Origin: Candidatus Omnitrophota bacterium
GTDB lineage: Bacteria; Omnitrophota; Gorgyraeia; Gygaellales; Profunditerraquicolaceae
Reading direction: 5' to 3'
Assembly: GCA_023229385.1 (NCBI GenBank)
Contig: JALNZI010000008.1
Coordinates: 1 to 56,797 of the forward strand
Length of the DNA: 56,797 nucleotides
Every line of letters starts with the position of its first letter. Position 1 is the first letter of the stretch. Both the position numbers and the translations under genes were made by a program. The notes below the pieces were generated by a model that worked only from the letters and a program-made list of their open reading frames with translations, did not search any database and was not told where the DNA came from. Positions 1 through 56,797 of this stretch are shown one piece after another.

Positions 1-673
1 TTTTTATTTTTATTTCAACATCTTTAATATTTTGAACAATATTTTCAATTGTTATTTTTTCATTAGTTTGTTTATCTAATTTTTTTTGTTTCTTTTCTAA
101 AACATTTAATTCTTGCTCAATTAACTCAATATTACTATATTTTTGTAATTGTTTTTTCTTTTCTTTTAAATCTTGTCTTCTAATTTGATTTAATTTTTTG
201 TAATTACGTATTTCTTTTTGTGCATTAGTAATTCCTGTGTTAATTAAATCAATATTAGCTATTTTATTAAAATATTCTGTAATTTTACCCGGTGTTTTAC
301 TTAATAAAAAAGGTTCATCACCTTGTTGTTGAATATTAACTTCATCAATATTTAATACATTTTGCACATCTTCTGGAACATTTGCACCAAAATCAATATA
401 ATGTGTACCGTTACAAATATATTCATTTGTAGTCCTTTTTTTCCTTATTACAGTTTGTTCATCATCAAAAACACCTTTTACTATTGTGTTGCCTCCCCAA
501 TATGAACGAAAAGCTTCTCCACCGGGTTTATTATTTATAAGCCATAATAAAGCCCGTATAATTGCAGTTTTTCCGGAATCAGTTTTCCCAACAATAATAT
601 TAACACCATCATCAAAATTTAATACAGTATTTTGATGTGATTGATAATTTTTAATAGAAAGTTGCTTTAACAT
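1..673 (-). CDS. Rad50/SbcC-like ABC-type ATPase, N-terminal part (gene runs off the window start)
   Basis: Minus-strand translation from the ATG at 673 gives MLKQLSIKNYQSHQNTVLNFDDGVNIIVGKTDSGKTAIIRALLWL. This has an SMC/SbcC-type Walker A (GKTDSGKT) followed by a K/E/Q-rich coiled coil, and there is no stop before position 1. Confidence 0.6.
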   Translation of the reverse strand, partial: MLKQLSIKNYQSHQNTVLNFDDGVNIIVGKTDSGKTAIIRALLWLINNKPGGEAFRSYWGGNTIVKGVFDDEQTVIRKKRTTNEYICNGTHYIDFGANVPEDVQNVLNIDEVNIQQQGDEPFLLSKTPGKITEYFNKIANIDLINTGITNAQKEIRNYKKLNQIRRQDLKEKKKQLQKYSNIELIEQELNVLEKKQKKLDKQTNEKITIENIVQNIKDVEIKIK

Positions 674-912
674 GGTATTCTTCTTGTTCTTTTTATAATT
701 TTATTTTTACGTTTTCTTATTATTTTAATTGGTTTTTCTGGTAAACGTTCAATCATTCTTTCATCAACTTTTTCAATACCACCTCTAATATCAAAACCAA
801 TAGTATAAGTAGTATCCCACCATTGATAACTTTCTAACCATTTGGCAATTTGCCATGATTTACAACGTATAGGTTTAATCCAATAATATCCTGTTTTACG
901 TTTAATCATCAA
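667..912 (-). CDS. hypothetical protein
   Basis: ORF in the minus-strand operon; it overlaps its neighbours by a few bases. Confidence 0.3.
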   Translation of the reverse strand: MMIKRKTGYYWIKPIRCKSWQIAKWLESYQWWDTTYTIGFDIRGGIEKVDERMIERLPEKPIKIIRKRKNKIIKRTRRIPC

Positions 913-1135
913 TAACCTCCCATGTATATATTGAATTTAAAGTACGAAATGTATGTTCATTTATTACTTCTTGCACAATAGATGTACTCCAAGGTGTGTT
1001 TCTAGGAAACCTTTCATTAACTGTTGGTGGTAAACTTTTTTCATCAACAAACATTTCCCTTATGTATCCAACTGAAATATTATTAGGATGCACAGGTTTT
1101 TCAACCTCTTTAATTTTTTGGATTCTAATTTTCAT
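902..1135 (-). CDS. hypothetical protein
   Basis: ORF packed in the minus-strand operon. Confidence 0.3.
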   Translation of the reverse strand: MKIRIQKIKEVEKPVHPNNISVGYIREMFVDEKSLPPTVNERFPRNTPWSTSIVQEVINEHTFRTLNSIYTWEVIDD

Positions 1136-1392
1136 TTTGTTCTTGTTCTTTTAATTATTTTACCTTTTTGTTCTTTTTTAAGAAAATTTGTAAAAGTTGT
1201 ATATTCACAAGTTAAAAATATAGCTACTGCTTTAGTTACTTTATTGAGTATATATTTACCTTTTTTATGATTTTTCCAACCAAATACATACATATCTTCC
1301 TGTTTATATGCTGTGGCATACTTTTCTTTATTCTTTCCATAAAATAAAGGAACCCACTTTTTAAGTTTTTCTAAAATGATTTCATCATTCAT
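1132..1392 (-). CDS. hypothetical protein
   Basis: ORF with a 4-bp overlap with its neighbours (translational coupling). Confidence 0.3.
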   Translation of the reverse strand: MNDEIILEKLKKWVPLFYGKNKEKYATAYKQEDMYVFGWKNHKKGKYILNKVTKAVAIFLTCEYTTFTNFLKKEQKGKIIKRTRTK

Positions 1393-1573
1393 TTTCTTCT
1401 GTTTTGTTAAGAAAACTTTTAAGTTGTTCTAAATAAGTTTTTTTACACATAGGACAACATTGCTCTAATGAAGCCCTATTAGCAAATAACATAGAAATAC
1501 AAATTTCACCTTTGTTTAATTTTTTTAATTTCTTACCGCAAAGTGTTTTATTATTATCTTTAATATGATACAT
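1385..1573 (-). CDS. small Cys-rich (zinc-ribbon-like) protein
   Basis: CGKK...C...CCPMC spacing. Confidence 0.3.
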   Translation of the reverse strand: MYHIKDNNKTLCGKKLKKLNKGEICISMLFANRASLEQCCPMCKKTYLEQLKSFLNKTEENE

Positions 1574-1574
1574 T

Positions 1575-2114
1575 TTATTTTAATAATTTTAAAGTTGGTG
1601 AAAGTGTAATTGCTGCATGATAAATAGAAATGGCATCGGCCACAGCTTCATTATAATATTTAACTTTTGTCCACGGAACAATATAATGCTTTTTTATGGC
1701 ATTTATAGTTTCTTCTTTACTTGCTGATATTTTACCTAATAATATTTTTTTTGAATCACCTTCTGAATACCATTCAATAGGTATATTTTTACAATCAGCA
1801 ACAGTTTGTAACATGCCTGTTACCATGCCTATCATAACTGCTGCATTGGCATTTTGACTGCCATGTGGGGCTTCTGATAGTATATAATCAACATCATAAT
1901 CTGTAATTGCTGTTAGTAACAGTTTATTTATTTCAGATATTCTACGTATAGTATCATCAGATTTACGAATACGTTTTTTCTTATTATCTGGTTTTGTTTT
2001 AATACAACCACAAGTAATTATTTGATCATTTCTTATAACAGCATATCCCCAAGCCGTAATACTAGGATCATTTGTTAATATTGTCAGGTGTTTTGTTGTT
2101 CTTATCCTTTGCAT
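1575..2114 (-). CDS. ruvC: RuvC-like Holliday junction resolvase
   Basis: ILTNDPSITAWGYAVI matches the RuvC ILGIDPGSRVTGYGVI block. DYILSEAPHGSQNANAAVMIGMVTG matches [25 protein letters not shown], and ADAISIYHAAIT matches the ADALAIAITH catalytic Asp-His. Confidence 0.75.
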   Translation of the reverse strand: MQRIRTTKHLTILTNDPSITAWGYAVIRNDQIITCGCIKTKPDNKKKRIRKSDDTIRRISEINKLLLTAITDYDVDYILSEAPHGSQNANAAVMIGMVTGMLQTVADCKNIPIEWYSEGDSKKILLGKISASKEETINAIKKHYIVPWTKVKYYNEAVADAISIYHAAITLSPTLKLLK

Positions 2115-2301
2115 TTTTAAATGAATTAATAATAAATTGTCTTTGTGCTTTTGTAAGAGTACTTATATTCATAGAAATTTTTAAGTATTCTTTTTCAAAG
2201 TCTTCTTTAGTCCAACCATCATAAAACTTTTTAGTTTTAGTTTGTAAATTTCTTTTTAAAAGAAAAGTTGGCATTGTTATTGATCTATGTTCTTTAATCA
2301 T
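2068..2301 (-). CDS. hypothetical protein
   Basis: ORF; basic C-terminus. Confidence 0.3.
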   Translation of the reverse strand: MIKEHRSITMPTFLLKRNLQTKTKKFYDGWTKEDFEKEYLKISMNISTLTKAQRQFIINSFKNAKDKNNKTPDNINK

Positions 2302-3386
2302 CTTTGTTTTGGTTTACGTTCTGTTTTGAATTTTTGTTCAATTTCTTCCCATAAATCAATAACTTGATTTCTTAAATCATTTTCAGCACCACTTTTTTCA
2401 ATTATACTAATAGATTTTTCCATACTCATATCTAATTTATTATCCTTTATTGTGTACATGGTATTCTTAGTAAAATCTTTTATAAATTGAAGATTTGCAC
2501 GAATATCATCAATACCATAATCAAAAAGAATAATAACAGGTGCAGTATGAAATGGTTTCCAAATTGAGCTTTTAAATACTTCAACTTGTGTTTCAACACC
2601 AATACAGCGTTTAGTTTCTTTACCAACAATTTTTTGTTTTACCCAAATTTTTTCAGGATTGCCAGCACGAAGTCTTAATGATGAATAAAAACCAACACCT
2701 AATCCACCCGGAGTTGTATATTTTTGTCCGTACTGACCAGCATCAAGATTTTGTCTTACTTGATTTGAACAAACCATTAACCAATTATTTTTGGCAATAA
2801 TACGACAAGTTTTACGTAATTCTTCACTAAATTCTTTAGCTCTACGCATACCCATTTTATCACCTTCTTTATTCTCCATTTCCATATCGGTAGATAGAGC
2901 AGCTAATGAATCAGCAAATATTCCATTAACAATATTACCTTTTGGTTGCCAATTACGAACAGTTTGAAATACTTCAGTAACCGTATCAGGTGTGGTATAA
3001 TCAATTTGTTCAAAATCAACATCAAACATTTGTGCAAATTGCTTATTTAAACGTGCTTCAGGATCATGAAACATTATATCTCCTTCTTTACGTTGAACAT
3101 CACCCGCAATTTCACAAAGTAAAACAGTTTTTCCTGCTCCGGTAGGACCAAATAGTTCGACTAATATACCTAAAGGAATACCACCACCTCTAACTCTACC
3201 ACCACTAATGGCTAGATCTAATAAAGTAGAGCCAGTTGAAACAACAGTTTTAATACTACCATCATATTTCTTTTTCTTTTTAATAGGTGAATTAATATGA
3301 TTTTTTATTTGTTCATGTTCATTCAATTGTACTCTGTTTGTTCTTTTCCTTTTCATCAGATACAGATTTAATAATAGCATCAACAA
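2298..3386 (-). CDS. recA: RecA/UvsX-like recombinase
   Basis: VSTGSTLLDLAISGG...GIPLGILVELFGPTGAGKT is the RecA N-terminal/Walker A block, and L2-like TTPGGLGVGFYSSLRLR is present. The true start is probably the internal Met of MKRKRTN near 3356. Confidence 0.85.
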   Translation of the reverse strand: MLMLLLNLYLMKRKRTNRVQLNEHEQIKNHINSPIKKKKKYDGSIKTVVSTGSTLLDLAISGGRVRGGGIPLGILVELFGPTGAGKTVLLCEIAGDVQRKEGDIMFHDPEARLNKQFAQMFDVDFEQIDYTTPDTVTEVFQTVRNWQPKGNIVNGIFADSLAALSTDMEMENKEGDKMGMRRAKEFSEELRKTCRIIAKNNWLMVCSNQVRQNLDAGQYGQKYTTPGGLGVGFYSSLRLRAGNPEKIWVKQKIVGKETKRCIGVETQVEVFKSSIWKPFHTAPVIILFDYGIDDIRANLQFIKDFTKNTMYTIKDNKLDMSMEKSISIIEKSGAENDLRNQVIDLWEEIEQKFKTERKPKQR

Positions 3387-3711
3387 TAGATTGTTCTATT
3401 TCTTTTAATTCAAACTCTTGTCGTAACTTATTACGAAAATACATAAAGTTTTTCTTTTGTGGTGGTAAGCTTAAATAGACTTTATATATATTTTTAGCTA
3501 TAATATCTATCAAACTATCTTTAGTATAATCCTTTTGTTTTTCTACAACCCAGGAATGTATTAATTCACGTAATACTAATGTTTTAGTAATTCCTTTTGC
3601 AAGACAAAACAAATAAAGGAAGGATGCTTCCTCTTTAGGTAAATTAATACCAATAAATGAAACATCCCTCTTATCACATTCTTTAATATTTTTTTTCTTA
3701 ATAATTGTCAT
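3319..3711 (-). CDS. hypothetical protein
   Basis: ORF between the recombinase gene and the acidic-repeat gene. Confidence 0.35.
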   Translation of the reverse strand: MTIIKKKNIKECDKRDVSFIGINLPKEEASFLYLFCLAKGITKTLVLRELIHSWVVEKQKDYTKDSLIDIIAKNIYKVYLSLPPQKKNFMYFRNKLRQEFELKEIEQSIVDAIIKSVSDEKEKNKQSTIE

Positions 3712-4853
3712 TTCTTGTTAGCTTTTTTAGCGGAAATACATTCATGCCAAATTGAGCAATCTTCACAATCATCAAATTTATCAGTACTTATACCAAATTT
3801 ATGTCCAAATTTGCAAACTAATGCTTTAGGTGTAGTCTTTTTTGTAGAAGTTACTTTTCTTTTTCTTGCAGAAGTTACTTTTCTTTTTCTTGCAGGTGGT
3901 TCATCATCTGGTTCGTCCTCATCTTCATCTTCATCATCATCTGGTTCGTCCTCATCTTCATCTTCATCATCATCATCATTTGGTTCGTCCTCATCTTCGT
4001 CCTCATCTTCATCATCATCTGGTTCGTCATCATCTTCATCTTCATCTACAACTTTTTTTCCTGATGCTTTTTTAGATTTTGATGGTTTTACGTCTTCGTC
4101 TTCGTCTTCATCATCATTTGTTGTTTCTAAAAATTTTGCTTTAAGATCATCATAACTTAAAATCTTAAAACATTTATCCAAATCAGGAATTTGTTCAAGA
4201 ATTTCATCATCATATTGTTCTTTACGTTTGACAAAATCAAAACGTGTTGGTTTTGCATATTTGTTGCCACCAAAACTATCTTCTGCAAAAGTTACACGTA
4301 AAGTACTACCTGTTTGATGGTCTGGAAATGTCTCAAACTCATCATAGTCTTTTAATTGTTCCTCAAATGTTTCCTGAAATAAGTAATCTGATGTATCCAA
4401 TAAAAATAATTTATTGCTTTTAATTGATTTATTATTTTTAATGAAAATTGCATAAAGATTTCTTTCACTAGTTTTTGTTACTTTAATTTCTTCATCATCT
4501 GCACCTTCTTTTCTTAATTTATCCCTATATTCACATATAGGACATTTTTTACCAAAAGTTGTAGGGCAAACCACAGTTTCATTATTTGCACCTACCCCTC
4601 TATGGGTTTTAAATGGTCTTTTATACCAATATGTTCCCGGTGTAGCAATTTCATTTTCTTCATCCTTATCAGGATGTCTTTTATCTGATACAAGGTACGG
4701 CATAATATCCATATCAACTTTAGTATCCATTTCTGGTACAAATAATTCTACATTTTCAGGTAAAAGTAAATGCCCGAATCCGCTACTCTTTTTTCTTGAA
4801 TCTGCATTTTTTCTTGTTTTTCCTTTAAAGGAATTTTTTTTCTTTTTAATCAT
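3708..4853 (-). CDS. Zn-ribbon protein with long Asp/Glu repeat tract; candidate gp32-like ssDNA-binding protein
   Basis: Basic N-terminus, a CPTTFGKKCPICEY zinc ribbon, a core, about 90 aa of DEDEDE/DDDEP repeats, a 2x RKRKVTSA repeat and a C-terminal CKFGHKF...CEDCSIWHEC ribbon. It sits next to the RecA/UvsX-like gene. Confidence 0.4.
   Translation of the reverse strand: MIKKKKNSFKGKTRKNADSRKKSSGFGHLLLPENVELFVPEMDTKVDMDIMPYLVSDKRHPDKDEENEIATPGTYWYKRPFKTHRGVGANNETVVCPTTFGKKCPICEYRDKLRKEGADDEEIKVTKTSERNLYAIFIKNNKSIKSNKLFLLDTSDYLFQETFEEQLKDYDEFETFPDHQTGSTLRVTFAEDSFGGNKYAKPTRFDFVKRKEQYDDEILEQIPDLDKCFKILSYDDLKAKFLETTNDDEDEDEDVKPSKSKKASGKKVVDEDEDDDEPDDDEDEDEDEDEPNDDDDEDEDEDEPDDDEDEDEDEPDDEPPARKRKVTSARKRKVTSTKKTTPKALVCKFGHKFGISTDKFDDCEDCSIWHECISAKKANKK
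3847..3894. repeat. 24-bp perfect tandem duplication inside CDS 3708-4853
   Basis: gaagttacttttctttttcttgca x2. It encodes the RKRKVTSA repeat. A GAT/GAA-rich microsatellite-like tract lies at 3900-4130. Confidence 0.85.
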
Positions 4854-4864
4854 AATAATAAAAT

Positions 4865-5356
4865 TTAAGATTGTTTATTAATTTTAACTCTAGCATTATT
4901 TTCTGTTCTTTGCTGTTTTTTTCTTTCATATTCAGTATGCAAATCTCTTGGCATTTTTGGACCTGCAAAATAATTTTGACCATGTAACTGTACTAAATTT
5001 TCTAATGCTGCCTTACGTGTGAACGATATTTCATTTTTAATAATTTCAGCATCATTCATTTTCGTCATAGCTAAAATCCATTGTTCTTTAGCTGCAATAT
5101 GTCTTTTATTGTTTCTAAAGAATGCTTCAACATTTGCAACAGTTGGTTTAATACCTATACCTAAATATTTATCAGGATCATCATTAACTTTAGCAATTAA
5201 TTCTGAACGAATTAATTTAACATTTTCTTCCGCACGTGTAAATTCTTCTTTACAACGTGACCAATATTTACCATATTTAATAGCTAATTCTGCTTGGTCT
5301 AACCATTCAACGTCTAAGGCTTCTTCATCTATAACAATGTCTTTTTGATAGTTCAT
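4865..5356 (-). CDS. hypothetical protein
   Basis: 163-aa ORF. Confidence 0.4.
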   Translation of the reverse strand: MNYQKDIVIDEEALDVEWLDQAELAIKYGKYWSRCKEEFTRAEENVKLIRSELIAKVNDDPDKYLGIGIKPTVANVEAFFRNNKRHIAAKEQWILAMTKMNDAEIIKNEISFTRKAALENLVQLHGQNYFAGPKMPRDLHTEYERKKQQRTENNARVKINKQS

Positions 5357-5571
5357 AATTTTCTTTTTTTTAATTGTTTTTTAATTAACTTTGCTTCACC
5401 TATTACTATGCTTGAAATATTTTCTTGCATTTTATTAATAAGACTTAATGGATCATCATCTTCTTTTACAGTTTGTGAATAGCCACTTTGAAATTCAAAA
5501 TTTTCAAAATTACCTAAATTCACTTTATAAGTGAAAGTAACCCAAACTTTATTTTCTTTTTCATCAATCAT
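5353..5571 (-). CDS. hypothetical protein
   Basis: ORF with a 4-bp overlap with its neighbours. Confidence 0.3.
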   Translation of the reverse strand: MIDEKENKVWVTFTYKVNLGNFENFEFQSGYSQTVKEDDDPLSLINKMQENISSIVIGEAKLIKKQLKKRKL

Positions 5572-5762
5572 AATTTTGCTTTTGTTTTTATTTTAATCTT
5601 TACATTATTACCTAAATTAATAAAATTATTTTTAGAATTGTGTACATAAAAGTTAGCATCTTCTAATGTATTAAATTTACTAATTATTTTTCCATTATTA
5701 ATATTAAGTAAAGCATAACTTTCATGAACTTCTTGGTACGGATCAGACCATTCAATAAGCAT
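5568..5762 (-). CDS. hypothetical protein
   Basis: ORF. Confidence 0.3.
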   Translation of the reverse strand: MLIEWSDPYQEVHESYALLNINNGKIISKFNTLEDANFYVHNSKNNFINLGNNVKIKIKTKAKL

Positions 5763-5853
5763 AAAAGTGCCTTAATCATTTGTAAAAAAAGAGCCAATAT
5801 CAATTTTAAGGTCTTTTTCTTTTTTTACTCTAATTTTACCTTTGTTCATATTT

Positions 5854-6765
5854 CTAATTTTTAATTACTGAATAGCACGCATAAACTAAACCGGGAAAAC
5901 CGGTATTATAAAATGGTTCAATAAAAGATTCTAATATTAAACCCGCTACTTCATCATCTTTATTCAATAAAACGCTTGAAGCATAACCTAAAACTAAACG
6001 ACGTATTGTTTCAGGTTCTTGACCTTTTAAACCTTGTAAAATTGTTTTGACAGTACTCCAACTTTGTTTTTTAATTAAAGCACGACATAAAGCAATTCCC
6101 TCTAATTGTTCTTCTGCTGCTTGCTTAGCAATAGCTAATCTATGTTTTTTTGGTGTGCTTAATACTTTTTCAAGTATTTTAATTGAATTACGTGGACAAC
6201 CTTGACCATCTTGTATAATTTGTTCATAAATTTCTTCATCAATTTCATCATTTTCACCATTAACTATACTAGAAAGTAAAACTTGCATTTCATTATCTGC
6301 TAATAATTGCATTTGAAACTGGCTACAACGACCTTTAACTGTTGGTAATAGGTTTTGCGGGTCGGTAGTGCAAAGCATAAAATAAACGTGATCAGGTGGG
6401 TCTTCGAGTATTTTTAACAATGCGTTCTGGGCATCCCCTGTTGCTTTATGTATTTCATCTAAAATATACACTTTTACACCACCGCCTAAAGGTGTATATT
6501 GACAATTTTTACGTAAATCCCTTACTGTATCAATACCACGAAATTGAGCTGTATCAATTTCAATAATATTGTTTTCATTACAACCTAATTCTTTTGCAAC
6601 AATTCTTGCTACTGTTGTTTTACCTGTACCGGTGGAACCATAAAATAAAAAGGAATGTGGTATTGCTTCTTTATTTTTAAACATACCTTTTAAAGTTAAT
6701 ATAACTTCTTTATTACCTATAATTTCTGATAGGTTTGCAGGACGATATTTGTTATCTAATGACAT
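5854..6765 (-). CDS. clamp loader AAA+ ATPase (DnaX/RFC-like)
   Basis: KYRPANLSEIIGNKEV (compare KYRPxxFxxVVGQ), Walker A GSTGTGKTTVA, Walker B/sensor VYILDEIHK, and the SRC motif GRCSQF. Confidence 0.8.
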   Translation of the reverse strand: MSLDNKYRPANLSEIIGNKEVILTLKGMFKNKEAIPHSFLFYGSTGTGKTTVARIVAKELGCNENNIIEIDTAQFRGIDTVRDLRKNCQYTPLGGGVKVYILDEIHKATGDAQNALLKILEDPPDHVYFMLCTTDPQNLLPTVKGRCSQFQMQLLADNEMQVLLSSIVNGENDEIDEEIYEQIIQDGQGCPRNSIKILEKVLSTPKKHRLAIAKQAAEEQLEGIALCRALIKKQSWSTVKTILQGLKGQEPETIRRLVLGYASSVLLNKDDEVAGLILESFIEPFYNTGFPGLVYACYSVIKN

Positions 6766-6777
6766 AGGTTTAATATT

Positions 6778-7101
6778 TTAATTGATTATTTTATTATAAA
6801 TTCCTTTAACTATTCTGTTTAATATTTGCTCATATAAATCTAATTCATATAAAGCAACTATTTTTTGATTTTCTGGATATTTTGTAGTTATATATTCTTT
6901 TCTATTTTTTAAAATATCTTTTAATAAATTAATATAATTTTGACCGGCATACCTATTAATAAAAGGATCATCTATATCTTTATTTTTCCTTTTACGTATA
7001 GTTTTTTCTAATACTTTTTCAGTATTAAATAAAGATAAATTGCTTTTATTTTTTCTAGTTCTTTTCATTATTTTAAATGTAAAGATTGTTTTTCTGCCCA
7101 A
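6778..7101 (-). CDS. hypothetical protein (possible clamp-loader accessory subunit)
   Basis: ORF immediately upstream of the clamp loader. Confidence 0.3.
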   Translation of the reverse strand: MGRKTIFTFKIMKRTRKNKSNLSLFNTEKVLEKTIRKRKNKDIDDPFINRYAGQNYINLLKDILKNRKEYITTKYPENQKIVALYELDLYEQILNRIVKGIYNKIIN

Positions 7102-8453
7102 CTATGATCAACAGGACTTGCTTCTACATCTATATCTAATGGAACAATGATCCAAGGCCAGTTTATTTGTAAATCATGACACATTATACATCGCATAACT
7201 GCAATAACGTGTTTTAATTCATCTGGTGCAATATCTAAAACAATTGAATCATGTATTTGCCCAACAATTTTACTTTTCCAATGTTCTCTTTGTTGTGCTT
7301 TTATACCTTGTATTAATGACCATAACAAACAATGAAATGCAGAACATTGAATGGGGTAATTCATAACATCATTCTTTTTCATTAAACCATGAAAAGTAAA
7401 ACCAGTCATAGTTTCTACATAACCAATATTTTGATATTGTTGCCAAATATGTTCACGCCATTCATAATATTTTTTATAACGTTTATGCCAAAAATTATAT
7501 TCAATATCTTGTATATGTTCTGTAAATAATTCTAAATTTTTAAAACCTTTACTTATTAAATGATCTGAAATATGTTTATCTTCAAAAACTATACCTTCAC
7601 CTTTTTTCCAATTTTTGGTTTTAGATAATTTACACCATTTAAAAGCTATATTTATAGCACAATTCTTATAATAGTCACCGTAAAACTGTGGAAAAATAAA
7701 ACCATTTTTAGCAGATTGTCTTAATACTGCATGTGTAGGATCATTTTTATTAAACTCTTTTAACTGAAATATTTCCATTGCCATATCCCTGTGCATATCA
7801 CCTTTCAATATATCATCAATTAAACGTTGATCTTTACAAAAACATGATGCTATCCTGACTTCAAGTTGCTTGAAATCAAGCTCAACTAATTGGTGTCCGG
7901 GACTAGGATAAATAGCAGAACGGCAAATATTCATTGCTTCTTCATCCCTTTTTGGAATATTCTGAAAATTTGGATTGCTTGATGATCCTCTGTACGAACG
8001 TACTAAATGTAAATTATAAAATGGGTGCATTATACCGTTAATAGTTTCCCTTTCAAAAGAATCTAAATAAGTATCCCTTATTTTTTTAAGTTTTTTAATT
8101 TGTAAAAGTATGTTTAATTCAGGTATATTTAATTGTACAAGTGCTTCTTCATCTGTGGAACCTTGTTGTTCTGAAGTTGTTTGTTTATCAATTTTTAGTT
8201 TTTTGACTTTGTACAAAAAATTACTTAATTGTACTGGACTGTAAATATTTATTTTACTTTTTACAGATTTTTCCCAATCTAAATAAAAATCACTTTTAAT
8301 AAATTTATGTTCAAGTTTTGTAATTTCTTTTGTTATTTCTTTTTTCTTAGCTTGAACATAATCTATATTTATGTGTAATCCAGCGGATTCAACTTTAGCT
8401 AATGCTAAAATTCCATCATGAAATAATTTATATGAATCTGTTATATTAGTCAT
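7068..8453 (-). CDS. polA: family A DNA polymerase, polymerase (palm/fingers) part
   Basis: Motif A is LVELDFKQLEVRIAS (DYSQIELR-like), motif B is RQSAKNGFIFPQFYG (RRxAKxxNFGxxYG) and motif C is VGQIHDSIV (HDE-like). NFQNIPKR is also present. Confidence 0.85.
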   Translation of the reverse strand: MTNITDSYKLFHDGILALAKVESAGLHINIDYVQAKKKEITKEITKLEHKFIKSDFYLDWEKSVKSKINIYSPVQLSNFLYKVKKLKIDKQTTSEQQGSTDEEALVQLNIPELNILLQIKKLKKIRDTYLDSFERETINGIMHPFYNLHLVRSYRGSSSNPNFQNIPKRDEEAMNICRSAIYPSPGHQLVELDFKQLEVRIASCFCKDQRLIDDILKGDMHRDMAMEIFQLKEFNKNDPTHAVLRQSAKNGFIFPQFYGDYYKNCAINIAFKWCKLSKTKNWKKGEGIVFEDKHISDHLISKGFKNLELFTEHIQDIEYNFWHKRYKKYYEWREHIWQQYQNIGYVETMTGFTFHGLMKKNDVMNYPIQCSAFHCLLWSLIQGIKAQQREHWKSKIVGQIHDSIVLDIAPDELKHVIAVMRCIMCHDLQINWPWIIVPLDIDVEASPVDHSWAEKQSLHLK

Positions 8454-8454
8454 T

Positions 8455-8739
8455 TTATTCTAATTTTCCAACTTTTTTTGAATATTGTAAATATTGTTCA
8501 ATTCTTTCAATTTTTTGAAATCTTAATGTAGGATCAGCAGTATCTAAAATATATACACTACGTAATAATTCAATTATACCTCCAAGATCATTTAATTCTT
8601 TTTCAATAATTTCTTTATTGGTAATGAGTGTAGCAGGATGATGATCATTTAAACCAAAACGTAAAGCTTTAGAAACCGCATGTATTACTTCTGCACATTC
8701 TTCAGAAAGTATTACTAATAAATGTTCTTCTCTTGTCAT
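8455..8739 (-). CDS. MazG-like all-alpha NTP pyrophosphohydrolase
   Basis: LSEECAEVIHAV (EExxE) followed about 28 residues later by EKELND (E-x2-D). Confidence 0.4.
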   Translation of the reverse strand: MTREEHLLVILSEECAEVIHAVSKALRFGLNDHHPATLITNKEIIEKELNDLGGIIELLRSVYILDTADPTLRFQKIERIEQYLQYSKKVGKLE

Positions 8740-9045
8740 TGTATTTTTAATTATTATTTGTTAATTACCCAAGTTAATGCAGCCATTTGTCCTAATAAGT
8801 AACTTATCTCATGATTTAATTCATTTCCTTCACTAGATAATAGATCAATTTGATATAATGAATGCAGTTTTTATCAGTTTTCATTCTTTCTCGATTTAGT
8901 CTTACAATTTTATTACGTATTTTATCTTCTGTTTTCATTTTAATTATTTTTTAAATACGATTATTATAATCATCATTTGATTTTATATAGCATAATAATA
9001 AAAGACAAACTATAATTAATATTATTGTTAATGTTGGTGTCATAA

Positions 9046-10290
9046 TTAAAAAGGTAATGTTAATAATTCAAATTCTTTCATTTGTTTCATAGCTAAACGA
9101 TATTCGTTAATTGAATCATAAGCACAATATTTTAATGTTTCTTTTTTACCTTCCGGTGTTGCAAAATATTCAAGTAAACGATTCATAGAATTTGCATTCT
9201 TTTCATCAATTGCTTGTAAATAAGGTTCCACAGTACTCGAATAATCAATAATGCCAAAATTAACATAGGTTTGAAATTTTAAGTTGGTAATACCTGTACG
9301 ATTATCCAATATATGTGCTGCTAACATAGCATCATGATACCAACTTTTAACCCTAGTTTTTAGTTTAACCCAACTCCAAGTTTCTTCAAATTTCATATTA
9401 TGTGAAAACTTTTTAATATACTTATTATTTAGTAAATTAATAAAAGGTTCTCTTTTTTCAATTTCATTAGGCATTGTAAAAACATAAACATTATCTTCAT
9501 CTGTTGCAACAGAACAACAAACAATTTTATGACTTTTAGCATAAGGTTTTAAACCTGTCGTTTCATAATCAAATGCAATCATTGCATTGTTTGGTATTTG
9601 TTCTAAAACACTTAAATCTGTTATATAATTAATAGTAGGTTCTTGATAAACTGGAAATTCTTTATCTAAAATTGCTAAAGCATTTTTTAAATCTTTTTCA
9701 AATATATTTGCAACTTCTACACGATTACTTTGCTGCACAAATGATGGTAAAAAAACAGGTGCAATCCAACATTTAAGTTCCTGATCAGGTATTATAAAGC
9801 CACGCCATTTATCAATACCTTCCAAAGATTTTTTCCAACGTGAACCAATTACACTTGTTAATGCAATTTTTCCAAACAAAACAATTAACTTAGGTTTGTA
9901 TTGTTGTATGATACGAAAAATATTTAACTGGCAACAACTAATTTCCTTTGCAGTAGGTATTCTACTTTTACCTGTTTCTTTATCATAAGTAAAACAACGT
10001 ACAGCATTTATGTTTATACAATCTTTTTCAATATCAATTCCTAATTTATTATAAACATGATAAATATAATTTTCACTACCCTGAAATGGTTTACTTAATT
10101 GGTCATCTTGAAAGCTTGTAAAGCTACCAATATTCATAATACCTTTTTTAAATTGACCAAAAGGTTCCATTTTAGGGTTAGGGCAATTTATATCATTTTT
10201 ATACAAACCACAACTATAACATGAAAATCCTCTTTTTTTAACAGAGAAATTATCAATTTTTGTTTCTTGTTTTGTAAAGAATCCAGTCAT
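9046..10290 (-). CDS. polA: family A DNA polymerase N-terminal part: UDG family 4-like domain plus 3'-5' exonuclease domain
   Basis: The N-terminal Cys cluster SCYSCGLYKNDINCPNP...KGIMNIGS resembles the family-4 UDG CxxCxL...IGExPG block, with the catalytic GEAPG replaced. Exo I is IAFDYETTGL, Exo II WYHDAMLAAHILD and Exo III YCAYDSINEY. Confidence 0.7.
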   Translation of the reverse strand: MTGFFTKQETKIDNFSVKKRGFSCYSCGLYKNDINCPNPKMEPFGQFKKGIMNIGSFTSFQDDQLSKPFQGSENYIYHVYNKLGIDIEKDCININAVRCFTYDKETGKSRIPTAKEISCCQLNIFRIIQQYKPKLIVLFGKIALTSVIGSRWKKSLEGIDKWRGFIIPDQELKCWIAPVFLPSFVQQSNRVEVANIFEKDLKNALAILDKEFPVYQEPTINYITDLSVLEQIPNNAMIAFDYETTGLKPYAKSHKIVCCSVATDEDNVYVFTMPNEIEKREPFINLLNNKYIKKFSHNMKFEETWSWVKLKTRVKSWYHDAMLAAHILDNRTGITNLKFQTYVNFGIIDYSSTVEPYLQAIDEKNANSMNRLLEYFATPEGKKETLKYCAYDSINEYRLAMKQMKEFELLTLPF

Positions 10291-11315
10291 TATTGTTCTT
10301 TTATACTTAAAGTTGTAAGGTAAGTCCAGTCTTTAGTTTGAAAATACAATATATTCTTATTTAAAATACATTCATCTGTGTATGTTAAAATATCCTTTAA
10401 CATACTTGCTTTTATTGAAAAAACAATTAGTTCACCGGTATATTGTATTTTCATTTTTTCTCTAAACCAACTACTATCAGATTTACTTTTTATTGTAATA
10501 ATGTTTTCATTTATTTCAATATCAATAGTATCTACAATACCTTGTTCTTTATTGGTAAAAATAATAGCTTTATCCAAAACTTCATTTAAACTTTTTGGAA
10601 AAACAATTTTTTTACCTTTAATATTTTTTAAATATTTTGATGTGTCAACAAATGTTTCTTTATAAGTACGGCATGAAATAATTGTACCTTCTTTTGTACG
10701 AAAATGGACCCAACCGTTGCCTTCTGAAACTTTTGTAGGGTTTAATTTAATCAAAGTATTTATAGATGTTGCAGGAATTAAACAAGTATCAATTGGTAAT
10801 TCATTATCTAATTTACAATGCATTATTCTTAAATTATCACAACTTTCAATAAAACCACTTTTATTAATATGTACACAAATTAGTTTTGGATCACTTACAT
10901 CACTTGAACAGCCTATTACAACAAATTTCAAAAATTCTATAAATTTATCAGGTAATTTAAACCATTTATTTTTTACAGAAATTTCTTCATCTAAAGGTAG
11001 TTTAATTTCTTCAATTAATGTAAATCCTGAAATAGATTTACCTGCTTTTAATACAATTTCTTGTTTTTCATTTTTTGTAATATCAATTTCTTCATTTTTA
11101 ATTTTTGCAAGAAATTTATAAAGTTCTTCTGCCTTAATTGCACCGGTAATATCTAAATCAGTAATAGGATGGGATATACTTATTTCATCATTATAAGTTA
11201 CTACACAACCATTTACAAAAGCAAATGAAGTGGATTGTTCAATTATTTCTTTATTTGCTAAACCGGGTTTAACAATTTCAAGTGCATGTTTTAATTCTTC
11301 TTTATTAATTTTCAT
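10290..11315 (-). CDS. dnaN: DNA polymerase sliding clamp (beta, DnaN-like)
   Basis: Three-domain size (341 aa). The N-terminus MKINKEELKHALEIVKPGL is like DnaN MKFTVEREHLLKPLQQV, TFVDTSKYL is like FPDYRRVLP, and IQYTGELIVFSIKASMLKDIL is like VTYSGAEMEIGFNVSYVLDVL. Confidence 0.65.
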   Translation of the reverse strand: MKINKEELKHALEIVKPGLANKEIIEQSTSFAFVNGCVVTYNDEISISHPITDLDITGAIKAEELYKFLAKIKNEEIDITKNEKQEIVLKAGKSISGFTLIEEIKLPLDEEISVKNKWFKLPDKFIEFLKFVVIGCSSDVSDPKLICVHINKSGFIESCDNLRIMHCKLDNELPIDTCLIPATSINTLIKLNPTKVSEGNGWVHFRTKEGTIISCRTYKETFVDTSKYLKNIKGKKIVFPKSLNEVLDKAIIFTNKEQGIVDTIDIEINENIITIKSKSDSSWFREKMKIQYTGELIVFSIKASMLKDILTYTDECILNKNILYFQTKDWTYLTTLSIKEQ

Positions 11316-12448
11316 AATTTTATTTTGATTAAACCATATTTTAAATGGAAATATTTTTTAATAATATTTGGAAAATTCATTTTAAACCTCAATAAACTCT
11401 TATTGTTTTTACTTGCTTGCATAAATGACATTTTTTTAAAAATTGCGGGAACATTACACCATCCACTTAATGCCATATAAAAAGAAGGAAAAGGACTTTT
11501 TCTCCATTTTTCAAATTTCATTATATATGGTAAGCATTCATATTTCATTAGAATATTAAGTCTTTCAAATATTTCAACCAAATCATTTTCCCAAAACTTG
11601 TCATCATATTTGTTATTTTTATCAAATGCACAAAATATATAAAATTTAGGAATTTTGTTTGGCATATACTTTTTAAACAATTTTATTTTTTCTTCAATTA
11701 TTTCTTTATCTTCATAATTATCAAATGCAAATATGTAATCACCATCATATTTACTTTCAGATAATATTTTTGCTTTTTTTTCTGTTAATAAGCGTATATC
11801 AAGACCTTGATTATAACAAAAAGGTTTTTTAGTTTCTTGCAATTGTTTGAATATAATTTCCCAATATTTTCCAGAACCAAATACATTATCGTCTAGTAAT
11901 ATAATTTTCTTTCTTTTTTCATCAACAAATTCTGATAATGGACTATGCAATGTTACAGTTTTAACACCTCTATTGAAACAAAAAGAACATTGTCTAAAAC
12001 ATCCTCTCGTTGTGAATCCGATAGAATAATCTAAATAATTTTTAAAATATTTTCTTTGTCTTCTTTTAAATCTAATTTCATTTTTTATCCATTCATCATA
12101 TAAGTGATAATCAGGAAAGTGATGTTCTATTTCATCAGGTAATCTTGGTGTTTTTGAATACTCTGGTTCTTTTTGTCCTTTTTCATAAAAAAATCCTGAT
12201 CCACCATATTCAACAAATGGTAATTTTAAAATAAATTTTGGTATGTGTGAATCAGTAAAAACTTTTGAAACAAAAACTTTATCATATTTGCTTTGAAAAA
12301 GAGCACTTGGACTAAGCTCTTCAAAAGAAATAAGTTTTACTTTATGTCCAAGTGCTTTATAATAACCTGATAATTTCATCAAAGCAAGATTGGGAAAATT
12401 ATGATGTTTTCTACTGATTAGTTCAACATCAATCATTCCAATATACAT
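11312..12448 (-). CDS. radical SAM enzyme with N-terminal B12-binding-like domain
   Basis: GFTTRGCFRQCSFCFN is a CxxxCxxC radical-SAM cluster motif, and an N-terminal Rossmann-like block MIDVELISRKHHNFPNLALMKLSGYYKALGHKV precedes it. Confidence 0.65.
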   Translation of the reverse strand: MYIGMIDVELISRKHHNFPNLALMKLSGYYKALGHKVKLISFEELSPSALFQSKYDKVFVSKVFTDSHIPKFILKLPFVEYGGSGFFYEKGQKEPEYSKTPRLPDEIEHHFPDYHLYDEWIKNEIRFKRRQRKYFKNYLDYSIGFTTRGCFRQCSFCFNRGVKTVTLHSPLSEFVDEKRKKIILLDDNVFGSGKYWEIIFKQLQETKKPFCYNQGLDIRLLTEKKAKILSESKYDGDYIFAFDNYEDKEIIEEKIKLFKKYMPNKIPKFYIFCAFDKNNKYDDKFWENDLVEIFERLNILMKYECLPYIMKFEKWRKSPFPSFYMALSGWCNVPAIFKKMSFMQASKNNKSLLRFKMNFPNIIKKYFHLKYGLIKIKL

Positions 12449-12467
12449 GATTTATTTATTTGGATTT

Positions 12468-13511
12468 TTATATTTTTTTTACATCTTCTGCATGTTTGTA
12501 GAAGTTTTTTTCGGTGGTAAGAATCATGTACCAAAAACGTTTACTCTGTTTGTGCCAAAAGTACTTTTCAAGTTTTCCTTTTCTTTTTTCTCCTGTTTTG
12601 TCAGTAAAAGTTACCGTATCACCTTTAGCAAATCCTTTAGGCCATTCAACTTTAGCATGTTTTTCTACTTGTTCTTTAACTTTTTTAGCAGGTTTTTCTA
12701 CCTTTTTCTCTGTGGTAAGACCTTGTTCAGCAAGAATATCAAGCATTTTCTTTTTAAGGGAAAATACACTTGATTTAGCTAGTAATGATTTACGTTTCTT
12801 TTTAAACTCGTCATTTTCCTTTACCAAATTTTGCAAATCAGCTTTTTTAGCTGTTTCTTTTACCGTTATTGCAAGATTTTCTTCTTCATCCTCTTCTTCA
12901 TCCTCTTCTTCTTCTGGTTCAGGAACAATTATCTTTTTATTTTTTTTAACGGGTTCAGGTTTATCTTTTTCATTACCTTTTTTTACTGGTGGTAAGTCTT
13001 CATCTTCATCTTCATCAGGTTCAGGTTCAATTACTTTTTTACCTTTTTTTATAGGAATAGGTTCAGGTTTATCTTTTTCATTACCTTTTTTTACTGGTGG
13101 TAAGTCTTCATCTTCATCTTCATCTTCATCAGCATCTTCGTCCTCATCAGCATCTTCGTCCTCATCCTCGTCTTCATCAGCATCTTCGTCCTCATCAGCA
13201 TCTTCATCCTCATCTTCATCCTGATCAGCATCTTCGTCTTCATCAGCATCTTCATCCTCATCTTCATCCTGATCAGCATCTTCGTCTTCATCCTCTGTGC
13301 CATACTTTTCAGCTAAGCCGTCAAAAATGGCCTGTGTAGTTTTGGTAAATTTGTCACCTTCTTCAAACAGTTGAAGAACAGTATCATAAAGTTCCTTTGC
13401 AAATTCATCAAGTTCCATTTCATTATACGCTATTGCAGGATCAACTCCCACAACTTTGTCCAGCTCTTTATAAGCTGCAACCAATTCCTTTTTTGAATAA
13501 TTTTTTGCCAT
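12468..13511 (-). CDS. acidic-repeat protein (EDEDEDADxDE tract plus LPPVKKGNEKDKPEP repeats) with a basic C-terminal domain
   Basis: About 75 aa are purely D/E/A/Q repeats. LPPVKKGNEKDKPEP(I/V) occurs twice, each followed by an acidic run, and there is a C-terminal K-rich domain. Confidence 0.55.
   Translation of the reverse strand: MAKNYSKKELVAAYKELDKVVGVDPAIAYNEMELDEFAKELYDTVLQLFEEGDKFTKTTQAIFDGLAEKYGTEDEDEDADQDEDEDEDADEDEDADQDEDEDEDADEDEDADEDEDEDEDADEDEDADEDEDEDEDLPPVKKGNEKDKPEPIPIKKGKKVIEPEPDEDEDEDLPPVKKGNEKDKPEPVKKNKKIIVPEPEEEEDEEEDEEENLAITVKETAKKADLQNLVKENDEFKKKRKSLLAKSSVFSLKKKMLDILAEQGLTTEKKVEKPAKKVKEQVEKHAKVEWPKGFAKGDTVTFTDKTGEKRKGKLEKYFWHKQSKRFWYMILTTEKNFYKHAEDVKKI
12880..13300. 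repeat. tandem coding repeats (GAT/GAA/GAC-rich 48-bp units, plus a roughly 60-bp unit at about 12950 and 13055)
   Basis: gatcagcatcttcgtcttcatcagcatcttcatcctcatcttcatcct is repeated. ggttcaggtttatctttttcattacctttttttactggtggtaagtcttcatcttcatc is also repeated. Confidence 0.8.
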
Positions 13512-13666
13512 AATAAATAAATTTTGATTAAATAAATAAATAATTAAGTTAAATATAAGGTTTTTAAACCGTTTTCAATTAAAATACAAATATAGTATTA
13601 TTTTTAACAAAAACAAATAAATTTAAAGTTTTTTTTAATATTTTATTAAAAATTGTTATATAATGT

Positions 13667-13799
13667 AAAAATAACAGGGGTAAAATTACAAAAAGTGCTT
13701 ATTATGTTAAATAAAATTAAAACATCATTTAAAAACAAGTTACTACATGAAGTTAAAAGAACGCCCGGGCGTCACCGTAGCCGGTTCCCTGTTATTTTT
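13667..13799. repeat. 13-bp perfect inverted repeat (AAAAATAACAGGG ... CCCTGTTATTTTT) enclosing a GC-rich palindrome
   Basis: Arms at 13667-13679 and 13787-13799. ACGCCCGGGCGT is at 13761-13772 and ACCGTAGCCGGT follows it, then a T-run on the plus strand. Confidence 0.6.
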
Positions 13800-13809
13800 A
13801 TTATTATTA

Positions 13810-14040
13810 TTATGTATTTCGTAATTCATAAACTTCATCATTATCAAGTAAACGAACATCTACATCAGTACCATCAACAACACATAATACAGAAGAATCA
13901 AAATCAATAAATCCTTCTTTAATATGTAAAAGTACGTGTCCATGATCAATACAAATATTTTTAACAGTAATCATAAGATCACCTACTTTTGTATCAACAG
14001 CCTTTATTATCGAGTTTTGTCTTATTAATTTACCTTTCAT
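13810..14040 (-). CDS. hypothetical protein
   Basis: 76-aa ORF. Confidence 0.3.
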   Translation of the reverse strand: MKGKLIRQNSIIKAVDTKVGDLMITVKNICIDHGHVLLHIKEGFIDFDSSVLCVVDGTDVDVRLLDNDEVYELRNT

Positions 14041-14052
14041 TTTTATAAATTT

Positions 14053-14373
14053 TTAATCACTATCTTTCATATCTTGCTCTGGCAGATATGTATCCGTCAT
14101 TTTTTCTTCTTCATAATTTTTATCAGTTTTAAGATTTTCTAACATACGCATACACATAGCAGCAGTTTGTTTTAATTCCATTTTTACATCTTCAATAGAA
14201 CCACATCCATCTATATAATGTAAAACAGCTTTAGTTACTTCACCAGCTTCTTCTTGCATTATAGCAAGTTGTTCCAACATATCCTTTGGATATTTTGGAT
14301 GAATCCTTTTTGCACGTTGTAATTCATGATCTATTGCCATGTACTTTTCTAAACGATTTGATTCTGCATTCAT
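14053..14373 (-). CDS. MazG-like NTP pyrophosphohydrolase (second copy)
   Basis: LAIMQEEAGEVTKAV is an EExGE core. Confidence 0.4.
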   Translation of the reverse strand: MNAESNRLEKYMAIDHELQRAKRIHPKYPKDMLEQLAIMQEEAGEVTKAVLHYIDGCGSIEDVKMELKQTAAMCMRMLENLKTDKNYEEEKMTDTYLPEQDMKDSD

Positions 14374-14403
14374 TTTTTTAACTTTTTAATTTTAATATAC
14401 TAA

Positions 14404-14778
14404 TTAACGTTTTATCCAAATAACTTCTTTTTTATCTGGTATGGTTTCTATTACTCTTTGTTTGCATCTTTCACAGATGTAAGATATATAGTGATCAGAT
14501 GGAGTCACCATATATGAGATACTGTCTAAGTCTAAAATGTATAATTTTGCATAAATAGAATAACGTTTTATGTCTTTCCCAAAAACATGCCCTCTTTCCT
14601 TACAGTACTTGTTTACAGAATCTGAATTATTGTATGTAGTTAACTCTTTAATTCTTTCTTTATAAATAGAATCATCCTTTTCTTGTGCTACTTTCAATAT
14701 GGACTCATAACGATTTACTTGTGCTGATATATTTACACAAATAAATAAGAACAATAAAATAATAAATACTTTTTTCAT
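14404..14778 (-). CDS. secreted protein (signal peptide ending in SAQ)
   Basis: MKKVFIILLFLFICVNISAQ is a signal peptide, and the mature protein is Cys-containing. Confidence 0.45.
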   Translation of the reverse strand: MKKVFIILLFLFICVNISAQVNRYESILKVAQEKDDSIYKERIKELTTYNNSDSVNKYCKERGHVFGKDIKRYSIYAKLYILDLDSISYMVTPSDHYISYICERCKQRVIETIPDKKEVIWIKR

Positions 14779-14838
14779 TTTTTCATTTTAATTTAAATAT
14801 GAAGTACTTTTTCAATAAAAACATCATCTGGCATATAG

Positions 14839-15012
14839 TCAGCCCCCATAATATGTTTTATATTCCCTACCTCTTTTTGCACGTATATATCTTATTTGTG
14901 GTCCACGATAATTAATAACACCTGTACCTGCCATTTCATAAGTTTTTACACATAAATTATCATGTTCTTTTTTTAACAATTGCAATTGTTTTATCAAATC
15001 TGAAATTTTCAT
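14839..15012 (-). CDS. small hypothetical protein (57 aa)
   Basis: MKISDLIKQLQLLKKEHDNLCVKTYEMAGTGVINYRGPQIRYIRAKRGREYKTYYGG. It fills the gap between two genes. Confidence 0.25.
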   Translation of the reverse strand: MKISDLIKQLQLLKKEHDNLCVKTYEMAGTGVINYRGPQIRYIRAKRGREYKTYYGG

Positions 15013-15014
15013 AA

Positions 15015-15260
15015 TCAAAAATTGTTTTTTAGTTCTAAAATATTGTTAGCTATACAAGCAAATTGATTATGTTCTGCAAGTAAATTAAGTAATTGTACAA
15101 AAACTTCATGTCTATTACTTTCTATGTGCTTTATATAATCAATATTTCTTTCAAGTTCACTAATCTTATTTTTTAATTCACGATTTTCATTTTGAACATT
15201 ACGTAGTTCCCATTTGTCTGCTTTTTCTTTTAATGCACTTTCAAATTCATAATTATTCAT
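15015..15260 (-). CDS. coiled-coil hypothetical protein
   Basis: ORF rich in E/K/L. Confidence 0.3.
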   Translation of the reverse strand: MNNYEFESALKEKADKWELRNVQNENRELKNKISELERNIDYIKHIESNRHEVFVQLLNLLAEHNQFACIANNILELKNNF

Positions 15261-15652
15261 AGCTTTTTAATTTTAATATTGTAAAACATATTTATTGGTT
15301 CATTCTTATCAACTAAAATATCTATTTTATTACTCCAACGTTTATTCATTAAATCTTCAACAAAATAGATACCATCATAAATTTCAGTTCCAGTAATTAA
15401 AACCTTATCACCAAAATTAAAGAATTTTAATAAATCTCTGCTTATGGCAATAAACTTATAATCATTATAATTTTCTGTCTTTATTTCTTTTAAGCTGGCT
15501 GTAGTTGTTCCTGTTTTGTATATTGTTGCAGTAACAATAAATTCATTAAAACTATGATCAAAATGAATTATATAGTTTTTAATAAATTTTTGTTCATTAT
15601 GCAAATGGAATATACAAAACAATAGGATTATTATAATTAATAATTTTTTCAT
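15257..15652 (-). CDS. secreted/membrane-anchored hypothetical protein
   Basis: N-terminal MKKLLIIIILLFCIFHLHNEQ. Confidence 0.4.
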   Translation of the reverse strand: MKKLLIIIILLFCIFHLHNEQKFIKNYIIHFDHSFNEFIVTATIYKTGTTTASLKEIKTENYNDYKFIAISRDLLKFFNFGDKVLITGTEIYDGIYFVEDLMNKRWSNKIDILVDKNEPINMFYNIKIKKL

Positions 15653-15664
15653 ATTTATTTTTTA

Positions 15665-17206
15665 TTAATAAAAACTTCCTAAAAATGGTCGGCCAATTTG
15701 CAAACGTTGTAAAACATAGACTTCTTGTGAACTATGAAAATCACCTTCACGTATTACAATCTTATTTATACGCATTATTCCTAATTCTTTTTCACGTCCG
15801 GTTTGATCCTGATTTAAGCCATACATAGCCGTAACATGGCCATACTTACGTTTATCCTCAGAAAAGTTAGTCATTTCCAAACGATCTTTATTATAACTCA
15901 TTGCATCTGATTGAGTAGGAGCTACAACTAAACAATTTTCTTCCTGTGAAATAGCTCGTAAACCTTGCCATATTGCATTCTGTTGATGTCTAAACTCTTT
16001 TAGAAAACCAGAATAAGCTAGTAAATCAGCATAATCAATTAATATTACATCAGCAATAAAACCTTGTTCACGCCATTTACGTAATTTTTCTTTTACTTTT
16101 TCAATGGTTAATGTCCCATTTGGATATGTTATAAGTTTTATTTTCCTTTTTACTTTAATAAAAAATCTTTTAACTTTTATTTTTGCTTCACGTGTATTCA
16201 ATGGGGACTTAATAAAAATCTCTTTTAACCAGACTGCTCCCCATTTATTCCTTGACCAGTCAACACAATTATAACAAGGTTTATATAATGGGTTATCTTT
16301 GTAAGCTTCTATTAATTCTTGTTTGGTTACAGTTTTTCTTATTTCAGTTTCAGGCTTAGTAAAAATACCAAATTTACATTCCCTTATTTTTTTATTACAA
16401 GTATTACATTGATTTTTAATGCAGTCTTGTACTGGAATATATTGTTGACCACAATATTTTTCAAGGTTAGATTTTCTTGCTAAGTAAATACATATACGTA
16501 TTAATTGTTGATTTTCAGTCATATCACCTGCCTGGAATAATGCTACTTTTTGCTTTTGTTTGTAGGCTTGCATCATTAATTCTAATAGCTGAAAAGTTTT
16601 CCCGCGTTTTTCTGGACTTAAAATACTAACAAAAGCACCCCTGACTAATTGATCATTCCAAAATTCACCTAAAGCACCGGGAAAGTGAATAACATTTTGA
16701 TAAGTTGTATCAAAAGCACTTTCTATTTTATTTAGTACTTCCGGTTCTGATAAATCTAATTCGTTTTCATTGTCATTTTCTTTAAGACTTTTAAAATTTT
16801 CAGCCAATTTTATTGCCTCGTCCACTTTATGTTTGACTAACATGGCTGTAATAGCCTCTGAATGCAACGTGAGAAGCCTTTCCTTAAAGTATTTTTTGGT
16901 TTGGGCTAAAATGTACGTTACATTGATTTTACCTTGCTCAAACTCGTTTGAGAGGCTAGGTAATATTTCTTGCTCTATCTCTAAAGCTAGGGTTTTTTCA
17001 ATATTACCCTCTTTTAATTTTTGTATGTAAATAGTTTCAATATCCCTTACAGGGGCAACCCTATATTTTTTGAAATATTCCCAACACCAGTTAGATATTA
17101 AACGTGCCGTTGCACTTTCAATAAACTCAGGATTCCATTCTGATTCTAATTGACGTAAATATTCGGTTTGGGTGATAAGGGATATTATAATTTTTCTTTC
17201 AATCAT
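15665..17206 (-). CDS. dnaB: DnaB-like replicative helicase with an inserted Cys-rich segment
   Basis: Walker A-like ILSPEKRGKTF and Walker B-like VILIDYADLL. Inserted Cys segment: CGQQYIPVQDCIKNQCNTCNKKIRECKFG...CYNCVDW. Confidence 0.55.
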   Translation of the reverse strand: MIERKIIISLITQTEYLRQLESEWNPEFIESATARLISNWCWEYFKKYRVAPVRDIETIYIQKLKEGNIEKTLALEIEQEILPSLSNEFEQGKINVTYILAQTKKYFKERLLTLHSEAITAMLVKHKVDEAIKLAENFKSLKENDNENELDLSEPEVLNKIESAFDTTYQNVIHFPGALGEFWNDQLVRGAFVSILSPEKRGKTFQLLELMMQAYKQKQKVALFQAGDMTENQQLIRICIYLARKSNLEKYCGQQYIPVQDCIKNQCNTCNKKIRECKFGIFTKPETEIRKTVTKQELIEAYKDNPLYKPCYNCVDWSRNKWGAVWLKEIFIKSPLNTREAKIKVKRFFIKVKRKIKLITYPNGTLTIEKVKEKLRKWREQGFIADVILIDYADLLAYSGFLKEFRHQQNAIWQGLRAISQEENCLVVAPTQSDAMSYNKDRLEMTNFSEDKRKYGHVTAMYGLNQDQTGREKELGIMRINKIVIREGDFHSSQEVYVLQRLQIGRPFLGSFY

Positions 17207-17213
17207 AAAATTA

Positions 17214-17552
17214 TTATTTGTTTAATAATTTAATATTATTTTTGATTTCAGCAAAATACTTTCTTAACCTTAGCTCTTCTACTAAATCAGGTTTATCTCT
17301 TTTATAAAGTTCATCTATATACATTGGAATAACCATTGCACCATGGCATAAATTACAAGTTTCAAAACCATTACTAATTGAAGTAGGTGAACCATACCAA
17401 TTATTAATTAGTATTTTTCCATTACCATTACATTTAGGACATAATTGATATGGTATGTATTGAATTGTTTTCTTATTTTTTTTCATTTTACCTATTCCTT
17501 TTATACATTTTTCCATTATGACGAATAAATAAATTATAACCATTCTGTGCAT
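17214..17552 (-). CDS. zinc-ribbon protein
   Basis: CPKCNGNG...CNLCHG. Confidence 0.35.
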   Translation of the reverse strand: MHRMVIIYLFVIMEKCIKGIGKMKKNKKTIQYIPYQLCPKCNGNGKILINNWYGSPTSISNGFETCNLCHGAMVIPMYIDELYKRDKPDLVEELRLRKYFAEIKNNIKLLNK

Positions 17553-17763
17553 TATTAATTTGCTTTTTGGTCATTTTATTATTATGATGGTTATAATACA
17601 AATAAGTATTACCTTTCTGAGAATCATAAAAGGGTAAACTTTTTGATTGTTTAGTAGGTACAGTACAACTATTCAAAACAAATAGTAGAATTACTACAAT
17701 TATTATTATGAAAAAAGTTACAAATAATAAATTGACTTTTTTGTTATTAATTTTTTGTTGCAT
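17488..17763 (-). CDS. small membrane protein/possible lipoprotein
   Basis: A TM segment VNLLFVTFFIIIIVVILLFVLNSC. It overlaps the previous ORF, so one of the two starts is probably wrong. Confidence 0.25.
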   Translation of the reverse strand: MQQKINNKKVNLLFVTFFIIIIVVILLFVLNSCTVPTKQSKSLPFYDSQKGNTYLYYNHHNNKMTKKQINNAQNGYNLFIRHNGKMYKRNR

Positions 17764-17784
17764 GGTTTATAATGTTTTTATTGA

Positions 17785-18582
17785 TTAATAGTCTTCTTCG
17801 GAATTAAAATTTTTGCCCATTTCATCAAAAGATGGTATAAACTTTTTATCTTCATTATCATTCCAACTTTTCATTTCGGCAGGATCATCTACCCAACGTT
17901 GTTGGTGAATCCATGTGGCTGGCAATGGTACAAAACCTTTTTTCCAACGTTGTGTTTTTTTCTGTGCTTCTAATGCATTTAAAATTGTAGGCCAACTAGG
18001 TTTTTCACCATTCTTTTTGGCACATAATTTATTCCATTCTGTCAAGGCTTTGCCTTTAACATCTTTTCTTGGGTAAATTTGCCAAAATTCATTAAATTTT
18101 TTGGTAGTTATTGAATCCTTTGTTTTTTGAAAAAATCCGACGTTATCTTTATTAGTACTTAAAGCATTTGTATTAATATTAGTACTTAAAGCATTTGTGG
18201 TGTTATTTTCCTGCGGGTGGATTTTAACACCACTGGCTTTTTGTAATAATGGATGATCTTTCGACCAAATAAATTTAACCTTTGTATAGTACCCAGTTAT
18301 TTGATTATTATTTTCATTTTTTCTTTGTATTGTTTCAATTAAACCCAGTTGAATTAAAATTTTTCTATACTTTTTTACTTTATCACTTCCCCATTTTAAA
18401 GCATCTGCTACATAATCATTTGTAGCTCTAGGAATATTTGTTCTTTGCCATTTAGCTGTGTAGTAATAAAACCAATATAGGCTTAGTAGTTCTGCTGGAT
18501 GGTCTTGTTTTAAAATTAAATCTGATAATGGTTTGCTTAAAACGATAGGTTCTTCGTTTTCATCATAGGATACTTTATTCAT
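17785..18582 (-). CDS. putative replication initiation/replisome organizer protein (winged-helix N-domain)
   Basis: The N-terminal region LSDLILKQDHPAELLSLYWFYYYTAKW...NDYVADALKWGSDKVKKYRKILIQLGLIE is DnaD/replisome-organizer-like. It lies just downstream of an AT-rich intergenic region. Confidence 0.4.
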   Translation of the reverse strand: MNKVSYDENEEPIVLSKPLSDLILKQDHPAELLSLYWFYYYTAKWQRTNIPRATNDYVADALKWGSDKVKKYRKILIQLGLIETIQRKNENNNQITGYYTKVKFIWSKDHPLLQKASGVKIHPQENNTTNALSTNINTNALSTNKDNVGFFQKTKDSITTKKFNEFWQIYPRKDVKGKALTEWNKLCAKKNGEKPSWPTILNALEAQKKTQRWKKGFVPLPATWIHQQRWVDDPAEMKSWNDNEDKKFIPSFDEMGKNFNSEEDY

Positions 18583-18892
18583 ACTTTTATTATTTTTAAA
18601 TATAAAAAGGTAGGTTTCAGTGAATGTGGCACCTACTCCCTAACCTTTTCTAAGCCGTAACACTAAAATAAAAAACACTAAAAACAAAGAAAAACCATTA
18701 TTTATATTCCACATTAATATAATAATGTTAAATTCCTTTTTAAAGCTTTAATTAAAACATATACAAATATATAAATTTAATTTTTAATAAACAAATTTAT
18801 TCGTTACTATTTTATAATTCGTTGTAATACAATAAGTTACATATTTAACATAAGCATATTCATAAGGTAAATTATTATGAATAGTTATTCAA

Positions 18893-19084
18893 TTAACATA
18901 ATACACGATGACTATGTAATTCATGTATTTTTTCAAAACCATAATATTCATCAATAACATAGTTAATATCATCAGGAATTTCAACCACTTTTAATTTAGC
19001 ATGATAACCATTTGCTTTTTCTTTTAAAGTTTCAACAGCATCAATTAATAATGGATCAGTTCTATTATAACCATCTGGTGTCAT
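18893..19084 (-). CDS. hypothetical protein
   Basis: 63-aa ORF. Confidence 0.3.
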   Translation of the reverse strand: MTPDGYNRTDPLLIDAVETLKEKANGYHAKLKVVEIPDDINYVIDEYYGFEKIHELHSHRVLC

Positions 19085-19141
19085 TTCTAAAACAAAACCA
19101 TACCCATAAAAAATAGTATTTTTTGATTGTTGTGCGTAATG

Positions 19142-19333
19142 CTAACGAATCCACTCACCAGCAATATTTTTCATTGAAACTCCTTGGCTTTTTAATTGCT
19201 CTGGCAATCTCTGAGATGTTTCAAAACGCAATTCTTCACAGTTAATGAAAATATTAACCGATGTTGTTTCTTTTGGCATGTAAAGTTTTAATACTTCATG
19301 CAACTCATGTAATTTTTCTTCAATTTCTCGTGT
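19142..19333 (-). CDS. hypothetical protein (probable true extent of the 19142-19480 ORF)
   Basis: The C-terminal 64 aa from MTREIEEKLHELHEV look protein-like. The upstream 49 codons lie in a GC-rich segment with R/C/Q/P/W-rich, non-protein-like composition. Confidence 0.25.
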   Translation of the reverse strand, partial: TREIEEKLHELHEVLKLYMPKETTSVNIFINCEELRFETSQRLPEQLKSQGVSMKNIAGEWIR

Positions 19334-19482
19334 CATAGTTTTGATTATTAAAGCACTACGCACAACACGCAATATAGCAAATGGCTGTATTCGTGGTATT
19401 TGTATCGGTCTGCATCGCATTGGCTTCGTAGCGGTTTGACAGGTTCGTAGCCCGTAATCAGCCACTTGCCATATTGCCACCG

Positions 19483-19794
19483 TTACCTGCCATTTAATCC
19501 CAAGACAGGCTGAGTAACACGGATTAAAATGTCCGTAATCCTTAGTGGTATTTTGAAAAGTGCATTTTTGATTAGTTCAAAGCGTTTTTTGTAGAAAAAT
19601 CTTTGATACTTCCTGTTGTCAGGTTCACGCATTCTCAATTTTTCGTAAGGAACAAACTGGTACAAGTCACCAATTAGCACTCCTTTTTTGTTGTAAAAAT
19701 GTACTTTACAACCAGCGTGGTATCCATTATCATTTAATACTTCAACAAGCATTCCGTAACGGACATTTTTGTAATTTACTTCTCTGTTTTTCAT
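19483..19794 (-). CDS. hypothetical protein bracketed by a 10-bp inverted repeat
   Basis: 103-aa ORF, with GTTACCTGCC at 19482-19491 and GGCAGGTAAC at 19836-19845. Confidence 0.3.
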   Translation of the reverse strand: MKNREVNYKNVRYGMLVEVLNDNGYHAGCKVHFYNKKGVLIGDLYQFVPYEKLRMREPDNRKYQRFFYKKRFELIKNALFKIPLRITDILIRVTQPVLGLNGR

Positions 19795-19952
19795 TTTAAA
19801 TTTATTTATAAGTGTTTAACAATCAATTAAAAACGGCAGGTAACACAAGCTATAACCAATAGAGGTTTCAGTGGTTAATCCAACGTTGTAACTCGCTCTA
19901 AGTTCATGGCAAAACTACCATAACATTTGTTTATTACTATTTTTATATTTGT

Positions 19953-20210
19953 TTATTTAGTTCGTGTTCGTATTATTTTATTTGTTTTGCCAGTCCATGA
20001 CCAATACATGAACTGCAAATACCTGATTTTACCATTTTTATCGTTTATCCAAATTCCCATTTGAGAATTTATATGATTTTCAGGTGGTTTTTGTATAATA
20101 TGTTCACTGTTTAGGTAAAAACCTGTTCTTCGTATTTTTGGTGGTTCTTTACAAATTTTAATTATGTTACCTACTTGGTAGGATAATTCATGCGGTTTTA
20201 TTTTTTTCAT
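19953..20210 (-). CDS. hypothetical protein
   Basis: ORF. Confidence 0.3.
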   Translation of the reverse strand: MKKIKPHELSYQVGNIIKICKEPPKIRRTGFYLNSEHIIQKPPENHINSQMGIWINDKNGKIRYLQFMYWSWTGKTNKIIRTRTK

Positions 20211-20550
20211 CTTTTATTAATTTTTTAGTAAGTTTAATTGTTGCTTTCAATACTTTAATTCTTGGTATTATTTTACCTTTTGAAAACCAATAATCAATAT
20301 CAACAAGCCAAATATAAGTAAAATTACAAGGACGAAATTCATAAAGTTCAGGAAAAGTTATTTCTAAATTATCAGGAACATTCATATAATTATTATAGAA
20401 AAAATATGCACAAAGTCCTTTATTTGTATGCAATTTTATTTTTTTAAATGGGAAAAATAAAGAAATTCTATAATCATGTAAAGCCTTTTTATAAATTTTT
20501 AATCTTTCCTGTTTTAGTGTATTTAAACTATAATTTTCCATATTTTTCAT
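20188..20550 (-). CDS. hypothetical protein
   Basis: ORF. Confidence 0.3.
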   Translation of the reverse strand: MKNMENYSLNTLKQERLKIYKKALHDYRISLFFPFKKIKLHTNKGLCAYFFYNNYMNVPDNLEITFPELYEFRPCNFTYIWLVDIDYWFSKGKIIPRIKVLKATIKLTKKLIKDEKNKTA

Positions 20551-20555
20551 AATCT

Positions 20556-20888
20556 TTAAATTATTATAAATTTTTCAGAAATAAAATAATCCTTTACTGT
20601 TTTTGTAACAACCATTTCGTTTCTTCTACGACACGTAGCAGATAAGGAAGGTTTACAGAAATAAAAATTTTTTGTTAATATTTCTGGTTCTGGCGTACTT
20701 AAATATTTTTTTAAACCTTTAATGTTAGAATTTTTTTCATTAATACTAACAGCAAAATGTTTATAAATATGTTTGCAAGATTCTTCATAAATAAAAGAAA
20801 CTTCAATTTTTTGATTATTAATTACTTTTAAAAAGTACATTATTCTAATTTTTAAAAAGTTTAAAACTATTTTCTTCATTACATTCAC
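20556..20888 (-). CDS. hypothetical protein
   Basis: ORF. Confidence 0.3.
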   Translation of the reverse strand: MNVMKKIVLNFLKIRIMYFLKVINNQKIEVSFIYEESCKHIYKHFAVSINEKNSNIKGLKKYLSTPEPEILTKNFYFCKPSLSATCRRRNEMVVTKTVKDYFISEKFIII

Positions 20889-21105
20889 TAAAGTTTTCTG
20901 ATGTACACCAATCTTTCCATCCCCAATTTGAATTTATTGGTGAAGTCCATAATCCACCTTTAGGTTTACAAAAATATAATCTATTTTGTATTGGTAAAAA
21001 TAATTTAGGAGCATAAATTTTACTTCCATAATGAATAAGAGTAAGATTTGTAAGTTTTTCTTTTTCACAAATATAAATAATATTATTTGATTTAACTTTT
21101 TCCAT
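20845..21105 (-). CDS. hypothetical protein
   Basis: ORF. Confidence 0.3.
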   Translation of the reverse strand: MEKVKSNNIIYICEKEKLTNLTLIHYGSKIYAPKLFLPIQNRLYFCKPKGGLWTSPINSNWGWKDWCTSENFSECNEENSFKLFKN

Positions 21106-21106
21106 A

Positions 21107-22012
21107 TTATTTATTTCTTAATACTTTAGTGACTAATTTATTTGCTTCATATTTAGATAATCCACCGGGATCACCTTTAATTTTTACGTTCCAAGCATTA
21201 ACACCCCTGAATTTTAATTCAGATATTAATTTATTTGCCTGTATTTGTGCTTGTGGCTCATCATCATAAACAATAGCAATCTTTTTAAATGTATTTGCCA
21301 TTATTCGCACTTGCTCATGTGTGTATTTTATACCACTTGTAGCAAATGCAAATTCACCTAAACGCCAAACATCAGTTGGACCTTCTACACAGATTCCAAT
21401 ATCAGGATTCCATTTTTCCTGATTGCCATAAAGTATTTGTTTATGACCTTTAATTTCATATTCAGCAGGACAAGCCTGATATTTATTCAATTGTTTATCA
21501 GTAATATCCCTTGCATCAAAAGATACAGTTTGACCATTCCATTCAAAAGGAATAATTATACGAAATTTATAGTTATATTTATCTAACATAGCAATTGGTC
21601 CGGTAGCTTTTATATGCCATTTTTCAATTGTTTTATCTGGATCAAAATTTCTGTTAAGCAAATATTTTCTATGATTACTTTGTAATTCATTTGTATTAGT
21701 AGGAAAACTAAAATCAATTTTTTCTATGATTTTATGTTGTATTACAGTTCTTGTAATACCATATTGAGGCAATAGTTTTCTTACTTCATCATACTCAGGA
21801 ATATTAAGTAAAGTTGATAGTGTTAAAACCGGTGAATGCCAGCCACATCGCCAACACATGAAATATTCATCTTGTAAATTCCAGCCTAAATGTAATCCTG
21901 CATTTCCTGTACAAAATGGACATTCACAATTAACCCAGCCGGGCCGACAATGTTTGTGGTCTTCAGTTTTATATTCTATTCCAAAATCATTATACAAACG
22001 AATTATGTCCAT
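21107..22012 (-). CDS. dnaG: DnaG-like DNA primase (zinc-binding plus TOPRIM)
   Basis: N-terminal zinc ribbon CECPFCTG...CWRCGWH. TOPRIM ICVEGPTDVWRLGEFAFATSG (ExxxD) and IVYDDEPQAQ (DxD). Confidence 0.8.
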   Translation of the reverse strand: MDIIRLYNDFGIEYKTEDHKHCRPGWVNCECPFCTGNAGLHLGWNLQDEYFMCWRCGWHSPVLTLSTLLNIPEYDEVRKLLPQYGITRTVIQHKIIEKIDFSFPTNTNELQSNHRKYLLNRNFDPDKTIEKWHIKATGPIAMLDKYNYKFRIIIPFEWNGQTVSFDARDITDKQLNKYQACPAEYEIKGHKQILYGNQEKWNPDIGICVEGPTDVWRLGEFAFATSGIKYTHEQVRIMANTFKKIAIVYDDEPQAQIQANKLISELKFRGVNAWNVKIKGDPGGLSKYEANKLVTKVLRNK

Positions 22013-22141
22013 TTATTCTTCACCTTCCCACATATTATAAGTTCCCTCAGTTATGTAACCATGTTCGTAAAGCTCTTGTTTAACAGGGATTGCAAATTGA
22101 TTAGGTTTTCTTTTACATGTAATAGTTTTACTATTACGACT

Positions 22142-22498
22142 TTATAAATTGTTTTGAAATTTATTATAGCCTCTTTCATTAATAAAACTAAACTTATTTT
22201 TTGAAGTTGTTCCAAATATTTTTTGGAAATGCTTCATTTTTACATAGATAGCTCTGCCTGTTTTATAAGCATTTTCAGGTTTTACACTTTCATCGCTTTC
22301 AATTGAAGATTTATCTTCATCAATTTCAATTAATAAAATATAATCTTCTTTTGTACATTCAGGACAAAGATCAATTCCAGTAATTGTATTCTTTTCAAGA
22401 GTATTTTTTAATCTTTTATCTAAGATTATTCCAATTTCAAATTGTTTTCCACAAAAAATACAAATTTTTGTATCTAAACTAACATAACTTTTTTCCAT
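22142..22498 (-). CDS. zinc-ribbon protein
   Basis: CIFCGKQFE...CPEC. Confidence 0.35.
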   Translation of the reverse strand: MEKSYVSLDTKICIFCGKQFEIGIILDKRLKNTLEKNTITGIDLCPECTKEDYILLIEIDEDKSSIESDESVKPENAYKTGRAIYVKMKHFQKIFGTTSKNKFSFINERGYNKFQNNL

Positions 22499-22516
22499 TT
22501 TATTTTTATTTAGAAA

Positions 22517-23152
22517 TTATTCTTTTATTTGTTTAAATACTTCTTCAGTTAAAATCTTTCGGCAGATATTTGCAGTTTTCATTCGATTTTCTTTTTTAGC
22601 AGCAGCATAAGCAGCAGCATAAGCAGCAGCATAAGCAGAAGCAGCATAAGCAGCAGCATAAGCAGCAGCATTAGCAGCATAAGCAGCAGCATTAGCAGCA
22701 TAAGCAGCAGCATTAGCAGCATAAGCATCAGCATAAGCATCAGCATAAGCAGCAGCATCAGCATAAGCAGCAGCATAAGCAGCATAAGCAGCAGCATAAG
22801 CATCAGCATAAGCAGCAGCATAAGCAGCAGCAGCATAAGCAGAAGCAGCAGAAGCAGCATCAGCAGCAGCAATTTTTAATTCTAAATTAGTAGCTTTTCC
22901 TCTACCATATTGAAAAGCCACATAAATTGCATCTTTACTTCTTTGGTCTTTCATTAAGTGTTTTATAGTATATGCACAAAGAGATTTAGCTAATACTAAT
23001 TTTCTGCCATCAACTTGCAGTTTTTGTGCTATCCATAGCATCCAATCTCCACGTTCACATTTTTCCCATGCTTCTTCTGAAGTTTCAAAAGAATTATAAA
23101 ATATTAATGCCTTTTTGCAGGGATCAAATTTTTTAATATTATATTTTTTCAT
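22517..23152 (-). CDS. protein with about 100-aa Ala/Tyr repeat tract (AYAAAYAAN...)
   Basis: A globular N-terminal domain followed by AAADAASAASAYAAAAYAAAYADAYAAAYAAYAAAYADAAAYADAYADAYAANAAAYAANAAAYAANAAAYAAAYAASAYAAAYAAAYAAA. Confidence 0.5.
   Translation of the reverse strand: MKKYNIKKFDPCKKALIFYNSFETSEEAWEKCERGDWMLWIAQKLQVDGRKLVLAKSLCAYTIKHLMKDQRSKDAIYVAFQYGRGKATNLELKIAAADAASAASAYAAAAYAAAYADAYAAAYAAYAAAYADAAAYADAYADAYAANAAAYAANAAAYAANAAAYAAAYAASAYAAAYAAAYAAAKKENRMKTANICRKILTEEVFKQIKE
22585..22870. repeat. tandem 9-bp-class repeats (gcagcataa/gcagcagca variants)
   Basis: Visible periodicity agcagcagcataagcagcagcataagc... It encodes the A/Y tract. Confidence 0.8.
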
Positions 23153-23757
23153 TATTCTGCTTTTTTATAAATTGTTTCACCATTATTAAATGTAGCAAAT
23201 TTTACTAAAGGTTCAGAAAATTTTGTATAAATATCTTCTACTATTTTCACAACTTTTGGTATTTCTTTTTCAATATATTTAAGAATATTTTTACTTTGAA
23301 TTTTTAACATTCCTTTATTAGGATAATTATTATACTTAATAATATATTGAATATCATTAACATCAGGAATATCTTCATAAGTTAATTGCTCAATATCAAT
23401 TAATAATTCCCAATCTAAATTAGCACCTTTATAATAACCTGATCTTATTACACAACGTAAACGAATACATATATAACAATGAGCAATTTCTTTTTCTGAA
23501 TAAACTTCTGCAAAATACTTACCGGAAAAATTGCGTTCACGATCACATATATTTAATTCTTTATATTCTAATATAGATTTTTGCAAAGATTCACGTAAGT
23601 TAGCAATAAGATCATCATATTCCCATTCTTCAGGATAAATAAGTTCATTACCTACATTATGATTTTCATCATTTAAAAGTAATGGTTCTTCTTCATGTGG
23701 CATAAGCACAGCAAATACCTTTGAAGTATTTTTGTTATAAAAATTACTTGTACTCAT
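23152..23757 (-). CDS. hypothetical protein
   Basis: 201-aa ORF. Confidence 0.4.
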   Translation of the reverse strand: MSTSNFYNKNTSKVFAVLMPHEEEPLLLNDENHNVGNELIYPEEWEYDDLIANLRESLQKSILEYKELNICDRERNFSGKYFAEVYSEKEIAHCYICIRLRCVIRSGYYKGANLDWELLIDIEQLTYEDIPDVNDIQYIIKYNNYPNKGMLKIQSKNILKYIEKEIPKVVKIVEDIYTKFSEPLVKFATFNNGETIYKKAE

Positions 23758-23760
23758 TTT

Positions 23761-24123
23761 TTAAATACTTAAAGCATCATACATTTCTTGTGTTTCAAAC
23801 CTATCATGGATAGGTATAGGGTATTTTGCAGGAAATCTACTATCACTTGAATAAATAAAGTTTCCACCAAACATAGGACCAACCATTCCTTCTGGTTGTT
23901 GAATTGGTTCTGCATGAACATAATCACCCCAACCAAAATTTCTTTTAACAAGTTTTACAGAATTAGTTTCATCACCTATAAATGGACCTTCTGTATCAAC
24001 CAAAATAAGATTATCTTGCTTTGCAGAAATACCATTATTGGTACAATCGTAAGTACCATACCTGTAAACATCAACGGATAAACCTTTAGTCTTCATCTTT
24101 AAAAGAATTAATCTGTTCAACAT
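23761..24123 (-). CDS. hypothetical protein
   Basis: 120-aa ORF. Confidence 0.35.
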   Translation of the reverse strand: MLNRLILLKMKTKGLSVDVYRYGTYDCTNNGISAKQDNLILVDTEGPFIGDETNSVKLVKRNFGWGDYVHAEPIQQPEGMVGPMFGGNFIYSSDSRFPAKYPIPIHDRFETQEMYDALSI

Positions 24124-24272
24124 TCATTTTTTCACATTCCATTCTTATAACAGGATGCCAAATTTCAGGAATATTTGTTCCCGGAACATAATTTTCCCTT
24201 GCCCATTTACGAAATTTAATTTCTTCTTCGGGCCTTAATTTACTAAAGAGCCAATTTTCCATTTTTTAATTT

Positions 24273-24488
24273 TTATTGAAGTTTATTCAAGTCTGTATAA
24301 ATATTATATAAATGATACCACAGGTCATTTTGACCTGTTTTCCAAGTACAAAAAGCATTAACCAATTCTAAATTAGAAAGTTGATTAATTGTGTAATCTT
24401 TAGATTGATCTTCCGGTGTTTTTGCACCATGTCTTAGGCGTATTACATCTAATACTCCTAATTTTGCAAGTTTTTCAACATTTTTCAT
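24273..24488 (-). CDS. hypothetical protein
   Basis: ORF with a 4-bp overlap with its neighbours. Confidence 0.3.
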   Translation of the reverse strand: MKNVEKLAKLGVLDVIRLRHGAKTPEDQSKDYTINQLSNLELVNAFCTWKTGQNDLWYHLYNIYTDLNKLQ

Positions 24489-24853
24489 TTTTCTTTGTTT
24501 TTACGTGTTCTTACTTTAATATTCTTAATTAAATCCAGTATTTTTTGAGTAGCAGCATAAACAGAAATTTGTTCATAATTATTAGATTTATCTAAAAACT
24601 GGGTAGTACGACGAGCACACCAGTATATCTTGTAAGGATGATCACTATCAAAACAGGCTGAATACTTTATCTTTATAGGACAACTGCCACAATTATATTT
24701 ATACCGATATTTAGCACAGAAAGGACACTGTGCAGGATGTTCTTTTAATTCAGGAACAGCTTCTTTAAGTTCATCTTTAGTTGCAAAATGATTTTTAACA
24801 AGAAATTCCCATTTTTTAATAGATAATTCTTTCATTTGTGCAATAGTCATATT
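24485..24853 (-). CDS. Cys-rich hypothetical protein (probable start MTIAQMKEL)
   Basis: CPFCAKYRYKYNCGSCPIK...C...WC. The longer 171-aa version overlaps the next ORF. Confidence 0.3.
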   Translation of the reverse strand, partial: NMTIAQMKELSIKKWEFLVKNHFATKDELKEAVPELKEHPAQCPFCAKYRYKYNCGSCPIKIKYSACFDSDHPYKIYWCARRTTQFLDKSNNYEQISVYAATQKILDLIKNIKVRTRKNKEK

Positions 24854-24857
24854 TTTT

Positions 24858-25109
24858 TCATAATAAATTAGTTTTATTTTTGTAAATATATATATGCCAT
24901 TTATTGCTAAGTTCATGCCAAAAATAAGTATTATCCAACCACATAAATGCACACTGAATAAGGTTAGCTTCACTATATTTTTTAAAATTGATTTTATCAC
25001 CTATACCATAATATTCATCAGAATTTAGATTTTTCATGAATTTTTTATAGCAACCTTGTTCTTTTAAGAACGTTTCAAGTTTTTTGTTTTTTAATGTTGT
25101 TGTTTTCAT
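24858..25109 (-). CDS. hypothetical protein
   Basis: 83-aa ORF. Confidence 0.3.
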   Translation of the reverse strand: MKTTTLKNKKLETFLKEQGCYKKFMKNLNSDEYYGIGDKINFKKYSEANLIQCAFMWLDNTYFWHELSNKWHIYIYKNKTNLL

Positions 25110-25115
25110 TTTTAT

Positions 25116-25436
25116 TTATATAGAATATTGTTCAATTAAAAAATTTTGTTCATTCTCGCTTAAATCTCCAATAAATATTATATCATCTTCTTTGTGAACA
25201 TAATTTTTTCCTTTTACATTAATAGTGGTAATTTCTGTAATAATGAGCAATGCACCAATAAGAGATTCATAACCCATGCCACTATCAAGTGAACCATCCA
25301 AACCTTTTTCAGCTTGTTCAATAATATCACTTTTAGTTTTAGCATACAATTTTCTTGCAGGGTAACTACCTTTACCACCTCCCCAATAATTACCGTAAAC
25401 AAGTCCTGTTGATTCAAATTTTTTCTTTGTTTTCAT
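25116..25436 (-). CDS. hypothetical protein
   Basis: 106-aa ORF. Confidence 0.3.
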   Translation of the reverse strand: MKTKKKFESTGLVYGNYWGGGKGSYPARKLYAKTKSDIIEQAEKGLDGSLDSGMGYESLIGALLIITEITTINVKGKNYVHKEDDIIFIGDLSENEQNFLIEQYSI

Positions 25437-27166
25437 TTTTCTTTGTTTTTATTAATTTGTAAATAACTATTAACTAATTCCATTATGGTTGATTTATCTT
25501 TATATTTTTTGCCATCAATAACATTATTTATAATTTTTTCTTTTCTATTTGTAATATTAATGATCTTTTCTTCAATGGTATTAATACCGATTAAACGCCA
25601 TATTGTTACAGATTTTGTTTGTGTAATACGATGAATCCTGTCATAGGCTTGTATATGTTGACTAGGATTATACACATACTCAATTATAGCTGCATTAGAA
25701 GCCGCTGTAAGGGTTATCCCAGTCCCGGCAGCTATTATATTACCAAAAAACAAACGCACCTTAGGATCGTTTTGAAAGCTATCTACGGCCTTTTGTTTTT
25801 GCTTATCAGTCATACCACCTTCAACTTTTACAGCATCAGGAAATTTTTCCATTAAATAAGCTAAAGTTTTACGATGGTAGCAAAAGACAACAAGCTTTTC
25901 ATCACTTTCTAAAAAGTTTTCAATCCATTTTACAATTGTATTCAACTTTCCTTTTATTGCAAGTTGACGTAAGATGTTTAGCTGTGCAAGTACGGGCACA
26001 GCTAATGTCTTTTCTAACTTTAAATAAGTGAGTTTATTTATTTCTAAATCTGTTAATTCATTATTAGTTTTTATTTTATTACGCTTTGCAAATTGTTTTA
26101 ATTCCTCTTTAGTTCCTTCACTCATAGAACTAAATTTTTCCTGTAAAAACGTAATAAATGTTTTTTCTGCTTTTTGATATTCAATTTTATTGTCAATAGA
26201 AATATAAACGTTTACTATATTTTTTGGTGGTAAATCTTTTAAAACATCTATTTTTTTACGACGAATCATTATTGTATTTTTCAAAATAGTATTTAATTTT
26301 TTTGTATTTGTTGCACCTGAAAAATCCCAACCAAGCCAAGTTTTTTTAGCTCCACAATATTCTTTTGCAAAATCCATAAAATTTGGAAATAGTGAAGGTC
26401 TAATAAAATGAATAATGTTATAAATTTCAGCAGGACGATTTTCAATTGGTGTACCGGTTAAAGCTAAAGCATAATTAATATCTTTTGTTATTCGTTTAAA
26501 AGCCTTTGTTTTTCTTGCTTTATTATTTTTAATGCTTTGTGCTTCATCAGCAATGATACAATTAAAATCTATATTTTTTAAAGATTGTACCCAGTAGTGA
26601 AGTATATCATAATTCACTACTACAATATCACTTTTAATTTTATATGGTATAACACCGTTTAAAATTTGTGAATCCATTTTTAACCATTTTTTAATCTCAC
26701 GTTGCCAATTTTCTTTTAATCCTGCTTGACAAATAATTAATAATGGAAAAGTATCATATCTTGTTTTTACCCATGAAAGAGCTTCTACTGTTTTTCCCAA
26801 TCCCATTTCATCCGCTATTAAAGCTCTTCCTTGTTTTTTTTCAATTAGTTTAACACATTCTTTTTGAAAATGGTGTAATTTTAATTTTTTAATTTGAGTA
26901 ATTGCTTTTGATTTATTTATATCTTTTCTATTTTCTAATTCTTGTATAAAAATATTTTCCTTTTTCCATTCAATTAATGCTTTAGAGAAAACAAAATTTA
27001 ATTCACTTAATAACAATACTGTATTTTTTGTTAAAGGTGTTTCCCAGAAATCATTTTTAACCATTTTAATTTCTGCTATTGTATTAAGTTTTTCCAATAA
27101 TTTTCTTTCTAAAGGAAAAGTCAGTTTAATTATTTTGCCTTCTTTTATTAATTGAGCTGTTCGCAT
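25433..27166 (-). CDS. SNF2-family (Rad54-like) DEAD/DEAH-box helicase
   Basis: Motif I DEMGLGKT, motif II DEAQSIKN, motif III LTGTPIENRPAEIYN. The C-terminal helicase domain has QKAVDSFQND and GGTGITLTAASNAAIIEY...RIHRITQTKSV. Confidence 0.85.
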   Translation of the reverse strand: MRTAQLIKEGKIIKLTFPLERKLLEKLNTIAEIKMVKNDFWETPLTKNTVLLLSELNFVFSKALIEWKKENIFIQELENRKDINKSKAITQIKKLKLHHFQKECVKLIEKKQGRALIADEMGLGKTVEALSWVKTRYDTFPLLIICQAGLKENWQREIKKWLKMDSQILNGVIPYKIKSDIVVVNYDILHYWVQSLKNIDFNCIIADEAQSIKNNKARKTKAFKRITKDINYALALTGTPIENRPAEIYNIIHFIRPSLFPNFMDFAKEYCGAKKTWLGWDFSGATNTKKLNTILKNTIMIRRKKIDVLKDLPPKNIVNVYISIDNKIEYQKAEKTFITFLQEKFSSMSEGTKEELKQFAKRNKIKTNNELTDLEINKLTYLKLEKTLAVPVLAQLNILRQLAIKGKLNTIVKWIENFLESDEKLVVFCYHRKTLAYLMEKFPDAVKVEGGMTDKQKQKAVDSFQNDPKVRLFFGNIIAAGTGITLTAASNAAIIEYVYNPSQHIQAYDRIHRITQTKSVTIWRLIGINTIEEKIINITNRKEKIINNVIDGKKYKDKSTIMELVNSYLQINKNKEK

Positions 27167-27250
27167 TATATCTTTTTATATTATAGTACTGATGTTTCAG
27201 TTAAAAATATAACTGAAACATTTCTGCATTAGCGTCGTCAGAGTACTTAG

Positions 27251-27574
27251 TTAATTCTTATTAAATATGAATTTATCTGTTTTTAACACAGATTGTTGTT
27301 CTTCTTGTTTTTTAAAAAGTGTGTTAAGTGCATTCCAATACGCAAAACCTTCTGGTGTATCACCAAAAACGAATTGTGTTATCATATCATTAATCGTGTG
27401 AGAAACTTCCCATCCAAGCAATTTTTCAAGGTGAATATCTATGTTATTCTTTAGTAAATTATTAACAAATTTGTCTAAAGCATTATTCTTTTCTAAGAAT
27501 AGGTAGAGATTTTTCTCTATTTTTAATTTCATCTTATTTATTTTTTTTATTGGGTTCCAAAGAAATGATTCCAA
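27251..27574 (-). CDS. hypothetical protein
   Basis: ORF. Confidence 0.3.
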   Translation of the reverse strand: MESFLWNPIKKINKMKLKIEKNLYLFLEKNNALDKFVNNLLKNNIDIHLEKLLGWEVSHTINDMITQFVFGDTPEGFAYWNALNTLFKKQEEQQSVLKTDKFIFNKN

Positions 27575-27826
27575 AAAAACAAGATAATACTATCAATAGA
27601 ACAATAAGCAGAACCAACTTTGCCCCAATTAAGGAGCAAATGATTGCCAATAAAAGACAAAATGCGGACAGGATAAAATTGTTTTTCATTTTTGTAAAAT
27701 ATAAGGATAAAAGTAAAACAATAGAAAAATCATTAATGCAAAAAATGTCAAGTATTCCATAAATTCAAAGAATACAATATTCTGTCGATATAAGGCTTGA
27801 ATAAACTTGATTAATTTTTTCATTTT

Positions 27827-28675
27827 TTATATTATTTTATTAAGTTCTTCTTTTGTTATAGAAAAAACAATCTCTGCATTTTGTCCTTTGTGTATTCTCC
27901 ACGTTGTACCATCAAAAGACGGAACAAATCCATTTTCCCATAATGTGATTATGGATTGAAATGGGTTTGTAAATGGTTTCAAAGTTTCAAAATTGTTCCA
28001 TTTTTCTAACATGAAAAATGATGAAATATAAGCATTTACAGAAGCCCCAACAGAAGCCCCAACAGAAGCCCCAACAGAAGCCTCAACAGAAGCCCAAATA
28101 GAATCCCTAACAGAATCCCAAATAGAATCCCTAACAGAAGCCCCAACAGAAGCCCCAACAGAAGCCCAAATAGAATCCCTAACAGAAGCCCAAATAGAAT
28201 CCCTAACAGAAGCCCCAACAGAAGCCCTAACAGAAGCCCCAACAGAAGCCCAAATAAAAGCCCTAACAGAATCCCAAATAGAATCCCAAATAGAATCCCA
28301 TTTTTTTAATAATAATGCTAAATCATTATTATTAAATTTTTCTTTATTGTTTATTAGTAAAGGGCTTATTATAGGTTTTACTATTAAAGGTTCAATAATT
28401 GTTTTAAAATTCAAATATTGTTGTACCCATTTTTTTGATAATTCAGAAGTATCCTTTTCTGTGTTTATTTGATCCACAGTAAACTCCCCGGTTAAAGGAT
28501 TATATTCATACTTGTTCATTTTATCTTCATCTAATTTATAAAATGCACAAATACTTGTGTGAGAATCAGGACTATACCTTTCTGGGTTATTACATAACAT
28601 TTGTTTACGTAATTCCCAATCAAAATAATACTTATTATTATTTTGATCAACAACGAAACTAAAAAAGTTACACAT
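27827..28675 (-). CDS. protein with a tetrapeptide tandem-repeat tract (ASVG/ASVR/DSIW) of about 21 units
   Basis: WDSIWDSIWDSVRAFIWASVGASVRASVGASVRDSIWASVRDSIW...ASVGASVGASV lies between non-repetitive N- and C-terminal domains. Confidence 0.5.
   Translation of the reverse strand: MCNFFSFVVDQNNNKYYFDWELRKQMLCNNPERYSPDSHTSICAFYKLDEDKMNKYEYNPLTGEFTVDQINTEKDTSELSKKWVQQYLNFKTIIEPLIVKPIISPLLINNKEKFNNNDLALLLKKWDSIWDSIWDSVRAFIWASVGASVRASVGASVRDSIWASVRDSIWASVGASVGASVRDSIWDSVRDSIWASVEASVGASVGASVGASVNAYISSFFMLEKWNNFETLKPFTNPFQSIITLWENGFVPSFDGTTWRIHKGQNAEIVFSITKEELNKII
28020..28300. repeat. 12-bp tandem repeats (acagaagcccca / acagaatcccaaat variants)
   Basis: A directly visible 12-bp period. It encodes the tetrapeptide repeats. 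Confidence 0.8.
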
Positions 28676-28677
28676 AA

Positions 28678-29070
28678 TTATTTATTTTTAAGGTTTTTAA
28701 GATATACATTTCTAATGTACTCTTTTGAATAAATGCCTTCAAACAATTCAAAAGTATCCACCAAATCACCTGTGTAAAAACACTCAAAGTTTTCAAAGGC
28801 ATCAAGAATTTCTGCTTCTTCAAGTTTACCTTTTTTAATTTCTAAGCCTTTCCACAGTTTTATTTCATCCATGCCTTCACGGAATTTTAAAAAATAACCT
28901 TCAGGCATGTAACCACCAGCCCCCAGAGAAATGTATTTTTCATTTTCTCTAAGTTTCGTTTTACCTTTTTCGAATTGATCATGAGAGAATGCAAAAAATA
29001 CTTTGCAATCTTTCATTAACTGATCAACTCTTTTTTGTTCTTCGTTTTTAATTTCACTTAAATTCATCAT
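28678..29070 (-). CDS. hypothetical protein
   Basis: 130-aa ORF. Confidence 0.35.
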   Translation of the reverse strand: MMNLSEIKNEEQKRVDQLMKDCKVFFAFSHDQFEKGKTKLRENEKYISLGAGGYMPEGYFLKFREGMDEIKLWKGLEIKKGKLEEAEILDAFENFECFYTGDLVDTFELFEGIYSKEYIRNVYLKNLKNK

Positions 29071-30302
29071 AATTTATTTATAAGTTTTTCAATTGCAGTT
29101 CTTTTAAATGGTGGAAAAATCCAACCGGGTCCACAGGGTAAATGAAAATTGAAACTTCCACCCAAAGCTTTTAATTCATCTTTGATTACTTTTGTTCCTA
29201 ATCCTGTAACTACAATAGCGTTTTTATAAGGAGCAATTTTAATATCAGAAGATTCAATTTTAACTTCTGTTTTAGTTTCAACTTCATTTTTAACCTCAAC
29301 TTCAGGCTGAAGCACCCAACCACTAATAGTTGATTTAGTATATTCAAAATACAAATTGGAAGCTGTAAACGGAATAGCTACATTTAATTTTTCTTTTGAA
29401 ACATCCGTAAATTCAATCCATTTCCAATGTTTCTGTCTTGAATTTTCTTTGCCATATATACGAATATTATATGTAACTGTAACTTCATTCTCATTAAAAT
29501 TGTTTCTTAAAACAAGTTGTAACCCATCATAAATGGGTGCATCTTTTTTGTATTCATAACCAGCTTCACTGACCACTTTTTTAAATTCTTCTATTAAAGG
29601 TTTTTCCTTTTCCATTCTTTCCTGTCTTTCCTTTAATATTTTAGCTTCCCAGGCTTGATGTTCAAGCCTTTTTTCATTTTCCTTTTTCACAATTACATCA
29701 GTAATGTTATCAAAAGAATCTTTTAAGATATTTTCAATTAAGGGAATTACATTTTCCTGTTTAATAGCATCTACACGTATAAAGGCTACTAAAACGAATG
29801 TCCCAAAGATTTGACCCATATAAATGCCGGAACTACCAATGAATAGTTCTTTATTGATATGATTAACAAAACTTTTCATTTTTGGTAACAATTCTAAATA
29901 TTGTTCTTTTGATGAAAAATATTCTGACGTTTTATGTATTTCGTATTCAGTACATGATTTACGAATAAACCAATCAGAATGTTCCTGACAGGTTTTGTAA
30001 ATCAATTTTTTCTTTAAAGTATCAATGGCGTTGTATTTTACACCAATGGATAAATTTTTGTTTTGAAACAAATTTTTGTATCCATTAATCCAATTCACTT
30101 TTAATTCAGGGAATAATCCATGAATAGTAATTTGTGTTTTATACTTAAACACTGGCACACCTAACGTTTCAAGGTGTTCAGTTGTAACACCCTGATTTTC
30201 TATTTGATCTAAAACTTCTAACGGAATAATTTTATCACTCCGGTTTATAATGTTTTTATGATCAAAATTCTCATTTTCAAATAATCTTTCAATTATTTCC
30301 AT
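29067..30302 (-). CDS. hypothetical protein (411 aa)
   Basis: Large ORF with a central coiled-coil segment (EHQAWEAKILKERQERMEKEK). Confidence 0.45.
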   Translation of the reverse strand: MEIIERLFENENFDHKNIINRSDKIIPLEVLDQIENQGVTTEHLETLGVPVFKYKTQITIHGLFPELKVNWINGYKNLFQNKNLSIGVKYNAIDTLKKKLIYKTCQEHSDWFIRKSCTEYEIHKTSEYFSSKEQYLELLPKMKSFVNHINKELFIGSSGIYMGQIFGTFVLVAFIRVDAIKQENVIPLIENILKDSFDNITDVIVKKENEKRLEHQAWEAKILKERQERMEKEKPLIEEFKKVVSEAGYEYKKDAPIYDGLQLVLRNNFNENEVTVTYNIRIYGKENSRQKHWKWIEFTDVSKEKLNVAIPFTASNLYFEYTKSTISGWVLQPEVEVKNEVETKTEVKIESSDIKIAPYKNAIVVTGLGTKVIKDELKALGGSFNFHLPCGPGWIFPPFKRTAIEKLINKL

Positions 30303-30329
30303 TTTTTTAAGGTTTAAATTATTTTGTTT

Positions 30330-30653
30330 TTAATTTTCTTGTCCACGATAAAATGATTTTTTATTTAAGTCAATTCTTTTAAACATACGATTGCATATTC
30401 TTTTCCAGTAACGAGGGTTATTGTAATCTTCAGATACATTTTTTAGATACCATTTTTCCTGTGTGTTATCACATAAGGGTTCCAATGAAAATACAATTTC
30501 CATTAAACCTACGCCACCACTGATAAATGTTTCTTTTTTACAAACATCAAATCCGTATCTTTTTAACCGGACACCCTGACATTTGTATCGTATTGGAATA
30601 ATAATCAGATTATTCTTATCTACAAATTTCTGCAAAATTTTTGGTGTTTTCAT
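30330..30653 (-). CDS. hypothetical protein
   Basis: 107-aa ORF. Confidence 0.3.
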   Translation of the reverse strand: MKTPKILQKFVDKNNLIIIPIRYKCQGVRLKRYGFDVCKKETFISGGVGLMEIVFSLEPLCDNTQEKWYLKNVSEDYNNPRYWKRICNRMFKRIDLNKKSFYRGQEN

Positions 30654-30785
30654 TTTGTTTTAATTTTTTAGTGTTAAGTGTTAATTAAGGAATAGTGATA
30701 AAGGCTATTTTCGTACTTATTAGTAACTCGTCGGCTTAATATAAATACTAAAATCTTTTTTATGAATTATGTAAATTAGAAAAAA

Positions 30786-30826
30786 TTAAAAACAAAAAAT
30801 AGGGTAACGGTTGTTCGCCGTTACCC
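30786..30826 (-). terminator. rho-independent terminator
   Basis: Perfect 9-bp GC stem GGGTAACGG / CCGTTACCC with a 7-nt loop. It is followed on the minus strand by TATTTTTTGTTTTT, immediately after the stop of gene 30851-31477. Confidence 0.7.
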
Positions 30827-30850
30827 TTAAAAACCGGGTTTTGGATAAAA

Positions 30851-31477
30851 CTACTGTACAGGTTCAGCAGGTGCATTAAAATACAGGTCCCCTTTACGGA
30901 TAGCATGCAGTTTGCTCAAGTACGACTTTGTTACTGAGCCGTCCTCGTCTGGATAAACCGCTAATACGGCATCTAAAATAGTTTTGTAGGTAACCCCTTC
31001 CGGGTGTGCCGTTAAGCAATCCAGAATAATACTCCTCTTTGTAACTTTGTCACCCGTAATAGTAGTTGTACCTGTTGAACTGTTTTTTCTCGTTCTGATA
31101 ACCTTTGCCGGTACGTTTGCCGGCAACGTGGTGTTAATAATCATCCACAACCCCTGAAAGGTTGTGAACTCCCCGTCTGTAAGCTGCTGAATCAATTCAG
31201 CCTTTTTTGTTTGCACCTTTGCAACCTCATCTTTTTTGTCTTGCTCAGCTTTTTTTGCAGCGGCATCAATAGCAGCTAATTTCTTTTCGTTCGCCATTAC
31301 CTTTGCTAATTTTGCAACTTCGGCGAAGTCACCGGCAGCTAATGCGGCCGCCAGTTTTTCCGCTGTTGTCGGCTCTATTATCGCCGGTTCTGTTGTTGAT
31401 ACGTTGTTTGTTACTTCCGTCGCTGCATTTTCGGCAGCGGTAACAATTTGTTCTTTTGTTAATGAATCTTTAGACAT
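30851..31477 (-). CDS. Ala/Lys/Glu-rich protein (histone-H1-like low-complexity N-half) with markedly higher GC than its surroundings
   Basis: AEKLAAALAAGDFAEVAKLAKVMANEKKLAAIDAAAKKAEQDKKDEVAKVQTKKAEL. The gene has GC-rich codons (gccggcaacgtggtg, gcggccgccag), its own terminator and upstream palindromes. Confidence 0.5.
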   Translation of the reverse strand: MSKDSLTKEQIVTAAENAATEVTNNVSTTEPAIIEPTTAEKLAAALAAGDFAEVAKLAKVMANEKKLAAIDAAAKKAEQDKKDEVAKVQTKKAELIQQLTDGEFTTFQGLWMIINTTLPANVPAKVIRTRKNSSTGTTTITGDKVTKRSIILDCLTAHPEGVTYKTILDAVLAVYPDEDGSVTKSYLSKLHAIRKGDLYFNAPAEPVQ

Positions 31478-31500
31478 TTTTTCTTTGTTTTTAAATTAGT

Positions 31501-31544
31501 AAAGCAAAATTGCTTTGTGCCTGTACCGGAATCGGACCGGTACA
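31501..31544. promoter_or_regulatory. two adjacent palindromes (possible operator/terminator)
   Basis: AAAGCAAAATTGCTTT (31501-31516) and TGTACCGG-aatcgga-CCGGTACA (31522-31544). They lie between gene 31568-31774 and the start of gene 30851-31477. Confidence 0.35.
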
Positions 31545-31567
31545 AAGAACCGTTCAGGCTAATAAAA

Positions 31568-31774
31568 TTAATTGTTGTCTTCAATCACAGTTATAACGAT
31601 TGTTGAGATAAAACTTATAACCGATATAACTGCTAATATTACAGTTATAATAGAATCATGTGCCGTAAAGAAAGAAATAAGTATCATTCCTAGAAAGCTT
31701 ACTACAAAAGTTATGGCTGTAATGATTACTAACCTGTCGATGTTCTGTTCTTTCGTTGTCATAGTGTTTAACAT
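31568..31774 (-). CDS. small two-TM membrane protein
   Basis: Two TM helices: ITAITFVVSFLGMILISFF and IITVILAVISVISFISTIVITVI. It is the first gene of the leftward gene block. Confidence 0.4.
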   Translation of the reverse strand: MLNTMTTKEQNIDRLVIITAITFVVSFLGMILISFFTAHDSIITVILAVISVISFISTIVITVIEDNN

Positions 31775-31785
31775 AATATTAAGTT

Positions 31786-31814
31786 GTTTATCACTGTTAT
31801 CACTTGCAAATATA
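31786..31814 (-). promoter_or_regulatory. candidate leftward promoter/operator: tandem TGTT(T)ATCAC direct repeat plus TATATTTG (-7-like TAnnTTTG) on the minus strand
   Basis: gtttatcac (31786-94) and tgttatcac (31795-803). The rc of caaatata at 31807-31814 is TATATTTG, 33-40 nt upstream of the ATG at 31774. Confidence 0.3.
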
Positions 31815-31960
31815 TGTAATATTATAATACGTTGTACTCATTAATGCAAAAAAATTTAAAAAAAAATTAAATGTATTATAACGTATTAATACACAGTAAG
31901 TTACAACCTTAAATGACTTATATCATAGTATATATATTACTTAACATAATTAAATAACAC

Positions 31961-32130
31961 TATAAAAAGCAATATAAGGCAATTCACCAGGTAAAAGCCT
32001 AATAACCCAACCTGACTATAATAAAGGCTTAAATAGCCTTATAATGCAAAATAAAGGCTATTCAACCAGGTAACCCATATAATAGTATAACAACCTATAA
32101 AAAGGCAATAAGGCACAATAAAAAATAAAG
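31961..32130. repeat. iteron-like cluster: at least 7 copies of (T)AAGGC/GCCTT plus 2 copies of CCAGGTAA within 170 bp
   Basis: ataaggcaa, caccaggtaaaagcct, taaaggctt, atagcctta, taaaggcta, caaccaggtaac, aaaaggcaa and taaggcac. Confidence 0.5.
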
Positions 32131-32947
32131 AAGCAATATGAGTAAATGGTAAAGTAAAGGTATATATTCATCCATATAGTATAATATAGTAATATATGTT
32201 ATAATACAATAAAAAGAATAAAAATATAGTGAAAAATGTAAAAAAGAATAAAAAAGCCGCGCCCGCTTAGCTTCCACACTTTGTTTCTGTACCACACCAA
32301 TATCACTATGATAAGCTATTCATGTACTAATGATATGCTATTCACAACGAATGTTATACTATACTCTATATATAGTATATATACATACCACTGCACTAGC
32401 TCTGTTCACTGCGATTAGCAGGAATAATTGTTATATATAGTAGTGTGCCGAGGTGAAGGGAAGATCAGGTGAATGTGAATGGCGAAAATGGAAAGAGGTT
32501 TGATGGGCTTGTACCTCTCATAGAATATATAAATTTTTTTGATGAATACAAATTTTATTTATTCATTAAAGGCTTGTTATTATTATTTGACGATTCATAT
32601 TGAAAAAAACGAATAAGTATTATATTATAATATAGTATATATAATAGTAATATGTATATACTATATATGGTAAAAATTGTTTTCATTATGATTTATATAT
32701 TCATTATTATATTCTATTCACTATTTATATTCATTATTATTAATATATTTTATTTACCTTTTTTCATTAATATTATTCATTTTACAATTCATAAAAAAAA
32801 TTTGAAAAAATTTTTTAAGGTTTTCAAAAATTAATATTCATTATTGATTATTTATATTGTATAATAAAAATTTTTATTTAATATTGTTAAATGTGTATAT
32901 TATGTTTATCTATATAAGGATTGCTAAAAAAATTTTATGTTTTTTAT

Positions 32948-32977
32948 TTTGTTATATACTATTATATATTATATTTG
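32948..32977 (+). promoter_or_regulatory. candidate Bacteroidota-type promoter for the rightward late operon (TTTG-N18-TATATTTG)
   Basis: TTTG at 32948-51 and TATATTTG at 32970-77, 19 nt upstream of the terminase small subunit ATG at 32996. Confidence 0.35.
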
Positions 32978-32995
32978 TTTGCAAATGTATTTTTT

Positions 32996-33601
32996 ATGGC
33001 TAAAAATAGAACCATACGTTTGCCTGAACCGGATTTCTTACCTAAGAAAACTTTACGTCGTACTGATGGTCGTTATCAACCTGTATATGATAGGCAGGTT
33101 TATTTCTTAGCATTGTTAGGAATGACAGAGCCACAGATGGCACAAGTATTCAATGTACAATTTAATAATTTTTTGGTTTGGAAGGAAAAATATCCTTTAT
33201 TTGCTGAAGCATTAATTAAAGGGAAAACTTCGGCTGATGGCAACGTAGTACATTCATTATATTTATCGGCCATAGGTTTTAAGCATAAAGAAACTGTTGT
33301 ATTAACCAATAAGGTTAAGAAATATAATAGTGCAGGTAAAGTAACTAAGGAATGGACCGAACCTTTATTGGTTGAAGTGGAAAAAGAGGAACCACCAAGT
33401 GTTAATGCCTGTTTGAAGTGGTTACAAGCCCGTCAGCCAGCCGTATGGGGTAACAGGCTACATATTGACGGTAAACTTAATGTAACCCATCAAATTGACT
33501 TAACGGACTTCACGACAGAAGAATTACTAGTACTTAATAAATTAGGTATGGCTAGTAAAGATGGTAAGATTGTTGAAGATGCTTTATATGAAGATGTTTA
33601 A
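32996..33601 (+). CDS. terS: terminase small subunit (HTH)
   Basis: Lies immediately upstream of the large terminase gene. It has an HTH-like segment TEPQMAQVFNVQFNNFLVWKEKYPLFAEALIKGK. The start is taken at the MAKNRTIRL Met, because the longer ORF N-terminus is low-complexity. Confidence 0.5.
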   Translation: MAKNRTIRLPEPDFLPKKTLRRTDGRYQPVYDRQVYFLALLGMTEPQMAQVFNVQFNNFLVWKEKYPLFAEALIKGKTSADGNVVHSLYLSAIGFKHKETVVLTNKVKKYNSAGKVTKEWTEPLLVEVEKEEPPSVNACLKWLQARQPAVWGNRLHIDGKLNVTHQIDLTDFTTEELLVLNKLGMASKDGKIVEDALYEDV

Positions 33602-33612
33602 ATAATAATAGT

Positions 33613-35160
33613 ATGGAAGTAACATTGGTCAGAACAAAACGTAATAGGGTTAAACCTGTGGAATCGAAAGAATCACGGGCAAAACTTGTTCTGACCAATC
33701 CTTTAGCCATACAAAAAGAATTAAATAATCGTTCGTTATATGAGTTTTTGAAATGGGCTTGGCCTGAAATTAGCAATGCACCATTTGTTGAAAACTGGCA
33801 TTTACCTTATTTATGTAGTGAATTGGAGCAAGTAGCATACCAAGTAGGTGAACGCAGGAAAAAGGATCATGATTTATTGATTAACATTTCACCGGGTTCA
33901 ACAAAGACTATATTATGCTGTATTGTATTTCCTGCATGGTGTTGGACCAAATGGTATTGGATGCGGTTTATTACAGCTTCGTATTCAGCACAATTAGCAT
34001 TGGAAGCTGCTGATTATAGTAGGGATTTAATAAAATCCCAGATATTTAGGGAAATGTATCCTGAAATTGATATTAAACCTGATAAAGACACAAAATCAAA
34101 CTATAAGATTGTACGTAGGGTAGTTAGTCCTACTTCTGAATTTTATACAAGAGAATGGTTAGGCGGTAATAGGTTTACTACTTCGGTAGGTGGTACGGCA
34201 ACCGGTTTTCATGGTGATATATTAATATGGGATGATGCTTTAAACCCTGAACAAGCACTTTCAGACAAAGAAATAGAAACTGCAAACCATTGGGTTGACC
34301 ATACTTTAAGCACACGTAAAACTAATAAAGCTATTAGTGTAACCATAGGTATTATGCAGAGGTTACACCAAAACGATCCTTCAGGCCATTTATTAGCTAA
34401 AAAGAAAAAGAATTTACGGCATATATGTATGCCGGGCGAAATATTACATTTTAAAGAAGCTTTACAACCACCAGAATTAGCACAATATTATAAAGACGAT
34501 TTATTTGATGCAAATCGAATGAATTGGAATACATTGCACGAGCTTGAAACAGACTTAGGCCAATATGGTTATGCCGGGCAGATAGGGCAAATACCTTCAC
34601 CACCGGGTGGTGGGATGTTCAAGGTTGAACATTTTCAAATGACAAGTGAAATATTCCCAAAAGATTTTTATATACGTAGTGTACGTTATTGGGATAAAGC
34701 TGGTAGTGCAAATAAAGGGGCTTATACAGTTGGTGTAAAGATTTCACTATTAAAGAATAAATTATTTATTATTGATGACGTTAAACGTGGTCAATGGAGT
34801 TCTGAAAAACGTGAATCTATTATAAGGCAAACTGCTGAAGTTGATGGAAGAAAATGTTGGGTGGTTGTAGAACAGGAACCAGGTAGCGGCGGTAAAGAAT
34901 CTGCTGAAAATACTATTAAGAATTTAGCAGGATTTCTTGCTGAGGCTGATAAACCATCTGGTGATAAAGCTGAACGTGCTGATCCTTTAAGTGTACAGGT
35001 TAATAATGGTACAATATTAATGAGGATTGCTGATTGGAATAAGGAATTTAAGGATGAATTTGAATTGTTTCCAAATTCTGTATATAAGGATCAAGTAGAT
35101 GCTACTTCCGGTGGATTTAATTTTTTGGTTAAGAAAAAAATTGCAAGACGTTTAGTTTAA
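33613..35160 (+). CDS. terL: terminase large subunit
   Basis: ATPase Walker A-like INISPGSTKT and Walker B ILIWDDALNP. C-terminal RNaseH-like nuclease VVVEQEPGSGGKES...DQVDATSGG. Confidence 0.85.
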   Translation: MEVTLVRTKRNRVKPVESKESRAKLVLTNPLAIQKELNNRSLYEFLKWAWPEISNAPFVENWHLPYLCSELEQVAYQVGERRKKDHDLLINISPGSTKTILCCIVFPAWCWTKWYWMRFITASYSAQLALEAADYSRDLIKSQIFREMYPEIDIKPDKDTKSNYKIVRRVVSPTSEFYTREWLGGNRFTTSVGGTATGFHGDILIWDDALNPEQALSDKEIETANHWVDHTLSTRKTNKAISVTIGIMQRLHQNDPSGHLLAKKKKNLRHICMPGEILHFKEALQPPELAQYYKDDLFDANRMNWNTLHELETDLGQYGYAGQIGQIPSPPGGGMFKVEHFQMTSEIFPKDFYIRSVRYWDKAGSANKGAYTVGVKISLLKNKLFIIDDVKRGQWSSEKRESIIRQTAEVDGRKCWVVVEQEPGSGGKESAENTIKNLAGFLAEADKPSGDKAERADPLSVQVNNGTILMRIADWNKEFKDEFELFPNSVYKDQVDATSGGFNFLVKKKIARRLV

Positions 35161-35164
35161 TGTT

Positions 35165-36652
35165 ATGGAACATAAAAGAAAAATAAGACCTATTTCTACT
35201 AATAAAGAAAAATTTGTTATTGACAGTAACAAATATCCTTTATTTAGTGCTTTAAGTGAGTTAACCGCACGTCTGCAATTAGCTTCACAATTGGGAGTTG
35301 ATACATATAGCGGTGATAGGGATATTTATCAAGCATTAGGTTATCCTAAAACGCTTATATGGGAAAATTATTGGGCAAGATATAAAAGACATGATATAGC
35401 GAAGGCTATTATTGATCGTCCTGTTAAAGCTTCATGGAAAGGTAATATTGAAGTTATTGAAACTATTAAAAAAGAAGAAACACCATTTGAAAAAGCATGG
35501 GTTGAATTATTTAATAGGTTAAAATTAAAATCTATTTTTATACGTTCAGATAAATTAACTGGTATTGGCCGTTATTCTGTATTATTCTTAGGTTTAAATG
35601 ATACACAAAAAACTGAAGATTTAGCTGGACCTGTTAAAATAAAACAAGGATTAAAATTATTATATGTAAAACCTTTATCAGAAAATACAGCACAAATACA
35701 ATCATTTGATGAAAATCCAGCAAGTGAACGTTATGGTTTACCTTTAACATATAATATAGCCATTGCTGTTGGTGAATTTAAAAGTGCAACAGTCTTAGTA
35801 CATTATTCAAGGGTTATACATTTTGTTGAAGAAGTTGTTGAAGATGAAGTTTATGGTACGCCTCGTTTAGAAGCTGTATATAATCGTTTAATTGATTTGG
35901 AAAAACTTGTTGGTGGTGATGCTGAAATGTTTTGGCGTGGTGCAAGACCGGGTTATACTGGTGAAGTTAAGGATGATTATCAAATGACACCTGAGACACT
36001 TGCAGATTTAAAAACTCAAATAGATGAATTTGAAAATAATCTTAGGCGTGTATTAATAAATGAAGGAGTTAAATACAATGCTTTAACACAGCAAATTTCT
36101 GATCCTGCAAATCATGTTGACATACAAATTCAAATGGTTAGTGCTGTAACTGGTATTCCTAAAAGAATATTAAGTGGTTCAGAACGTGGTGAGTTAAGTT
36201 CAGCACAAGATAAATTGGAATGGATTTCTTATGTTGCTTCAAGACGTGAGGAACAGAATGAACCAATGATTTTAAGACCATTCATTGATAAATGTGTTGA
36301 AATTGGTTTATTACCAAAACCTAAAACAGCATATATTATTGTATGGGATAAATTATTTAGTTTATCAGATAAGGAAAAGGTTGAAATTGGTCGTTTACGT
36401 GCTGAGGCAATAAAATCTTATGGAACTTCATCTTCACAAGATTTATTTCCATTAGATTTATTCTGTAAATTATTTTTGAATTTTGATGATACACAAATTG
36501 CAGAAATAATGGATAGGCGTAAGGAAGGATTTGAAGATGAAGATGAGATGATAAAAGATACTGAAGATGGTACGGGTGGTATAGGTAGAACACCACAATT
36601 ATCACCTATACCAGTTTCACGTACTGTTGATTTAGATAAACGTGGGGGATAA
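35165..36652 (+). CDS. portal protein
   Basis: Position after the large terminase and a size of 495 aa. Portal-like core VHYSRVIHFVEE...GTPRLEAVYNRLIDLEKLVGGDAEMFWRGARPG. Confidence 0.75.
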   Translation: MEHKRKIRPISTNKEKFVIDSNKYPLFSALSELTARLQLASQLGVDTYSGDRDIYQALGYPKTLIWENYWARYKRHDIAKAIIDRPVKASWKGNIEVIETIKKEETPFEKAWVELFNRLKLKSIFIRSDKLTGIGRYSVLFLGLNDTQKTEDLAGPVKIKQGLKLLYVKPLSENTAQIQSFDENPASERYGLPLTYNIAIAVGEFKSATVLVHYSRVIHFVEEVVEDEVYGTPRLEAVYNRLIDLEKLVGGDAEMFWRGARPGYTGEVKDDYQMTPETLADLKTQIDEFENNLRRVLINEGVKYNALTQQISDPANHVDIQIQMVSAVTGIPKRILSGSERGELSSAQDKLEWISYVASRREEQNEPMILRPFIDKCVEIGLLPKPKTAYIIVWDKLFSLSDKEKVEIGRLRAEAIKSYGTSSSQDLFPLDLFCKLFLNFDDTQIAEIMDRRKEGFEDEDEMIKDTEDGTGGIGRTPQLSPIPVSRTVDLDKRGG

Positions 36653-36820
36653 ATAAAAAGGACAGGGTTGGTTTTTGTTGATTTGTTTTAGTTGGATTTA
36701 ATTGGCTTGTAAAATTGATGTTTTATTATTGGTTTATGCTGTTTGATGTTGAATTGTTGCTTTCTGTTTTTACAATCCTGTTCTTTTTTAATAAATTAAA
36801 AATAGTTAAAATATATAATA

Positions 36821-37219
36821 ATGAAAAGAATAATTGTAATTGTTATATTTTCATTTTTGTTTTTTAGTTGTTTTGCACAGAAACATGAATGGCGAAAACC
36901 TGATGTTTCCAGTCAAGAACATTTCTTAGCAGGAAATATGATTTCATTTACGACCGGATTACTATTAAATCAAGGTTTAAATTTTAAATATGGATCATAT
37001 ATCGGTATTTTGGCCGGAAGTACAGTTGGGTATTGCAAAGAGAAACATGATCCTATTTTTGACAATACTGATTTATTGCTTACAATTACCGGTAGTATTC
37101 TTGGTGGTTATTTGAGTAACAAAATAAATAAATACTATGGTTTAAGTGATCAGGAAAGAATTATAAACAAAATAAATCGGTTAAATAAACGTTCAGAAAG
37201 ACGGATGCAAAGAATATAA
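36821..37219 (+). CDS. secreted/membrane protein (lysis-cassette component, possible spanin/lipoprotein)
   Basis: Signal peptide MKRIIVIVIFSFLFFSCFAQ, followed by Gly-rich TM-like segments. Confidence 0.4.
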   Translation: MKRIIVIVIFSFLFFSCFAQKHEWRKPDVSSQEHFLAGNMISFTTGLLLNQGLNFKYGSYIGILAGSTVGYCKEKHDPIFDNTDLLLTITGSILGGYLSNKINKYYGLSDQERIINKINRLNKRSERRMQRI

Positions 37220-37242
37220 CACAAAACATAAAATCATATATT

Positions 37243-37614
37243 ATGGGATGCTTTATTTTAACATTATTTAATTTAACAGTAAGTGAAGTAATTACTACTT
37301 GTGGTTTTGTTACTGTTATAATTGGTGGAATAATTCAAGCCAATGTGCGTATGCGTGGAAATACCTTAAAAATTTCTGAAGTGGAGAAAACGACCAACCA
37401 GAAAATTGAAGCTCTTGGGAGAACTACTGATGCTAGAATTACATCATTGGAAAAAACGACAGATGCTAAAATAATAGCATTAGAAAATGGAAGAAAGCAA
37501 AATGCTGAAAACATTGAAACCATGCGAAAAGAAAATAGGGAGGATCATGATAAAATACTTTCTAAGTTGGATTCACTAATGGGATTTAACATATCATTAA
37601 AAGATAAAAAATAA
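37243..37614 (+). CDS. N-terminal TM plus coiled-coil protein (holin/XhlA-like lysis accessory)
   Basis: A TM segment FVTVIIGGIIQ followed by repeated EKTT.A.I..LE heptads. Confidence 0.4.
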   Translation: MGCFILTLFNLTVSEVITTCGFVTVIIGGIIQANVRMRGNTLKISEVEKTTNQKIEALGRTTDARITSLEKTTDAKIIALENGRKQNAENIETMRKENREDHDKILSKLDSLMGFNISLKDKK

Positions 37615-37615
37615 A

Positions 37616-38107
37616 ATGACAGAAAGATTTGAAATATTTTTTAATCGGCTTATGGGATATGAAGGTGGTTTGGGAAATGATCCTGATGATCATGGAGGTC
37701 AAACTAAATATGGGATAAGCCATAAATCATATCCATATCTTGATATTGCAAAACTTAATTTAGAAAGAGCAAAGGAAATTTATTGGAATGATTATTATAA
37801 ACCTTTGAAAATTGATAATTTTATAAATGACAGAATTGCTTGGCAGTTATTTGATTTTGGTGTTAATGCGGGAATAGGTACATCAGCAAAAATGTTGCAA
37901 AAGATTCTTAAAACAACTCAGGATGGTATTATTGGAAAAATAACTTTGGAAAAAGTAAATTTATGGAATGGTAAATACCCTCTATATATTCATTTTATTT
38001 CGGAGAGAATTAAGTTTTATTATAAAATAACAGACAATGATCCTACTCAAATGAAATTTTTTAAAGGTTGGATGTTTAGGATTATTGAAATACCTTGGGA
38101 TTTATGA
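37616..38107 (+). CDS. endolysin, glycoside hydrolase family 108 (lysozyme-like)
   Basis: YEGGLGNDPDDHGGQTKYGIS matches the GH108 signature EGGxxNDPxDxGGxTKxGI. Confidence 0.8.
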   Translation: MTERFEIFFNRLMGYEGGLGNDPDDHGGQTKYGISHKSYPYLDIAKLNLERAKEIYWNDYYKPLKIDNFINDRIAWQLFDFGVNAGIGTSAKMLQKILKTTQDGIIGKITLEKVNLWNGKYPLYIHFISERIKFYYKITDNDPTQMKFFKGWMFRIIEIPWDL

Positions 38108-38409
38108 GTAAAGATGAATTAAAATCAGGAATTGTTTTTGCGGTAAATAAAACACAGGAAGCAGTGTCAAGTGCCGTGAACGTAGCAAGGGTTGTACCAA
38201 AACGATTAACGGCTGGTGTTGCAATAGGATTGTTTGAATTATTTATACAACTCTTTCCTAATGCTATGTCAGAACATTGGCAGACAATATCATATCAGGC
38301 AATTGGAATTGTTGGAGCTACGGGAATAGTTGATTGGGCATGGAGAAAAAGAAAAGAAGCGTTTTTATATATTAAAAATTTATTAACAAAAAAGAAAAAG
38401 GAGAATTAA
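38095..38409 (+). CDS. holin-like membrane protein
   Basis: TM segments GIVFAVN...VNVARVV and LTAGVAIGLFELFIQLF, with a charged C-terminus KRKEA...KKKKEN. Confidence 0.4.
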   Translation: MGFMSKDELKSGIVFAVNKTQEAVSSAVNVARVVPKRLTAGVAIGLFELFIQLFPNAMSEHWQTISYQAIGIVGATGIVDWAWRKRKEAFLYIKNLLTKKKKEN

Positions 38410-38411
38410 TC

Positions 38412-38747
38412 ATGTTAGAAAATTTAAAAAAAGCATTAGGTAAAGTTTTGGTAACTGTTGAACAGGTAGCTAAAGCTGAAGAAGATGGAAAAATCGTTCT
38501 TAAAGAATGGATTCAGATTGGAGTAACTGCATTGGGTTGGGTTTGGATTTTTAAAAATCTGAAAGCAATTAAAGCAGATATTGAATCTGGTGCGACACAA
38601 GAAGATTGGGATGCTTTAAACGAAGCCTTAAAAGCAGAGTTTAATATTCCACAAGCTAATCTTGAAGAAACAATTGAACAGGCATTAGGAATTATTACAT
38701 TAATTCTTTCACTTGTTGGGAAAAATGTAAAAGTCAATGTTACCTAA
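38412..38747 (+). CDS. membrane protein (lysis cassette)
   Basis: TM segments WIQIGVTALGWVWIF and ALGIITLILSLVG. Confidence 0.35.
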   Translation: MLENLKKALGKVLVTVEQVAKAEEDGKIVLKEWIQIGVTALGWVWIFKNLKAIKADIESGATQEDWDALNEALKAEFNIPQANLEETIEQALGIITLILSLVGKNVKVNVT

Positions 38748-38866
38748 AAATGGGGTTGAGATTGATTCTGGTTTAATTCCGGGTGGACAAAAAGGAATAA
38801 GATTTTACGGTTTGAAAATTAAAATATCTATTCAGAAATTATTGAATTTGTTTAAGAAGAAAAAGA

Positions 38867-39781
38867 ATGTGTAAAGTCTGTAAACATAGTGTTAATGAAT
38901 TATCTGTTAATGTTAATAGGTATGATCCTACAAAGACAATTACTTTAAGGAATAATTTTGTTCATGAAAGTAATCGTAGGTTCAAATCTATTACGGCACT
39001 TGTTTATAAAATGATTGTAAATAAAGATGTTTTTGGATTAAAACCGAATATTCATACTTTACAGGAATTCGTAGAGTTACCAGAAAAAGCATTTGAATTT
39101 GAAATTGATGCCAAAAAGATTGAAGGGTTTATACAATGGTTAGAAGAACAGGTAAGAAAAGGTTTACTTGATAATTGGCCAAACAAGTATATTACCGATG
39201 CTTACAAAAGAGGAATTTTACGTGCTTTGGAAGAAATGCAAAAAGCAAAATATAAAGTTCCTTTATTAGCTGAAATAGGTGGTGAAGATGTAATATTAAC
39301 ACTTTCACCACATATAAATACTTTAGAGTTATTATATTTGCGAACATATAGTGAGTTAACTGGTATAACTTCACAAATGGAACAGCAAATTGCAAGAATA
39401 TTAGCACAAGGATTTGTTGAAAGTGATGGTTATAAAGAATTAGCAAATAAACTTGTCGCTGCTATAAATGGTAAGGGGATGGGTGAATTAGGTCTTACGG
39501 ATACGATTGGTAGATTTATTCCAGCACAACGCAGAGCTGAAATATTGGCCCGTACAGAAATAGTTCGTGCCCATCACCTTGCTATGGTACAAGAATTTAG
39601 ACGTTGGGGTGTAAAAGGTGTTTACATAATGGCTGAATGGAAAACTGCTGGTGATTTACAAGTATGTCCTATTTGTGCAAGCAATGAAGGACAAGTGTAT
39701 ACTTTAGATGAAGTTGAAGGTATGCTGCCCGCCCATCCAAATTGTCGTTGTTGTATAGTTCCCGTAATATTTAAACAATAA
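38867..39781 (+). CDS. head morphogenesis protein (Mu F / SPP1 gp7 family)
   Basis: RAEILARTEIVRAHHLA...CPICASNEGQVYTLDEVEGMLPAHPNCRCCIVP is the C-terminal Mu-F signature. Confidence 0.85.
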   Translation: MCKVCKHSVNELSVNVNRYDPTKTITLRNNFVHESNRRFKSITALVYKMIVNKDVFGLKPNIHTLQEFVELPEKAFEFEIDAKKIEGFIQWLEEQVRKGLLDNWPNKYITDAYKRGILRALEEMQKAKYKVPLLAEIGGEDVILTLSPHINTLELLYLRTYSELTGITSQMEQQIARILAQGFVESDGYKELANKLVAAINGKGMGELGLTDTIGRFIPAQRRAEILARTEIVRAHHLAMVQEFRRWGVKGVYIMAEWKTAGDLQVCPICASNEGQVYTLDEVEGMLPAHPNCRCCIVPVIFKQ

Positions 39782-39793
39782 GGAGATTTAATT

Positions 39794-41422
39794 ATGCCTT
39801 GGAAAATTTCGGATGTGGATTCACATAAAAAAGGATTAACATCAGAACAGAAAAAGAAATGGGTTGCAACAGCAAATGGTGTATTAGCTGATTGTAAAAG
39901 TAAAGGTGAAGATGATTGTGAAGGAAAGGCTATAAGAATAGCTAATGGCACAGTTAAAGTTAATATGGAAATAAGTGTAAATTTTACACAATCTGCATAC
40001 ATACCAAAAATAAGAGAATATTCAGGCAAACAATATTATGTGGTTCCAGTAGTTATGATGGTTGAAGGTGTGCATAATGGAAGTGCTGGACCAATATATC
40101 ACTCAATTGAAGTTTTGTCTGAATGTGTTGCTGATTGGGAATTTAAGCCCGTAACAATACATCATCCAACTAATGATGATGGTGAATTTATTTCAGTACA
40201 AGAAGAAGGTATTTTAGAAAATTGGAGTGTTGGCTTTGTTTCTAATGCACAAATTGAAGATAATAAATTAAAAGCATTAGCTTATTTAGATATACAAAAA
40301 TTATCTGTATTGTCGGATGAAACATTATCTAATATACAGAATGGTAAGATAATGGAAGTTAGTGTTGGTATTTTTACAGATAATGATGAAATTGAAGGTG
40401 AATGGAATGGTGAACATTATACAGCCATAGCTAAAAAGCATAGGCCGGATCATCTCGCTCTTTTGCCCGGAGAGACTGGTGCGTGTTCTGTGAAAGATGG
40501 TTGTGGTGTACGTGTTAATCAACAAATAAGTAATAATAATGAAAAAAAGAAAGGAGAAAAAAATGAAATGAAATTAGAAATAAATAAGGATTTTGTGTAT
40601 GATTTAGCAGAAAAAGGATTAACATTAGTTCCTATTTCTGTAAATTTGATTACAAATAAAGATGGTTTGTTATCAATTTTGAATAAAGTATATGAAGTAT
40701 TACGTGGTATGGGTGATGATCATACATATTATTTTCTTGAGGAAATATTTGATGATGCACTTATTTATGGCAAAAGTACTGAAGGTAATTCAAATTTGTA
40801 TAAACAAACTTATCAAGTAAATGCTGATGGTTCTATTGAATTAACTGGCACACCGGTTAAAGTAAATAGAAAAGTTGAATATGAAATACAAGTGAGTACT
40901 AATTCTAAAAATAAAAAGGATATGTGTGATAAATGCCCTGATAAGGCAAAAGCATTAGTTAATAATGAACGTACAAATTTTGATGATAGTGATCTTTCAT
41001 GGTTGTCAGAATTGACTGAGGATAAGTTGGATAAACTTTTTCCAAAGTTGGCGGTGAATACTAAAACGACACCTACAATTGAAGAAGCTTGGAATATTGT
41101 AAAGACGGGGTACAAAAACCTAGAAGACTATACCAAAATGTTGCCGGATGATATTCGGGGACAGATTGAAACAGGTTTACAGGTTTTTCAAAAGGTAAGG
41201 ACAGATATAATTAAATCTATTGTGGATAATACAGAAGAAGGTGTATGGAAGAATGAAGATTTGGAGAAAATGCCTTTAGATGTATTGCAAAAAATTGAAA
41301 AATCAGTTGTAAAAAAGAATAATACAGTTGCTGATTATTCTGTTATGGGAACTCATGGTAGTCATGAAAAAGAAGGTAAAATAGAACCCATGCCCTTACC
41401 GGGAGTTAAATTTGAAAATTAA
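39794..41422 (+). CDS. putative scaffolding/prohead core protein (DUF2213-like N-domain plus acidic coiled C-half)
   Basis: Position between the Mu-F and capsid genes. DUF2213-like end block RPDHLALLPGETGACSVKDG. Strong SD (taaggagatttaattATG). Confidence 0.4.
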   Translation: MPWKISDVDSHKKGLTSEQKKKWVATANGVLADCKSKGEDDCEGKAIRIANGTVKVNMEISVNFTQSAYIPKIREYSGKQYYVVPVVMMVEGVHNGSAGPIYHSIEVLSECVADWEFKPVTIHHPTNDDGEFISVQEEGILENWSVGFVSNAQIEDNKLKALAYLDIQKLSVLSDETLSNIQNGKIMEVSVGIFTDNDEIEGEWNGEHYTAIAKKHRPDHLALLPGETGACSVKDGCGVRVNQQISNNNEKKKGEKNEMKLEINKDFVYDLAEKGLTLVPISVNLITNKDGLLSILNKVYEVLRGMGDDHTYYFLEEIFDDALIYGKSTEGNSNLYKQTYQVNADGSIELTGTPVKVNRKVEYEIQVSTNSKNKKDMCDKCPDKAKALVNNERTNFDDSDLSWLSELTEDKLDKLFPKLAVNTKTTPTIEEAWNIVKTGYKNLEDYTKMLPDDIRGQIETGLQVFQKVRTDIIKSIVDNTEEGVWKNEDLEKMPLDVLQKIEKSVVKKNNTVADYSVMGTHGSHEKEGKIEPMPLPGVKFEN

Positions 41423-41445
41423 TAATTTATAAAGGAGGTTAAGAA

Positions 41446-41901
41446 ATGGCGAAACACACCATTAAAATTAAAAAGTATTCTGATGTTATTGAAGAATACG
41501 TGAATGGTACAGTATTACCGGTTACGCCTGGAATGCTGATTGAGATAACAAGTGATAATGTAGTACAACCACATTCTACTGAGGATGGTGCAGCTTTGAT
41601 TATGTTTGCTTTGGAAGATGAACTTCAAGGTAAAGGTATTGATGATGCTTATGCCGTAAGTACAGCAAGTCCAATTGTGAAAGTACCAGTTCAATGTTGG
41701 CTACCCGGTCATGGTGATATGGCTTATGCTTTGTTAGCAGACGGTGAAACTGCTGTAATAGGTAGTTGGTTAGCCAGTAATGGCGATGGGAAACTGAAAG
41801 TCAGTACTACGAATCCAATTGGTCAGGCTGTTGAAGCTGTTGATATGAGTGGTTCATCAGGTGCTGATCCTAGTGGTCGTATTATTGTACGTATTAATTA
41901 A
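41446..41901 (+). CDS. small head protein (decoration/auxiliary capsid protein)
   Basis: 151-aa Gly/Ala-rich protein immediately before the major capsid gene, with a strong SD (aaaggaggttaagaaATG). Confidence 0.35.
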   Translation: MAKHTIKIKKYSDVIEEYVNGTVLPVTPGMLIEITSDNVVQPHSTEDGAALIMFALEDELQGKGIDDAYAVSTASPIVKVPVQCWLPGHGDMAYALLADGETAVIGSWLASNGDGKLKVSTTNPIGQAVEAVDMSGSSGADPSGRIIVRIN

Positions 41902-41916
41902 AAGGAGGGGAAAATT

Positions 41917-43002
41917 ATGTTAGATGTTAATGTTGATTTGATGGGTAATGGTGGCGGACAAGGTGAAATTGCCGCTTATATGCAACAGAATAACAGATTA
42001 GACCCTGCTGTATTGCGCCCGTATAGGGGAACTGACGGAAAAGCTTATATTTCAGTTTTTAAAGGAGGTGATCCTAAAAAACCTGAAAATTATTCTGTTA
42101 TTAATGTAAATGAAGCTACACTTCGTCCGTATGAGTGGAGACAATTAGATGAAGCTGTTATTACTATTGCTGAAAATAGGTTAGTTGGAGTAAATGATCT
42201 TATTTCCAATGGACTAACTTATAATTTGGGCAATGCTATGGGTACGACCGTACTTGAAACACATACTATATCAGATGCAATGGAAGCTGATCTTACTATG
42301 GATGCTGTTTCAAGGGCTAAAGGTGATCGTCCTGTTTTTGGAACTAAGTACACTCCAATTCCAATAATTCATGTGGATTATGAAATTAATGCAAGGGTAC
42401 TTGCTTCAAGTCGTTCACTTGGCAATCCTTTGGATACTTCATCTGCTGAACGTGCTGCACGTAAAGTAGCAGAAAAATTGGAAGATATGTTGTTTACTAA
42501 CACTACTTATGGATTTGGTGGTGGAACTATTTATAGTTACATTAACTATCCTGATAGAAGTTTAATATCACTTACTACTTATGGTAATTGGGCTACTAGT
42601 ACTACTACCGGAGCAAAAATCATTGAAAGTGTACTTGCAATGAAACAAGCTTCTATTGATGATAATTATTTTGGTCCTTGGAAGTTGTATGTACCAACGA
42701 ATTTTGAAACTCGTTTGGATAATGATTATGATACGGTAACTCCGGGTACGACTATACGTGAAAGAATATTAAAAATTGGTGGTATTCAATCGGTTACTGT
42801 GGCTGATCATCTTCCTGCTTCAAATGTTTTGTTAGTACAAATGACTAGTAATGTTGTAAGATTAATTCGTGGAATTGGTCTTACAAATGTTGAATGGCAA
42901 ACTGAAGGAAAATTCGTTAATAAATACAAAGTATTAACTATACAAGTTCCTCAAATTCGTTCTGATTATAACGAAAAAACTGGAATTGTACACATGAGTT
43001 AA
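41917..43002 (+). CDS. major capsid protein
   Basis: Size (361 aa), position, the strongest SD in the window (aaaggaggggaaaattATG), and a terminator-like hairpin plus T8 immediately downstream. Confidence 0.6.
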   Translation: MLDVNVDLMGNGGGQGEIAAYMQQNNRLDPAVLRPYRGTDGKAYISVFKGGDPKKPENYSVINVNEATLRPYEWRQLDEAVITIAENRLVGVNDLISNGLTYNLGNAMGTTVLETHTISDAMEADLTMDAVSRAKGDRPVFGTKYTPIPIIHVDYEINARVLASSRSLGNPLDTSSAERAARKVAEKLEDMLFTNTTYGFGGGTIYSYINYPDRSLISLTTYGNWATSTTTGAKIIESVLAMKQASIDDNYFGPWKLYVPTNFETRLDNDYDTVTPGTTIRERILKIGGIQSVTVADHLPASNVLLVQMTSNVVRLIRGIGLTNVEWQTEGKFVNKYKVLTIQVPQIRSDYNEKTGIVHMS

Positions 43003-43009
43003 ATTTAAT

Positions 43010-43032
43010 TCACTAATCAAGTGATTTTTTTT
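43010..43032 (+). terminator. putative terminator/attenuator after the major capsid gene
   Basis: TCACT-aatca-AGTGA hairpin followed by TTTTTTTT. Confidence 0.4.
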
Positions 43033-43059
43033 ATTATATTTGTTTAAAAAGTCTTAATC

Positions 43060-43515
43060 ATGGTAGAACGTAAAAGAATTAGAAACGATGTAACAATTAA
43101 AATGCCTATTGTTGAAGAACAAATAGTTACGGATGAAGAAAAAGAAAAAATTGCTATTGAAGAAAAAGCATTTAATGAAGAAGTAACAACAGTAAAGTCA
43201 GAACTAATTGAACGTAAACCGATACGATGGAAAAAAGTAGGTGGTGGAAGTTTTTCTTTAAATAATCGGTTTATTAAACCGGGACAAATATTTTTAGCAT
43301 TTCCAGAAGAAATACCTGTTCAATTTCGTGATCTTGTTATTCCTTTAGAAGAAAAACCTTTACCTTTAAATATTGAAGAAATTAAAAAGAAATCATCTTA
43401 TAAGTTAGAGGAAAAATCTGATGGATGGGATATTTTAGATTCTTTTGGTAAGGTTTTAAATGAAAAACCAATGGAGAAAGAAGTTGCTGAACGTATTTTA
43501 GTTATGTTACAATGA
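43060..43515 (+). CDS. charged 151-aa protein carrying a roughly 50-aa module also present inside the 1084-aa glycosyltransferase fusion
   Basis: RKPIRWKKVGGGSFSLNNRFIKPGQIFLAFPEEIPVQFRDLVIPLEE here, versus IRKPIRWKKMGNGSFLFNNCYIKKNQVFTAFSEDIPKQFRDVIIPLEE at about 47815-47960. Confidence 0.5.
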   Translation: MVERKRIRNDVTIKMPIVEEQIVTDEEKEKIAIEEKAFNEEVTTVKSELIERKPIRWKKVGGGSFSLNNRFIKPGQIFLAFPEEIPVQFRDLVIPLEEKPLPLNIEEIKKKSSYKLEEKSDGWDILDSFGKVLNEKPMEKEVAERILVMLQ

Positions 43516-44207
43516 TATGGTCCGTACCTAAAATATGGGAAGGTGGTGATGCTTGGATATTAGGTGGTGGACCATCTATTATTGATCAATTTAATATACC
43601 TAAAGAGGTGTCAGAAAAGGTATTATTGAAACAATTACCTTTGTCTGCATATTCAAGTTATATGAAACTTATTCATGATAAACATGTTATAGGTATAAAT
43701 ATAGCTTATTTAATAGGTAATTGGATTGATATTGTATTTTTTGGAGATAAAAATTTTTATCTTACACATAAGGAAGGTTTGTTTAATTTTCCGGGATTAA
43801 AAATTAGCTGTAATCCAGAAGTTGAAAAATGTTTTTGGATAAAATATTTAGCACAAGATAAAGCTAAACATTTAGGAATTACAACAAATCCAAAAATGAT
43901 TAGTTGGAATAAAAATAGTGGAGCTGCTGCTATAAGTTTGGCTGTTCATACAGGAGTTAAAAGAATATTTCTTTTAGGTTTTGATATGAAATTGAATGAT
44001 GCAAATAAACAGCATTGGCATAGTGAATATAAAAATCCACAAGAACCATTAAATTTAAGAAAGTTGCCATTTCAAAGACATTTAACTGGTTTTCCTAGTA
44101 TTTATAAAGATGCAAAGAATCTAAATGTACAAATTTACAATGTAAATTCAGATAGTGCAATTACACAATTTCCATGTATTAATTTAAAAGAAGCTTTGGA
44201 ATTATGA
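43512..44207 (+). CDS. putative Rossmann-type glycosyl/sugar-nucleotide transferase (DUF115/MptE-like)
   Basis: GGDAWILGGGPS...HVIGINIAYL...GAAAISLAVHTGVKRIFLLGFDM. The GxGPS and LGxD blocks are typical of that family. Confidence 0.35.
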   Translation: MIWSVPKIWEGGDAWILGGGPSIIDQFNIPKEVSEKVLLKQLPLSAYSSYMKLIHDKHVIGINIAYLIGNWIDIVFFGDKNFYLTHKEGLFNFPGLKISCNPEVEKCFWIKYLAQDKAKHLGITTNPKMISWNKNSGAAAISLAVHTGVKRIFLLGFDMKLNDANKQHWHSEYKNPQEPLNLRKLPFQRHLTGFPSIYKDAKNLNVQIYNVNSDSAITQFPCINLKEALEL

Positions 44208-45409
44208 AAATTATAAATTGTCCAATTAGTGGTAGTGAAAAAGGGGTAGAATTTCTTAATTTAGGAAAAATACCACTTGTAAATAATTTATGTGATACAA
44301 AACAAGACGCATTAAATTGTGAAAAGTTTTCATTAGCTGTTCAGTTTTTTCCTGAAAGTAAAGTTACTTGTTTAACAGAAACGGTGGATAAGGACAATTT
44401 ATTTCTTCATTATTTGTATCAATCGGGTGTAAATAAGCCTTATTTAGATCATTGTGCTGAAATGTATGATTATTTATCCCATATTATTGATTTTAAAGAC
44501 AAAGATGTTGTATTAGACATTGGTGGAAATGATGGTAGTTTATTAAAAGAATTTAGAAAGGAAAATCAAAATCTTCATTATATAAATGTTGATTGCAGTC
44601 GTAGTTTTATTGATGTTAATCGAGAATCTGGAATTGAATATATTAACGAATATTTTGGTGAAAGTATATCTTTACCATATAAAGCTAAGTTGATTACATC
44701 AACAAATGTATTTCAACACACGGAACCCATACGTTCATTCGTAAAAGGTATTTGTAGGAATTTGTCAAATGAAGGTGTTTGGTGTTTGGAATTTCCTTAT
44801 ATTCTTACAACACTTGCAAATGATAATTATGATCAGGTTTATCATGAACATGTGTATTATTTTTGTTTACAGAATATAATTGATATAACAAAACAAGAAG
44901 GCTTAAAAGTCATTAATGTTTCTTATCATGATATGCACGCTGGAACATTGCGAGTTTTAATTGTGAAAGAATCTTCACGCAGACAACCAGATAATACAAT
45001 ACTTTCTTTTCTTAATTTGGAAAAAACACTAACAAAAGAATACTATTTGAAGTGGGGATCACAAACAACATCGAAAATTAAGCAATATCAGGTAGATATG
45101 AAAAGACTTGTTATGAATGGTGCAAAGGTTGCTTGTTTTGGTGCTGCTGCAAAAGGGTGCATCTTTTTAAATACTTGTGAAATAGATAACACAATGGTAC
45201 AATTTATTATTGATGATACTCCTTTTAAGCAAGGTAAATTTGTTCCGGGAACAGGAATAGAAGTTGTAAGCAGAAAAATATTAAAAGATGTTAAAATAGA
45301 TTATATGATTATTCTTGCTCATAATTTTAAAGATTATATAATAAATTCATTAAAGGGGCAATATAATGGTAAATATATTTTAATGTTTCCTGATATGAAA
45401 ATATTATAA
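44204..45409 (+). CDS. sugar C-methyltransferase family protein (TylC3/EvaC-like; N-terminal Zn-like domain, SAM-binding domain, C-methyltransferase C-terminal domain)
   Basis: NCPISGSEKGVEFLNLGKIPLVNNL resembles CxxCGSxxLxxVLDLGxQPLAN. Motif I is VVLDIGGNDGSLL. The C-terminal domain is CFGAAAKGCIFLN...IDDTPFKQGKFVPGTGIEVVS...MIILAHNFKDYI. Confidence 0.65.
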   Translation: MKIINCPISGSEKGVEFLNLGKIPLVNNLCDTKQDALNCEKFSLAVQFFPESKVTCLTETVDKDNLFLHYLYQSGVNKPYLDHCAEMYDYLSHIIDFKDKDVVLDIGGNDGSLLKEFRKENQNLHYINVDCSRSFIDVNRESGIEYINEYFGESISLPYKAKLITSTNVFQHTEPIRSFVKGICRNLSNEGVWCLEFPYILTTLANDNYDQVYHEHVYYFCLQNIIDITKQEGLKVINVSYHDMHAGTLRVLIVKESSRRQPDNTILSFLNLEKTLTKEYYLKWGSQTTSKIKQYQVDMKRLVMNGAKVACFGAAAKGCIFLNTCEIDNTMVQFIIDDTPFKQGKFVPGTGIEVVSRKILKDVKIDYMIILAHNFKDYIINSLKGQYNGKYILMFPDMKIL

Positions 45410-45432
45410 TATTGTGAAATAAATATAATTAT

Positions 45433-46290
45433 ATGCTAACAGCTAGCAATATCGAAAAAATTTGTATTGTCACAGTATTTGATAGACATTATAAAGAAGC
45501 AGGGAAAACTTTGTTTAATTCAATCAGAAGGCATACAAATTGTGATGGAATAGATTTTAAAGTTATTACATCAGATGAGGAAGTATTAAATGAATGGGGA
45601 AAGGATAATTGTTATTTTGTAACGGATAATATTAAAAATAGGTATAAGAATGTTCAATATTCTAAGGATTTACCTATTGAGCGATATGCTTTATCATGGT
45701 ACAGATATGAAATATTCAATATGACTGATTACGATAGAGTAATATGTATTGATTCTGATTGTATATGTGTTCAAGATATTAGTTATTTATTTAGTGAAGA
45801 ATTAAATCAGTATGATCTTATTTCTGTTGAAGATCATTTTGTATCAAAAATACTACCTAATTTATATTCTAAATTAGAAAAGAATGGTTGGAACTTTACA
45901 AATTTATACAAAAGGGTTTCTTTAAAACAAGTTGATATTCAACCTGCTGTACTTGTAATTAATAAGAATGTCATAAATAGTATATGGTATAATGAGTTAT
46001 TAGCTTATGCTAATAATACGGGTTTTACTTATTCTATTGATCAAGGTATTCTAAATGATTTTATTTATCAAAAAAATATAAATATCAAATTACTACCGTT
46101 GGAATGGAATTATCAAGACCTTTATGCTATTCGTTGTTCAGAACTTGCAGTAGTTAATCCAATTATAATTCATTGTCAAGAATCCAAACCTTTTAAACTT
46201 GTTAGAAAAAATGTAGATGTACGAATACAAAAATTTTATGATCAATGGTGGTATGAATATGATTATGCCAAATCATTGAAAACAACAACA
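45433..46290 (+). repeat. internal duplication, copy 1 of the GT8-like domain
   Basis: About 60-70% nt identity to 46294-47110. It includes an exact 42-bp match at 45775-45816 (gatattagttatttatttagtgaagaattaaatcagtatgat). Confidence 0.8.
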
Positions 46291-48687
46291 AGGATGAAAG
46301 GTAAGATATGTATAACTACTACATTTGATTATAACTATAAACATGCAGGACAAACTTTGCTTAGTTCAATCAGAAGACATACAAATTGTGATGGAATTGA
46401 TTTTAAAATAATTACTAACGATCCAAAGGTTGTGGCTGAGTTTGGAGCAGAAAACTGTCATATTATTACTCCTGAAATACAAGCCAATTATAATAACGTG
46501 AAATATATTACTGATATTCCTAAAGAACAATATTATTCTTCGTGGTATCGTTATGAGATGTTTAATTTTGAGGGATATGATCGGGTAATATGTATTGATT
46601 CTGATTGCATTTGTATTGAAGATATTAGTTATTTATTTAGTGAAGAATTAAATCAGTATGATTTAATATCAACAGAGGACATGATTGTTTCTCACATGTT
46701 TAAACAACATATTCCTTCGTTAGAGAAGAACTACGGATTAAATTTAGTAGGTTTACGACGTAGAATAGCTGCTGGTCAGGTTGATATTCAACCGGCATTA
46801 CTTGTTGCTAATAAAAAAATTGTAAATAATAAATGGTATAAGCAATTAATAACTTATGCCAATACAACAAATCATACTTATTCTATTGACGAAGGTATCT
46901 TAAATGATTTTATTTATTTGAAAAGATTGAACATTAAGATATTACCAATGGAATGGAATTATATGGATACTTATGGTGCTCAAATATTGGAACTTCCTGA
47001 ACCTAAAAAACCTTTTATTGTGCATTGTCAAGAATCTAAACCTTTTAAAAAGGATAAAGCAGATGTTAATGTGCGAATACACAAATGGCATAATAAATGG
47101 TGGGAAGAAGCTAATCATATAAAATATTCAACTATTGTTGCTATTATTGTTTGGAATAGATTTGAAAATCTAAAATTATGGGTAAATGCTTGGAATCAAT
47201 GTATTCAAAGTGATGTTAAGTTAATAGTTGTTCACAATCTTGAAAGTGACAATAATAGATATTCTCAGTTATGTAAAGATAACGGAATAATGTATATTCC
47301 AAGAGAAAATAAAGGTTTTGATATTGGGGCTTTTCAAGATGTATGTAAAGAAAGATTGGAAGGTTTTCCTAATGATTGGGAAAATTTAATCTGGATTACT
47401 GATGATTGTATTCCAATGGCAAAAGATTTTGTTGAACAATTTTTAAAATGTTTACCAAAAATACCTTGTTATGAAATATCTCAGGAAGTAAAAACTCATG
47501 TTAGAACTACCGGATTTTTAGTCACCAAAGAAATATCTAAAAAACTTGTTTTTCCAAAAGACCCGATAGAGAATAGGGAAGATTGCTATCAATTTGAACA
47601 TAAAGGCTTTTTACAAGTTAAAAATATGTATGAACAGATTGTTAGTATGGGAAAACAACCAGTAATGGTTAATAAGGATTTAAGGTTATCTCCATTATGG
47701 GATTCAGGAGTAAGATGGCAACTTAAATTAATGGGTAAACATGAAGCTATTTTTCCATTTATTAAAATAAATGTTGAACCGATAAAAGTAGATGTTAAAC
47801 TAGTTGAAGCAGAATTACCTATAAGAAAACCAATTCGATGGAAAAAAATGGGTAATGGTTCCTTTTTATTTAATAATTGTTATATTAAAAAAAATCAAGT
47901 ATTTACTGCATTTTCTGAAGATATTCCAAAACAGTTTCGTGATGTAATTATTCCATTAGAAGAAATAGTTTCGGAAATTAAAAAAGTTATTCCAGTTGAA
48001 CCGGTTAAATTAAATAGTAAACCGATTATATATAATGTTTTGGATGAGTTGGCTATTAAGCATAAATCAGATAAGTCTTCTAGGTATCATAATTACGCAG
48101 TAAAATATGATAAAATATTATTTCCGTTTAGAGAATCATTTTCATCAATTTTAGAAATTGGTGTATCACAGGGACAGTCTACAAAAATGTGGACCGATTA
48201 TTTTGAGAATGCTACTATTCACGGTGCAGATATTGAAAAAGGTTCTAAAATTTGTGAATCATATTCTAATAGAGTAAAATTTCATGAACTTGACCAACGA
48301 GATTTAGCACAACTTAAAAATCTTGAACAATTTTCTCCATTTGATTTTGTAATAGATGATGGTAATCATTTTTGGTTTGAACAAATTCTTACATTTGAGG
48401 CTTTGTTTCCTTATGTTAGAAAAGGAGGAATATATATTGTTGAAGATACTACTACTTCTTATTGGGAGGAATATAAAAATAATCCGATTTCACCCGTAGA
48501 ATATTTTAAGACATTGGTAGATGAAGTTCATCTTAAAGGGGCAAGAGGAAATATTCCTATAAATCCCCCGCAGGAATTTGGTAATTGGGAAAAAGGGTGG
48601 CATCGTAGGGAAGATTGTTTTGAATCAGTACCTTTATTTGAATCAATTCAATTTATGAATGGTTTTATTGTAATTTATAAAAGATAA
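45433..48687 (+). CDS. 1084-aa multidomain fusion: GT8-like + GT8-like + GT-A (GT2-like) + shared 50-aa module + TylF/MycF-like O-methyltransferase
   Basis: The two GT8 units each carry the donor-site DxD block VICIDSDCIC(V/I)(Q/E)DI and the HxxGxxKPF block (IIHCQESKPF and IVHCQESKPF). The GT-A block is IVAIIVWNRFENLKLWVNAW...LIWITDDCIP. The O-methyltransferase has motif I ILEIGVSQGQSTKMW, then DFVIDDGNH and GGIYIVEDT. Confidence 0.7.
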   Translation: MLTASNIEKICIVTVFDRHYKEAGKTLFNSIRRHTNCDGIDFKVITSDEEVLNEWGKDNCYFVTDNIKNRYKNVQYSKDLPIERYALSWYRYEIFNMTDYDRVICIDSDCICVQDISYLFSEELNQYDLISVEDHFVSKILPNLYSKLEKNGWNFTNLYKRVSLKQVDIQPAVLVINKNVINSIWYNELLAYANNTGFTYSIDQGILNDFIYQKNINIKLLPLEWNYQDLYAIRCSELAVVNPIIIHCQESKPFKLVRKNVDVRIQKFYDQWWYEYDYAKSLKTTTRMKGKICITTTFDYNYKHAGQTLLSSIRRHTNCDGIDFKIITNDPKVVAEFGAENCHIITPEIQANYNNVKYITDIPKEQYYSSWYRYEMFNFEGYDRVICIDSDCICIEDISYLFSEELNQYDLISTEDMIVSHMFKQHIPSLEKNYGLNLVGLRRRIAAGQVDIQPALLVANKKIVNNKWYKQLITYANTTNHTYSIDEGILNDFIYLKRLNIKILPMEWNYMDTYGAQILELPEPKKPFIVHCQESKPFKKDKADVNVRIHKWHNKWWEEANHIKYSTIVAIIVWNRFENLKLWVNAWNQCIQSDVKLIVVHNLESDNNRYSQLCKDNGIMYIPRENKGFDIGAFQDVCKERLEGFPNDWENLIWITDDCIPMAKDFVEQFLKCLPKIPCYEISQEVKTHVRTTGFLVTKEISKKLVFPKDPIENREDCYQFEHKGFLQVKNMYEQIVSMGKQPVMVNKDLRLSPLWDSGVRWQLKLMGKHEAIFPFIKINVEPIKVDVKLVEAELPIRKPIRWKKMGNGSFLFNNCYIKKNQVFTAFSEDIPKQFRDVIIPLEEIVSEIKKVIPVEPVKLNSKPIIYNVLDELAIKHKSDKSSRYHNYAVKYDKILFPFRESFSSILEIGVSQGQSTKMWTDYFENATIHGADIEKGSKICESYSNRVKFHELDQRDLAQLKNLEQFSPFDFVIDDGNHFWFEQILTFEALFPYVRKGGIYIVEDTTTSYWEEYKNNPISPVEYFKTLVDEVHLKGARGNIPINPPQEFGNWEKGWHRREDCFESVPLFESIQFMNGFIVIYKR
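46294..47110 (+). repeat. internal duplication, copy 2 of the GT8-like domain
   Basis: Exact 42-bp match at 46621-46662, with parallel protein blocks HAGQTLLSSIRRHTNCDGIDFKIIT and EAGKTLFNSIRRHTNCDGIDFKVIT. Confidence 0.8.
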
Positions 48688-48688
48688 A

Positions 48689-49384
48689 ATGCTTGTATTA
48701 ATCACACCAACAGGAAGTCGTCCAAAGCAATTTGAATTATGTATGCAATGGATGAAGCAACAAACTTATACAGGTAAAGTTGTTTGGATTGTTATAGATG
48801 ATTGTTTTCCTAAAACAATAGATATTCTTAATGAAGATTTTCGTGAAAATTGGTTAATAATTAAAAAATACCCAAAACCTTTATGGGAAATTGGGAAAAA
48901 TACACAGGGTAGAAATTTAAAAATTGCTATTGATACTATTAATGCTTTTCCTAAAGATTGGGTTGAAACAATTTATATAATTGAAGATGATGATTATTAT
49001 AAACCTGAATATTTACAAACAATGAAAGACCGTTTGAAAGGGTTTACATTAGCAGGTGAGGTTAAAACAGTATATTATAACATTAAGTATAAAATGTTTA
49101 AGGAAATGGCTAATACAAGCCATGCAAGCCTATTTCAAATATGCTTTACAGCTGATGCTTTACCTATACTTGAAAAATATCTAAATGATGGATTTATTGA
49201 TATTAATTTTTGTAAAAATATAAAGAATATTAATTTATTTGAAGCTAATAAATTAGCAATAGGTATAAAAGGTTTACCTGGAAGACCTGGAATAGGAATT
49301 GGGCATAGACAAAAAGGAATTTTAGATATAAATTTAAACAAGTTAAAAGAATTAATTGGTGAAGATTATAAATATTATTTATAA
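48689..49384 (+). CDS. putative GT-A-fold glycosyltransferase
   Basis: N-terminal LITPTGSRPKQFELCMQWMKQQ (GT-A beta1-alpha1) and an acidic EDDDYY (DxD-like) block. Confidence 0.4.
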   Translation: MLVLITPTGSRPKQFELCMQWMKQQTYTGKVVWIVIDDCFPKTIDILNEDFRENWLIIKKYPKPLWEIGKNTQGRNLKIAIDTINAFPKDWVETIYIIEDDDYYKPEYLQTMKDRLKGFTLAGEVKTVYYNIKYKMFKEMANTSHASLFQICFTADALPILEKYLNDGFIDINFCKNIKNINLFEANKLAIGIKGLPGRPGIGIGHRQKGILDINLNKLKELIGEDYKYYL

Positions 49385-50073
49385 TGCTAAGAAAAATACA
49401 ACATAATCCTATTTTCATAACCGGAGTTGAACGTTCGGGTAGTACTATTATTGCAAGAATTTTAGATTTGTGTAATGTAAGTTCTGGAAATTGTAATAAT
49501 ATGTTTGAAAATGTTATTATTAATGAATTTAATACAGATTATTTGAAGAATTTTTCATTAACTTTTCCTAAAACAGCAGATATTGACATACCAATAAGAT
49601 GGAAAGGTGCAGTTGATGGTGTTTTATTGGTTGAGAATTGCCTTGACAAGCCCTATATGGTTAAATCTGCTATGTTAGCAAGGTTATGGCCAATATGGAA
49701 TTATGCTTATCCTGATGCCAAATGGTTAATAGTTCGTAGGCGTACAGGAGACGTAATACAGTCTTGTTTAAAAACAGGTTATATGAAAACTTTTAAATCT
49801 GCTGAAAATTTATTATCTTTGGGTCTTACAAAAGAAGCAGAAGGTTGGCTTTGGTGGATACATCAATACGAAAATAAATTTGTTGAAATGATTAAAGCTG
49901 GTTTAAATTGTAGAATTATATGGCCTGAAAGAATGGTTACTGGCAATTATGAACAAATGTATGAAACAATTGAATGGTTAGGTTTAAAATGGAATGAACA
50001 AATACCAGAAATTATTGATCCATTATTAAGTAAAAGTAGGGAGGGTATTATATATGAGAACAACAGTAGATGA
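49384..50073 (+). CDS. sulfotransferase family protein
   Basis: The 5'-PSB-like motif is PIFITGVERSGSTIIARIL (compare PxFIxGxxRSGTT). The 3'-PB-like motif is AKWLIVRRRTGDVIQS (RxxxDxxxS). Confidence 0.6.
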   Translation: MLRKIQHNPIFITGVERSGSTIIARILDLCNVSSGNCNNMFENVIINEFNTDYLKNFSLTFPKTADIDIPIRWKGAVDGVLLVENCLDKPYMVKSAMLARLWPIWNYAYPDAKWLIVRRRTGDVIQSCLKTGYMKTFKSAENLLSLGLTKEAEGWLWWIHQYENKFVEMIKAGLNCRIIWPERMVTGNYEQMYETIEWLGLKWNEQIPEIIDPLLSKSREGIIYENNSR

Positions 50074-50425
50074 TGTAATTGATATTTTAGATAATACAGA
50101 ATTAGATGATTCTGTTATTGAAAAATATATTAATAGTGCAAATGTATTTGTTACAGGTACATTAGGTACAACTTTGAGTGTGTCTATTCTTACAGAAATT
50201 GAAAAATGGATGGCTGCACACATGATTGTTTCAACTCGTGAACGTATGTCTAAAGATGAAGGTGCTGGTGGGGCTTATATTAAATGGTCTGGTCAATGGG
50301 GTATGGGTTTAAACTTCACACCTTATGGTCAAATGGCAGTTGCTTTGGATACCACAGGAGTATTAAATAACATAGCAAAGGGTAAATCTAATGCTTGGGT
50401 TCATGCTATACCTAATTTTGATTAA
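50054..50425 (+). CDS. head-tail connector/adaptor protein (gp6-like)
   Basis: Size, position and an SD of gtagggagggtattatatATG. It has the SVSILTEIEKWMAAHMI helix typical of head-tail adaptors. Confidence 0.45.
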   Translation: MRTTVDDVIDILDNTELDDSVIEKYINSANVFVTGTLGTTLSVSILTEIEKWMAAHMIVSTRERMSKDEGAGGAYIKWSGQWGMGLNFTPYGQMAVALDTTGVLNNIAKGKSNAWVHAIPNFD

Positions 50426-50427
50426 AA

Positions 50428-50832
50428 ATGACAACTTATAAAGGTATAGAAAAAGTTGCAAAACGATTTTGTGTTGAAACTTGTGTTTATTGGGGTAATC
50501 CGGTAAATGATGGTTATGGTGGCTATACTTTTGATGATCCAATTGAAATAAAATGTAGATGGGAAAATAAAATGGAATTTAATATAGGTTGGATGTCAAC
50601 TGGTTTTCCTGCTAATTTACTTTTATCAAAAGCTTCTGTATTAGTATTACAAGATGTAGATTTGGAAGGTTATATGTATCTTGGAACATTAGTAAGTTTA
50701 AATGCTTATGATACTGCAAAACCTATTGAAATAAATGGTGCTTATCCAATACATAGGTTTGATAAGATTCCTATGGTACGAAAAACAGATGAATTTGTTA
50801 GAATTGCTTGGTTGTATGATCAAGGTAAATAA
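50428..50832 (+). CDS. putative head closure/neck protein
   Basis: Assigned from position in a conserved siphovirus gene order. Confidence 0.3.
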   Translation: MTTYKGIEKVAKRFCVETCVYWGNPVNDGYGGYTFDDPIEIKCRWENKMEFNIGWMSTGFPANLLLSKASVLVLQDVDLEGYMYLGTLVSLNAYDTAKPIEINGAYPIHRFDKIPMVRKTDEFVRIAWLYDQGK

Positions 50833-50835
50833 ATT

Positions 50836-51369
50836 GTGAATATGTCAAATCAAGGATTTTTTATAAAGAATACAAGAATACCTTCACTTGGTAAAGGTGG
50901 AACTAAGTTTGGATTCTATTGTAGAATAACTGGGTATGAAAATGTAGAACGTGGTTTGCTTATTCAAATAGCTAAAATGAAAAAGCGAACAAAGATAGGC
51001 TTACATGAAGCTGTTGAACATTTACATAAAGACATTCAAGAAGGACCATATCCACAAGAACCTTGGGGAGAAGATAGGTATGTGGGTGGTGTTATGGTAC
51101 ATAAGGGAGGAACTTTAAGTAATTCTTGGGAAACAAAAGATGTTGGTGGTGTAGACAGTCCAGAAATAATTTTTGGTTATAATATGAATAAAGCTCCTTA
51201 TGCTTGGTATGTACATGAAATGACTAGTCCACCTTATGGTGATGTACAATGGACAAAAGATGTTAGACCAAATGCAGGTCCTCAATGGCTTACAGTTGGA
51301 ATACAAAGAAATAAACCTATTATGTTATCTATTATTGCTATGAATGCAAGTGTGGAGGGAAAAATATAA
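50836..51369 (+). CDS. putative neck/tail completion protein
   Basis: Assigned from position. Confidence 0.3.
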   Translation: MNMSNQGFFIKNTRIPSLGKGGTKFGFYCRITGYENVERGLLIQIAKMKKRTKIGLHEAVEHLHKDIQEGPYPQEPWGEDRYVGGVMVHKGGTLSNSWETKDVGGVDSPEIIFGYNMNKAPYAWYVHEMTSPPYGDVQWTKDVRPNAGPQWLTVGIQRNKPIMLSIIAMNASVEGKI

Positions 51370-51767
51370 TGAATGCAAGTGCTGTTGATATTAAACAGAT
51401 TATTGAATATTACTATGCTGAAGATAGTTATGTTGGTGATTTATATCCTATATTTATAGGGAAAGAACCAGCATCACCAGTTAATACTATTTCTATTTTT
51501 GAAACAATGGGTTATCATCAATTAACATTTAACAAATGTGAAATATATGAGTATCCATCTATTCAAATTAGAATAAGATCATCTTCTTACTTAGAAGGTT
51601 GGCAGATGATTGCTGATATAAAGGAAATATTACATGGCCGGGCAAGTGAGACATGGAATGGTACTTTATATACTTTGATTCGTTGTGCAGGTGGTCCGGC
51701 ATTATTGGATTTTGACAAAGATCAAAGAGTGCGTTTTATATGTAATTTTAACATTCAGAGACGATGA
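51369..51767 (+). CDS. putative tail terminator protein
   Basis: Position immediately before the major tail protein gene. Confidence 0.3.
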   Translation: MNASAVDIKQIIEYYYAEDSYVGDLYPIFIGKEPASPVNTISIFETMGYHQLTFNKCEIYEYPSIQIRIRSSSYLEGWQMIADIKEILHGRASETWNGTLYTLIRCAGGPALLDFDKDQRVRFICNFNIQRR

Positions 51768-51794
51768 TTTGTCTTAATAAAAGGAGGTAAAATT

Positions 51795-52250
51795 ATGGGT
51801 TGTGCTTTAGATAGTAGTAATGCTATTGCTGGTGTTGGTACAATTTTTCATAGATGGGATGATGTTTCATCATGGGTTGAATTGGCAGAAATTAATTCAA
51901 TTTCTGGTCCGTCTATGTCACGAGAAACGATTGATGTAACATCACTAAGTTCAACAGGGGGCTTTAAAGAGTTCATTGCTGGATTTCGTGACGGTGGTAC
52001 TGTAAATTTAACAATGAACTTTACAAGGGCTACATTTTCTATTATTTATGCGGATTTTGAAGATGATTCTCCACATTTTTATGAAATTGTATTACCTGAT
52101 GATGTAAATACTTCATTTGAATTTTGTGGTTTGGTAACAGAATGCCCGTTGGATATTCCAACAGATGATAAGATAACTGTAAGTGTTACTATTAAAATAT
52201 CTGGAAGGGTTGCTATGAATAGTGGTGGAAGTGCTGCACCTTCATCCTAA
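51795..52250 (+). CDS. major tail protein (TP901-1-like)
   Basis: Size of 151 aa, an SD of aaaggaggtaaaattATG, and Ser/Thr/Gly-rich beta-type composition. It lies immediately upstream of the chaperone pair and tape measure gene. Confidence 0.55.
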   Translation: MGCALDSSNAIAGVGTIFHRWDDVSSWVELAEINSISGPSMSRETIDVTSLSSTGGFKEFIAGFRDGGTVNLTMNFTRATFSIIYADFEDDSPHFYEIVLPDDVNTSFEFCGLVTECPLDIPTDDKITVSVTIKISGRVAMNSGGSAAPSS

Positions 52251-52266
52251 TAATTAAAATAATAAA

Positions 52267-52288
52267 GCTAATCAAGCAATTTTTTATT
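52267..52288 (+). terminator. weak terminator-like element sharing the CTAATCAAG loop motif with the element after the capsid gene
   Basis: GCT-aatca-AGC followed by aaTTTTTTaTT. The stem is only 3 bp. Confidence 0.25.
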
Positions 52289-52317
52289 CATAAAAATAAA
52301 TTTAAAAATTAATCAAA

Positions 52318-52752
52318 ATGGAAGAAAGTAATTTTTTAACAAAAGACCTTTTATTACAAAGGGATGATTTAAAAATCGAAAAAGTTGAATTAACCAGAGG
52401 TTATGTGTTTGTACGTGAAATGACTGGTAGTGAAAAAGATCGTTGGGAACAATCAATGTTAAAACAAAAACCTAATGGTAATAAAAATGCTGCTGTTGAA
52501 TATGAAACAACACTTGAAGATTTTAGGGCTAAATTAGCTGTTGTTACGATGTGTGATGCTGATGGTAATTTATTATTTGAAGCTAAAGATATTAAAGCTT
52601 TGAATAAAGCTATGAGTGCAACAAATATGGAAAAAATTGTTGAAGTTGCACAAAGACTAAATGCAATTTCACAAAAAGATAAGGATGAAATATTAAAAAA
52701 CTCAGAAGCAGACCCGGAAGACAGTTCCAGTTCCGACTCTGCCGAGAATTAA
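52318..52752 (+). CDS. tail assembly chaperone (G-like)
   Basis: Position between the major tail protein and tape measure genes. Acidic C-terminus. Confidence 0.55.
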   Translation: MEESNFLTKDLLLQRDDLKIEKVELTRGYVFVREMTGSEKDRWEQSMLKQKPNGNKNAAVEYETTLEDFRAKLAVVTMCDADGNLLFEAKDIKALNKAMSATNMEKIVEVAQRLNAISQKDKDEILKNSEADPEDSSSSDSAEN

Positions 52753-53081
52753 AGATTATTCATCCTGATAAATTATTGGAACAATTAACATCATCACAAT
52801 TAGCAGAATGGGAAGAATACAGTAAGATTGATCCAATAGGTGAATGGCGAAATGATTTTAAATTTGCTTATATGGCTTCTATTATTACTAATCTTATGAT
52901 AGGTGCTTATGGTAAGAAAGGTTCAAAATTAACCAAATTAGAAGATTTCTTAATAAAGTGGGATACTGAAATGGTAGAACCTGAGAAGAAACAAAGTGTA
53001 GAGGATATGAAACAAATTCTACTTAGTATAGCATCCGCACAAAATAAAAGAGTTGCAGCAGAAAGTAAATTAAAAAAATAA
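52689..53081 (+). CDS. tail assembly chaperone -1 frame extension (GT-like product via programmed frameshift)
   Basis: The -1 frame is open from 52689 and overlaps the G ORF. A canonical slippery heptamer A_AAA_AAC at 52695-52701 is in the G zero frame. The stand-alone ORF has only a TTG start (52776). Confidence 0.5.
   Translation, partial: NIKKLRSRPGRQFQFRLCRELKIIHPDKLLEQLTSSQLAEWEEYSKIDPIGEWRNDFKFAYMASIITNLMIGAYGKKGSKLTKLEDFLIKWDTEMVEPEKKQSVEDMKQILLSIASAQNKRVAAESKLKK
52695..52701 (+). promoter_or_regulatory. -1 programmed ribosomal frameshift slippery site (AAAAAAC)
   Basis: X_XXY_YYZ pattern in phase with the upstream ORF (codons AAA AAC encode K N of ...ILKNSE). Confidence 0.5.
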
Positions 53082-53085
53082 GATT

Positions 53086-56000
53086 ATGTTATCTTTAGGA
53101 ACAATGATGGTTATTATTGGAGCCAATACAGTTGGTTTGAATAAAGCCGTAGGTGAACTTTATAGTGCAAAGAGGGCTATATCTGCCACAACAGGTTCAA
53201 TGAACGCATCATTGGCAACTACTAATGGAGCAATCGCAAGTTTAAACGCTTCTATAATGGCACTCGGTAGGAATTTAACAATGTTTGTTTCTTTACCTGT
53301 TGGATTATTAGGAGTTACTGGAACAAAAGCTTTTGCTGATTTTGAATATAGTTTATCAAAGATAACAGGTTTGGTTGGAATTGCTGCTGAACAAACAAAA
53401 GAATGGGGTGCAGAAATATTAGATATTTCATCTAAATATGGAAAAGGACCACAAGAATTAGTTGATGCTTTATACTTTATTACATCATCTGGTTTTAAAG
53501 GATCAGAATCAATGAATGTTTTAAAAGTATCAGCAGAGGCCGCAGCAGCAGGTTTAGGTGACACTAAAGATATAGCAAATATTTCTACATCAGCTTTAAA
53601 TGCTTATGGAAAATCAAGTATTACTGCTGCTTATGCTACTGATGTTTTAACTGTTGCTGTTAGAGAAGGTAAAGGTGAACCTGAAGAATTAGTAAAAGCT
53701 TTTGCAACTATCATTCCTATTGCTGCACAATTAGGTGTAAGATTTGATGAAATAGGAGGAGCATTGGCAGCCATGACAAGATTTGGAATACCAGCAGCCA
53801 ATGCTTCCACTTATTTACGTCAAACATTATTTACTTTAACTAAACCATCAAAACAAACAAAAGATGGTTTAGCAGCAATAGGATTAAGTGCTCAAAAAGT
53901 TCGTGATTCATTGAGAAGTGATGGATTAATTGCTACATTAGAAATGTTGAAAAAAGCAACAAATAATCTTAATGAAGAAGGATTAAGTAGAATATTTCCA
54001 AATATTAGAGCTTTTATGGGTGTGTTGTCTTTAACAGGAAAAAACTTGGAAGAGACAAAGCAAGTATTTGATGCTGTGGCAAATTCAACTGGTGCTACTG
54101 CTGAGGCATTTAAAATTGTATCAGGTACTATAAAGTTTAAATTTAATGCTGCAATGGTTGAAGGAAAAACTTTATTAATTACTTTTGGTGAAGCAATTGC
54201 AAGAAATATATTACCCTATTTAGAAGGTTTATTACGTATATTTAAAGATGTAAAAAGTTGGTTTAATGGATTGAGTGAATCTACACAGAATACAATAATT
54301 AAAATGGCTTTATTGACTGCAACAATAGGCCCATTAATATTGATTTTACAATCTTTAAAAACTATATTTATAGCACCATTAATTATTTTATTGAAGTCTT
54401 TAGGTGCTGGTATAATATTTTTATCAAAAACGGCAACTAGTTTAGTTGTTTTTATTGGTGAAGTCATTGTTGCTTTTAGAAATTTAACATTAGCAATGGC
54501 ACTTACTAATATGAAAATAGGTTTGACAAGTATAGCTGTTGGATTATTAGAAGGTAATTTTACTAAAGCAGCGGCGGGATTTCGTTTATTTAGTGTGTCT
54601 TTACTTTCTTCACCTGTTGGTTGGGTTATAATTGGCCTTACTGCTTTGGCCGGTGCTATTTACTTAGTAACAAAGAAAACAAATGAACTTACTATTGCTC
54701 AAAAAACAAATAAGGAATTACAATTAGCTATTAATGATAATGTAGCTGCTGAAGCTTCTGAAATTGAAAGACTTTTAATACTTGCAAAAAGTCATAATTC
54801 GTCTTATCGAGAACGTATGTTTGCCATTGATCAGTTAAATAAAAAAATGGCTGTTTATACTGGTGGTATAGTAATAGAAAGGTCAGAAATAGCTAAGGCA
54901 CATTTTGCTTCATTAAATTATCTTAATACAGCAGAGCAAAGAAAAATAGCAAAAGAAAAAGAAATTAGTTTACAAACAGAATATAATAAGGGAATAACCG
55001 AAGAAAAAGTAGCAACTGGTGAAGCTATAAAAATGGGATATGCTTATATTGATATGTTAAAACATAAATATACAAGGATTGCTGCTGAAAATGCAATAAT
55101 TGCGGTAGAAAAAGAAAAATTAGATGCTTTAACAGCAATAGAAACAGGTGAAGGAATGCCTGTTGGTGTTATGGGTGGATTAAAGGCATCAATTAAACCA
55201 GAGAATGTAAAACAATTTTTTGCTTTAGGTATGACTGTTCCTGGAATGTTATATAATTATAGTAAAAATATTCAAGGTGCAAAAGTAGAAGAAGCAGGAA
55301 AAGTAGTAAATGATGCTACTAAAAAACTTACATACTTATATGATACCATGAAAAAGTATCAAGATATGGTTTTCCCAAATGAAAATGGTGTATTACCAGA
55401 AACAATAGTAATAGGAAAAGCTAAAGAATTAGCTATAACACCAGAAATAGATGTAAATGCTACAAAAAAAATCAATGATTCTATCAAAAAAATATGGGAA
55501 GATTATAATGAAGGGATAAATAAAGCACAAAATAGTAGTAAACTATTTGGTGAAAGCTTTTCATATCTTGATCAGATGAAATTAAGAGCTGATGCAATGA
55601 AAAAATCATTAGATGAATTAAAAAAATTACCACCTGATGTTTTAAATAAAGTAATGGATGAATATAATACTGAAGCTATGTCAGATTATTACAATAATGT
55701 TCAAAAAATAATAAAAGGACAAAAAATATTAGAAGAATCTACGGATAAAGCTAATAAAGCAAGAGAATTACAAGTTGCATCTATAAGTGGCGTTGCTGCT
55801 TTAACTTATAAATGGAATAGTGCTAATAGTGATCTTATTGATTCAGAAACAAGATTAGCACTTGGTTTAAGAGATATTGATAAGTTAATGAAAGATTCTG
55901 GTGGTACATTTAATGATATTGATGGTAAAATAGAATTAGTTTCAAATAACATAACAAATCTTAAAGCATTAATAAGAGCAAGAGGTTGGAATGTAGGTGT

Positions 56001-56797
56001 ATTTAATGATTTACAAAGAAATTTACAAGAATTAACTGTTTTAAAAGTAACTAAAGAAATTTTAAGTTTAAGGCAACAATTGGATGATGTTGATGCTTCT
56101 GCAAAAATGTTTGGTAATACAGCCGGTGGAGCAGCTGCAAAAATTAAAATGCTTACTGATATGTATTACAAGTTAAGGGACATGGAAGGTTTATCAACAA
56201 TACTTGATCCTACTGTACTTGCAGAATTTAAAAAAATATTAGATGAAATAATTAAAAAATTGGAAGAAGCTGGTGTAAATGTTGGAAAATTGGGTAGTCG
56301 TAGTGTTGCTAATGATTTACAACAATTAACAAATACAATTGAAAGTAGTCTTGAAAGTGTTATTGAAACGACGGCTGAATTATTTGGTCAATTAGCTGCT
56401 GGAACAATCACAGCAAAAGGATTTTTTAATGGCTTACTTGAAAGTATAATGGACATGGCTATTGCTGTTGGTAAAGCTATGATTGCATTAGGTATATCTT
56501 TAAAGATATTGCAAGGTTCATTAAACCCGGCAGCTATGATTATTGGTGGTATAGCTTTATTAGCTGCTGGTTCAGCCATTAAATCATTAATTAGTAAAAA
56601 AGCTTCAAATATGGCCAATGGTGGTATTGTTCCACAAGGTTATCCTAATGATTCATATCCTGCACGTTTAACAAGTGGTGAAATGGTTATTCCACCGAGT
56701 AAATTACCTGAATTTGAAAGACAAGAAACACAAATAAAGGTAGTAGTTGAAGGAATAACAAAGGGTAAAGATATACATTATATTGTTAAAGAAGTTT
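53086..56797 (+). CDS. tail tape measure protein (partial, runs off the window end)
   Basis: No stop for more than 1230 codons. N-terminal tape-measure-like region (EWGAEILDISSKYGKGPQELVDALYFITSSGF...), TM-like hydrophobic segments and long coiled coils. Confidence 0.8.
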   Translation, partial: MLSLGTMMVIIGANTVGLNKAVGELYSAKRAISATTGSMNASLATTNGAIASLNASIMALGRNLTMFVSLPVGLLGVTGTKAFADFEYSLSKITGLVGIAAEQTKEWGAEILDISSKYGKGPQELVDALYFITSSGFKGSESMNVLKVSAEAAAAGLGDTKDIANISTSALNAYGKSSITAAYATDVLTVAVREGKGEPEELVKAFATIIPIAAQLGVRFDEIGGALAAMTRFGIPAANASTYLRQTLFTLTKPSKQTKDGLAAIGLSAQKVRDSLRSDGLIATLEMLKKATNNLNEEGLSRIFPNIRAFMGVLSLTGKNLEETKQVFDAVANSTGATAEAFKIVSGTIKFKFNAAMVEGKTLLITFGEAIARNILPYLEGLLRIFKDVKSWFNGLSESTQNTIIKMALLTATIGPLILILQSLKTIFIAPLIILLKSLGAGIIFLSKTATSLVVFIGEVIVAFRNLTLAMALTNMKIGLTSIAVGLLEGNFTKAAAGFRLFSVSLLSSPVGWVIIGLTALAGAIYLVTKKTNELTIAQKTNKELQLAINDNVAAEASEIERLLILAKSHNSSYRERMFAIDQLNKKMAVYTGGIVIERSEIAKAHFASLNYLNTAEQRKIAKEKEISLQTEYNKGITEEKVATGEAIKMGYAYIDMLKHKYTRIAAENAIIAVEKEKLDALTAIETGEGMPVGVMGGLKASIKPENVKQFFALGMTVPGMLYNYSKNIQGAKVEEAGKVVNDATKKLTYLYDTMKKYQDMVFPNENGVLPETIVIGKAKELAITPEIDVNATKKINDSIKKIWEDYNEGINKAQNSSKLFGESFSYLDQMKLRADAMKKSLDELKKLPPDVLNKVMDEYNTEAMSDYYNNVQKIIKGQKILEESTDKANKARELQVASISGVAALTYKWNSANSDLIDSETRLALGLRDIDKLMKDSGGTFNDIDGKIELVSNNITNLKALIRARGWNVGVFNDLQRNLQELTVLKVTKEILSLRQQLDDVDASAKMFGNTAGGAAAKIKMLTDMYYKLRDMEGLSTILDPTVLAEFKKILDEIIKKLEEAGVNVGKLGSRSVANDLQQLTNTIESSLESVIETTAELFGQLAAGTITAKGFFNGLLESIMDMAIAVGKAMIALGISLKILQGSLNPAAMIIGGIALLAAGSAIKSLISKKASNMANGGIVPQGYPNDSYPARLTSGEMVIPPSKLPEFERQETQIKVVVEGITKGKDIHYIVKEV

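Follow-up and report, generated by a model that had tools for sequence, protein, structure and literature searches.

The window, i.e., the whole stretch of 56,797 nucleotides that was analyzed, carries a family-A DNA polymerase (PolA) of an uncultured phage, encoded by two genes in a replication module. All genes described here are on the minus strand. The sliding-clamp (processivity factor) gene lies at positions 10290-11315 (PHROG 947, E = 5e-29), and its stop codon overlaps the start codon of the next gene in the sequence TAATG. This gene (9046-10290) encodes the exonuclease half, subunit 1 of the split PolA, a protein of 414 aa with a UDG-like domain and a 3'-5' exonuclease domain. Downstream are a hydrophobic ORF of 30 aa (orf30, 8951-9043), a frameshifted copy of a 61-aa junction gene (orf61, 8754-8938) and the gene for a MazG-like all-alpha NTP pyrophosphohydrolase of 94 aa (8455-8739). 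One nucleotide separates the stop codon of the MazG-like gene from the start of the polymerase half (TAA-A-ATG), which is subunit 2 with thumb, palm and fingers (7068-8453, 461 aa). The three ORFs described in an earlier sequence-only reading, those of the two halves and the MazG-like protein, all exist exactly where that reading had placed them.

The stop codon of the polymerase half in turn overlaps the ATG of a small conserved gene (p96, 6778-7068) in a second TAATG; its product has no assigned function and is 96 aa long counted from that ATG. Homologues of p96 follow the polymerase gene in the related loci L080 and L090-L094, and 96-aa genes are called in L104 and L106. The gene for a clamp-loader ATPase of the DnaX gamma/tau type follows at 5854-6765 (Pfam DNA_pol3_delta2, E = 5e-29; PHROG 5846, E = 2e-67; NCBIfam dnaX_nterm, E = 8e-61, which is under the cut-off of that model). 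Besides clamp and loader, the replication module includes a DnaB-like helicase. The order of clamp, exonuclease half, polymerase half and loader is conserved across approximately 70 related loci, and in essentially all of them the orientation is also kept. At the nucleotide level, no match of the window to any deposited phage was found. We suppose that clamp, exonuclease half, small ORFs, MazG-like gene, polymerase half, p96 and loader form a packed, translationally coupled run.

The exonuclease half matched Pfam UDG with 40 bits (cut-off 24.3) and Pfam DNA_pol_A_exo1 (PF01612) with 38.5 bits (cut-off 23.6). Its best PDB matches by sequence were the family-4 UDGs 4zbx and 1l9g, together with UdgX. 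The AF2 model (pLDDT 90.3) was compared with known structures by Foldseek. The best match was the phiLo UDG-PolA (9qhs, chain A; E = 5e-13), followed by family-4 UDGs; the TM values of the UDG-like domain against 1l9g, 4zbx, 1ui0 and UdgX were 0.71-0.81. Based on the alignment with 4zbx and 1l9g, the clade alignments and the Foldseek result, the family-4 UDG-like domain was assigned to aa 17-211 (9658-10242). Thus, the N-terminal domain is UDG-family-4-like with four Cys residues, as the sequence-only reading had proposed, and the objection that it might have no UDG fold does not hold.

The 3'-5' exonuclease domain occupies aa 227-409 (9064-9612), as judged from the Pfam match, the invariant columns and Foldseek, which also matched it to the exonuclease domains of Klenow and the apicoplast polymerase. 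Exo I (D241/E243), Exo II (N298/E302) and Exo III (Y388/D392) are all present, and these residues are invariant or nearly so in 51 homologues. The 3'-5' exonuclease of subunit 1 is active-looking. The protein ends 22 aa past the Exo III Asp, somewhat later than the "about 15 aa" noted earlier. Its C-terminal tripeptide is Leu-Pro-Phe-COOH (9049-9057). When the C-termini of homologues were compared, LPF was found at the end of 95 proteins among the nearest 120 (the best 120 of 1099 exonuclease-half homologues). The tail was not seen in the wider clade, nor in the linkers of fused forms. In the AF2 model it is of low confidence, i.e., flexible (pLDDT approximately 59 for the last residues).

Cys24, Cys27, Cys99 and Cys120 of the UDG-like domain align with the Cys residues of family 4 and are all invariant; they are putative 4Fe-4S ligands, as in family 4. 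The stacking residue Phe69 and Asn95 are also retained. In motif A, GSFTS (aa 55-59) stands where family 4 has GEAPG, in agreement with the degenerate GE(A/G)PG block of the sequence-only reading. In addition, the His of motif B is replaced by Leu (LPS for HPS at aa 181-183; FLPSF versus FHPSY). The catalytic residues of phiLo are E53, P55 and H178 (bioRxiv 10.1101/2025.03.26.645540); the corresponding residues in the window are S, T and L. With the NCBIfam models TIGR00758 and NF040953, the domain scored 38-41 bits, below their cut-offs of 125-250.

The motif loss is common to about half of the nearest homologues, and active-looking and inactive-looking UDG domains alternate between close relatives in the clade. 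In 53 motif-less homologues, none of the four Cys varies, and Phe/Trp69 and Asn95 are retained for the most part. The mean identity inside this group was 52% for the UDG-like domain versus 56% for the exonuclease domain, and the UDG-like domain identity was 0.52 in the motif-less versus 0.63 in the motif-bearing group. The domain thus seems to evolve somewhat faster in the motif-less group, which could reflect a partial relaxation of constraint and not a new function.

A domain of this kind might still be enzymatic, acting as a glycosylase or a covalent uracil binder through other residues; its target could also have changed, for instance to a modified base. UdgX is a family-4 fold with non-canonical chemistry (PMC4787834). 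In the window, Phe69, Asn95, the Fe-S Cys residues and a DD pair after motif A are conserved, and the replacement motif G-[EDST]-[FY]-[TP] is fairly conserved in the 53 homologues, 27 of which keep the Glu. However, all three phiLo catalytic residues are replaced in the window (E to S, P to T, H to L), and a KRRIH loop of the UdgX type is absent. Furthermore, the motif-B His has become S, A, D, N or L across the group, a diversity which speaks against a conserved new catalytic residue. We consider that an enzymatic UDG-like domain has a rather small chance of being correct. A role in DNA binding or uracil sensing, as proposed in the sequence-only reading, would fit the residue pattern and the published view of the N4-like UDG-PolAs, in which the UDG domain is inactive (PMC10201439). 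In the solved UDG-PolA structures, the UDG domain overlies the incoming template strand. Without its base-excision residues, the domain in the window is most likely a structural or template-guiding module, which possibly still touches uracil and would not be a glycosylase.

The polymerase half matched Pfam DNA_pol_A (PF00476) with E = 2e-46 and 158.9 bits (cut-off 34.3). Motifs A, B and C are LDFKQLEVR, RQSAKNGFIFPQFYG and QIHDSIV, respectively. The Asp residues of these motifs are invariant in 66 clade sequences, and the HDS of motif C is typical of the clade, with Ser after HD in 55 of the 66. The homologue alignments thus agree with the sequence-only reading that Exo I-III and motifs A to C are all present. 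The half was also aligned to Klenow, Bst and Taq (E = 4e-21). Residue 18 corresponds to residue 214 of the Klenow chain. Therefore, residue 1 of the polymerase half lies at approximately residue 520 of Pol I, the exonuclease/polymerase boundary, and the split is located at the domain boundary as had been predicted. Exonuclease and polymerase, which family A combines in one polypeptide, are here in separate genes 592 bp apart.

The contig derives from a metagenome-assembled genome, and a 1-nt deletion in an A-run is indeed present in one of the small genes of the gap. A sequencing or assembly frameshift, or a chimeric join, could then conceal a single polymerase gene in the true phage. However, this explanation fails because the 592 bp between the halves contain one complete, conserved gene, as well as stop codons in all frames. 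The layout is also repeated in contigs from other samples: three independent assemblies are 99.95-99.99% identical and have no indels (L099, 99.95% over 4002 nt with 0 gaps; L104, 99.99% over 9126 nt with 0 gaps).

Relatives of the window were surveyed in 72 informative IMG/VR loci. In 64 of these, the polymerase is split at the same point (approximately Klenow residue 520); query residues 400-414 mark the end of the exonuclease half, and residues 1-7 the beginning of the polymerase half. The best 120 of the 1099 exonuclease-half homologues are all 399-420 aa long and consist of UDG and exonuclease only, without a polymerase domain. The closest relatives (61-70% identity) are likewise split. 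In many relatives with abutting halves, the start and stop codons overlap as ATGA, and the abutting halves are probably translationally coupled. We conclude that the split is real and that an artefact has practically no chance of explaining it. The split, which had been read as a peculiarity of one locus, has been passed on throughout a large clade of phages, and it is old.

The halves are colinear with the fused forms L002, L005, L089 and Edwardsiella phage ZHS, with no residues lost. In an NJ tree, fused forms are placed at several deep positions. Therefore, the number and the direction of fission or re-fusion events are not fixed by the tree.

The gap between the exonuclease half and the MazG-like gene (8740-9045) is 306 bp long. 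It was described as non-coding DNA with tiny ORFs in the sequence-only reading; in fact it holds the 30-aa ORF and the frameshifted 61-aa gene. orf30 begins 2 nt past the stop codon of the exonuclease half, and no homologue of it was found, nor any Pfam or PHROG match. DNA alignments and translations show that orf61 is interrupted by the 1-nt deletion in the A-run, so that it is called as a 40-aa ORF (8816-8938). The same deletion is present in the independent contigs L099 and L104. The gene is intact in the strains L106 and L094, and a strain with an intact copy is 94% identical.

The halves abut or overlap (within approximately 40 nt) in 27 loci, with 23 distinct junction sequences. The junction of 37 other loci is filled with 0.19-5.3 kb of variable, unrelated genes. 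NTP pyrophosphatases of several families recur among them. The junction genes include MazG, dATP/dGTP pyrophosphohydrolase, PRA-PH, HD/YfbR-like, dCTP deaminase, NUDIX and PTPS, as well as N6/N4 and C5 DNA methylases and one HNH gene. Strains 92-96% identical to the window carry different genes upstream of orf61 and MazG. Thus, the junction between the subunits is a hot spot, or landing site, for accessory genes. The insertion of MazG is the only recent part, and the fission itself is old.

The junction could also be viewed as a mobile intervening sequence (a group I or II intron, a split or degenerate intein, or a homing-endonuclease cassette), whose splicing restores a single chain. Group I introns that encode HNH endonucleases are known from SPO1-type UDG-PolA genes (cited in PMC10580990). 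In some relatives, the polymerase half, the exonuclease half or the clamp loader is enlarged by in-frame insertions of intein size, and the HNH gene mentioned above lies in the junction of L045. However, an Rfam E-value scan of 6500-10800 for intron RNA gave zero matches, and Pfam and PHROG detected no Hint, LAGLIDADG, GIY-YIG or HNH signals in the small ORFs. The gap (8740-9045) was thus searched as proposed along with the sequence-only reading, and it showed no remnant of an intein, an intron or a homing endonuclease. Moreover, the stop codon of the exonuclease half and the ATG of the polymerase half coincide exactly with the domain boundary, and conserved residues are neither missing nor added. 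Ordinary genes from a wide range of unrelated families make up the junction ORFs, and an endonuclease occurs in only 1 of the 37 occupied junctions. We regard an intervening sequence as very improbable.

The MazG-like protein matched PHROG 4856 ("NTP pyrophosphohydrolase") with E = 2e-21. With Pfam MazG (PF03819), it scored 17.4 bits, under the cut-off of 22; 21 of 52 members of its family match this model (best E = 2e-6). In the family alignment, the acidic motif EExxE...ExxD has invariant E13, E14, E17 and E48, and D51 is conserved in at least 90%. A MazG-like gene inside the split, as described earlier, is in agreement with these results. The AF2 model shows three long helices (pLDDT 95.7). 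The PDB sequence search gave no match. Foldseek with the monomer model gave none at E <= 0.001 in the PDB; the sole pyrophosphatase match was 4qgp (E = 3.9), the monomer of an intertwined oligomer being a poor query. The MazG assignment is a putative one, based on profile similarity and motifs only. Full-length homologues were found in 143 phage records. In other phages, the homologues are not adjacent to a polymerase, and therefore the position of the gene here may be functionally meaningless.

It may further be asked whether the halves work together at all. The polymerase half could be an exonuclease-less polymerase, and the other half an independent UDG-like/exonuclease repair or nuclease factor. 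The genes are up to 5.3 kb apart in relatives, and the conserved LPF tail of the exonuclease half could tether it separately, e.g., to the clamp. However, the order and orientation of the four replication genes are conserved, abutting halves appear to be translationally coupled, and fused relatives are colinear. In addition, the exonuclease domain is reportedly required for PolA stability, and reassembly has been predicted for the split T7-like enzyme (PMC10201439). We therefore give uncoupled halves only a small chance.

Based on these results, it is highly probable that the locus encodes a two-subunit replicative polymerase of family A, which was formed by a fixed fission of a UDG-PolA at the exonuclease/polymerase boundary. 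The halves would reassemble non-covalently into a Klenow-like enzyme, by analogy with the prediction for split T7-like PolAs. After the fission, accessory genes would have entered the junction by recombination and made it a hot spot; in the lineage of the window, the junction now seems to hold orf30, the decayed orf61 and the recently acquired MazG-like gene. We infer that the MazG-like enzyme hydrolyses non-canonical or unwanted dNTPs near the replisome.

UDG-PolA fusions have been published for N4-like phages (cluster #17, with an inactive UDG) and for SPO1-like and SP15-like phages (with an active UDG) (PMC10201439), and cryo-EM structures are available for the phiLo and YerA41 enzymes (bioRxiv 10.1101/2025.03.26.645540). 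As in these fusions, the domain order in the window is family-4 UDG-like, 3'-5' exonuclease and family-A polymerase; the loss of the UDG catalytic residues is shared with the N4-like enzymes. In contrast to the fusions, the polymerase domain is in a separate gene, and genes for a clamp and a clamp loader of its own lie on either side of the enzyme. A helix and a beta-hairpin are reported to be missing from the N4-like UDG domains, whereas the window has a UDG-like domain of full length in which the Fe-S Cys residues are retained. By tblastn, the fused polymerases of an SPO1-type Bacillus phage and of Serratia and Rhizobium phages were matched; the identity to cultured UDG-PolAs was just 20-30%. 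The polymerase of the window is likely distinct from the N4-, SPO1- and SP15-like clusters. The closest cultured relative of both halves is Edwardsiella phage vB_EpM_ZHS (OM621816), which has the same order of a beta-clamp-like gene, UDG-exonuclease-polymerase, a small gene and a gamma/tau-like loader. Its polymerase differs in being a single chain of 876 aa, with approximately 25% identity to the window.

A PolA split between exonuclease and polymerase is known in T7-like cyanophages (S-SBP1-like, cluster #5) (PMC10201439). In both systems, the fission is at the domain boundary and gives two neighboring genes, which are adjacent or overlapping in many relatives of the window, and non-covalent reassembly is expected. 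However, the lineage of the window is UDG-PolA, not T7-like; no T7-like phages were among the matches listed, and the nearest relatives are UDG-PolAs. The exonuclease subunit has the extra UDG-like domain, and the enzyme is accompanied by clamp, loader and DnaB-like helicase, unlike a T7-type replisome, and has no thioredoxin-binding domain. Whereas the S-SBP1-like split is a recent +1 frameshift, the fission in the clade of the window is old and occurs widely, in over a thousand proteins, and its junction is colonized by accessory genes.

The MazG-like protein resembles the MazG/all-alpha NTP pyrophosphohydrolase superfamily in its length of approximately 95 aa, its predicted all-helical structure, its acidic motif and its profile matches. 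It differs in scoring under the Pfam cut-off and in having neither a PDB match, by sequence or fold, nor an experimentally characterized close relative.

In the poxvirus polymerase holoenzyme, a UDG (D4/E4) is a processivity component, and archaeal family-B polymerases have a uracil read-ahead pocket. As proposed for the window, a UDG-fold or uracil-binding module is located on the template ahead of the active site, and excision is not required or involved. These polymerases, however, belong to family B and not to family A, the poxvirus UDG is of the family-1 type, and the window enzyme is not known to stall at uracil. The Mpox parallel for a UDG module on the template strand has been drawn for the UDG-PolA structures (bioRxiv 10.1101/2025.03.26.645540). 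UDG-PolA fusions and the exonuclease/polymerase split of T7-like phages have already been published separately, whereas the combination of the split with a UDG-PolA, the insertion hot spot and the LPF C-terminal tail appear to be new.

A tight minus-strand gene run occupies 5.8-11.3 kb of the window. It comprises genes for a clamp (10290-11315), for a 414-aa protein (9046-10290; the exonuclease half), for a 94-aa MazG-like protein (8455-8739; PHROG 4856), for a 461-aa polymerase half (7068-8453; DNA_pol_A, E = 2e-46) and for a DnaX-like clamp loader (5854-6765), all on the (-) strand. In the 414-aa protein, Pfam UDG covers residues 44-190 with 40 bits (cut-off 24.3) and DNA_pol_A_exo1 covers residues 229-394 with 38.5 bits (cut-off 23.6). 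ORF finding places two tiny (-) ORFs (8951-9043 and 8816-8938) between the exonuclease half and the MazG-like gene, and a small ORF separates the polymerase half from the clamp loader. The clamp was assigned from its PHROG match, the sole support for it; no match was detected in PDB sequences, Pfam or NCBIfam. Thus, the ORF, Pfam and PHROG results agree with the coordinates and domain calls of the sequence-only reading. TAATG overlaps join the clamp to the exonuclease half and the polymerase half to p96, the small ORF at 6778-7068 (-). The start of p96 is probably the ATG that overlaps the polymerase stop (96 aa), not the upstream TTG chosen by the ORF finder (107 aa), and p96 is kept 3' of the polymerase gene in close relatives. 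In a promoter and terminator scan, promoter-like sites were at chance level and no terminators were detected, so separate transcription units are unsupported.

The two halves were predicted to part at the exonuclease/polymerase domain boundary. When the polymerase half was aligned by phmmer with PDB sequences, its residue 18 corresponded to Klenow-chain residue 214 (Pol I ~537). Its residue 1 therefore lies at about residue 520, the accepted boundary, as predicted. In the exonuclease half, Exo I (D241, E243), Exo II (N298...E302) and Exo III (Y388...D392) were invariant or nearly so among 51 homologues, and the protein ends 22 residues past D392. Polymerase motifs A, B and C were all found in the other half, motif C in the clade being typically HDS, not HDE. 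In fused relatives (loci L002, L005 and L089 among them), the single chain is colinear with the window's two proteins taken in succession, without loss of a conserved segment.

A sequencing frameshift could in principle produce such a split. This error is ruled out because the 592 bp between the halves have stops in every frame and include a complete conserved gene. Two independent, near-identical contigs, L099 (JGI 3300014204; 99.95% identity over 4002 nt) and L104 (ENA ERZ27247350; 99.99% over 9126 nt), match the window with 0 gaps. Moreover, of 89 IMG/VR loci collected by searches with either half, 72 were informative, and 64 of these are split at the same place, the remaining 8 being fused. 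Thus, the split is genuine.

The split had been presented as a peculiarity of this locus, and is instead clade-wide. The exonuclease half gave 1099 matches at E <= 1e-10 among 5.8 billion proteins. The best 120 of these 1099 are all 399-420 aa long with UDG and exonuclease domains only, and the closest relatives (61-70% identity) are likewise split. Many loci with abutting halves have an ATGA in which the polymerase ATG overlaps the exonuclease-half stop, as is usual for separate genes whose translation is coupled. Among cultured phages, Edwardsiella phage vB_EpM_ZHS is nearest to both halves, at ~25% identity. Its module has the order of the window (clamp, polymerase, small gene, clamp loader), with UDG, exonuclease and polymerase in one fused 876-aa gene. 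To our knowledge, every published UDG-PolA is fused as well; the fused form is therefore presumably ancestral. At the nucleotide level, 7068-10290 matched none of 50,697 phage records; a close cultured relative is therefore absent from these records. In a rough NJ tree, fused members of the clade occupy several deep positions. Either a single fission with later re-fusions, which the ATGA overlap makes easy, or several fissions may underlie this pattern.

We then analyzed the junction of the window. The exonuclease-half stop TAA is followed by TT and the ATG of orf30, a hydrophobic 30-aa ORF for which no homologue was found. Window positions 8938-8754 are homologous to a 61-aa gene (orf61) that fills the junction in the related contigs L094 and L095. 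This gene is intact in L094 and in L106 (~94% identical to the window over the region), where its sequence is MKTEDKIRNEIIRLNQERIKIDEKLHLLCQIDLLSSEGNELNHEISYLLGQMAALTWVINK. A 1-nt deletion in an A-run, common to the window, L099 and L104, breaks the frame. The window copy (8754-8938) looks like a recent pseudogene; the deletion is possibly a recoding site. The 306-bp gap was thus wrongly taken as non-coding. The close strains L103, L105 and L106 share MazG and the polymerase half with the window at 94-96% identity, and the DNA upstream is replaced by a 98-aa and a 56-aa ORF, or by a C5 methylase, a 142-aa ORF and orf61. The breakpoint in L103 and L105 lies within the 3' end of the small ORF. 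On the other side, a gap of 1 nt (TAA-A-ATG) separates the stop of MazG from the start of the polymerase half. Remnants of an intein, intron or homing endonuclease, which had been suggested as something the gap might hold, were not found at the window junction with Rfam, Pfam or PHROG, and an Rfam E-value scan of 6500-10800 for introns and other RNAs gave zero matches. Repeats near the gap, sought as insertion scars or terminal repeats, were just AT-rich chance matches.

The MazG-like protein matched PHROG 4856 ('nucleoside triphosphate pyrophosphohydrolase') with E = 2e-21 and Pfam MazG with 17.4 bits (cut-off 22). Against solved structures, no significant match was obtained with the single sequence, a profile or Foldseek on a model of pLDDT 95.7. 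We considered whether 8740-8938 is the decayed N-terminal part of a longer MazG, the PHROG profile having 195 positions. This was rejected: the segment is the frameshifted, unrelated orf61, and the 94-aa form is the norm for this MazG family. BLASTP against the 89 related loci gave zero matches; the protein is therefore not a clade-wide junction gene. Other junction NTP pyrophosphatases belong to different families, to which it is only marginally similar, and its homologues of 53-54% identity in other phages are not polymerase-adjacent.

In the relatives, the halves abut or overlap in 27 split loci, and a junction of 0.19-5.3 kb is present in 37. The junction ORFs belong to many unrelated families. 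Pfam identified MazG in L067 and L031 (also L044, L064, L038 and L039 by clustering), a dATP/dGTP pyrophosphohydrolase together with dCTP deaminase and DUF4406 in L057, PRA-PH in L079 (and L068 by BLAST), an HD/YfbR-like protein in L019, PTPS/QueD in L067, and an N6/N4 methylase in L064, as well as a SLOG protein and TSCPD and GH16 domains. A NUDIX match in L063 was weak, just under the Pfam cut-off, and an HNH endonuclease was found by Pfam in a single case, L045. C5 methylases occur at the junction in closer relatives. NTP-pyrophosphatase-type genes of at least four families, the window's counted, recur there. Since these families differ and the homologues of the window's MazG elsewhere are not polymerase-adjacent, the link is to the slot rather than to a single gene lineage. 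At this junction, a fission site has turned into a cargo slot for nucleotide-pool and DNA-modification genes.

Genes of the 7-deazaguanine pathway (QueC, GTP cyclohydrolase I, QueF, PTPS/QueD) adjoin the replication module or occupy the polymerase junction in some relatives (L098 675-2309; L067 4389-4880; L068 5133-5570), which points to modified DNA in part of the clade. In-frame insertions of ~180-370 aa that look like inteins break BLAST alignments of replication proteins in relatives: in the polymerase half of L018, L020, L072, L077 and L080, the exonuclease half of L003 and L077, and the clamp loader of L005, L009, L011, L012, L070 and L077; L091 has a methylase with Hint_2. The window's own copies lack such insertions.

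In a PDB sequence search, the exonuclease half matched the family-4 UDGs of S. tokodaii (E = 2e-6) and T. maritima, and then UdgX. Its AlphaFold2 model (51 homologues; pLDDT 90.3, pTM 0.86) gave as best Foldseek match the cryo-EM structure of the phiLo UDG-PolA (9qhs_A, E = 5e-13). Family-4 UDGs and UdgX followed (TM 0.71-0.81 on target); exonuclease domains of PolAs, Klenow included, ranked after these. The Fe-S cysteines C24, C27, C99 and C120, the stacking Phe (KPFQG) and the Asn (NAVRC) are retained. Motif A reads GSFTS in place of GEAPG, and the motif-B His is replaced by Leu. A UDG-like domain with a replaced GEAPG block had been described correctly; the description was incomplete in that the His is lost too. 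The residues corresponding to the phiLo excision-site residues E53, P55 and H178 (bioRxiv 10.1101/2025.03.26.645540) are all three substituted. Uracil-sensing by the domain is possible, as the pocket residues are kept.

Motif states were scored in the 121 nearest exonuclease-half proteins. Motif A and the His are both absent in 53 (identity 0.52 in the UDG domain, 0.56 in the exonuclease domain) and both kept in 54 (0.63 and 0.58, respectively); 14 are mixed. The Fe-S cysteines are invariant across all three groups. These results indicate that the UDG domain is retained under constraint, somewhat relaxed after loss of the catalytic residues. Independent motif losses occur elsewhere in the wider clade (e.g. 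L001, L013, L023, L056, L082, L086). A link between motif loss and a junction NTP pyrophosphatase was rejected, because several loci with intact GEAPG carry one too. Active-looking and dead UDG domains alternate among close relatives, a natural experiment on the role of UDG beyond uracil excision.

The exonuclease half ends in Leu-Pro-Phe-COOH (LPF; window 9049-9057), as do 95 of its best 120 homologues. The tail has low confidence in the AlphaFold2 model, and the C-terminus of the polymerase half has no comparable conservation. Since LPF is missing in the wider clade and in the linker of fused forms, it arose after the fission, and a relic of the ancestral inter-domain linker was rejected. 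Bacterial clamp-binding peptides include QLSLPL (Hda) and QL[SD]LF, which we take the LPF tail to resemble, and the exonuclease-half gene lies directly downstream of the clamp gene. By analogy with Pol III epsilon, LPF may tether the proofreading subunit to the clamp, or it may be a latch onto the polymerase half. We regard as rather improbable a fuller version of the tether, in which the fission was kept for the freed proofreading C-terminus, which became a conserved clamp-docking peptide in the window's subclade. In this version, the sliding clamp bound by the peptide would be that of the phage itself. The holoenzyme would be a family-A enzyme that depends on the clamp; its clamp-tethered core would be the subunit with the UDG-like and exonuclease domains and not the polymerase subunit, and the dead UDG domain would guide the template strand.

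The window is an entire contig of 56,797 bp, deposited in GenBank within a 'Candidatus Omnitrophica bacterium' MAG. MCK9429585-87 are annotated there as polymerase, hypothetical and hypothetical. The exonuclease half is thus labelled 'hypothetical protein' in an Omnitrophica MAG, yet the contig is a phage genome. Its gene content is that of a tailed phage. For packaging and the head, it encodes both terminase subunits (small and large), a portal and head proteins; for replication, it encodes a RuvC-like resolvase, a UvsX-like recombinase, a DnaB-like helicase, a primase, an initiator and an SNF2-type helicase. Either the phage was binned wrongly, or it is linked to an Omnitrophica host. No terminal direct repeat was found on the contig. 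The scanned window ORFs include a single recognisable nucleotide-pool enzyme, the MazG-like protein; dUTPase, thymidylate synthase and a separate UDG were not detected among them.

Several other features were observed. Directly upstream of the clamp gene and overlapping it is a radical-SAM gene (11312-12448 (-); PHROG 9298, E = 4e-47), in whose place L105 (92-96% identical to the window) has a C5 DNA methylase. A 347-aa protein (12468-13511 (-)) has long Asp/Glu repeats (DEDEDEDAD...), a duplicated 'LPPVKKGNEKDKPEP' segment and no PHROG match; it may mimic DNA or be an acidic protein of scaffolding-like type. A 1084-aa structural-module protein (45433-48687 (+)) carries a C-terminal methyltransferase-like domain (PHROG 21658, residues 870-1016). 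At ~31500-32900, the coding strand changes from minus (replication) to plus (packaging/structural), and the GC skew changes sign there too.

Overall, the sequence-only reading is supported, with three amendments: the split is clade-wide, the gap is not simply non-coding and the motif-B His is lost too. Family-A polymerases are textbook single-chain enzymes. Our results add a second, much larger split-PolA lineage, with the UDG-PolA architecture, clamp and loader partners and more than 1000 exonuclease-half proteins in public metagenomes. Naturally split, putatively self-assembling PolA halves and small NTP-cleaning enzymes are also of interest to polymerase engineering. This adds to present knowledge and does not overturn it.

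Exo/pol gene fission in T7-like cyanophages was reported in 2023 and called the first in PolAs; the same report describes UDG-PolA fusions, including inactive-UDG N4-like enzymes (PMC10201439). Within the literature searched, the term 'UDG-PolA' occurred in that report alone, and no description of a split UDG-PolA was found. Thus, both ingredients are published and their combination was not found in that literature: the variant is new, the kind known. The fission in the UDG-PolA lineage is independent of the T7-like one, ancient and very populous. The cargo-slot junction, the recurrent UDG inactivation and the lineage-specific C-terminal tail are further new points. If the clamp reading of LPF were true, the holoenzyme would resemble Pol III epsilon-beta-alpha. 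In the N4-like UDG-PolAs, the inactive UDG has been proposed as a processivity or structural module (PMC10201439), and the window agrees with these enzymes in that the catalytic residues are likewise lost and the domain is retained. In contrast to the motif-less UDG of the window, the UDG domain of SP15-like enzymes is active and cuts out dU that lies on the template five nucleotides in front of the active site (bioRxiv 10.1101/2025.03.26.645540).

What the first reader, a model, noticed from the sequence alone, without database searches (positions are those of the whole stretch)
11312..12448. B12-binding-type radical SAM enzyme inside the replication module
The CxxxCxxC motif CFRQCSFC and an N-terminal Rossmann-like block place a class-B-like radical SAM enzyme between the sliding clamp gene and an acidic-repeat protein gene. 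In phages, radical SAM enzymes in DNA-metabolism neighbourhoods are typically DNA or nucleotide modifiers or anti-defence factors, and this one is unassigned.
Basis: partly seen in the sequence, partly recalled or inferred. Interest (0 to 1): 0.55.

Follow-up and report, generated by a model that had tools for sequence, protein, structure and literature searches.

The report
Orphan phage radical SAM enzyme family
The gene encodes a real iron-sulfur "radical SAM" enzyme from a large, uncharacterised family found almost only in viruses of oxygen-avoiding microbes, and because it usually sits beside DNA-methylating genes it may make a still-unknown chemical mark on viral DNA.

Summary
ORF 11312..12448 (-) encodes a 378-aa protein with CFRQCSFC at residues 150-157, between the sliding clamp gene and an acidic-repeat protein gene. 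The Cys triad is kept in 130 of 132 family representatives that cover it.

An AlphaFold2 model (pLDDT 88) shows a four-stranded Rossmann-like N-terminal domain plus a radical SAM barrel. Its best structural matches are MgmA, AprD4, RimO/MiaB, TsrM, CysS and TokK. QueE and viperin match the core only.

"Class-B-like" is right for architecture. Cobalamin binding is unproven: no Pfam B12-binding hit in 57 members, and the cobalamin-free AprD4 scores almost as well as MgmA.

The protein belongs to PHROG 9298, a family with over 6,400 sequences, no Pfam or NCBIfam model above cutoff, and no paper found in the held library. Members occur in phages and prophages of strict anaerobes.

In 149 loci a DNA methyltransferase is the immediate neighbour in 68, nearly always co-directional. 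SAM-synthetase-like genes recur nearby. One subfamily carries a fused helical, basic C-terminal domain whose DNA-binding role is only inferred.

Best reading: a DNA- or nucleotide-directed radical modifying enzyme, possibly a C-methylase, expressed with the replisome. The substrate is inferred, not shown.

The parts
11312..12448 (-). Radical SAM enzyme gene (378 aa plus stop), member of PHROG 9298
   Evidence: ORF call. PHROG 9298 'radical SAM domain protein', E=4.2e-47 over residues 8-344. More than 6,400 homologs.
12185..12448 (-). N-terminal Rossmann-like domain (aa 1-88), with conserved D7, F18-P-N-L21, M24-K25, K31, V63-F64 and G82-G-x-G-F86. It has no conserved Cys.
12029..12184 (-). Linker (aa 89-140). 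It holds a low-confidence 9-aa insertion (aa 89-98) seen only in this protein and its closest relative, the invariant E108-H109..P112-D-Y114..L116-Y117..W120 block, and two helices.
   Evidence: pLDDT below 50 at residues 89-98. Alignment A1.
11978..12001 (-). CxxxCxxC [4Fe-4S]/SAM motif: C150 FRQ C154 SF C157
   Evidence: Read from the sequence. Invariant or nearly invariant. Present in 130 of 132 representatives.
11513..12028 (-). Radical SAM partial TIM-barrel core (aa 141-312), with conserved D186-D-N188, Q214-G-x-D217-x-R219, A241-F-D243, F275-D276, R296 and P307..M310
11315..11512 (-). C-terminal helical bundle (aa 313-378), with conserved W330 and N332
   Evidence: AF2 helices at 313-366. 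Conservation.
10290..11315 (-). Sliding clamp gene. Its ATG overlaps the radical SAM stop codon (ATGA at 11312-11315).
   Evidence: PHROG 947, E=5e-29. Sequence. The same radical SAM-clamp order is seen in L005, L006, L163 and L172.
12468..13511 (-). Acidic-repeat protein gene, ending 19 nt upstream of the radical SAM start. It is a conserved positional partner in this phage lineage.
   Evidence: Positional homologs lie immediately upstream of the radical SAM gene in L163, L005, L003 and L006. No Pfam domain.

Best explanation
The gene encodes a functional radical SAM enzyme. A [4Fe-4S] cluster held by C150/C154/C157 would reductively cleave S-adenosylmethionine to start radical chemistry. The core is preceded by a small Rossmann-like domain, as in cobalamin-dependent (class B) radical SAM methylases and their cobalamin-free look-alikes.

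It belongs to a large family (PHROG 9298) confined to phages and prophages of strict anaerobes. I infer that the family acts on phage DNA or its nucleotide precursors as part of a SAM-consuming DNA-modification toolkit. In this phage it is co-transcribed and translationally coupled with the replisome genes, so it would act on newly made DNA.

The most likely chemistry is a carbon-centred base modification that ordinary SN2 methyltransferases cannot make, for example C-methylation if the N-terminal domain binds cobalamin. The likely purpose is to escape host restriction.

Shown: enzyme class, fold, conservation, phage restriction of the family, and gene linkage. Inferred: the DNA substrate, the chemistry, cobalamin use and the anti-restriction role.
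For: Enzyme identity:
- The Cys triad is conserved.
- The AF2 model is confident.

Phage restriction and anaerobe bias:
- All 17 matching phage records come from anaerobic hosts or gut samples.
- 574 of 600 scanned IMG/VR stretches encode a relative.
- 400 stretches in GTDB species genomes encode a relative, and nearly all of the 80 best loci returned are from anaerobic taxa, mostly Bacillota. These loci carry prophage-type neighbours.

Link to DNA modification:
- In 149 loci a DNA methyltransferase is the immediate neighbour in 68.
- Methyltransferase frequency is 0.23 at position -1 and 0.35 at +1, against 0.00-0.09 at other positions.
- Nine distinct methyltransferase clusters, of N6/N4 and C5 types, are neighbours.
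- 81 of 83 such pairs are co-directional, and 69 of 83 have gaps of 30 nt or less.
- Pfam confirms the neighbours as ParB_N+N6_N4_Mtase, D12 Dam, PAPS_reduct and a SAM-synthetase N-domain protein.
- L003, a relative of the window phage, has radical SAM-x-methyltransferase-clamp.
- Annotated phages show the same pattern: NatCom_21982 has a methyltransferase overlapping the radical SAM start, and LoVEphage has Dam two genes downstream.

Fusions:
- A roughly 250-aa helical, basic domain ('KYGENHxK...STxxRR') is fused C-terminally in at least 10 of the 150 representatives, and is a separate downstream gene in 8-10 loci.
- Its AF2 secondary structure is helix/short-strand, winged-helix-like.
- One member has a sub-threshold match to the RNA-polymerase alpha-CTD fold (20.8 bits, cutoff 23.8).

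This window:
- The stop codon overlaps the clamp ATG, and the start lies 19 nt after the upstream gene, inside a co-directional replication gene string.
- The protein is basic: pI 9.4, family median 8.7.

Precedent: phage M6 gp53 is a radical SAM enzyme that remodels a base in DNA (PMC8989533).
Against: - No methyltransferase, SAM synthetase or other known modification gene is detectable in this 56.8-kb window. The guilt-by-association evidence therefore comes from other phages.
- After single-linkage dereplication of the radical SAM proteins at 70% identity, only 10 of 41 groups have an adjacent methyltransferase. Much of the signal may be inherited synteny in one prophage lineage, and methyltransferases are common in that genome region anyway.
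- Distant members (phiCT453B, MCV1, vir215) have no nearby methyltransferase.
- Cobalamin binding has no sequence support.
- The window strongly avoids several 6-bp palindromes, for example GAATTC 1 observed against 16.9 expected and CATATG 0 against 13.3. This argues weakly against a global, all-site protective hypermodification.
- No direct evidence identifies the substrate.
Confidence: 0.45

Rival explanations
1. A cobalamin-independent radical enzyme that acts on a small molecule rather than on DNA. Candidates are a nucleotide or dNTP-pool metabolite, a nucleotide sugar, an immune signalling nucleotide, or SAM itself. It would serve nucleotide supply or anti-defence, in the way AprD4 uses the same architecture for a dehydration.
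Against: Recurrent tight linkage to DNA methyltransferases and fusion to a basic helical domain that could bind nucleic acid point to a polymer substrate. No conserved small-molecule pathway partner was found in 149 neighbourhoods.
Confidence: 0.2
2. An RNA- or protein-modifying enzyme acting on tRNA, rRNA or a ribosomal or replisome protein. It would reprogram the host or mature a phage protein, by analogy with MiaB/RimO (RNA and protein methylthiolation) or MgmA (protein Gln methylation).
For: MgmA, RimO and MiaB are among the top four structural matches. Weak NCBIfam signals to MiaB/RimO families appear in 16 member-matches. The fused C-terminal domain gives a non-significant hit (E=0.22) to the RNA-binding C-domain of KsgA. 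A conserved acidic protein is encoded immediately upstream in this lineage.
Against: The family lacks the three N-terminal Cys of the methylthiotransferase auxiliary cluster and the TRAM domain. Across the family the neighbourhood is DNA-centred: methyltransferases, ParB, SNF2, clamp, HerA/NurA and recombinases. The acidic protein is a partner only in the window's lineage.
Confidence: 0.12
3. A prophage-carried defence or superinfection-exclusion enzyme, like prokaryotic viperins, rather than a function serving the phage's own DNA.
For: Many members sit in prophages of bacterial genomes. Radical SAM enzymes do occur in defence systems.
Confidence: 0.07
4. An activating enzyme for a glycyl-radical enzyme, such as the anaerobic ribonucleotide reductase (NrdG-like), supplying dNTPs in anaerobic hosts.
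For: NrdG2 (TIGR02495) is the most frequent weak NCBIfam hit, in 15 of 57 members with best E=8e-4. The family is confined to anaerobes and sits in a replication context.
Confidence: 0.03

Closest known systems
MgmA / QCMT, the methyl-coenzyme M reductase glutamine C-methyltransferase (class B cobalamin-dependent radical SAM; PDB 9ccb)
   Different: Identity is only 13-16%. The MgmA NCBIfam model TIGR04014 is hit weakly by 3 of 57 members. No Pfam B12-binding signal is found. The N-terminal domain here has four strands, against the five-strand, five-helix Rossmann fold described for class I enzymes (PMC12931638). MgmA's substrate is a protein. The family here is confined to phages.
AprD4, radical SAM 1,2-diol dehydratase (PDB 6fd2)
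   Different: Identity is 10%. It acts on an aminoglycoside within an antibiotic biosynthetic cluster, and no such context exists here.
MiaB/RimO methylthiotransferases (PDB 7mjv, 4jc0)
   Different: The family has no conserved Cys in the N-terminal domain, so no auxiliary cluster. It has no TRAM domain; the C-terminus is a helical bundle.
Phage M6 gp53, radical SAM N-alpha-glycinylthymine isomerase (PMC8989533)
   Same: It is a phage-encoded radical SAM enzyme that acts post-replicatively on a base in DNA, which sets the functional precedent.
QueE (7-carboxy-7-deazaguanine synthase) and viperin
   Same: They share the radical SAM core, and both are known in phage or antiviral biology.

Membership tests
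Radical SAM superfamily | CxxxCxxC motif providing three Cys ligands to a [4Fe-4S] cluster | tested here: met
   C150/C154/C157 are invariant in A1 and at least 90% conserved in A2. The motif is present in 130 of 132 representatives.
Radical SAM superfamily | Partial (beta/alpha)6 TIM-barrel core | tested here: met
Radical SAM superfamily | Pfam PF04055 match above the gathering score | tested here: not met
   The window protein scores 9.4 bits against a cutoff of 29.5. 24 of 57 members give hits at E<=0.05, best 9e-5; the one member whose score was printed is below cutoff (25.1 bits). The family is too divergent for the model. Membership rests on the motif and the fold.
Class B (cobalamin-dependent) radical SAM enzymes | Rossmann-fold cobalamin-binding domain next to the radical SAM domain | tested here: inconclusive
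   An N-terminal four-strand Rossmann-like domain is present. The whole-protein fold is closest to MgmA, TsrM, CysS and TokK, but equally close to the cobalamin-free AprD4 and the methylthiotransferases. Four-strand, four-helix cobalamin domains do exist, in Mmp10 and DUF512 proteins.
Class B (cobalamin-dependent) radical SAM enzymes | Sequence match to the B12-binding domain (PF02310) or to a B12-radical-SAM family model | tested here: not met
   0 of 57 members hit PF02310 at E<=0.05. Only scattered sub-threshold NCBIfam hits appear, in 2-4 members each.
Class B (cobalamin-dependent) radical SAM enzymes | Bound cobalamin (base-off) about 11-12 Angstrom from the cluster | not testable with these tools
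   This needs cofactor analysis of purified protein or cofactor-aware structure prediction.
MiaB/RimO methylthiotransferases | Three conserved Cys in the N-terminal domain binding an auxiliary [4Fe-4S] cluster | tested here: not met
   No conserved Cys occurs before residue 150 in A1 or A2.
MiaB/RimO methylthiotransferases | C-terminal TRAM domain | tested here: not met
   The C-terminus (residues 313-378) is all-helical in the model, and no TRAM Pfam hit was found.
QueE / 7-deazaguanine DNA modification pathway | QueE fold, and co-occurrence with FolE, QueD, QueC and DpdA | tested here: not met
Glycyl-radical activating enzymes (NrdG/PflA) | Small single-domain activase encoded with its glycyl-radical partner | tested here: not met
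   The protein has an extra N-terminal domain. NrdG2 hits are at E>=8e-4, far below cutoff. There is no NrdD-like ORF in the window or in conserved neighbourhoods.
PHROG 9298 (phage 'radical SAM domain protein', function unknown) | Significant full-length match to the PHROG profile | tested here: met
   E=4.2e-47, residues 8-344 against profile positions 3-290 of 305. Phage records with the same annotation were recovered.
Known anti-phage defence proteins (PADLOC) | Match to a defence-system protein model | tested here: not met
   The best hit is PDC-M51A at E=0.007-0.01, about 13 bits, in 2 of 10 members.

The most novel reading that the evidence does not exclude
The family is the first radical SAM enzyme of class-B-like architecture that works on DNA. 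It would install a carbon-linked base modification, such as C-methylation of an unactivated position or extension of an existing methyl mark laid down by the adjacent N6/N4 or C5 methyltransferase. That would define a new type of phage DNA modification widespread in viruses of gut and other anaerobic microbes.
Probability: 0.25. Interest if true: 0.85.

Novelty: new variant of a known kind. Interest (0 to 1): 0.55.

Why it matters
If the family modifies DNA, it would add a new enzymatic route, and probably a new base, to the repertoire of phage DNA modifications. A 2021 study described phage M6 gp53, an unrelated enzyme resembling spore photoproduct lyase, as the first radical SAM enzyme shown to install a DNA modification. 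I found no later example in the held library.

The family is abundant: over 6,400 sequences and about 3,000 clusters at 50% identity. It occurs in phages and prophages of the human and animal gut and of anaerobic digesters. An undetected modification there could affect restriction evasion, long-read base-calling of viromes, and phage engineering for anaerobes.

It would also extend the chemistry of Rossmann-plus-radical-SAM enzymes to nucleic-acid polymers. If the substrate turns out to be something else, the family still fills a gap in annotation, because it has no Pfam or NCBIfam model.

Tried and rejected
- Pfam, NCBIfam and PDB sequence searches with the single protein and with family profiles gave nothing above cutoff.
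- Methylthiotransferase membership was rejected: no auxiliary-cluster Cys and no TRAM domain.
- A methyltransferase, SAM synthetase, terS or HNH partner in the window was sought by tblastn with 200+ neighbour proteins and by Pfam on 20 unassigned ORFs. None was found. A regex 'SPPY' hit in a 177-aa structural-module ORF (50836..51369) was judged a false positive.
- PADLOC defence models gave no hit.
- The fused or stand-alone 'KYGEN' partner domain has no Pfam domain. Against PDB it gives only a non-significant KsgA C-domain hit. Its 30 homologs are all unnamed. The structure libraries could not be searched with the isolated domain.
- The apparent C5-methyltransferase fusions (P0127, P0249) are treated as unreliable. 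They are truncated or chimeric single representatives.
- The AFDB50 fold library was unavailable. The genome scan with the divergent alignment A2 failed and was rerun with A1.
- Six literature searches found no paper on this family. The Heliusvirales paper mentions the methyltransferase and SAM synthetase genes but not the radical SAM gene.
- Promoter and terminator scans were uninformative in this AT-rich DNA: 59 sites found against 56 expected.
Full report
**1. The observation**

ORF 11312..12448 on the minus strand starts with ATG and encodes 378 aa. Its N-terminus (MYIGMIDVEL) aligns with the starts of homologs (MKIGIIDADL), so the start is well placed. The motif CFRQCSFC occupies residues 150-157, at nt 12001..11978.

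The downstream gene, 10290..11315, is a sliding clamp (PHROG 947, E=5e-29). Its ATG overlaps the radical SAM stop codon as ATGA. The upstream gene, 12468..13511, is the D/E-repeat protein and ends 19 nt before the radical SAM start.

The surrounding minus-strand block is a replication and recombination module. It contains:
- a RuvC-like resolvase and a UvsX-like recombinase;
- the clamp loader;
- a split family-A polymerase, with a UDG+exonuclease part and a polymerase part separated by a MazG-like ORF;
- a DnaB-like helicase, a DnaD-like loader, a primase and an SNF2-type helicase.

**2. Is it a real radical SAM enzyme?**

The single-sequence Pfam hit to Radical_SAM is negligible: E=1.5 over residues 146-167. 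The protein does match PHROG 9298, 'radical SAM domain protein', at E=4e-47. It has more than 6,400 homologs in the large protein collection, none with a precomputed Pfam domain.

A profile search of 1.84 billion cluster representatives finds 3,014 clusters at E<=1e-3 and 393 at E<=1e-30.

The three Cys are invariant in 31 homologs of 50-79% identity. They are at least 90% conserved in 57 members of 28-48% identity. The motif is present in 130 of the 132 representatives whose match spans the motif. Of 57 diverse members, 24 give weak Radical_SAM hits, best 9e-5.

**3. Fold and class**

AlphaFold2 with the family alignment gives a confident model (pLDDT 88.4, pTM 0.83). It has three parts:
- a small Rossmann-like domain, with strands at 2-7, 36-40, 57-61 and 79-81;
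- a linker, followed by a beta/alpha barrel at about residues 141-311;
- a C-terminal helical bundle.

'B12-binding' is not:
- None of 57 members hits Pfam B12-binding.
- NCBIfam signals are all far below cutoff. They are spread over NrdG2, MiaB/RimO and several B12-radical-SAM families.
- The cobalamin-free AprD4 is as good a match as MgmA.
- A recent review stresses that AprD4 and ArsL-type enzymes carry Rossmann-related domains without binding cobalamin. It also notes that cobalamin domains may have five strands (class I) or four strands (Mmp10, DUF512) (PMC12931638).

The methylthiotransferase option fails. There is no conserved Cys before residue 150 and no TRAM domain.

**4. Where the family lives**

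All 17 matching records in the phage collection come from anaerobes or gut samples. Hosts include Oscillospiraceae, Methanomassiliicoccales, Clostridium tetani, Bacteroides, Phocaeicola and Marinitoga.

A scan of one genome per GTDB species gave 400 stretches encoding a relative. Nearly all of the 80 best loci returned come from anaerobic taxa: Lachnospiraceae, Oscillospiraceae, Selenomonadaceae, Clostridia, Megasphaera and Fibrobacter, plus single Saccharibacteria and Verrucomicrobiota bins. These loci carry prophage-type neighbours.

The window phage itself has no close relative in the phage collection. Its terminase is closest to those of phages of Flavobacteriia, at 35-38% identity. The identical radical SAM protein, with the same neighbours, occurs on contigs from two other samples.

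**5. Gene neighbourhoods**

I called ORFs in 163 loci and clustered them. Among the 149 loci with the gene, a DNA methyltransferase is the immediate neighbour in 68 and lies within two genes in 82.

Methyltransferase frequency is 0.23 at position -1 and 0.35 at +1. At every other position from -8 to +8 it is 0.00-0.09. Nine different methyltransferase clusters, of N6/N4 and C5 types, occur next to the gene. Of 83 adjacent pairs, 81 are co-directional and 69 are separated by 30 nt or less.

Pfam confirms the main neighbours:
- a ParB_N + N6_N4_Mtase fusion;
- a D12 Dam methylase;
- a PAPS-reductase-like protein;
- a 276-aa protein with an S-AdoMet synthetase N-domain.

Others are C5 methylases, SNF2 helicases, ThyX, HNH, terS and TerL.

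Annotated phages agree. In Oscillospiraceae phage NatCom_21982 the methyltransferase gene overlaps the radical SAM start. LoVEphage has Dam two genes downstream and a PAPS reductase upstream. BKO1-TP3 has the gene among recombination and replication genes, with a methyltransferase 3 kb away.

There are caveats:
- Dereplicating the radical SAM proteins at 70% identity leaves 41 groups, and only 10 of them have an adjacent methyltransferase.
- The distant members in phiCT453B, MCV1 and vir215 have none nearby.
- The window encodes no detectable methyltransferase or SAM synthetase.

In the window's own lineage (L163, L005, L006, L003; 53-78% identity) the conserved order is DnaB ... acidic protein - radical SAM - clamp - polymerase. 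L003 inserts a methyltransferase between the radical SAM gene and the clamp.

**6. Fusions**

Among the 150 best representatives, at least ten carry a C-terminal extension of about 250 aa with the motifs IPQFSN, KYGENHxK and STxxRR. The same domain is a separate gene immediately downstream in 8-10 genome loci.

The domain has no Pfam match. Against PDB it gives only a non-significant hit to the KsgA C-terminal domain. Its AF2 secondary structure is helical with short hairpins, which looks like a winged helix. That reading rests on secondary structure alone.

One member has a sub-threshold Pfam match to the RNA-polymerase alpha-CTD fold at its C-terminus (20.8 bits against a cutoff of 23.8). 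One has a LAGLIDADG insertion. Two apparent C5-methylase fusions look like truncated or chimeric predictions, and I do not rely on them.

The family is basic: pI 9.4 for the window protein and a median of 8.7.

**7. Most likely mechanism**

Shown:
- It is a conserved enzyme with a [4Fe-4S]/SAM-type motif and a Rossmann-plus-barrel architecture.
- The family is restricted to phages and prophages of anaerobes.
- In this phage the gene is packed into the replisome gene string and coupled to the clamp gene.
- Across the family it is tightly and repeatedly linked to DNA methyltransferases and SAM supply.

Inferred: the enzyme uses a 5'-deoxyadenosyl radical, with or without cobalamin as methyl carrier, to modify a base in phage DNA or a nucleotide precursor. 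This would be a chemistry that SN2 methylases cannot perform, and it would protect the genome from host nucleases.

There is precedent for a radical SAM enzyme installing a DNA modification. It is a different, spore-photoproduct-lyase-like enzyme, phage M6 gp53 (PMC8989533). The class-B review describes no DNA-modifying member.

Against a global hypermodification, the window shows marked avoidance of several 6-bp palindromes. I put about 0.45 on the DNA/nucleotide-modifier reading. The rivals are a small-molecule radical enzyme (0.2), an RNA or protein modifier (0.12), a prophage defence function (0.07) and a glycyl-radical activase (0.03).

**8. Novelty and verdict**

The gene is a member of a family that is catalogued (PHROG 9298) but functionally uncharacterised. 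The family has no Pfam or NCBIfam model, and six literature searches found no paper on it.

I classify it as a new variant of a known kind, namely Rossmann-plus-radical-SAM enzymes. Interest is moderate at 0.55. The enzyme class is ordinary. The size of the family, its confinement to viruses of anaerobes and its linkage to DNA methylation make a specific, testable case for an undescribed DNA modification.

Noticed in passing
window 12468..13511 (-): The acidic-repeat protein upstream of the radical SAM gene has a conserved N-terminal domain of about 70 aa, long D/E runs alternating with K/P-rich 'PPVKKGNEKDKPEP' units, and a basic C-terminal domain. Positional homologs lie immediately upstream of the radical SAM gene in four related phage contigs (L163, L005, L003, L006). 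It has no Pfam domain, and its function (DNA mimic? chaperone?) is unknown.
   Followed up: partly
window 7068..10290 (-): The family-A DNA polymerase is split. A UDG-superfamily domain plus 3'-5' exonuclease (9046..10290) and the polymerase domain (7068..8453) are separated by a 94-aa MazG-like pyrophosphohydrolase ORF (8455..8739) and an ORF-free gap of about 300 nt (8740..9045).
   Followed up: partly
window 14053..14373 (-): A second small all-alpha ORF (PHROG 32803/31484, function unknown) looks MazG-like by eye. It has no Pfam or PDB sequence hit.
   Followed up: partly
whole window: Several palindromes are strongly avoided: GAATTC 1 observed against 16.9 expected, CATATG 0 against 13.3, GATATC 0 against 10.6, GTATAC 1 against 10.2, CTGCAG 0 against 7.3, and CTAG 33 against 74. 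CCGG is over-represented at 77 against 44.6.
   Followed up: no
L165 5311..5946 and L166 306..941: In the phage contig carrying the 63%-identical homolog P0011, a second small (211-aa) radical-SAM-like protein with CPHDCSYC near its N-terminus sits immediately upstream and overlaps the gene. By eye it resembles the phage Gp37/Gp68 (DUF5131) type.
   Followed up: no
genome loci L116, L141, L150, L155, L158, L160 (gene +1 of the radical SAM gene); P0126 residues 372-631: An uncharacterised domain of about 230 aa with motifs IPQFSN / KYGENHxK / STxxRR occurs either fused to the C-terminus of the radical SAM protein or as the next gene. It has no Pfam family and only about 30 detectable homologs.
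   Followed up: partly
P0157 (homolog), residues about 348-399: One family member carries a LAGLIDADG homing-endonuclease-type insertion inside the radical SAM protein, suggesting an intein or homing element.
   Followed up: no
window 33613..35160 (+): The large terminase is closest, at only 35-38% identity, to those of Cellulophaga, Riemerella and Croceibacter phages. The radical SAM start has no Shine-Dalgarno-like sequence upstream. Both suggest a Bacteroidota host. No near relative of the phage exists in the phage collection.
   Followed up: partly
window 28678..29070 (-) and 17214..17552 (-): These are a DUF7659 protein (E=3e-15) and a small CxxC-rich zinc-finger-like protein next to the DnaB-like helicase gene.
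   Followed up: no

Follow-up and report, generated by a model that had tools for sequence, protein, structure and literature searches.

A repeat-rich non-coding hub between the divergent gene arms of an uncultured siphovirus

Overview

Between the two oppositely oriented gene arms of a siphovirus lies a 1.2-kb hub of repeat-rich phage DNA that encodes no protein. With its coordinates at 31775-32995, it is by far the longest gene-free gap of the 56.8-kb phage contig, which was analysed as a whole (56,797 nucleotides) and is referred to here as the window. We regard the hub as a familiar kind of phage element and not as a new one; its most likely role is the control of transcription and the start of replication or packaging. 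The reading that we favour, with a probability of roughly one in three, is that of a modular, non-coding and cis-acting region in which divergent promoters and operator-like palindromes are combined with an origin, a packaging site or both. The initial annotation of this DNA had proposed a control region between divergent modules, and this is supported by the opposite orientation of the two arms, the lack of coding sequence, the outward-facing promoter-like motifs and the presence of blocks that are 90-96% identical in relatives in which the neighbouring gene is just 86% identical.

Extent and coding status of the hub

Gaps were scanned by considering ORFs that start with ATG, comprise at least 50 amino acids and are located on the expected strand only. 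The largest gene-free stretches are 31775-32651 and 32835-32995, and their sole interruption is a spurious 60 amino acid ORF. The runner-up gap in the window spans only 327 bp by the same definition, and the earlier statement that this is the longest intergenic gap of the window therefore holds. The GC content of the hub is 22%, compared with approx. 29% for the window. The small ORFs inside the region are disrupted by indels in close relatives. An ORF on the minus strand (32095-32295) is disrupted by a 55-bp insertion in the relatives L057 and L059, and the 60 amino acid ORF (32652-32834) by +2 and +1 indels in L068, which is 98.8% identical. In a 44 amino acid ORF (32469-32603), the differences among relatives are exclusively non-synonymous, indicating that constraint acts on the nucleotides and not on a protein. 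The hub has no conserved protein product.

Genomic setting and related phages

The phage encodes its own replisome, consisting of initiator, helicase, primase, polymerase, clamp and clamp loader, and the last two, together with a UvsX-like recombinase, represent T4-like accessory replication proteins. The left flank of the hub is the early/replication arm on the minus strand. The right flank is located on the plus strand and starts with terS (32996-33601), encoding the small terminase subunit, which is followed by terL (33613-35160) and the portal gene (35165-36652); these assignments are based on phrog_309, phrog_38, phrog_146 and PF06381. No DNA similarity to deposited phages was found. The labels of the metagenomic bins were rejected as a source of host information, because the relatives were binned with Omnitrophica, Hyphomicrobiales, Deltaproteobacteria, Paceibacterota and Bacteroidales.

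The contigs of the relatives are approx. 69-75 kb long and originate mostly from anaerobic-digester and sediment metagenomes. At least 15 relatives contain an AT-rich gap of 0.6-2.2 kb upstream of terS with lineage-specific repeats and a G-rich island, and in most of them this gap is divergent from leftward genes. In most relatives, the G-rich or GC-rich island precedes terS by approx. 320-740 bp; it includes G4-like runs in L006, L010, L018 and L054. Conservation of the hub is block-wise, with a sharp alternation of conserved and variable segments. In the lineage of L006 and L010, the conservation of the hub does not exceed that of its flanks, and the high conservation observed here could thus reflect recent mosaic exchange.

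Contig ends are frequent in the gap; they were observed in all eight short contigs of close relatives and in two genome-length relatives. Their positions are scattered, and for identical or near-identical phages they range from 31915 to 32859 with overlaps of up to 850 bp. The presence of several strains in the same sample (Ga0172381) is sufficient to explain breaks of the assembly graph. Considering the scattered positions and the strains sharing this sample, contig ends were rejected as evidence of physical termini.

A small gene adjoining the hub on the left (30851-31477, minus strand) encodes a 208 amino acid protein of a fast-evolving family. Members of this family adjoin the gap in this phage, L057, L006, L010, L029 and L025, and the family co-occurs with TAT[AG]GTA-rich gaps in this phage, L006, L010 and L029. 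Neither sequence nor profile searches revealed a Pfam, PHROG or PDB match for the 208 amino acid protein, and two AlphaFold runs provided models of low confidence (pLDDT approx. 52). It is a candidate, albeit an unproven one, for a hub-binding protein. A tRNA-like leader element is present at 31498-31562, adjoining the hub and just upstream of this gene; searches of the window and of the hub found no tRNA or tmRNA.

Repeat and palindrome families

The motif families of the hub exceed the level of dinucleotide shuffles. The strongest of them is the palindrome TATA(G/C)TATA, whose ATAGTATA core is the top-enriched 8-mer in an unbiased scan, with eight copies in the hub versus four in the remaining 55.6 kb, a number that was reached in none of 1000 shuffles. 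Blocks of the ATATAGTATA type had been described initially at approx. 32175, 32355 and 32630 and were recovered there; the enrichment of ATAGTATA had been understated. In total, the family comprises 11 sites on both strands (31925-32965), with the ATAGTA core at positions 31925, 32082, 32176, 32186, 32372, 32437, 32632 and 32644 on the plus strand and at 32357, 32659 and 32957 on the minus strand. Some sites form direct pairs (32176/32186 and 32632/32644) and others inverted pairs (32355-32363 with 32372-32380, and 32630-32641 with 32655-32666). Most copies are retained in the relatives, where single changes of the central G/C reverse the orientation of the motif, and L057 and L059 contain one additional copy within their 55-bp insertion. 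The gaps of L006 and L010 contain repeats of a related motif, TATATGGTAGTA.

A second family, TATTCA(T), had escaped the initial annotation. It has ten copies in the hub, all on the plus strand, which was reached in none of 1000 shuffles, and six of these (32560, 32698, 32715, 32728, 32774 and 32835) are located in the AT-rich right segment. Neither the TATTCA nor the ATAGTA family displays significant helical phasing.

The AAGGC/GCCTT elements were first reported as at least seven copies within 31961-32130. The cluster is real and exceeds shuffles, but it contains six copies (31976, 32024, 32036, 32054, 32102 and 32110), and the seventh is found at 32569. Six copies per 170 bp represent the densest cluster of the window, which was reached in none of 1000 shuffles of the region and in none of 100 shuffles of the window. 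The two reported copies of CCAGGTAA are present at 31987 and 32066 and account for two of the three copies in the window when both strands are counted. The pentamers and both CCAGGTAA copies are contained in a degenerate direct repeat of approx. 78 bp on the plus strand (31970-32046 and 32047-32125), which also includes the small palindrome AAGGCTTAAATAGCCTT (32024-32040). In the relatives, copy 2 of this repeat is 85-94% conserved and copy 1 only 54-57% identical; thus, the AAGGC pentamers as such are not conserved iterons. The AAGGC units and the first CCAGGTAA copy are also not conserved in relatives that are approx. 76-86% identical. L006 and L010 possess analogous repeats of 52-62 bp at the same relative place. 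Finally, the reported purine-rich block is present and GGTGAA is enriched, but GAATGG occurs as a single copy and is not enriched.

Conserved blocks and promoter-like motifs

The left conserved block (31775-31972, minus strand) is read as the leader/promoter region of the leftward operon. It shows 83-87% identity in L059, L057 and L063, and the border of its conservation coincides exactly with the start codon of the first leftward gene, also in L063, in which this gene is replaced. The block contains TATATTTG, a motif of the TAnnTTTG type, on the minus strand (31814-31807), 33 nt before the ATG of a 68 amino acid ORF, and a sigma-70-like TTTGCA-18-TATAAT (31850-31821, minus strand); both are matches at the level of the consensus only. 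In addition, A-tracts (31848-31866) and a ATAGTATA site (31925) are present. At the opposite edge of the hub, a promoter-like TATATTTG (32970-32977, plus strand) is followed by a short leader (32970-32995 including the motif) and located 18 nt before the terS ATG at 32996. TATATTTG or near variants are found 25-47 nt upstream of terS in this phage, L018, L020, L006, L008 and L010. The outward-facing TAnnTTTG motifs described initially are thus present at both edges, but such motifs are common by chance in DNA of this AT content, and matches to promoter consensus sequences are no commoner than in shuffles. As a genome-wide promoter signal, TAnnTTTG was rejected: it precedes 10 of 76 genes within 80 nt, versus approx. 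six expected from a rough estimate based on the genome-wide frequency of the motif, which is a weak enrichment.

Five A5-6 tracts on the plus strand (32211, 32220, 32232, 32240 and 32250; block 32211-32255) are spaced by 8-12 bp, with a mean of approx. 9.75 bp. This is the sole family with a phasing signal, which is marginal, as it was matched by 70 of 2000 random sets in a post hoc test. L063 lacks exactly 10 bp in this array, and the phase of the A-tracts is therefore kept. The array is a candidate for intrinsically bent DNA. The adjacent GC clamp AAGCCGCGCCCGCTT, initially placed at 32255-32270, was confirmed at 32254-32268 and is invariant in all relatives except for one flanking-base change. 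A function of the clamp as intrinsic terminator was rejected, since a scan detected no terminator-like site and the minus-strand hairpin, which uses part of the T run, is weak and bulged.

The conserved core a/b (32256-32440) includes two CCACAC elements (32282 and 32293), the central inverted palindrome pair and a 15-nt direct repeat, ATGATA(A/T)GCTATTCA, at 32308 and 32330. It displays 82-95% identity in three other lineages and no ORF survives in it. It is followed on the plus strand by a variable purine-rich spacer (GCCGAGGTGAAGGGAAGATCAGG, 32441-32468) with 33-70% identity in the relatives, and by core2 (32469-32560, plus strand). Core2 is the most conserved block, with 93.5-95.7% identity even in L063. 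It contains a hairpin formed by AGAGGT (32494-32499) and ACCTCT (32513-32518), in which variation is limited to four loop bases, and which is followed by CATAGAATATATAAATTTTTTTGATGAATAC. In L012, L013 and L020, the gap upstream of terS contains weak but position-consistent nhmmer matches to core2, and the consensus is GGCGG..TGGAA..TTGWACCYCYC..ATATAYA..TTTTTT.

The remaining part of the hub is an AT-rich, easily melted segment (32561-32976, plus strand) with approx. 12% GC. With 11.7% GC, positions 32577-32976 have the highest AT content of any 400-bp stretch in the window, the next-lowest GC value being 18.8%, and the 100-bp interval of lowest stability in the contig begins at 32618. The prediction of an AT-rich DNA-unwinding element is thus borne out by the lowest GC content and the least stable DNA. 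Small indels occur in this segment even in L068. At the equivalent place between the G-rich island and terS, L010 contains 30-bp tandem repeats, and TATGAATA is found between island and terS in L013.

Transcription, replication or packaging

In the favoured reading of the hub as a modular cis-acting region, its edges would provide the outward promoters of the two arms, and the 11 TATA(G/C)TATA sites would serve as operator-like sites for a phage-specific DNA-binding protein. This protein, for which the neighbouring 208 amino acid protein is a candidate, would set early versus late transcription. The putatively bent A-tracts, the GC clamp, the conserved cores and the 400-bp AT-rich segment may constitute the site of duplex opening for the initiation of replication, possibly helped by transcription across the AT-rich segment, as in the non-coding origin that separates the divergent early and late modules in lactococcal phages of the c2 type. 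In addition, the terminase may read the part next to terS. A more far-reaching version is speculative and rather unlikely: in a single nucleoprotein centre, the 208 amino acid family would coat the palindromes and couple the transcription switch, the opening of the 12%-GC segment and the loading of the terminase, with its own synthesis being controlled via the tRNA-like leader.

An origin with an unwinding element and iterons had been expected at this place. Unwinding-prone DNA is real, but the AAGGC iterons are half unconserved and DnaA boxes are missing. Iteron-type origins contain at least three direct repeats of approx. 17-22 bp with regular spacing, which are conserved in relatives. The AAGGC elements failed this test, as they are 5-mers inside the two-copy repeat of approx. 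78 bp. DnaA boxes (TTWTNCACA) are absent from 31775-32995, and the 14 boxes in the window correspond to the shuffle level. The cumulative GC-skew has its minimum in the hub, as an origin might suggest, but exactly at the flip of the gene strands, and the two are inseparable. An origin based on AAGGC iterons is accordingly no more than putative. A rival origin site is provided by the DnaD/O-like initiator gene (phrog_270, 17785-18582), approx. 14 kb from the hub, because it carries its own tandem repeat of 27 bp in the middle of the gene (18150-18203), and the inside of the initiator gene is the classical origin place for DnaD/O-like organisers. No copy of this repeat was found in the hub with up to three mismatches allowed.

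For the right half of the hub, packaging is an equally good reading, because this half adjoins terS. In its full form, which we consider possible if doubtful, core2, the purine/G-rich island and the AT-rich TATTCA segment would be a pac or cos site that is read by TerS, and the left half would contain promoters and regulatory sites. In lambda, SPP1 and phages of lactic acid bacteria, cos and many pac sites are located directly upstream of terS, which is where the hub ends; on the other hand, the pac sites of P22, Sf6 and partly of SPP1 sit within terS, and the distance of approx. 440-530 bp between core2 and terS is long. The island upstream of terS in most relatives fits a packaging signal, and core2 is the sole part that can be recognised in phages with approx. 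65-72% TerL identity, in each case within the gap that precedes terS. The N-terminal half of TerS is 51-54% identical in L012 and L013, which have core2 matches, compared with 43-44% in the L006-L011 lineage, where core2 matches are absent at equal TerL identity; these numbers are small, and L020 has a core2 match although its TerS N-terminal half is only 44% identical. The repeats adjoining terS are lineage-specific, such as those of L010, and in this phage the same-strand TATTCA copies between the G-rich island and terS are candidate TerS sites, although their phasing is not significant. Two of six genome-length relative contigs (L048 and L055) start inside the gap, and tests for terminal overlap were negative for both; however, defined termini were not seen, the contig ends being scattered. 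The gene set of the phage is of the SPP1/Mu-F minor-head type and its distant TerL relatives are T1-like phages, with which headful packaging from a pac site fits.

It is also conceivable, if somewhat unlikely, that the hub is purely a transcriptional switch with divergent early/late promoters and palindromic operator arrays, and that the origin is located in the initiator gene (18150-18203) and pac in terS. The promoter-like motifs facing out at both edges, the direct and inverted pairs among the 11 sites of a 9-bp palindrome, which are typical of operators, and the association of the fast-evolving 208 amino acid family with TAT[AG]GTA-rich gaps are consistent with this, and the tandem repeat in the initiator gene would offer a conventional origin elsewhere. 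However, 1.2 kb far exceed the need of two promoters and their operators, and the 400-bp segment of 12% GC, the A-tracts, the GC clamp and core2 would be left without obvious role. Moreover, the palindrome differs little from a plain (TA)n tract into which one G/C has been inserted, and no recognisable HTH, RHH or sigma-factor regulator was present among the genes scanned.

The conserved centre (approx. 32250-32560) might instead be the gene for one or two non-coding RNAs, e.g. a regulatory RNA or a replication primer, which is very unlikely. Approx. 300 bp are ORF-free and 82-96% conserved, and on the minus strand (32275-32240) a T run follows a GC-rich hairpin. A non-coding transcript is required by the c2-type origin. 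In c2-type phages, the stretch between the promoters PE1 and PE2 is ORF-free (PMC7150918). Yet, Rfam searches of the window and of the hub provided no match at the gathering threshold and only two chance-level matches at E values up to 10, the folding energy is no better than that of shuffles (z = +0.72 and -0.11), and no canonical terminator was found. Alignment folds revealed no compensatory pairs for the minus strand and four dubious ones for the plus strand, with a covariation term that is approx. zero or unfavourable. A structured RNA was accordingly rejected for the conserved centre, as single-sequence and alignment folds of both strands gave no signal.

Finally, it is highly improbable that the hub is a largely functionless AT-rich spacer with repeats from slippage and conservation from recent strain recombination: the (TA)n-like palindrome, the indels in the right part even at 98.8% identity and the L006/L010 hub, conserved no better than its flanks, would agree with this, but relatives across the TerL range examined retain a long gap of the same modular layout, conservation alternates sharply between blocks and core2 is detectable in more distant relatives.

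Significance and comparison with known systems

In this uncultured phage group, a search for origin, packaging signal and early/late switch would naturally start at the hub, and knowledge of its modules shows experimenters what to clone or footprint. The hub also accounts for the breaks at this place in the assemblies of these phages.

In Ceduovirus (c2-type) phages, the origin is found in the intergenic region that separates the divergent early and late modules and contains no ORF; conservation exceeds 90% within a group, the origins of different groups are unrelated, and these origins sustain the replication of plasmids (PMC7150918). Like them, the hub is non-coding, lies between divergent modules, contains promoter-like motifs and repeats and follows this pattern of conservation. 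In contrast to the hub, which abuts terS, c2 has cos and terminase-binding repeats at the other genome junction, and c2 needs no phage initiator, whereas the phage described here encodes an initiator and a replisome. Furthermore, the two share no sequence similarity and the origin role of the hub is putative.

The packaging sites cosQ-cosN-cosB of lambda and pacL-pacC-pacR of SPP1 are likewise located immediately upstream of terS, with bent, AT-rich DNA and short repeats between a GC-richer element and terS. The candidate region in the hub is several-fold longer, its repeat sequences are unrelated and its TerS sites are putative. The phi29 p4/p6 region and the lambdoid operators resemble the hub in having divergent promoters, candidate ones here, that are separated by multiple palindromic or inverted regulator sites; they comprise 3-4 sites within approx. 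0.2 kb, compared with 11 sites over 1.1 kb in the hub.

Origins of the T4 oriF/oriG type consist of a promoter and a downstream DNA-unwinding element and are primed by R-loops. The succession of a promoter-like conserved block, represented here by core2, and the most easily melted DNA is similar, as is the presence of a UvsX-like recombinase, a clamp and a clamp loader, but core2 matches no known promoter consensus. Origins within initiator genes, such as lambda ori in O, SPP1 oriL in gene 38 and rep of lactococcal P335-type phages, find their counterpart in the 27-bp repeat of the DnaD/O-like gene; this candidate is 14 kb away, shares no repeat with the hub and is a competitor rather than a description of it. 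Long, repeat-rich and non-coding control/origin regions between divergent phage modules are thus well known, and the hub leaves this general understanding unchanged.

Genomic setting

The window, a whole contig of 56,797 bp, is a phage. All substantial ORFs left of ~31.8 kb lie on the minus strand and include genes for recombination (RuvC-like resolvase, UvsX-like recombinase) and replication (clamp loader, sliding clamp, DNA polymerase in two ORFs, DnaB-like helicase, DnaD/O-like initiator, primase and SNF2 helicase). From 32996 rightward, all substantial ORFs lie on the plus strand and encode packaging and head proteins (terS, terL, portal, a Mu-F/SPP1 gp7-like head protein, the major head protein), followed by connector proteins, the major tail protein and the tail chaperone. 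By TerL, the nearest cultivated relatives are Bacteroidota phages of Cellulophaga, Riemerella and Croceibacter (35-38% identity), and T1-like phages are found among the more distant ones. IMG/VR relatives reach 69-75 kb, and the contig, in which no terminal overlap was detected, is therefore probably ~80% of a genome. It was deposited within a MAG labelled Candidatus Omnitrophica, and relatives' contigs (L106-L109) were binned in Hyphomicrobiales, Deltaproteobacteria, Paceibacterota and Bacteroidales MAGs. Such labels are uninformative on the host because phage contigs are swept into bins; the TerL relatives and TAnnTTTG promoter-like motifs hint at a Bacteroidota host.

Several other features were observed. 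The polymerase ORFs (7068-8453 and 9046-10290, minus strand) match successive parts of phrog_17 and are ~590 bp apart (8454-9045, including an ORF-free 12%-GC stretch at 8932-9031); a split gene, the remains of an intron or intein, or an inserted element could each explain the interruption. A 282-aa protein (27827-28675, minus strand) carries a long, near-perfect tandem peptide repeat (DSIWASVGASVRAS...), and its gene is overlapped on the same strand by a 68-aa ORF of GLLL repeats. An A-rich TAAAAACAAAGAAAAAATG-like motif, possibly a leader or translation-initiation signal that these genes share, directly precedes several early genes (20712-20744, 24478-24503, 25432-25452 and 31478-31497, minus strand) and is also present in the related locus L057. 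Within the structural arm, three enzyme-like genes (43512-44207, 44204-45409 and 45433-48687, plus strand) encode one sialyltransferase-like protein, one that weakly resembles tRNA methyltransferases and one of 1084 aa whose C-terminal domain is a methyltransferase.

Sequence features of the intergenic hub

The two arms diverge from an interval at 31775-32995, here called the hub, which has 22% GC and is by far the longest gene-free interval of the window (runner-up 327 bp). Its mechanical ORFs reach at most 66 aa and use AT-rich codons. One (32095-32295, minus strand) is broken by a 55-bp insertion in the relatives L057 and L059, and another (32652-32834, plus strand) is truncated by +2 and +1 indels in L068, which is 98.8% identical to the window. 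A third (32469-32603, plus strand) shows only non-synonymous differences from its counterparts within nearly invariant DNA, a pattern that indicates constraint on nucleotides rather than on a protein. Because the comparison with relatives removes these ORFs, the hub is not tiled by small genes.

The initial description of the hub proved accurate, and the repeats are enriched over shuffled sequence. The AAGGC/GCCTT cluster (31961-32130), which the initial annotation had counted as at least seven elements, comprises six copies in 170 bp, a density above that of any of 1000 region shuffles or 100 whole-window shuffles, and both CCAGGTAA copies belong to a ~78-bp degenerate direct repeat. An unbiased k-mer scan picked out the ATAGTATA family, with eight copies in the hub versus four in the other 55.6 kb; counting its variants, the family amounts to 11 sites of the 9-bp palindrome TATA(G/C)TATA, which occur as direct and inverted pairs over the entire hub. 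A further family, TATTCA(T), had escaped the initial annotation; it occurs 10 times, always on the plus strand. The GC clamp (32255-32270) lies where it had been annotated, as do the purine-rich block (32447-32520), in which GAATGG is not enriched after all, and the outward TAnnTTTG motifs, which are common by chance in this genome. The lowest-GC 400-bp stretch of the contig (32577-32976; 11.7%, the next being 18.8%) contains its least stable 100-bp window. The phasing of five A-tracts at 32211-32250 is marginal, being equalled by 70 of 2000 random sets, and exactly 10 bp are missing from the relative L063 at this array; the two main repeat families showed no significant helical phasing.

Conservation among close relatives

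The same phage (at least 99.7% identity) was recovered from four other assemblies, and in each of them its contig begins within the hub. Three further lineages were found via the hub DNA pattern and protein look-up: L068 (98.8% identical); L059 and L057 (~81-86%); and L063 (~76%). In their hub alignment, conserved and variable blocks alternate sharply. Identity to relatives is 83-87% in the left block (31775-31972), 54-57% in the first repeat copy (31973-32039), 85-94% in the second (32040-32125) and 40-69% in the following indel zone. It rises to 95% in the A-tract/palindrome block (66% in L063) and remains at 90-95% in the GC clamp and core a and 82-90% in core b (both cores within 32256-32440), falls to 33-70% in the purine spacer (32441-32468) and reaches 93.5-95.7% in core2 (32469-32560); the first 165 bp of the AT-rich part are 97% identical in L059. 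DNA identity is only 86% in the adjoining gene for a 208-aa protein (30851-31477, minus strand), and in L063 another gene takes the place of the first leftward one, yet the alignment picks up again precisely at its start codon. Much of the hub is therefore under stronger constraint than its flanks, or was exchanged in the recent past. Of the AAGGC and CCAGGTAA elements, which the initial annotation took to be iteron-like, half lie in the least conserved block.

Eight independent short contigs (L001-L004, L057, L059, L063 and L068) end inside the hub; the ends of the close relatives are scattered and overlapping over 31915-32859. Three strains occur together in one sample (Ga0172381). The breaks probably arise because blocks shared between strains tangle the assembly graph.

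Equivalent gaps in distant relatives

TerL searches yielded 52 loci with 48-73% identity. Where enough upstream sequence is available, nearly all of them show an ORF-free, AT-rich gap of 0.6-2.2 kb ahead of terS, with divergent genes on its left side in the majority. Although these gaps resemble the hub in layout, no alignable DNA was found between them and the window, and core2 is the only hub part with detectable sequence relatives (gaps of L012, L013 and L020). Every distant gap has its own gap-specific repeats: ACCATATA (seven copies) and GTTAAGTA (six) in L006, AAACCTACAAGAA in L008 and L010, TATGAATA (six) in L013, ATGATAGAAA in L020 and AATTACGC in L039. In L006 and L010, 52-62-bp repeats on the left are followed by TATATGGTAGTA-type repeats mid-gap and 30-bp tandem repeats near terS. 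In most distant gaps, an island rich in G or in GC lies ~320-740 bp ahead of terS. Mid-gap G3-6 runs, which are G-quadruplex-like (e.g. GGGGCGGGGAGGGGCGGGCGGGGCGGGG), were noted in L010 (4647-4680), L006 (~4692-4720), L018 (3630-3690), L054 (4553-4600) and L055 (1-150); the purine-rich block at the corresponding place in the window is weaker.

The adjoining 208-aa protein and its leader

The 208-aa protein has one close homologue among 5.8 billion proteins, and no known family or PDB similarity was detected. A profile of its C-terminal ~70 residues, which carry the motif AGxEGIS..I...L.A.YP behind a long N-terminal helix, recovered proteins at the same position in L006, L010, L029 and L025, and 18 database proteins. 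Two structure predictions (pLDDT ~52) gave no assignable fold. The family is small, fast-evolving and always encoded beside the hub (also in L057). TAT[AG]GTA density is highest in the gaps of the window phage, L006, L010 and L029, and this co-occurrence, suggestive only, makes the protein a candidate hub-binding protein.

Outside the hub, between a 68-aa ORF and the 208-aa gene, a tRNA top-half mimic was observed (31498-31562, minus strand), situated ~20 nt ahead of this gene, as of its homologues. An acceptor-like stem and a linker of 11 nt are followed by a 7-bp stem closed by a T-loop-like heptaloop (UCCGAUU in the window, UUCGAUU or UUCGACU in relatives; UYCGAYU), and after these come NCAA and a second small hairpin. 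Copies occur in L057 (1381-1445 and 3037-3102), L063 (90-157), L013 (921-989) and L029 (4210-4272); those in L013 and L029, each directly 5' of a 208-aa-family gene, are independent copies recovered with a covariance model that was based on four copies. Compensatory changes are seen in both stems, and neither ARAGORN nor Rfam gives a call. The element may act as a regulatory leader or as a signal for RNase P/Z-type processing.

Possible functions of the hub

The initial annotation proposed a control region or an origin with iteron-like repeats; the underlying observation is confirmed, but of the two interpretations only the former is supported. Our preferred reading, to which we assign a probability of roughly 35%, is that the control region doubles as an origin. 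Such a role would fit the extreme unwinding-prone segment, the putatively bent DNA, the GC clamp and the conserved cores, as well as the precedent of c2-type phages. The GC-skew minimum falls in the hub, which proves nothing because gene strand flips there. Against a hub origin, the initiator gene (17785-18582) contains in its middle a 27-bp direct tandem repeat (TATTAGTACTTAAAGCATTTGT...; 18150-18203, minus strand), of which no copy was found in the hub or elsewhere in the window; a third, partial copy was noted at 18396-18407. No DnaA box was found in the hub.

A packaging site combined with promoters is a less probable, still serious alternative. The right edge of the hub is the terS start, relatives have lineage-specific repeats between their G-rich island and terS, and core2 is detectable in L012, L013 and L020, of which L012 and L013 also have the more similar TerS N-terminal halves, albeit in a small data set; headful packaging is suggested by the set of head genes and by the distant relatives of TerL. 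The frequent contig ends in the gap, however, are explained by assembly-graph tangles. A purely transcriptional switch, which we consider as probable as a packaging site, would account for the palindrome arrays, the promoter motifs at the edges and a TATATTTG-type motif 25-47 nt before terS in several relatives. Origin, packaging and switch functions are not mutually exclusive. An RNA gene is improbable: neither a tRNA nor a tmRNA was detected in the hub, Rfam gave no significant family match, folds did not surpass those of shuffled sequence, covariation was absent and no canonical terminator was found. A functionless spacer, set against the block-wise conservation, is the least credible reading of all.

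Repeats in the middle of the initiator gene are a classical origin position, as in lambda O, SPP1 gene 38 and lactococcal rep genes, which the internal tandem repeat of the window's initiator gene resembles. The hub itself belongs to a well-known kind of phage element, of which this example is new, and its pattern, with strong conservation inside a group of phages and unrelated sequence from one group to another, corresponds to the one described for origin regions in lactococcal phages of the c2 type (PMC7150918).

Follow-up and report, generated by a model that had tools for sequence, protein, structure and literature searches.

A hypervariable island of glycan enzymes in the structural operon of an uncultured phage family, probably acting on virion proteins

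The region at 43060-50073 of the window, which is the whole 56,797-nt stretch of DNA analyzed here, is best read from sequence comparison as one allele of a hypervariable, swappable island of glycan enzymes common to a whole phage family. To judge from its genes alone, the island probably directs O-glycosylation of virion proteins in the cytoplasm, possibly accompanied by sulfation, and it most likely coats them with a strain-specific glycan. The phage represents an uncultured siphophage lineage, and the binning of MAGs hints weakly at Bacteroidota as hosts.

The cassette is filled by six co-directional ORFs, designated as g1 to g6, instead of the seven genes of the original prediction. All features given below with coordinates are on the plus strand. 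Tight packing with ATGA overlaps was recognized at g1/g2 and g2/g3, while the later junctions do not follow this pattern (+23, +1, −1, and −20 nt, in order after g3). The placement in the virion operon was corroborated on both flanks. The 5′ boundary is the gene of an HK97-type major capsid protein of 361 aa (41917-43002; phrog_771 with the e-value 2.4e-23, and phrog_264), for which tblastn retrieved annotated major capsid proteins, and whose close relatives carry Linocin_M18/DUF6260. It is preceded by the gene of a head decoration-like protein of 151 aa (41446-41901; phrog_766 "head decoration", 4.5e-7), relatives of which faintly carry Phage_cement_2. The 3′ boundary is the first gene of the head-tail joining block (50054-50425; phrog_37884, 3.2e-8, function unnamed), a conserved gene that follows the island immediately in every complete locus. 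Downstream of it are Neck1 and connector, terminator, tail-tube, chaperone, and tape-measure genes, including the major tail (tube) protein gene at 51795-52250 (phrog_158 "major tail protein", 2.7e-20). Going by operon position alone, late expression of the island would be expected.

The island was found at the same locus across a large phage family. More than 100 related viral contigs show the order capsid, g1, g2, variable core, usually g6, and connector, and the core comprises 0-11 genes drawn from more than 100 families. In 47 complete loci, the capsid gene is followed in turn by g1, g2, the variable core, (g5), g6, and the connector gene. An independent g1-seeded sample of 80 loci gave the same picture: the capsid gene lies ≤700 nt upstream of g1 in 65 of 67 testable loci and nearby in the remaining two, g2 is immediately downstream of g1 in 65/65, and g6, which usually closes the island on its 3′ side, stands just before the connector gene in 39/47. 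The island spans 1.0-9.9 kb in this sample. The core glycosyltransferases belong to GT2, GT8, GT9, GT11, GT47, and GT92, with Gly_transf_sug and KpsC/S-like proteins in addition; many methyltransferases, DegT aminotransferases, PseB/CapD-like dehydratases, a 2-epimerase, and a B12-radical-SAM enzyme are also encoded. Even phages whose capsid proteins are 92-95% identical differ in their cores.

The g2 protein (231 aa; 43512-44207) is a minimal Maf-like transferase with a sialyltransferase-type fold. It had been predicted as a DUF115/MptE-like transferase, and profile or structure evidence agrees with a Maf/sialyltransferase-fold enzyme. Alternatively, g2 may be a kinase, since its PF01973 score falls short of the Pfam gathering threshold and pterin and thiamin pyrophosphokinases share its fold. 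Maf enzymes catalyze cytoplasmic O-glycosylation of flagellin Ser/Thr (bioRxiv 10.1101/2023.12.03.569772), and the Clostridium botulinum Maf accepts both Kdo and Neu5Ac donors (PMC11339370). Unlike bacterial Maf, g2 is devoid of acceptor-binding domains. It is proposed to be an initiating protein O-glycosyltransferase.

The g1 protein (151 aa; 43060-43515) consists of two modules joined by a variable linker: an N-module (aa 52-97, nt 43213-43350; AF2 pLDDT about 90) and a C-module (aa 112-150, nt 43393-43509; pLDDT 83-89). It has no match in Pfam, PHROG, NCBIfam, or PADLOC, its AF2 model has no fold match, and no relatives of known function were detectable. Its family comprises 1084 clusters, the best 150 listed matches span 104-192 aa, and the Ser in a GGGS loop is nearly invariant. 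The module predicted to be common to g1 and g4 was confirmed (62% identity over 58 aa, e-value 9e-22), and "docking-like" is a reasonable label for its putative function. Enzymes of four different families carry the N-module as a fusion: in one case it is joined to an MptE-like domain plus an FkbM methyltransferase, and in another to a KpsC/S-like domain. The minimal islands are g1 with g2 (L009) and g1 with g6 (L053), and thus g1 is the partner common to the islands. Maf-2 requires a small cis-encoded specificity factor (bioRxiv 10.1101/2023.12.03.569772). By analogy, g1 may be an acceptor-specificity or docking adaptor, although it is not a four-helix bundle as GlfM is.

The assignment of g3 (401 aa; 44204-45409) as an NDP-hexose 3-C-methyltransferase of the TylC3/TcaB9 type is strongly supported by PF08484 (2.7e-27) and by a full-length match to the D-mycarose 3-C-methyltransferase structure 4rv9 (2.5e-43); TcaB9 and 5t64 were also matched. 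This gene is rare, found in 3 of >100 loci and, among the fetched loci, only in L080 and L081. The window includes neither genes to make the 4-keto sugar substrate of g3 or to reduce its product nor an ulosonic-acid pathway, and therefore the donors are taken as host-supplied.

The g4 protein (1084 aa; 45433-48687) is a fusion. Two GT8 domains (nt 45454-46287 and 46300-47124) are matched by PF01501 in two stretches (1.8e-10, 41.3 bits) and are 58.8% identical to each other. They are followed by an uncharacterized domain without a family match (aa 565-774, nt 47125-47754), an inserted copy of the g1 N-module (nt 47791-47964; 62% identical to g1), and a class-I SAM methyltransferase (nt 48040-48684; PF13578; phrog_21658, 3e-23). 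The ~75-aa insertion carrying the N-module is missing from the two closest homologs, which marks it as a lineage-specific insertion. The predictions of two GT8 domains and of a methyltransferase are thus supported. The proposed third GT-A domain at aa 565-774 was unsupported by Pfam, PDB sequence/profile search, and hhalign, and the methyltransferase shows no TylF-specific signal beyond the class-I SAM level. The predicted repertoire of glycosyltransferases, a C-methyltransferase, a further SAM methyltransferase domain, and a sulfotransferase stands, less one glycosyltransferase domain.

The g5 protein (231 aa; 48689-49384) is a GT2-type glycosyltransferase of the GT-A fold, as predicted, on indirect evidence. 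It has no Pfam match itself and only weak GT-A matches in PDB, while PF00535 is present on ~30 of its 120 closest homologs (42-56% identity), and the motifs ITPTGxRP and IEDDDYY, the latter including EDDD, are invariant. The g6 protein (229 aa; 49384-50073) is a PAPS-type sulfotransferase resembling TPST. This assignment, also predicted, is supported by PF13469 (8.8e-8, P-loop only) and by the family profile, which matches TPST1/2 over the full length (1.4e-7 for TPST1) and Stf1 (9e-6). Residues G14, R17, G19, and R119 are invariant, and S127 is nearly so. The nearest solved relatives of g6 sulfate protein tyrosine, not sugars, and L053 encodes g1 and g6 with zero glycosyltransferases; a sulfated glycan is therefore not the sole reading. 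The proposed target of g6 is a glycan or, directly, a protein hydroxyl.

A mechanism can be proposed from these families. Late in infection, newly made virion proteins would be modified in the cytoplasm by soluble phage enzymes. Ser/Thr O-glycosylation would be started by g2 with a nucleotide-activated sugar from the host, for which a CMP-ulosonic acid such as CMP-Kdo is one possibility. The g1 protein, always encoded immediately 5′ of g2, would provide acceptor recognition or docking in trans, a pairing likened to the GlfM-Maf-2 tripartite system, and other island enzymes that carry a fused copy of its N-module would be drawn to the same place. The variable core would then extend the glycan; in this window, it consists of the GT8 pair and the SAM methyltransferase domain of g4, the GT2 enzyme g5, and the 3-C-methyltransferase g3, which would make a branched-chain NDP-sugar donor. 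The g6 enzyme would act last, transferring sulfate onto the glycan or straight onto a protein hydroxyl.

Two sequences are likely candidates for the acceptor. One is the tail-tube C-terminal tail NSGGSAAPSS (aa 142-151, nt 52218-52247). Of 31 distinct loci that have both g2 and a tail gene, ~30 show an S/G/T-rich C-terminus, the exception being L047-type phages; this C-terminus is absent or altered in an island-less clade (L026, L125, L126, and L127/128) and also in L053/L120. The other is the Ser-rich loop of the decoration protein, DMSGSSGADPSG (aa 133-144, nt 41842-41877), just before the last strand. Most loci with an island keep this loop, and the island-less clade has an acidic one in its place; this correlation is weak because an NSGGG loop occurs in distant relatives without an island as well. 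The acceptor correlation is based on one island-less clade of 4-5 contigs, probably a single loss.

The cytoplasmic chemistry that was predicted, with no flippase, polymerase, or exporter, agrees with the protein features. A Kyte-Doolittle scan of the cassette gave a single marginal stretch, located in g2; a high-confidence structure model shows it as a buried strand/helix. Signal peptides are absent as judged by eye. None of 445 island proteins exceeds two marginal stretches in a hydrophobicity scan; thus, multi-pass membrane proteins were not seen. An initiating phosphoglycosyltransferase, flippase, polymerase, ligase, or Gtr-type membrane protein was found in 0 of ~75 islands.

O-antigen glycosyltransferases are mostly soluble or peripheral, and so the absence of membrane proteins is also compatible with remodelling of the host envelope, in which the soluble enzymes would act on lipid- or nucleotide-linked precursors of LPS, capsule, or S-layer glycans. 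Host flippases and ligases would export the altered glycan, leading to superinfection exclusion or to progeny freed from debris. The repertoire is that of O-antigen/capsule loci (GT2, GT8, GT9, GT11, KpsC/S-like, DegT, CapD-like), the hypervariability mirrors host surface-glycan diversity, and lipid-linked intermediates are also substrates of soluble glycosyltransferases. This explanation is nevertheless unlikely. The island is fixed family-wide between the capsid and connector genes of a late structural operon, the membrane machinery is missing, and the conserved core enzymes resemble the protein modifiers Maf and TPST. Envelope remodelling also leaves the conserved g1 without a place, and it lacks a lysogenic-conversion rationale, since the large ORFs scanned included no integrase. 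As for the predicted virion substrate, lipid-linked acceptors at the inner leaflet stay compatible with a cassette free of membrane proteins, but a virion protein has become more plausible because of the fixed position, the conserved Maf-like enzyme, and the acceptor motifs missing in island-less relatives.

Slightly less probable still is a protein target outside the virion, either g1 itself with the g1-like module in g4, or a host flagellin, pilin, or receptor; a soluble factor would then be modified or a host structure disabled, and the virion would not be decorated. The sole partner in all islands is g1, including those of only g1 and g2 or g1 and g6, its GGGS loop holds the nearly invariant Ser, and the native Maf target is flagellin (bioRxiv 10.1101/2023.12.03.569772). 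However, an N-module inside or fused to enzymes suits docking better than an acceptor role, and both the structural-operon position and the acceptor-like sequences of the tail-tube and decoration proteins point to the virion. Flagellar genes are not reliably linked to the islands; the single case, L115, is probably a chimeric assembly.

Hypermodification of DNA, with glycans put on modified phage bases to evade restriction, is very improbable. LPS-related phage glycosyltransferases, GT8-like folds among them, decorate 5hmC with mono- to trisaccharides, and some such clusters are near structural genes (bioRxiv 10.1101/2023.12.21.572611), but the 20 largest replication-module ORFs scanned yielded no C5-cytosine methyltransferase, TET/5mYOX, or dNMP hydroxymethylase, and the island is distant from the replication genes, which form an opposite strand block. 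The Maf-like enzyme, the TPST-like sulfotransferase, and the 3-C-methyl sugar pathway are foreign to known DNA-glycosylation clusters. A soluble glycoside or nucleotide-sugar metabolite, such as an antibiotic-like deoxysugar, with no macromolecular acceptor is equally improbable: the g3 family is best known from antibiotic deoxysugar pathways (TylC3, TcaB9) and methyltransferases abound in the islands, but aglycone-forming enzymes (PKS, NRPS, or similar) and exporters are absent, the rare g3 stands against a conserved core of the Maf-like enzyme and g1, and the position in the structural operon is left without explanation.

The novelty first claimed for methylated virion glycans was overstated, since mycobacteriophage precedents include methyltransferases (Corndog) and the same genomic position: in Omega, glycosyltransferase and methyltransferase genes separate the major head gene from the connector gene. 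Virion glycosylation in phages has precedents that cover the tail tube and a methyltransferase (PMC11600133, PMC12363180). Cluster O mycobacteriophages encode an O-methyltransferase upstream of three glycosyltransferases modifying capsid and tail tube (PMC11600133, citing Freeman 2023). If modification of virion proteins by the island is true, related phages would come to differ in their surface glycans through swapping of the core, in much the way that bacteria do through their O-antigen loci.

The window carries an incomplete tailed-phage genome with a GC content of ~29%. The minus-strand left arm contains replication genes, namely those for a family-A polymerase, an SNF2 helicase, a DnaB-like helicase, RecA, a clamp-loader-like ATPase, and RuvC. 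On this strand, 9046-10290 and 7068-8453 comprise a gene whose product joins a UDG-superfamily domain to a 3'-5' exonuclease domain and, downstream of it, a gene of its own for the family-A polymerase. With the exonuclease and the polymerase on separate genes, the polymerase appears to be split and to bear a UDG-like addition at its N-terminus. The plus-strand right arm starts with the genes for the small and large terminases, portal, endolysin, Mu-F-like head morphogenesis protein, and protease/scaffold. These are followed by a decoration-like protein, the HK97-type major capsid protein (41917-43002), and head-tail joining genes (the first at 50054-50425), and then by the major tail protein, two chaperones, and a tape-measure ORF of >1238 aa that is open at the window end. 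The endolysin-like gene (37616-38107; phrog_315, 7.8e-43) lies in the head-gene block between the portal and Mu-F-like morphogenesis genes, an unusual location for a lysis gene. No near-identical DNA was found among 50,697 phage records, an exact look-up of g4 in public assemblies returned no record, and no tRNAs were found in the window, which represents an uncultured phage. Three of the four capsid relatives binned in MAGs were assigned to Bacteroidota or Bacteroidales, while other homologs were named Dysgonamonadaceae, Bacteroidales, Patescibacteria, or "archaeon". The MAG bins thus give a faint hint that the host is possibly a member of Bacteroidota.

Between the capsid gene and the first joining gene, the ORF layout contains six closely packed genes, not the seven counted in the original prediction: g1 (43060-43515), g2 (43512-44207), g3 (44204-45409), g4 (45433-48687), g5 (48689-49384), and g6 (49384-50073). 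The g1/g2 and g2/g3 junctions are ATGA overlaps, and the spacers at the other island junctions are near zero. The GC content of this island (43060-50073) is 0.280, compared with 0.326 in the upstream and 0.313 in the downstream structural genes, which fits horizontally exchanged cassettes. The 57-nt spacer after the capsid stop codon (43003-43059) contains a short AT-rich hairpin (TCACT-AATCA-AGTGA) followed by eight T. This hairpin is below the G+C criterion of the terminator scan, and promoter and terminator scans of the operon revealed nothing exceeding the shuffled expectation. It could act as a weak attenuator, by which the enzyme genes would be expressed less than the capsid gene.

The g3 protein is a TylC3-type C-methyltransferase, as predicted. 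It aligns along its whole length with the NDP-sugar 3-C-methyltransferases of known structure 4rv9 (e-value 2.5e-43, residues 3-393), TcaB9 (4.9e-33), and 5t64, and shows the three-domain architecture. Its C-terminal domain matches PF08484 with 96 bits (cut-off 23.5), while the N-terminal zinc-binding domain PF08421 scores 24.5 bits, under the cut-off of 31.3; by eye, the N-terminal 40 residues include three Cys and no CxxC pair. The reaction requires an NDP-4-keto sugar and a downstream reductase, neither of which is encoded in the window, and a rhamnose-type pathway of the host is assumed to supply the substrate. In g4 (1084 aa), two tandem stretches match the GT8 domain PF01501 (41.3 bits; cut-off 24.3), in agreement with the prediction. 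These repeats are 58.8% identical and each contains the motif IDSDCIC. The C-terminal domain of g4 is a class-I SAM methyltransferase (PF13578; phrog_21658, 3e-23). The claim of a third, GT-A glycosyltransferase domain at aa 565-774 (~210 aa) found no support in Pfam, PDB, or hhalign searches: this segment has no Pfam match at e-value ≤0.05 and no PDB match by sequence (phmmer) or with a 3-sequence profile, and its hhalign probability against the g5 family is 6.7%, a TDDC motif being the only remnant.

The g5 protein has no Pfam match of its own. Among its 120 closest homologs (42-56% identity, full length), ~30 carry PF00535 (GT2), and some homologs are named "glycosyltransferase" by JGI. The motifs ITPTGxRP and EDDD are invariant in the family, which comprises 1086 clusters at 90% identity in metagenomes; every PDB match is a GT-A protein, none of them significant. 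The identification of g6 as a sulfotransferase was borne out by its family profile, which aligns over its full length (positions 4-215) with human TPST1 (e-value 1.4e-7) and also matches mycobacterial Stf1 (2zq5; 9e-6). PF13469 (Sulfotransfer_3) scores 33.1 bits (cut-off 27) at residues 9-28, the PAPS loop only. Residues G14, R17, G19, and R119 are invariant in the family (5'-PSB loop, 3'-PB Arg), and S127 (3'-PB Ser) is nearly so. No g6 homolog was found in the 50,697 phage records. A credible TM segment is missing from all six proteins, as had been stated, and a PADLOC search for defense and anti-defense systems gave no matches.

The g2 protein was resolved by fold search alone, and no significant match in PDB was obtained by sequence or profile. 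Its central catalytic domain has the Maf/sialyltransferase-type fold. The score against PF01973 (22.9 bits, residues 129-161 only) is below the gathering cut-off of 34.6; a precomputed PF01973 match is present in 7 of the 120 closest homologs listed, and PHROG 4603 is matched at 1e-29. With 231 aa, compared with 632 aa for the Maf protein 5mu5, g2 is devoid of the flanking helical/TPR acceptor-binding domains. No flagellar genes were found in the window, and neither NeuB nor a cytidylyltransferase was found among the island families scanned. Metagenomes contain 763 clusters of g2 homologs at 90% identity. By analogy, g2 is predicted to be a minimal Maf-like protein O-glycosyltransferase, for which Ser/Thr would be the acceptor and a CMP-activated ulosonic acid may be the donor.

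No relative of known function was found for g1 in any sequence library or fold database searched. In this protein, a linker that is variable and often acidic connects a beta-rich N-module to a C-module made of a hairpin plus a helix, and g1 homologs form 1084 clusters at 50% identity in metagenomes. It is the sole gene that all islands have in common, even the ones in which g2 or g6 is its only companion. Located directly 5' of g2 with the ATGA overlap, g1 is translationally coupled to g2, and g2 is the next gene downstream of g1 in all 65 testable loci. The module predicted to be common to g1 and g4 was recovered with 62% identity over 58 aa (e-value 9e-22). Fusions of the g1 N-module were seen with four otherwise unrelated enzyme families of the islands: g4, F23, F48, in which the partner is a KpsC/S-like domain, and F68 from locus L010, in which it is joined to a second MptE-like domain and an FkbM methyltransferase. 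The copy in g4 (47791-47964, aa 787-844) is placed between the third domain and the methyltransferase domain as a ~75-aa insertion, which is missing from the two closest g4 homologs (L080 and L081). The insertion is thus lineage-specific as far as the sequences compared indicate, and its 62% identity to g1 of the same phage suggests a recent intragenomic duplication. Because g2 is a bare domain, and because g1 is present in every island, is coupled to g2, and lends its N-module to other enzymes, g1 may be an adaptor for acceptor specificity.

Conservation of the locus was analyzed with 81 related IMG/VR loci chosen by capsid or g4 similarity, whose capsids are 38-81% identical. The proposed check of related phages for a cassette at the same locus gave a positive answer, since nearly all 81 loci share one frame, in which the capsid gene is followed by g1 and g2, then by a variable stretch, in some loci by g5 and usually by g6, and finally by the connector gene. 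Between capsid and connector, the 47 complete loci have a gap of 0.3-9.2 kb. The ORFs of the islands represent 113 families, and the variable core contains 0-11 genes from >100 families. An independent sample of 80 loci was seeded with the g1 profile. The capsid gene is located within 700 nt upstream of g1 in 65 of the 67 testable loci and nearby in the remaining two, g6 immediately precedes the connector gene in 39 of 47, and the island is 1.0-9.9 kb long (median 5.0 kb). Minimal islands consist of g1 and g2 (L009), g1 and g6 (L053 and L120), or g1, g2, g5, and g6 (L074), while one clade is island-less (L026, L125, L126, and L127/128). Phages with capsids 92-95% identical have no core (L009), a core of 3-4 genes (L013 and L023), or a different core of 4-5 genes (L006 and L021), which indicates that whole cassettes are exchanged.

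The variable core was surveyed by a Pfam census of 82 family representatives. Glycosyltransferases include GT2 (9 families), GT9, GT11, GT47, GT92, Gly_transf_sug/TcdA-like, and KpsC/S-like Capsule_synth proteins, and there are many SAM-type methyltransferases, FkbM among them. Sugar-nucleotide enzymes are represented by a DegT aminotransferase (1.5e-98), a PseB/CapD-like dehydratase (4.9e-92), a UDP-GlcNAc 2-epimerase (3.4e-82), and RmlD-like reductases. A complete pseudaminic or legionaminic acid pathway was considered and rejected: PseB-like, DegT, and 2-epimerase proteins are present, but the families scanned include no NeuB or cytidylyltransferase. The core also encodes a B12-binding radical-SAM enzyme and fusions of GT92-MT, sulfotransferase-MT, and GT2-MT-GT. 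Islands with B12-radical-SAM and fusion enzymes include L025 (12358-13539), L033 (11747-12949), L034 (11620-12963), and L005 (12570-14957), so mega-fusions such as g4 are typical of the locus. In L063 (11812-13755), an NAD-dependent sugar epimerase/dehydratase is interrupted by a LAGLIDADG-type domain, which resembles an intein or homing endonuclease lodged in a glycan gene of a phage. In L115 (GCA_900198705.1, FZPS01000062.1, a 15.9-Mb record), g1-g2-g5-g6 and two joining genes, with no capsid gene upstream, are flanked by flagellar hook genes (FlgD and Flg_hook) and an ISL3 transposase. This is probably a chimeric or concatenated assembly and not a real cellular context.

The locus thus encodes soluble glycan-building and glycan-tailoring enzymes, fixed in the late structural operon as a conserved frame with an exchangeable core. 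It very probably directs a glycan or sulfate modification, and, with clearly less confidence, the substrate is probably a virion protein. The comparison strengthened the earlier proposal of a virion substrate, yet it stands as a plausible reading only. It is suggested by the invariant position of the island across the phage family, the resemblance of the conserved enzymes to protein modifiers (Maf and TPST), the precedent of the mycobacteriophages Che8, Corndog, and Myrna, and candidate acceptor features that track the island. Two candidate acceptors are encoded in the plus-strand arm, the decoration protein (41446-41901) and the tail-tube protein (51795-52250). Of the 31 distinct loci with both g2 and a tail gene, ~30 encode a tail-tube protein whose C-terminus is S/G/T-rich; it is NSGGSAAPSS in the window and NSGSGSGSGT, NSGSYSGSPA, or SSGGTTTP elsewhere. 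The decoration protein of most island-bearing phages has a D[ML]SGSSG loop. In the island-less clade, the tail-tube protein ends with EISGTVTVA and similar sequences, and the decoration loop is DDEDNH. This correlation, observed at the sequence level, is suggestive only, as the island-less phages constitute one clade and L047-type phages have g2 without an S/G/T-rich tail. The Ser-rich decoration loop was rejected as a clean marker of the island, given an NSGGG loop in distant island-less relatives including the cultured Brevundimonas phage MaInes. The capsid C-terminus was rejected as a discriminating acceptor, being the same in island-bearing and island-less phages.

In the proposed mechanism, g2 would start Ser/Thr O-glycosylation of a virion protein and g1 would confer acceptor binding. 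The donor for g2 may be host CMP-Kdo, which is present in Gram-negative hosts. An island of only g1 and g2 would be workable without sugar-synthesis genes, as Kdo would come from the host. The fusion of the g1 N-module to a KpsC/S-like domain fits ulosonic-acid chemistry. Tyrosine-protein sulfotransferases (TPSTs) sulfate protein tyrosine, and the presence of g6 without any glycosyltransferase in L053 makes direct protein sulfation a live alternative to glycan sulfation. It is also possible that the acceptor is g1 itself, whose GGGS loop has a nearly invariant Ser, or a host protein.

Remodeling of the host envelope by the island enzymes is disfavored. The missing membrane proteins are not decisive on this point, because O-antigen glycosyltransferases are typically soluble. 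The late-operon position, the protein-modifying affinities of the core enzymes, the lack of an integrase among the ORFs scanned, and the absence of initiating and export components from ~75 islands argue against it. The 445 island proteins from these ~75 loci have at most two marginal hydrophobic stretches each, and by this measure a flippase, polymerase, ligase, or initiating phosphoglycosyltransferase is not seen; the predicted absence of a flippase, polymerase, and exporter thus extends across the islands. The integral membrane components of Gtr, Iap/Wzy-beta, and O-acetylase-type modules were likewise not found in the 445 proteins. DNA hypermodification is unlikely, because C5-methyltransferase, TET/5mYOX, and hydroxymethylase genes are absent from the island and from the 20 larger ORFs of the replication module, and the enzyme set is unlike the described DNA-glycosylation clusters. 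A small-molecule product is unlikely as well, as there is no aglycone or export machinery.

Modification of a virion protein by phage enzymes would be of a kind already known. To our knowledge, a few mycobacteriophages are the only phages in which virion glycosylation by phage enzymes has been demonstrated so far; in these, it weakens recognition by antibodies. According to PMC11600133 and PMC12363180, which cite Freeman et al. 2023 (Cell Host Microbe 31:1216), phage glycosyltransferases glycosylate capsid and tail-tube subunits in Che8 (cluster F), Corndog (cluster O), and Myrna (cluster C). As in the island, soluble phage glycosyltransferases are encoded within or beside the structural genes of these phages, where the modification of the virion is demonstrated, whereas it is deduced from genes here. 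The original prediction regarded methylation enzymes as unprecedented in such cassettes. In cluster O mycobacteriophages, three tandem glycosyltransferases are preceded by an O-methyltransferase (PMC11600133), and mycobacteriophage Omega (NC_004688.1, 9877-17674) encodes a glycosyltransferase and a methyltransferase directly 3' of the major head gene, so this claim is not tenable. Omega has a second glycosyltransferase gene directly 5' of the head-tail connector gene, with a transposase between; its genes occupy the same capsid-connector slot as the island, and its methyltransferase is homologous to the methyltransferase domain of g4. Mycobacteriophage methyltransferases beside glycosyltransferases are 30-35% identical to this domain. 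The rest of g4, including its glycosyltransferase domains, lacks mycobacteriophage homologs in the phage collection, where g1 and g6 are without any match, and no mycobacteriophage is among the g2 matches listed. The island differs from the mycobacteriophage cassettes in its Maf-like enzyme, novel small partner, and sulfotransferase, in its hypervariable core (0-11 genes, >100 families), and in its phage lineage and probable host phylum.

Maf proteins are cytoplasmic O-glycosyltransferases that modify flagellin Ser/Thr before assembly, and in the tripartite Maf-2/GlfM/flagellin system, acceptor binding is provided by a small factor encoded in cis (bioRxiv 10.1101/2023.12.03.569772). Maf enzymes are able to use Kdo and Neu5Ac (PMC11339370). 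The pairs GlfM-Maf-2 and g1-g2 share a small cis-encoded partner of a Maf-type enzyme. Maf proteins are ~630 aa and linked to flagellar and nonulosonic-acid genes, while g2 has 231 aa and no such link. GlfM is a four-helix bundle, and g1 is a beta-rich two-module protein without the fold or homology of GlfM; thus, any parallel between the two would be functional, not evolutionary. Like O-antigen/capsule loci and flagellin glycosylation islands, the locus has conserved flanks around hypervariable glycosyltransferases, sugar-nucleotide-modifying enzymes, and methyltransferases, exchange between close relatives, and a GC content lower than its flanks. O-antigen/capsule loci are on cellular chromosomes, whereas the island is in a virus structural operon and has no Wzx, Wzy, ligase, ABC exporter, or initiating phosphoglycosyltransferase. 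For g6, full-length profile alignment with TPST1/2 and Stf1 is accompanied by low sequence identity.

Distant homologs of g2 in cultured phages (24-31% identity, e-values down to 3e-15) were found from PAJU2, P1 (PmgP), and the Caulobacter phiCbK-like jumbo phages. The D3-like Pseudomonas phage PAJU2 (NC_011373.1, 7780-10162) has a mini-cassette between the head-closure and tail-terminator genes, composed of the Maf-like "alpha-2,3-sialyltransferase" gp10, the hypothetical protein gp11, the methyltransferase gp12, and gp13, and P1 PmgP is annotated with a putative morphogenetic function. Unlike the island, these phages have no g1 or g6 homolog and no variable core. No function was reported for their Maf-like genes in the literature searched, and they would be tractable for testing virion modification.

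Taken together, the observation behind the original prediction is partly confirmed, with six genes and one unsupported domain, and its interpretation is partly supported and plausible. Within the literature searched, the conserved g1/g2/g6 frame, the Maf-like initiator with its novel partner module, the sulfotransferase in a phage structural operon, and the 3-C-methyl sugar enzyme appear to be new. The foremost feature that appears new is the core's O-antigen-like hypervariability in a very abundant lineage of uncultured phages. It is tentatively proposed, with somewhat more doubt than confidence, that the locus is a siphophage "virion serotype locus", in which g1, g2, and g6 would target the tail-tube and head-decoration proteins, the exchangeable core would equip these proteins with glycans that differ between strains and carry methyl groups, branches, and sulfate, and the g1 N-module would be a new portable docking domain.

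The locus suggests that virion glycosylation is widespread in environmental phages; the families of g1, g2, and g5 have ~750 to 1,100 clusters each. It would rely on enzymes other than those of the mycobacteriophages (a Maf-like initiator, a sulfotransferase, and enzymes for C-methylated sugars) and be organized like a bacterial serotype locus, with exchangeable cores between conserved flanks. If this is true, the 231-aa Maf-like enzyme and its 110-150-aa partner would be a compact soluble kit for cytoplasmic protein glycoengineering, and the orphan "sialyltransferase-like" genes of PAJU2, P1 (PmgP), and phiCbK-like phages would gain a testable function. The particles of the island-bearing lineage would fall into glycan serotypes shaped by diversifying selection. 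This would add a new layer to the diversity of phage surfaces, which may bear on adsorption, environmental stability, evasion of grazing and immunity, and phage-phage competition.
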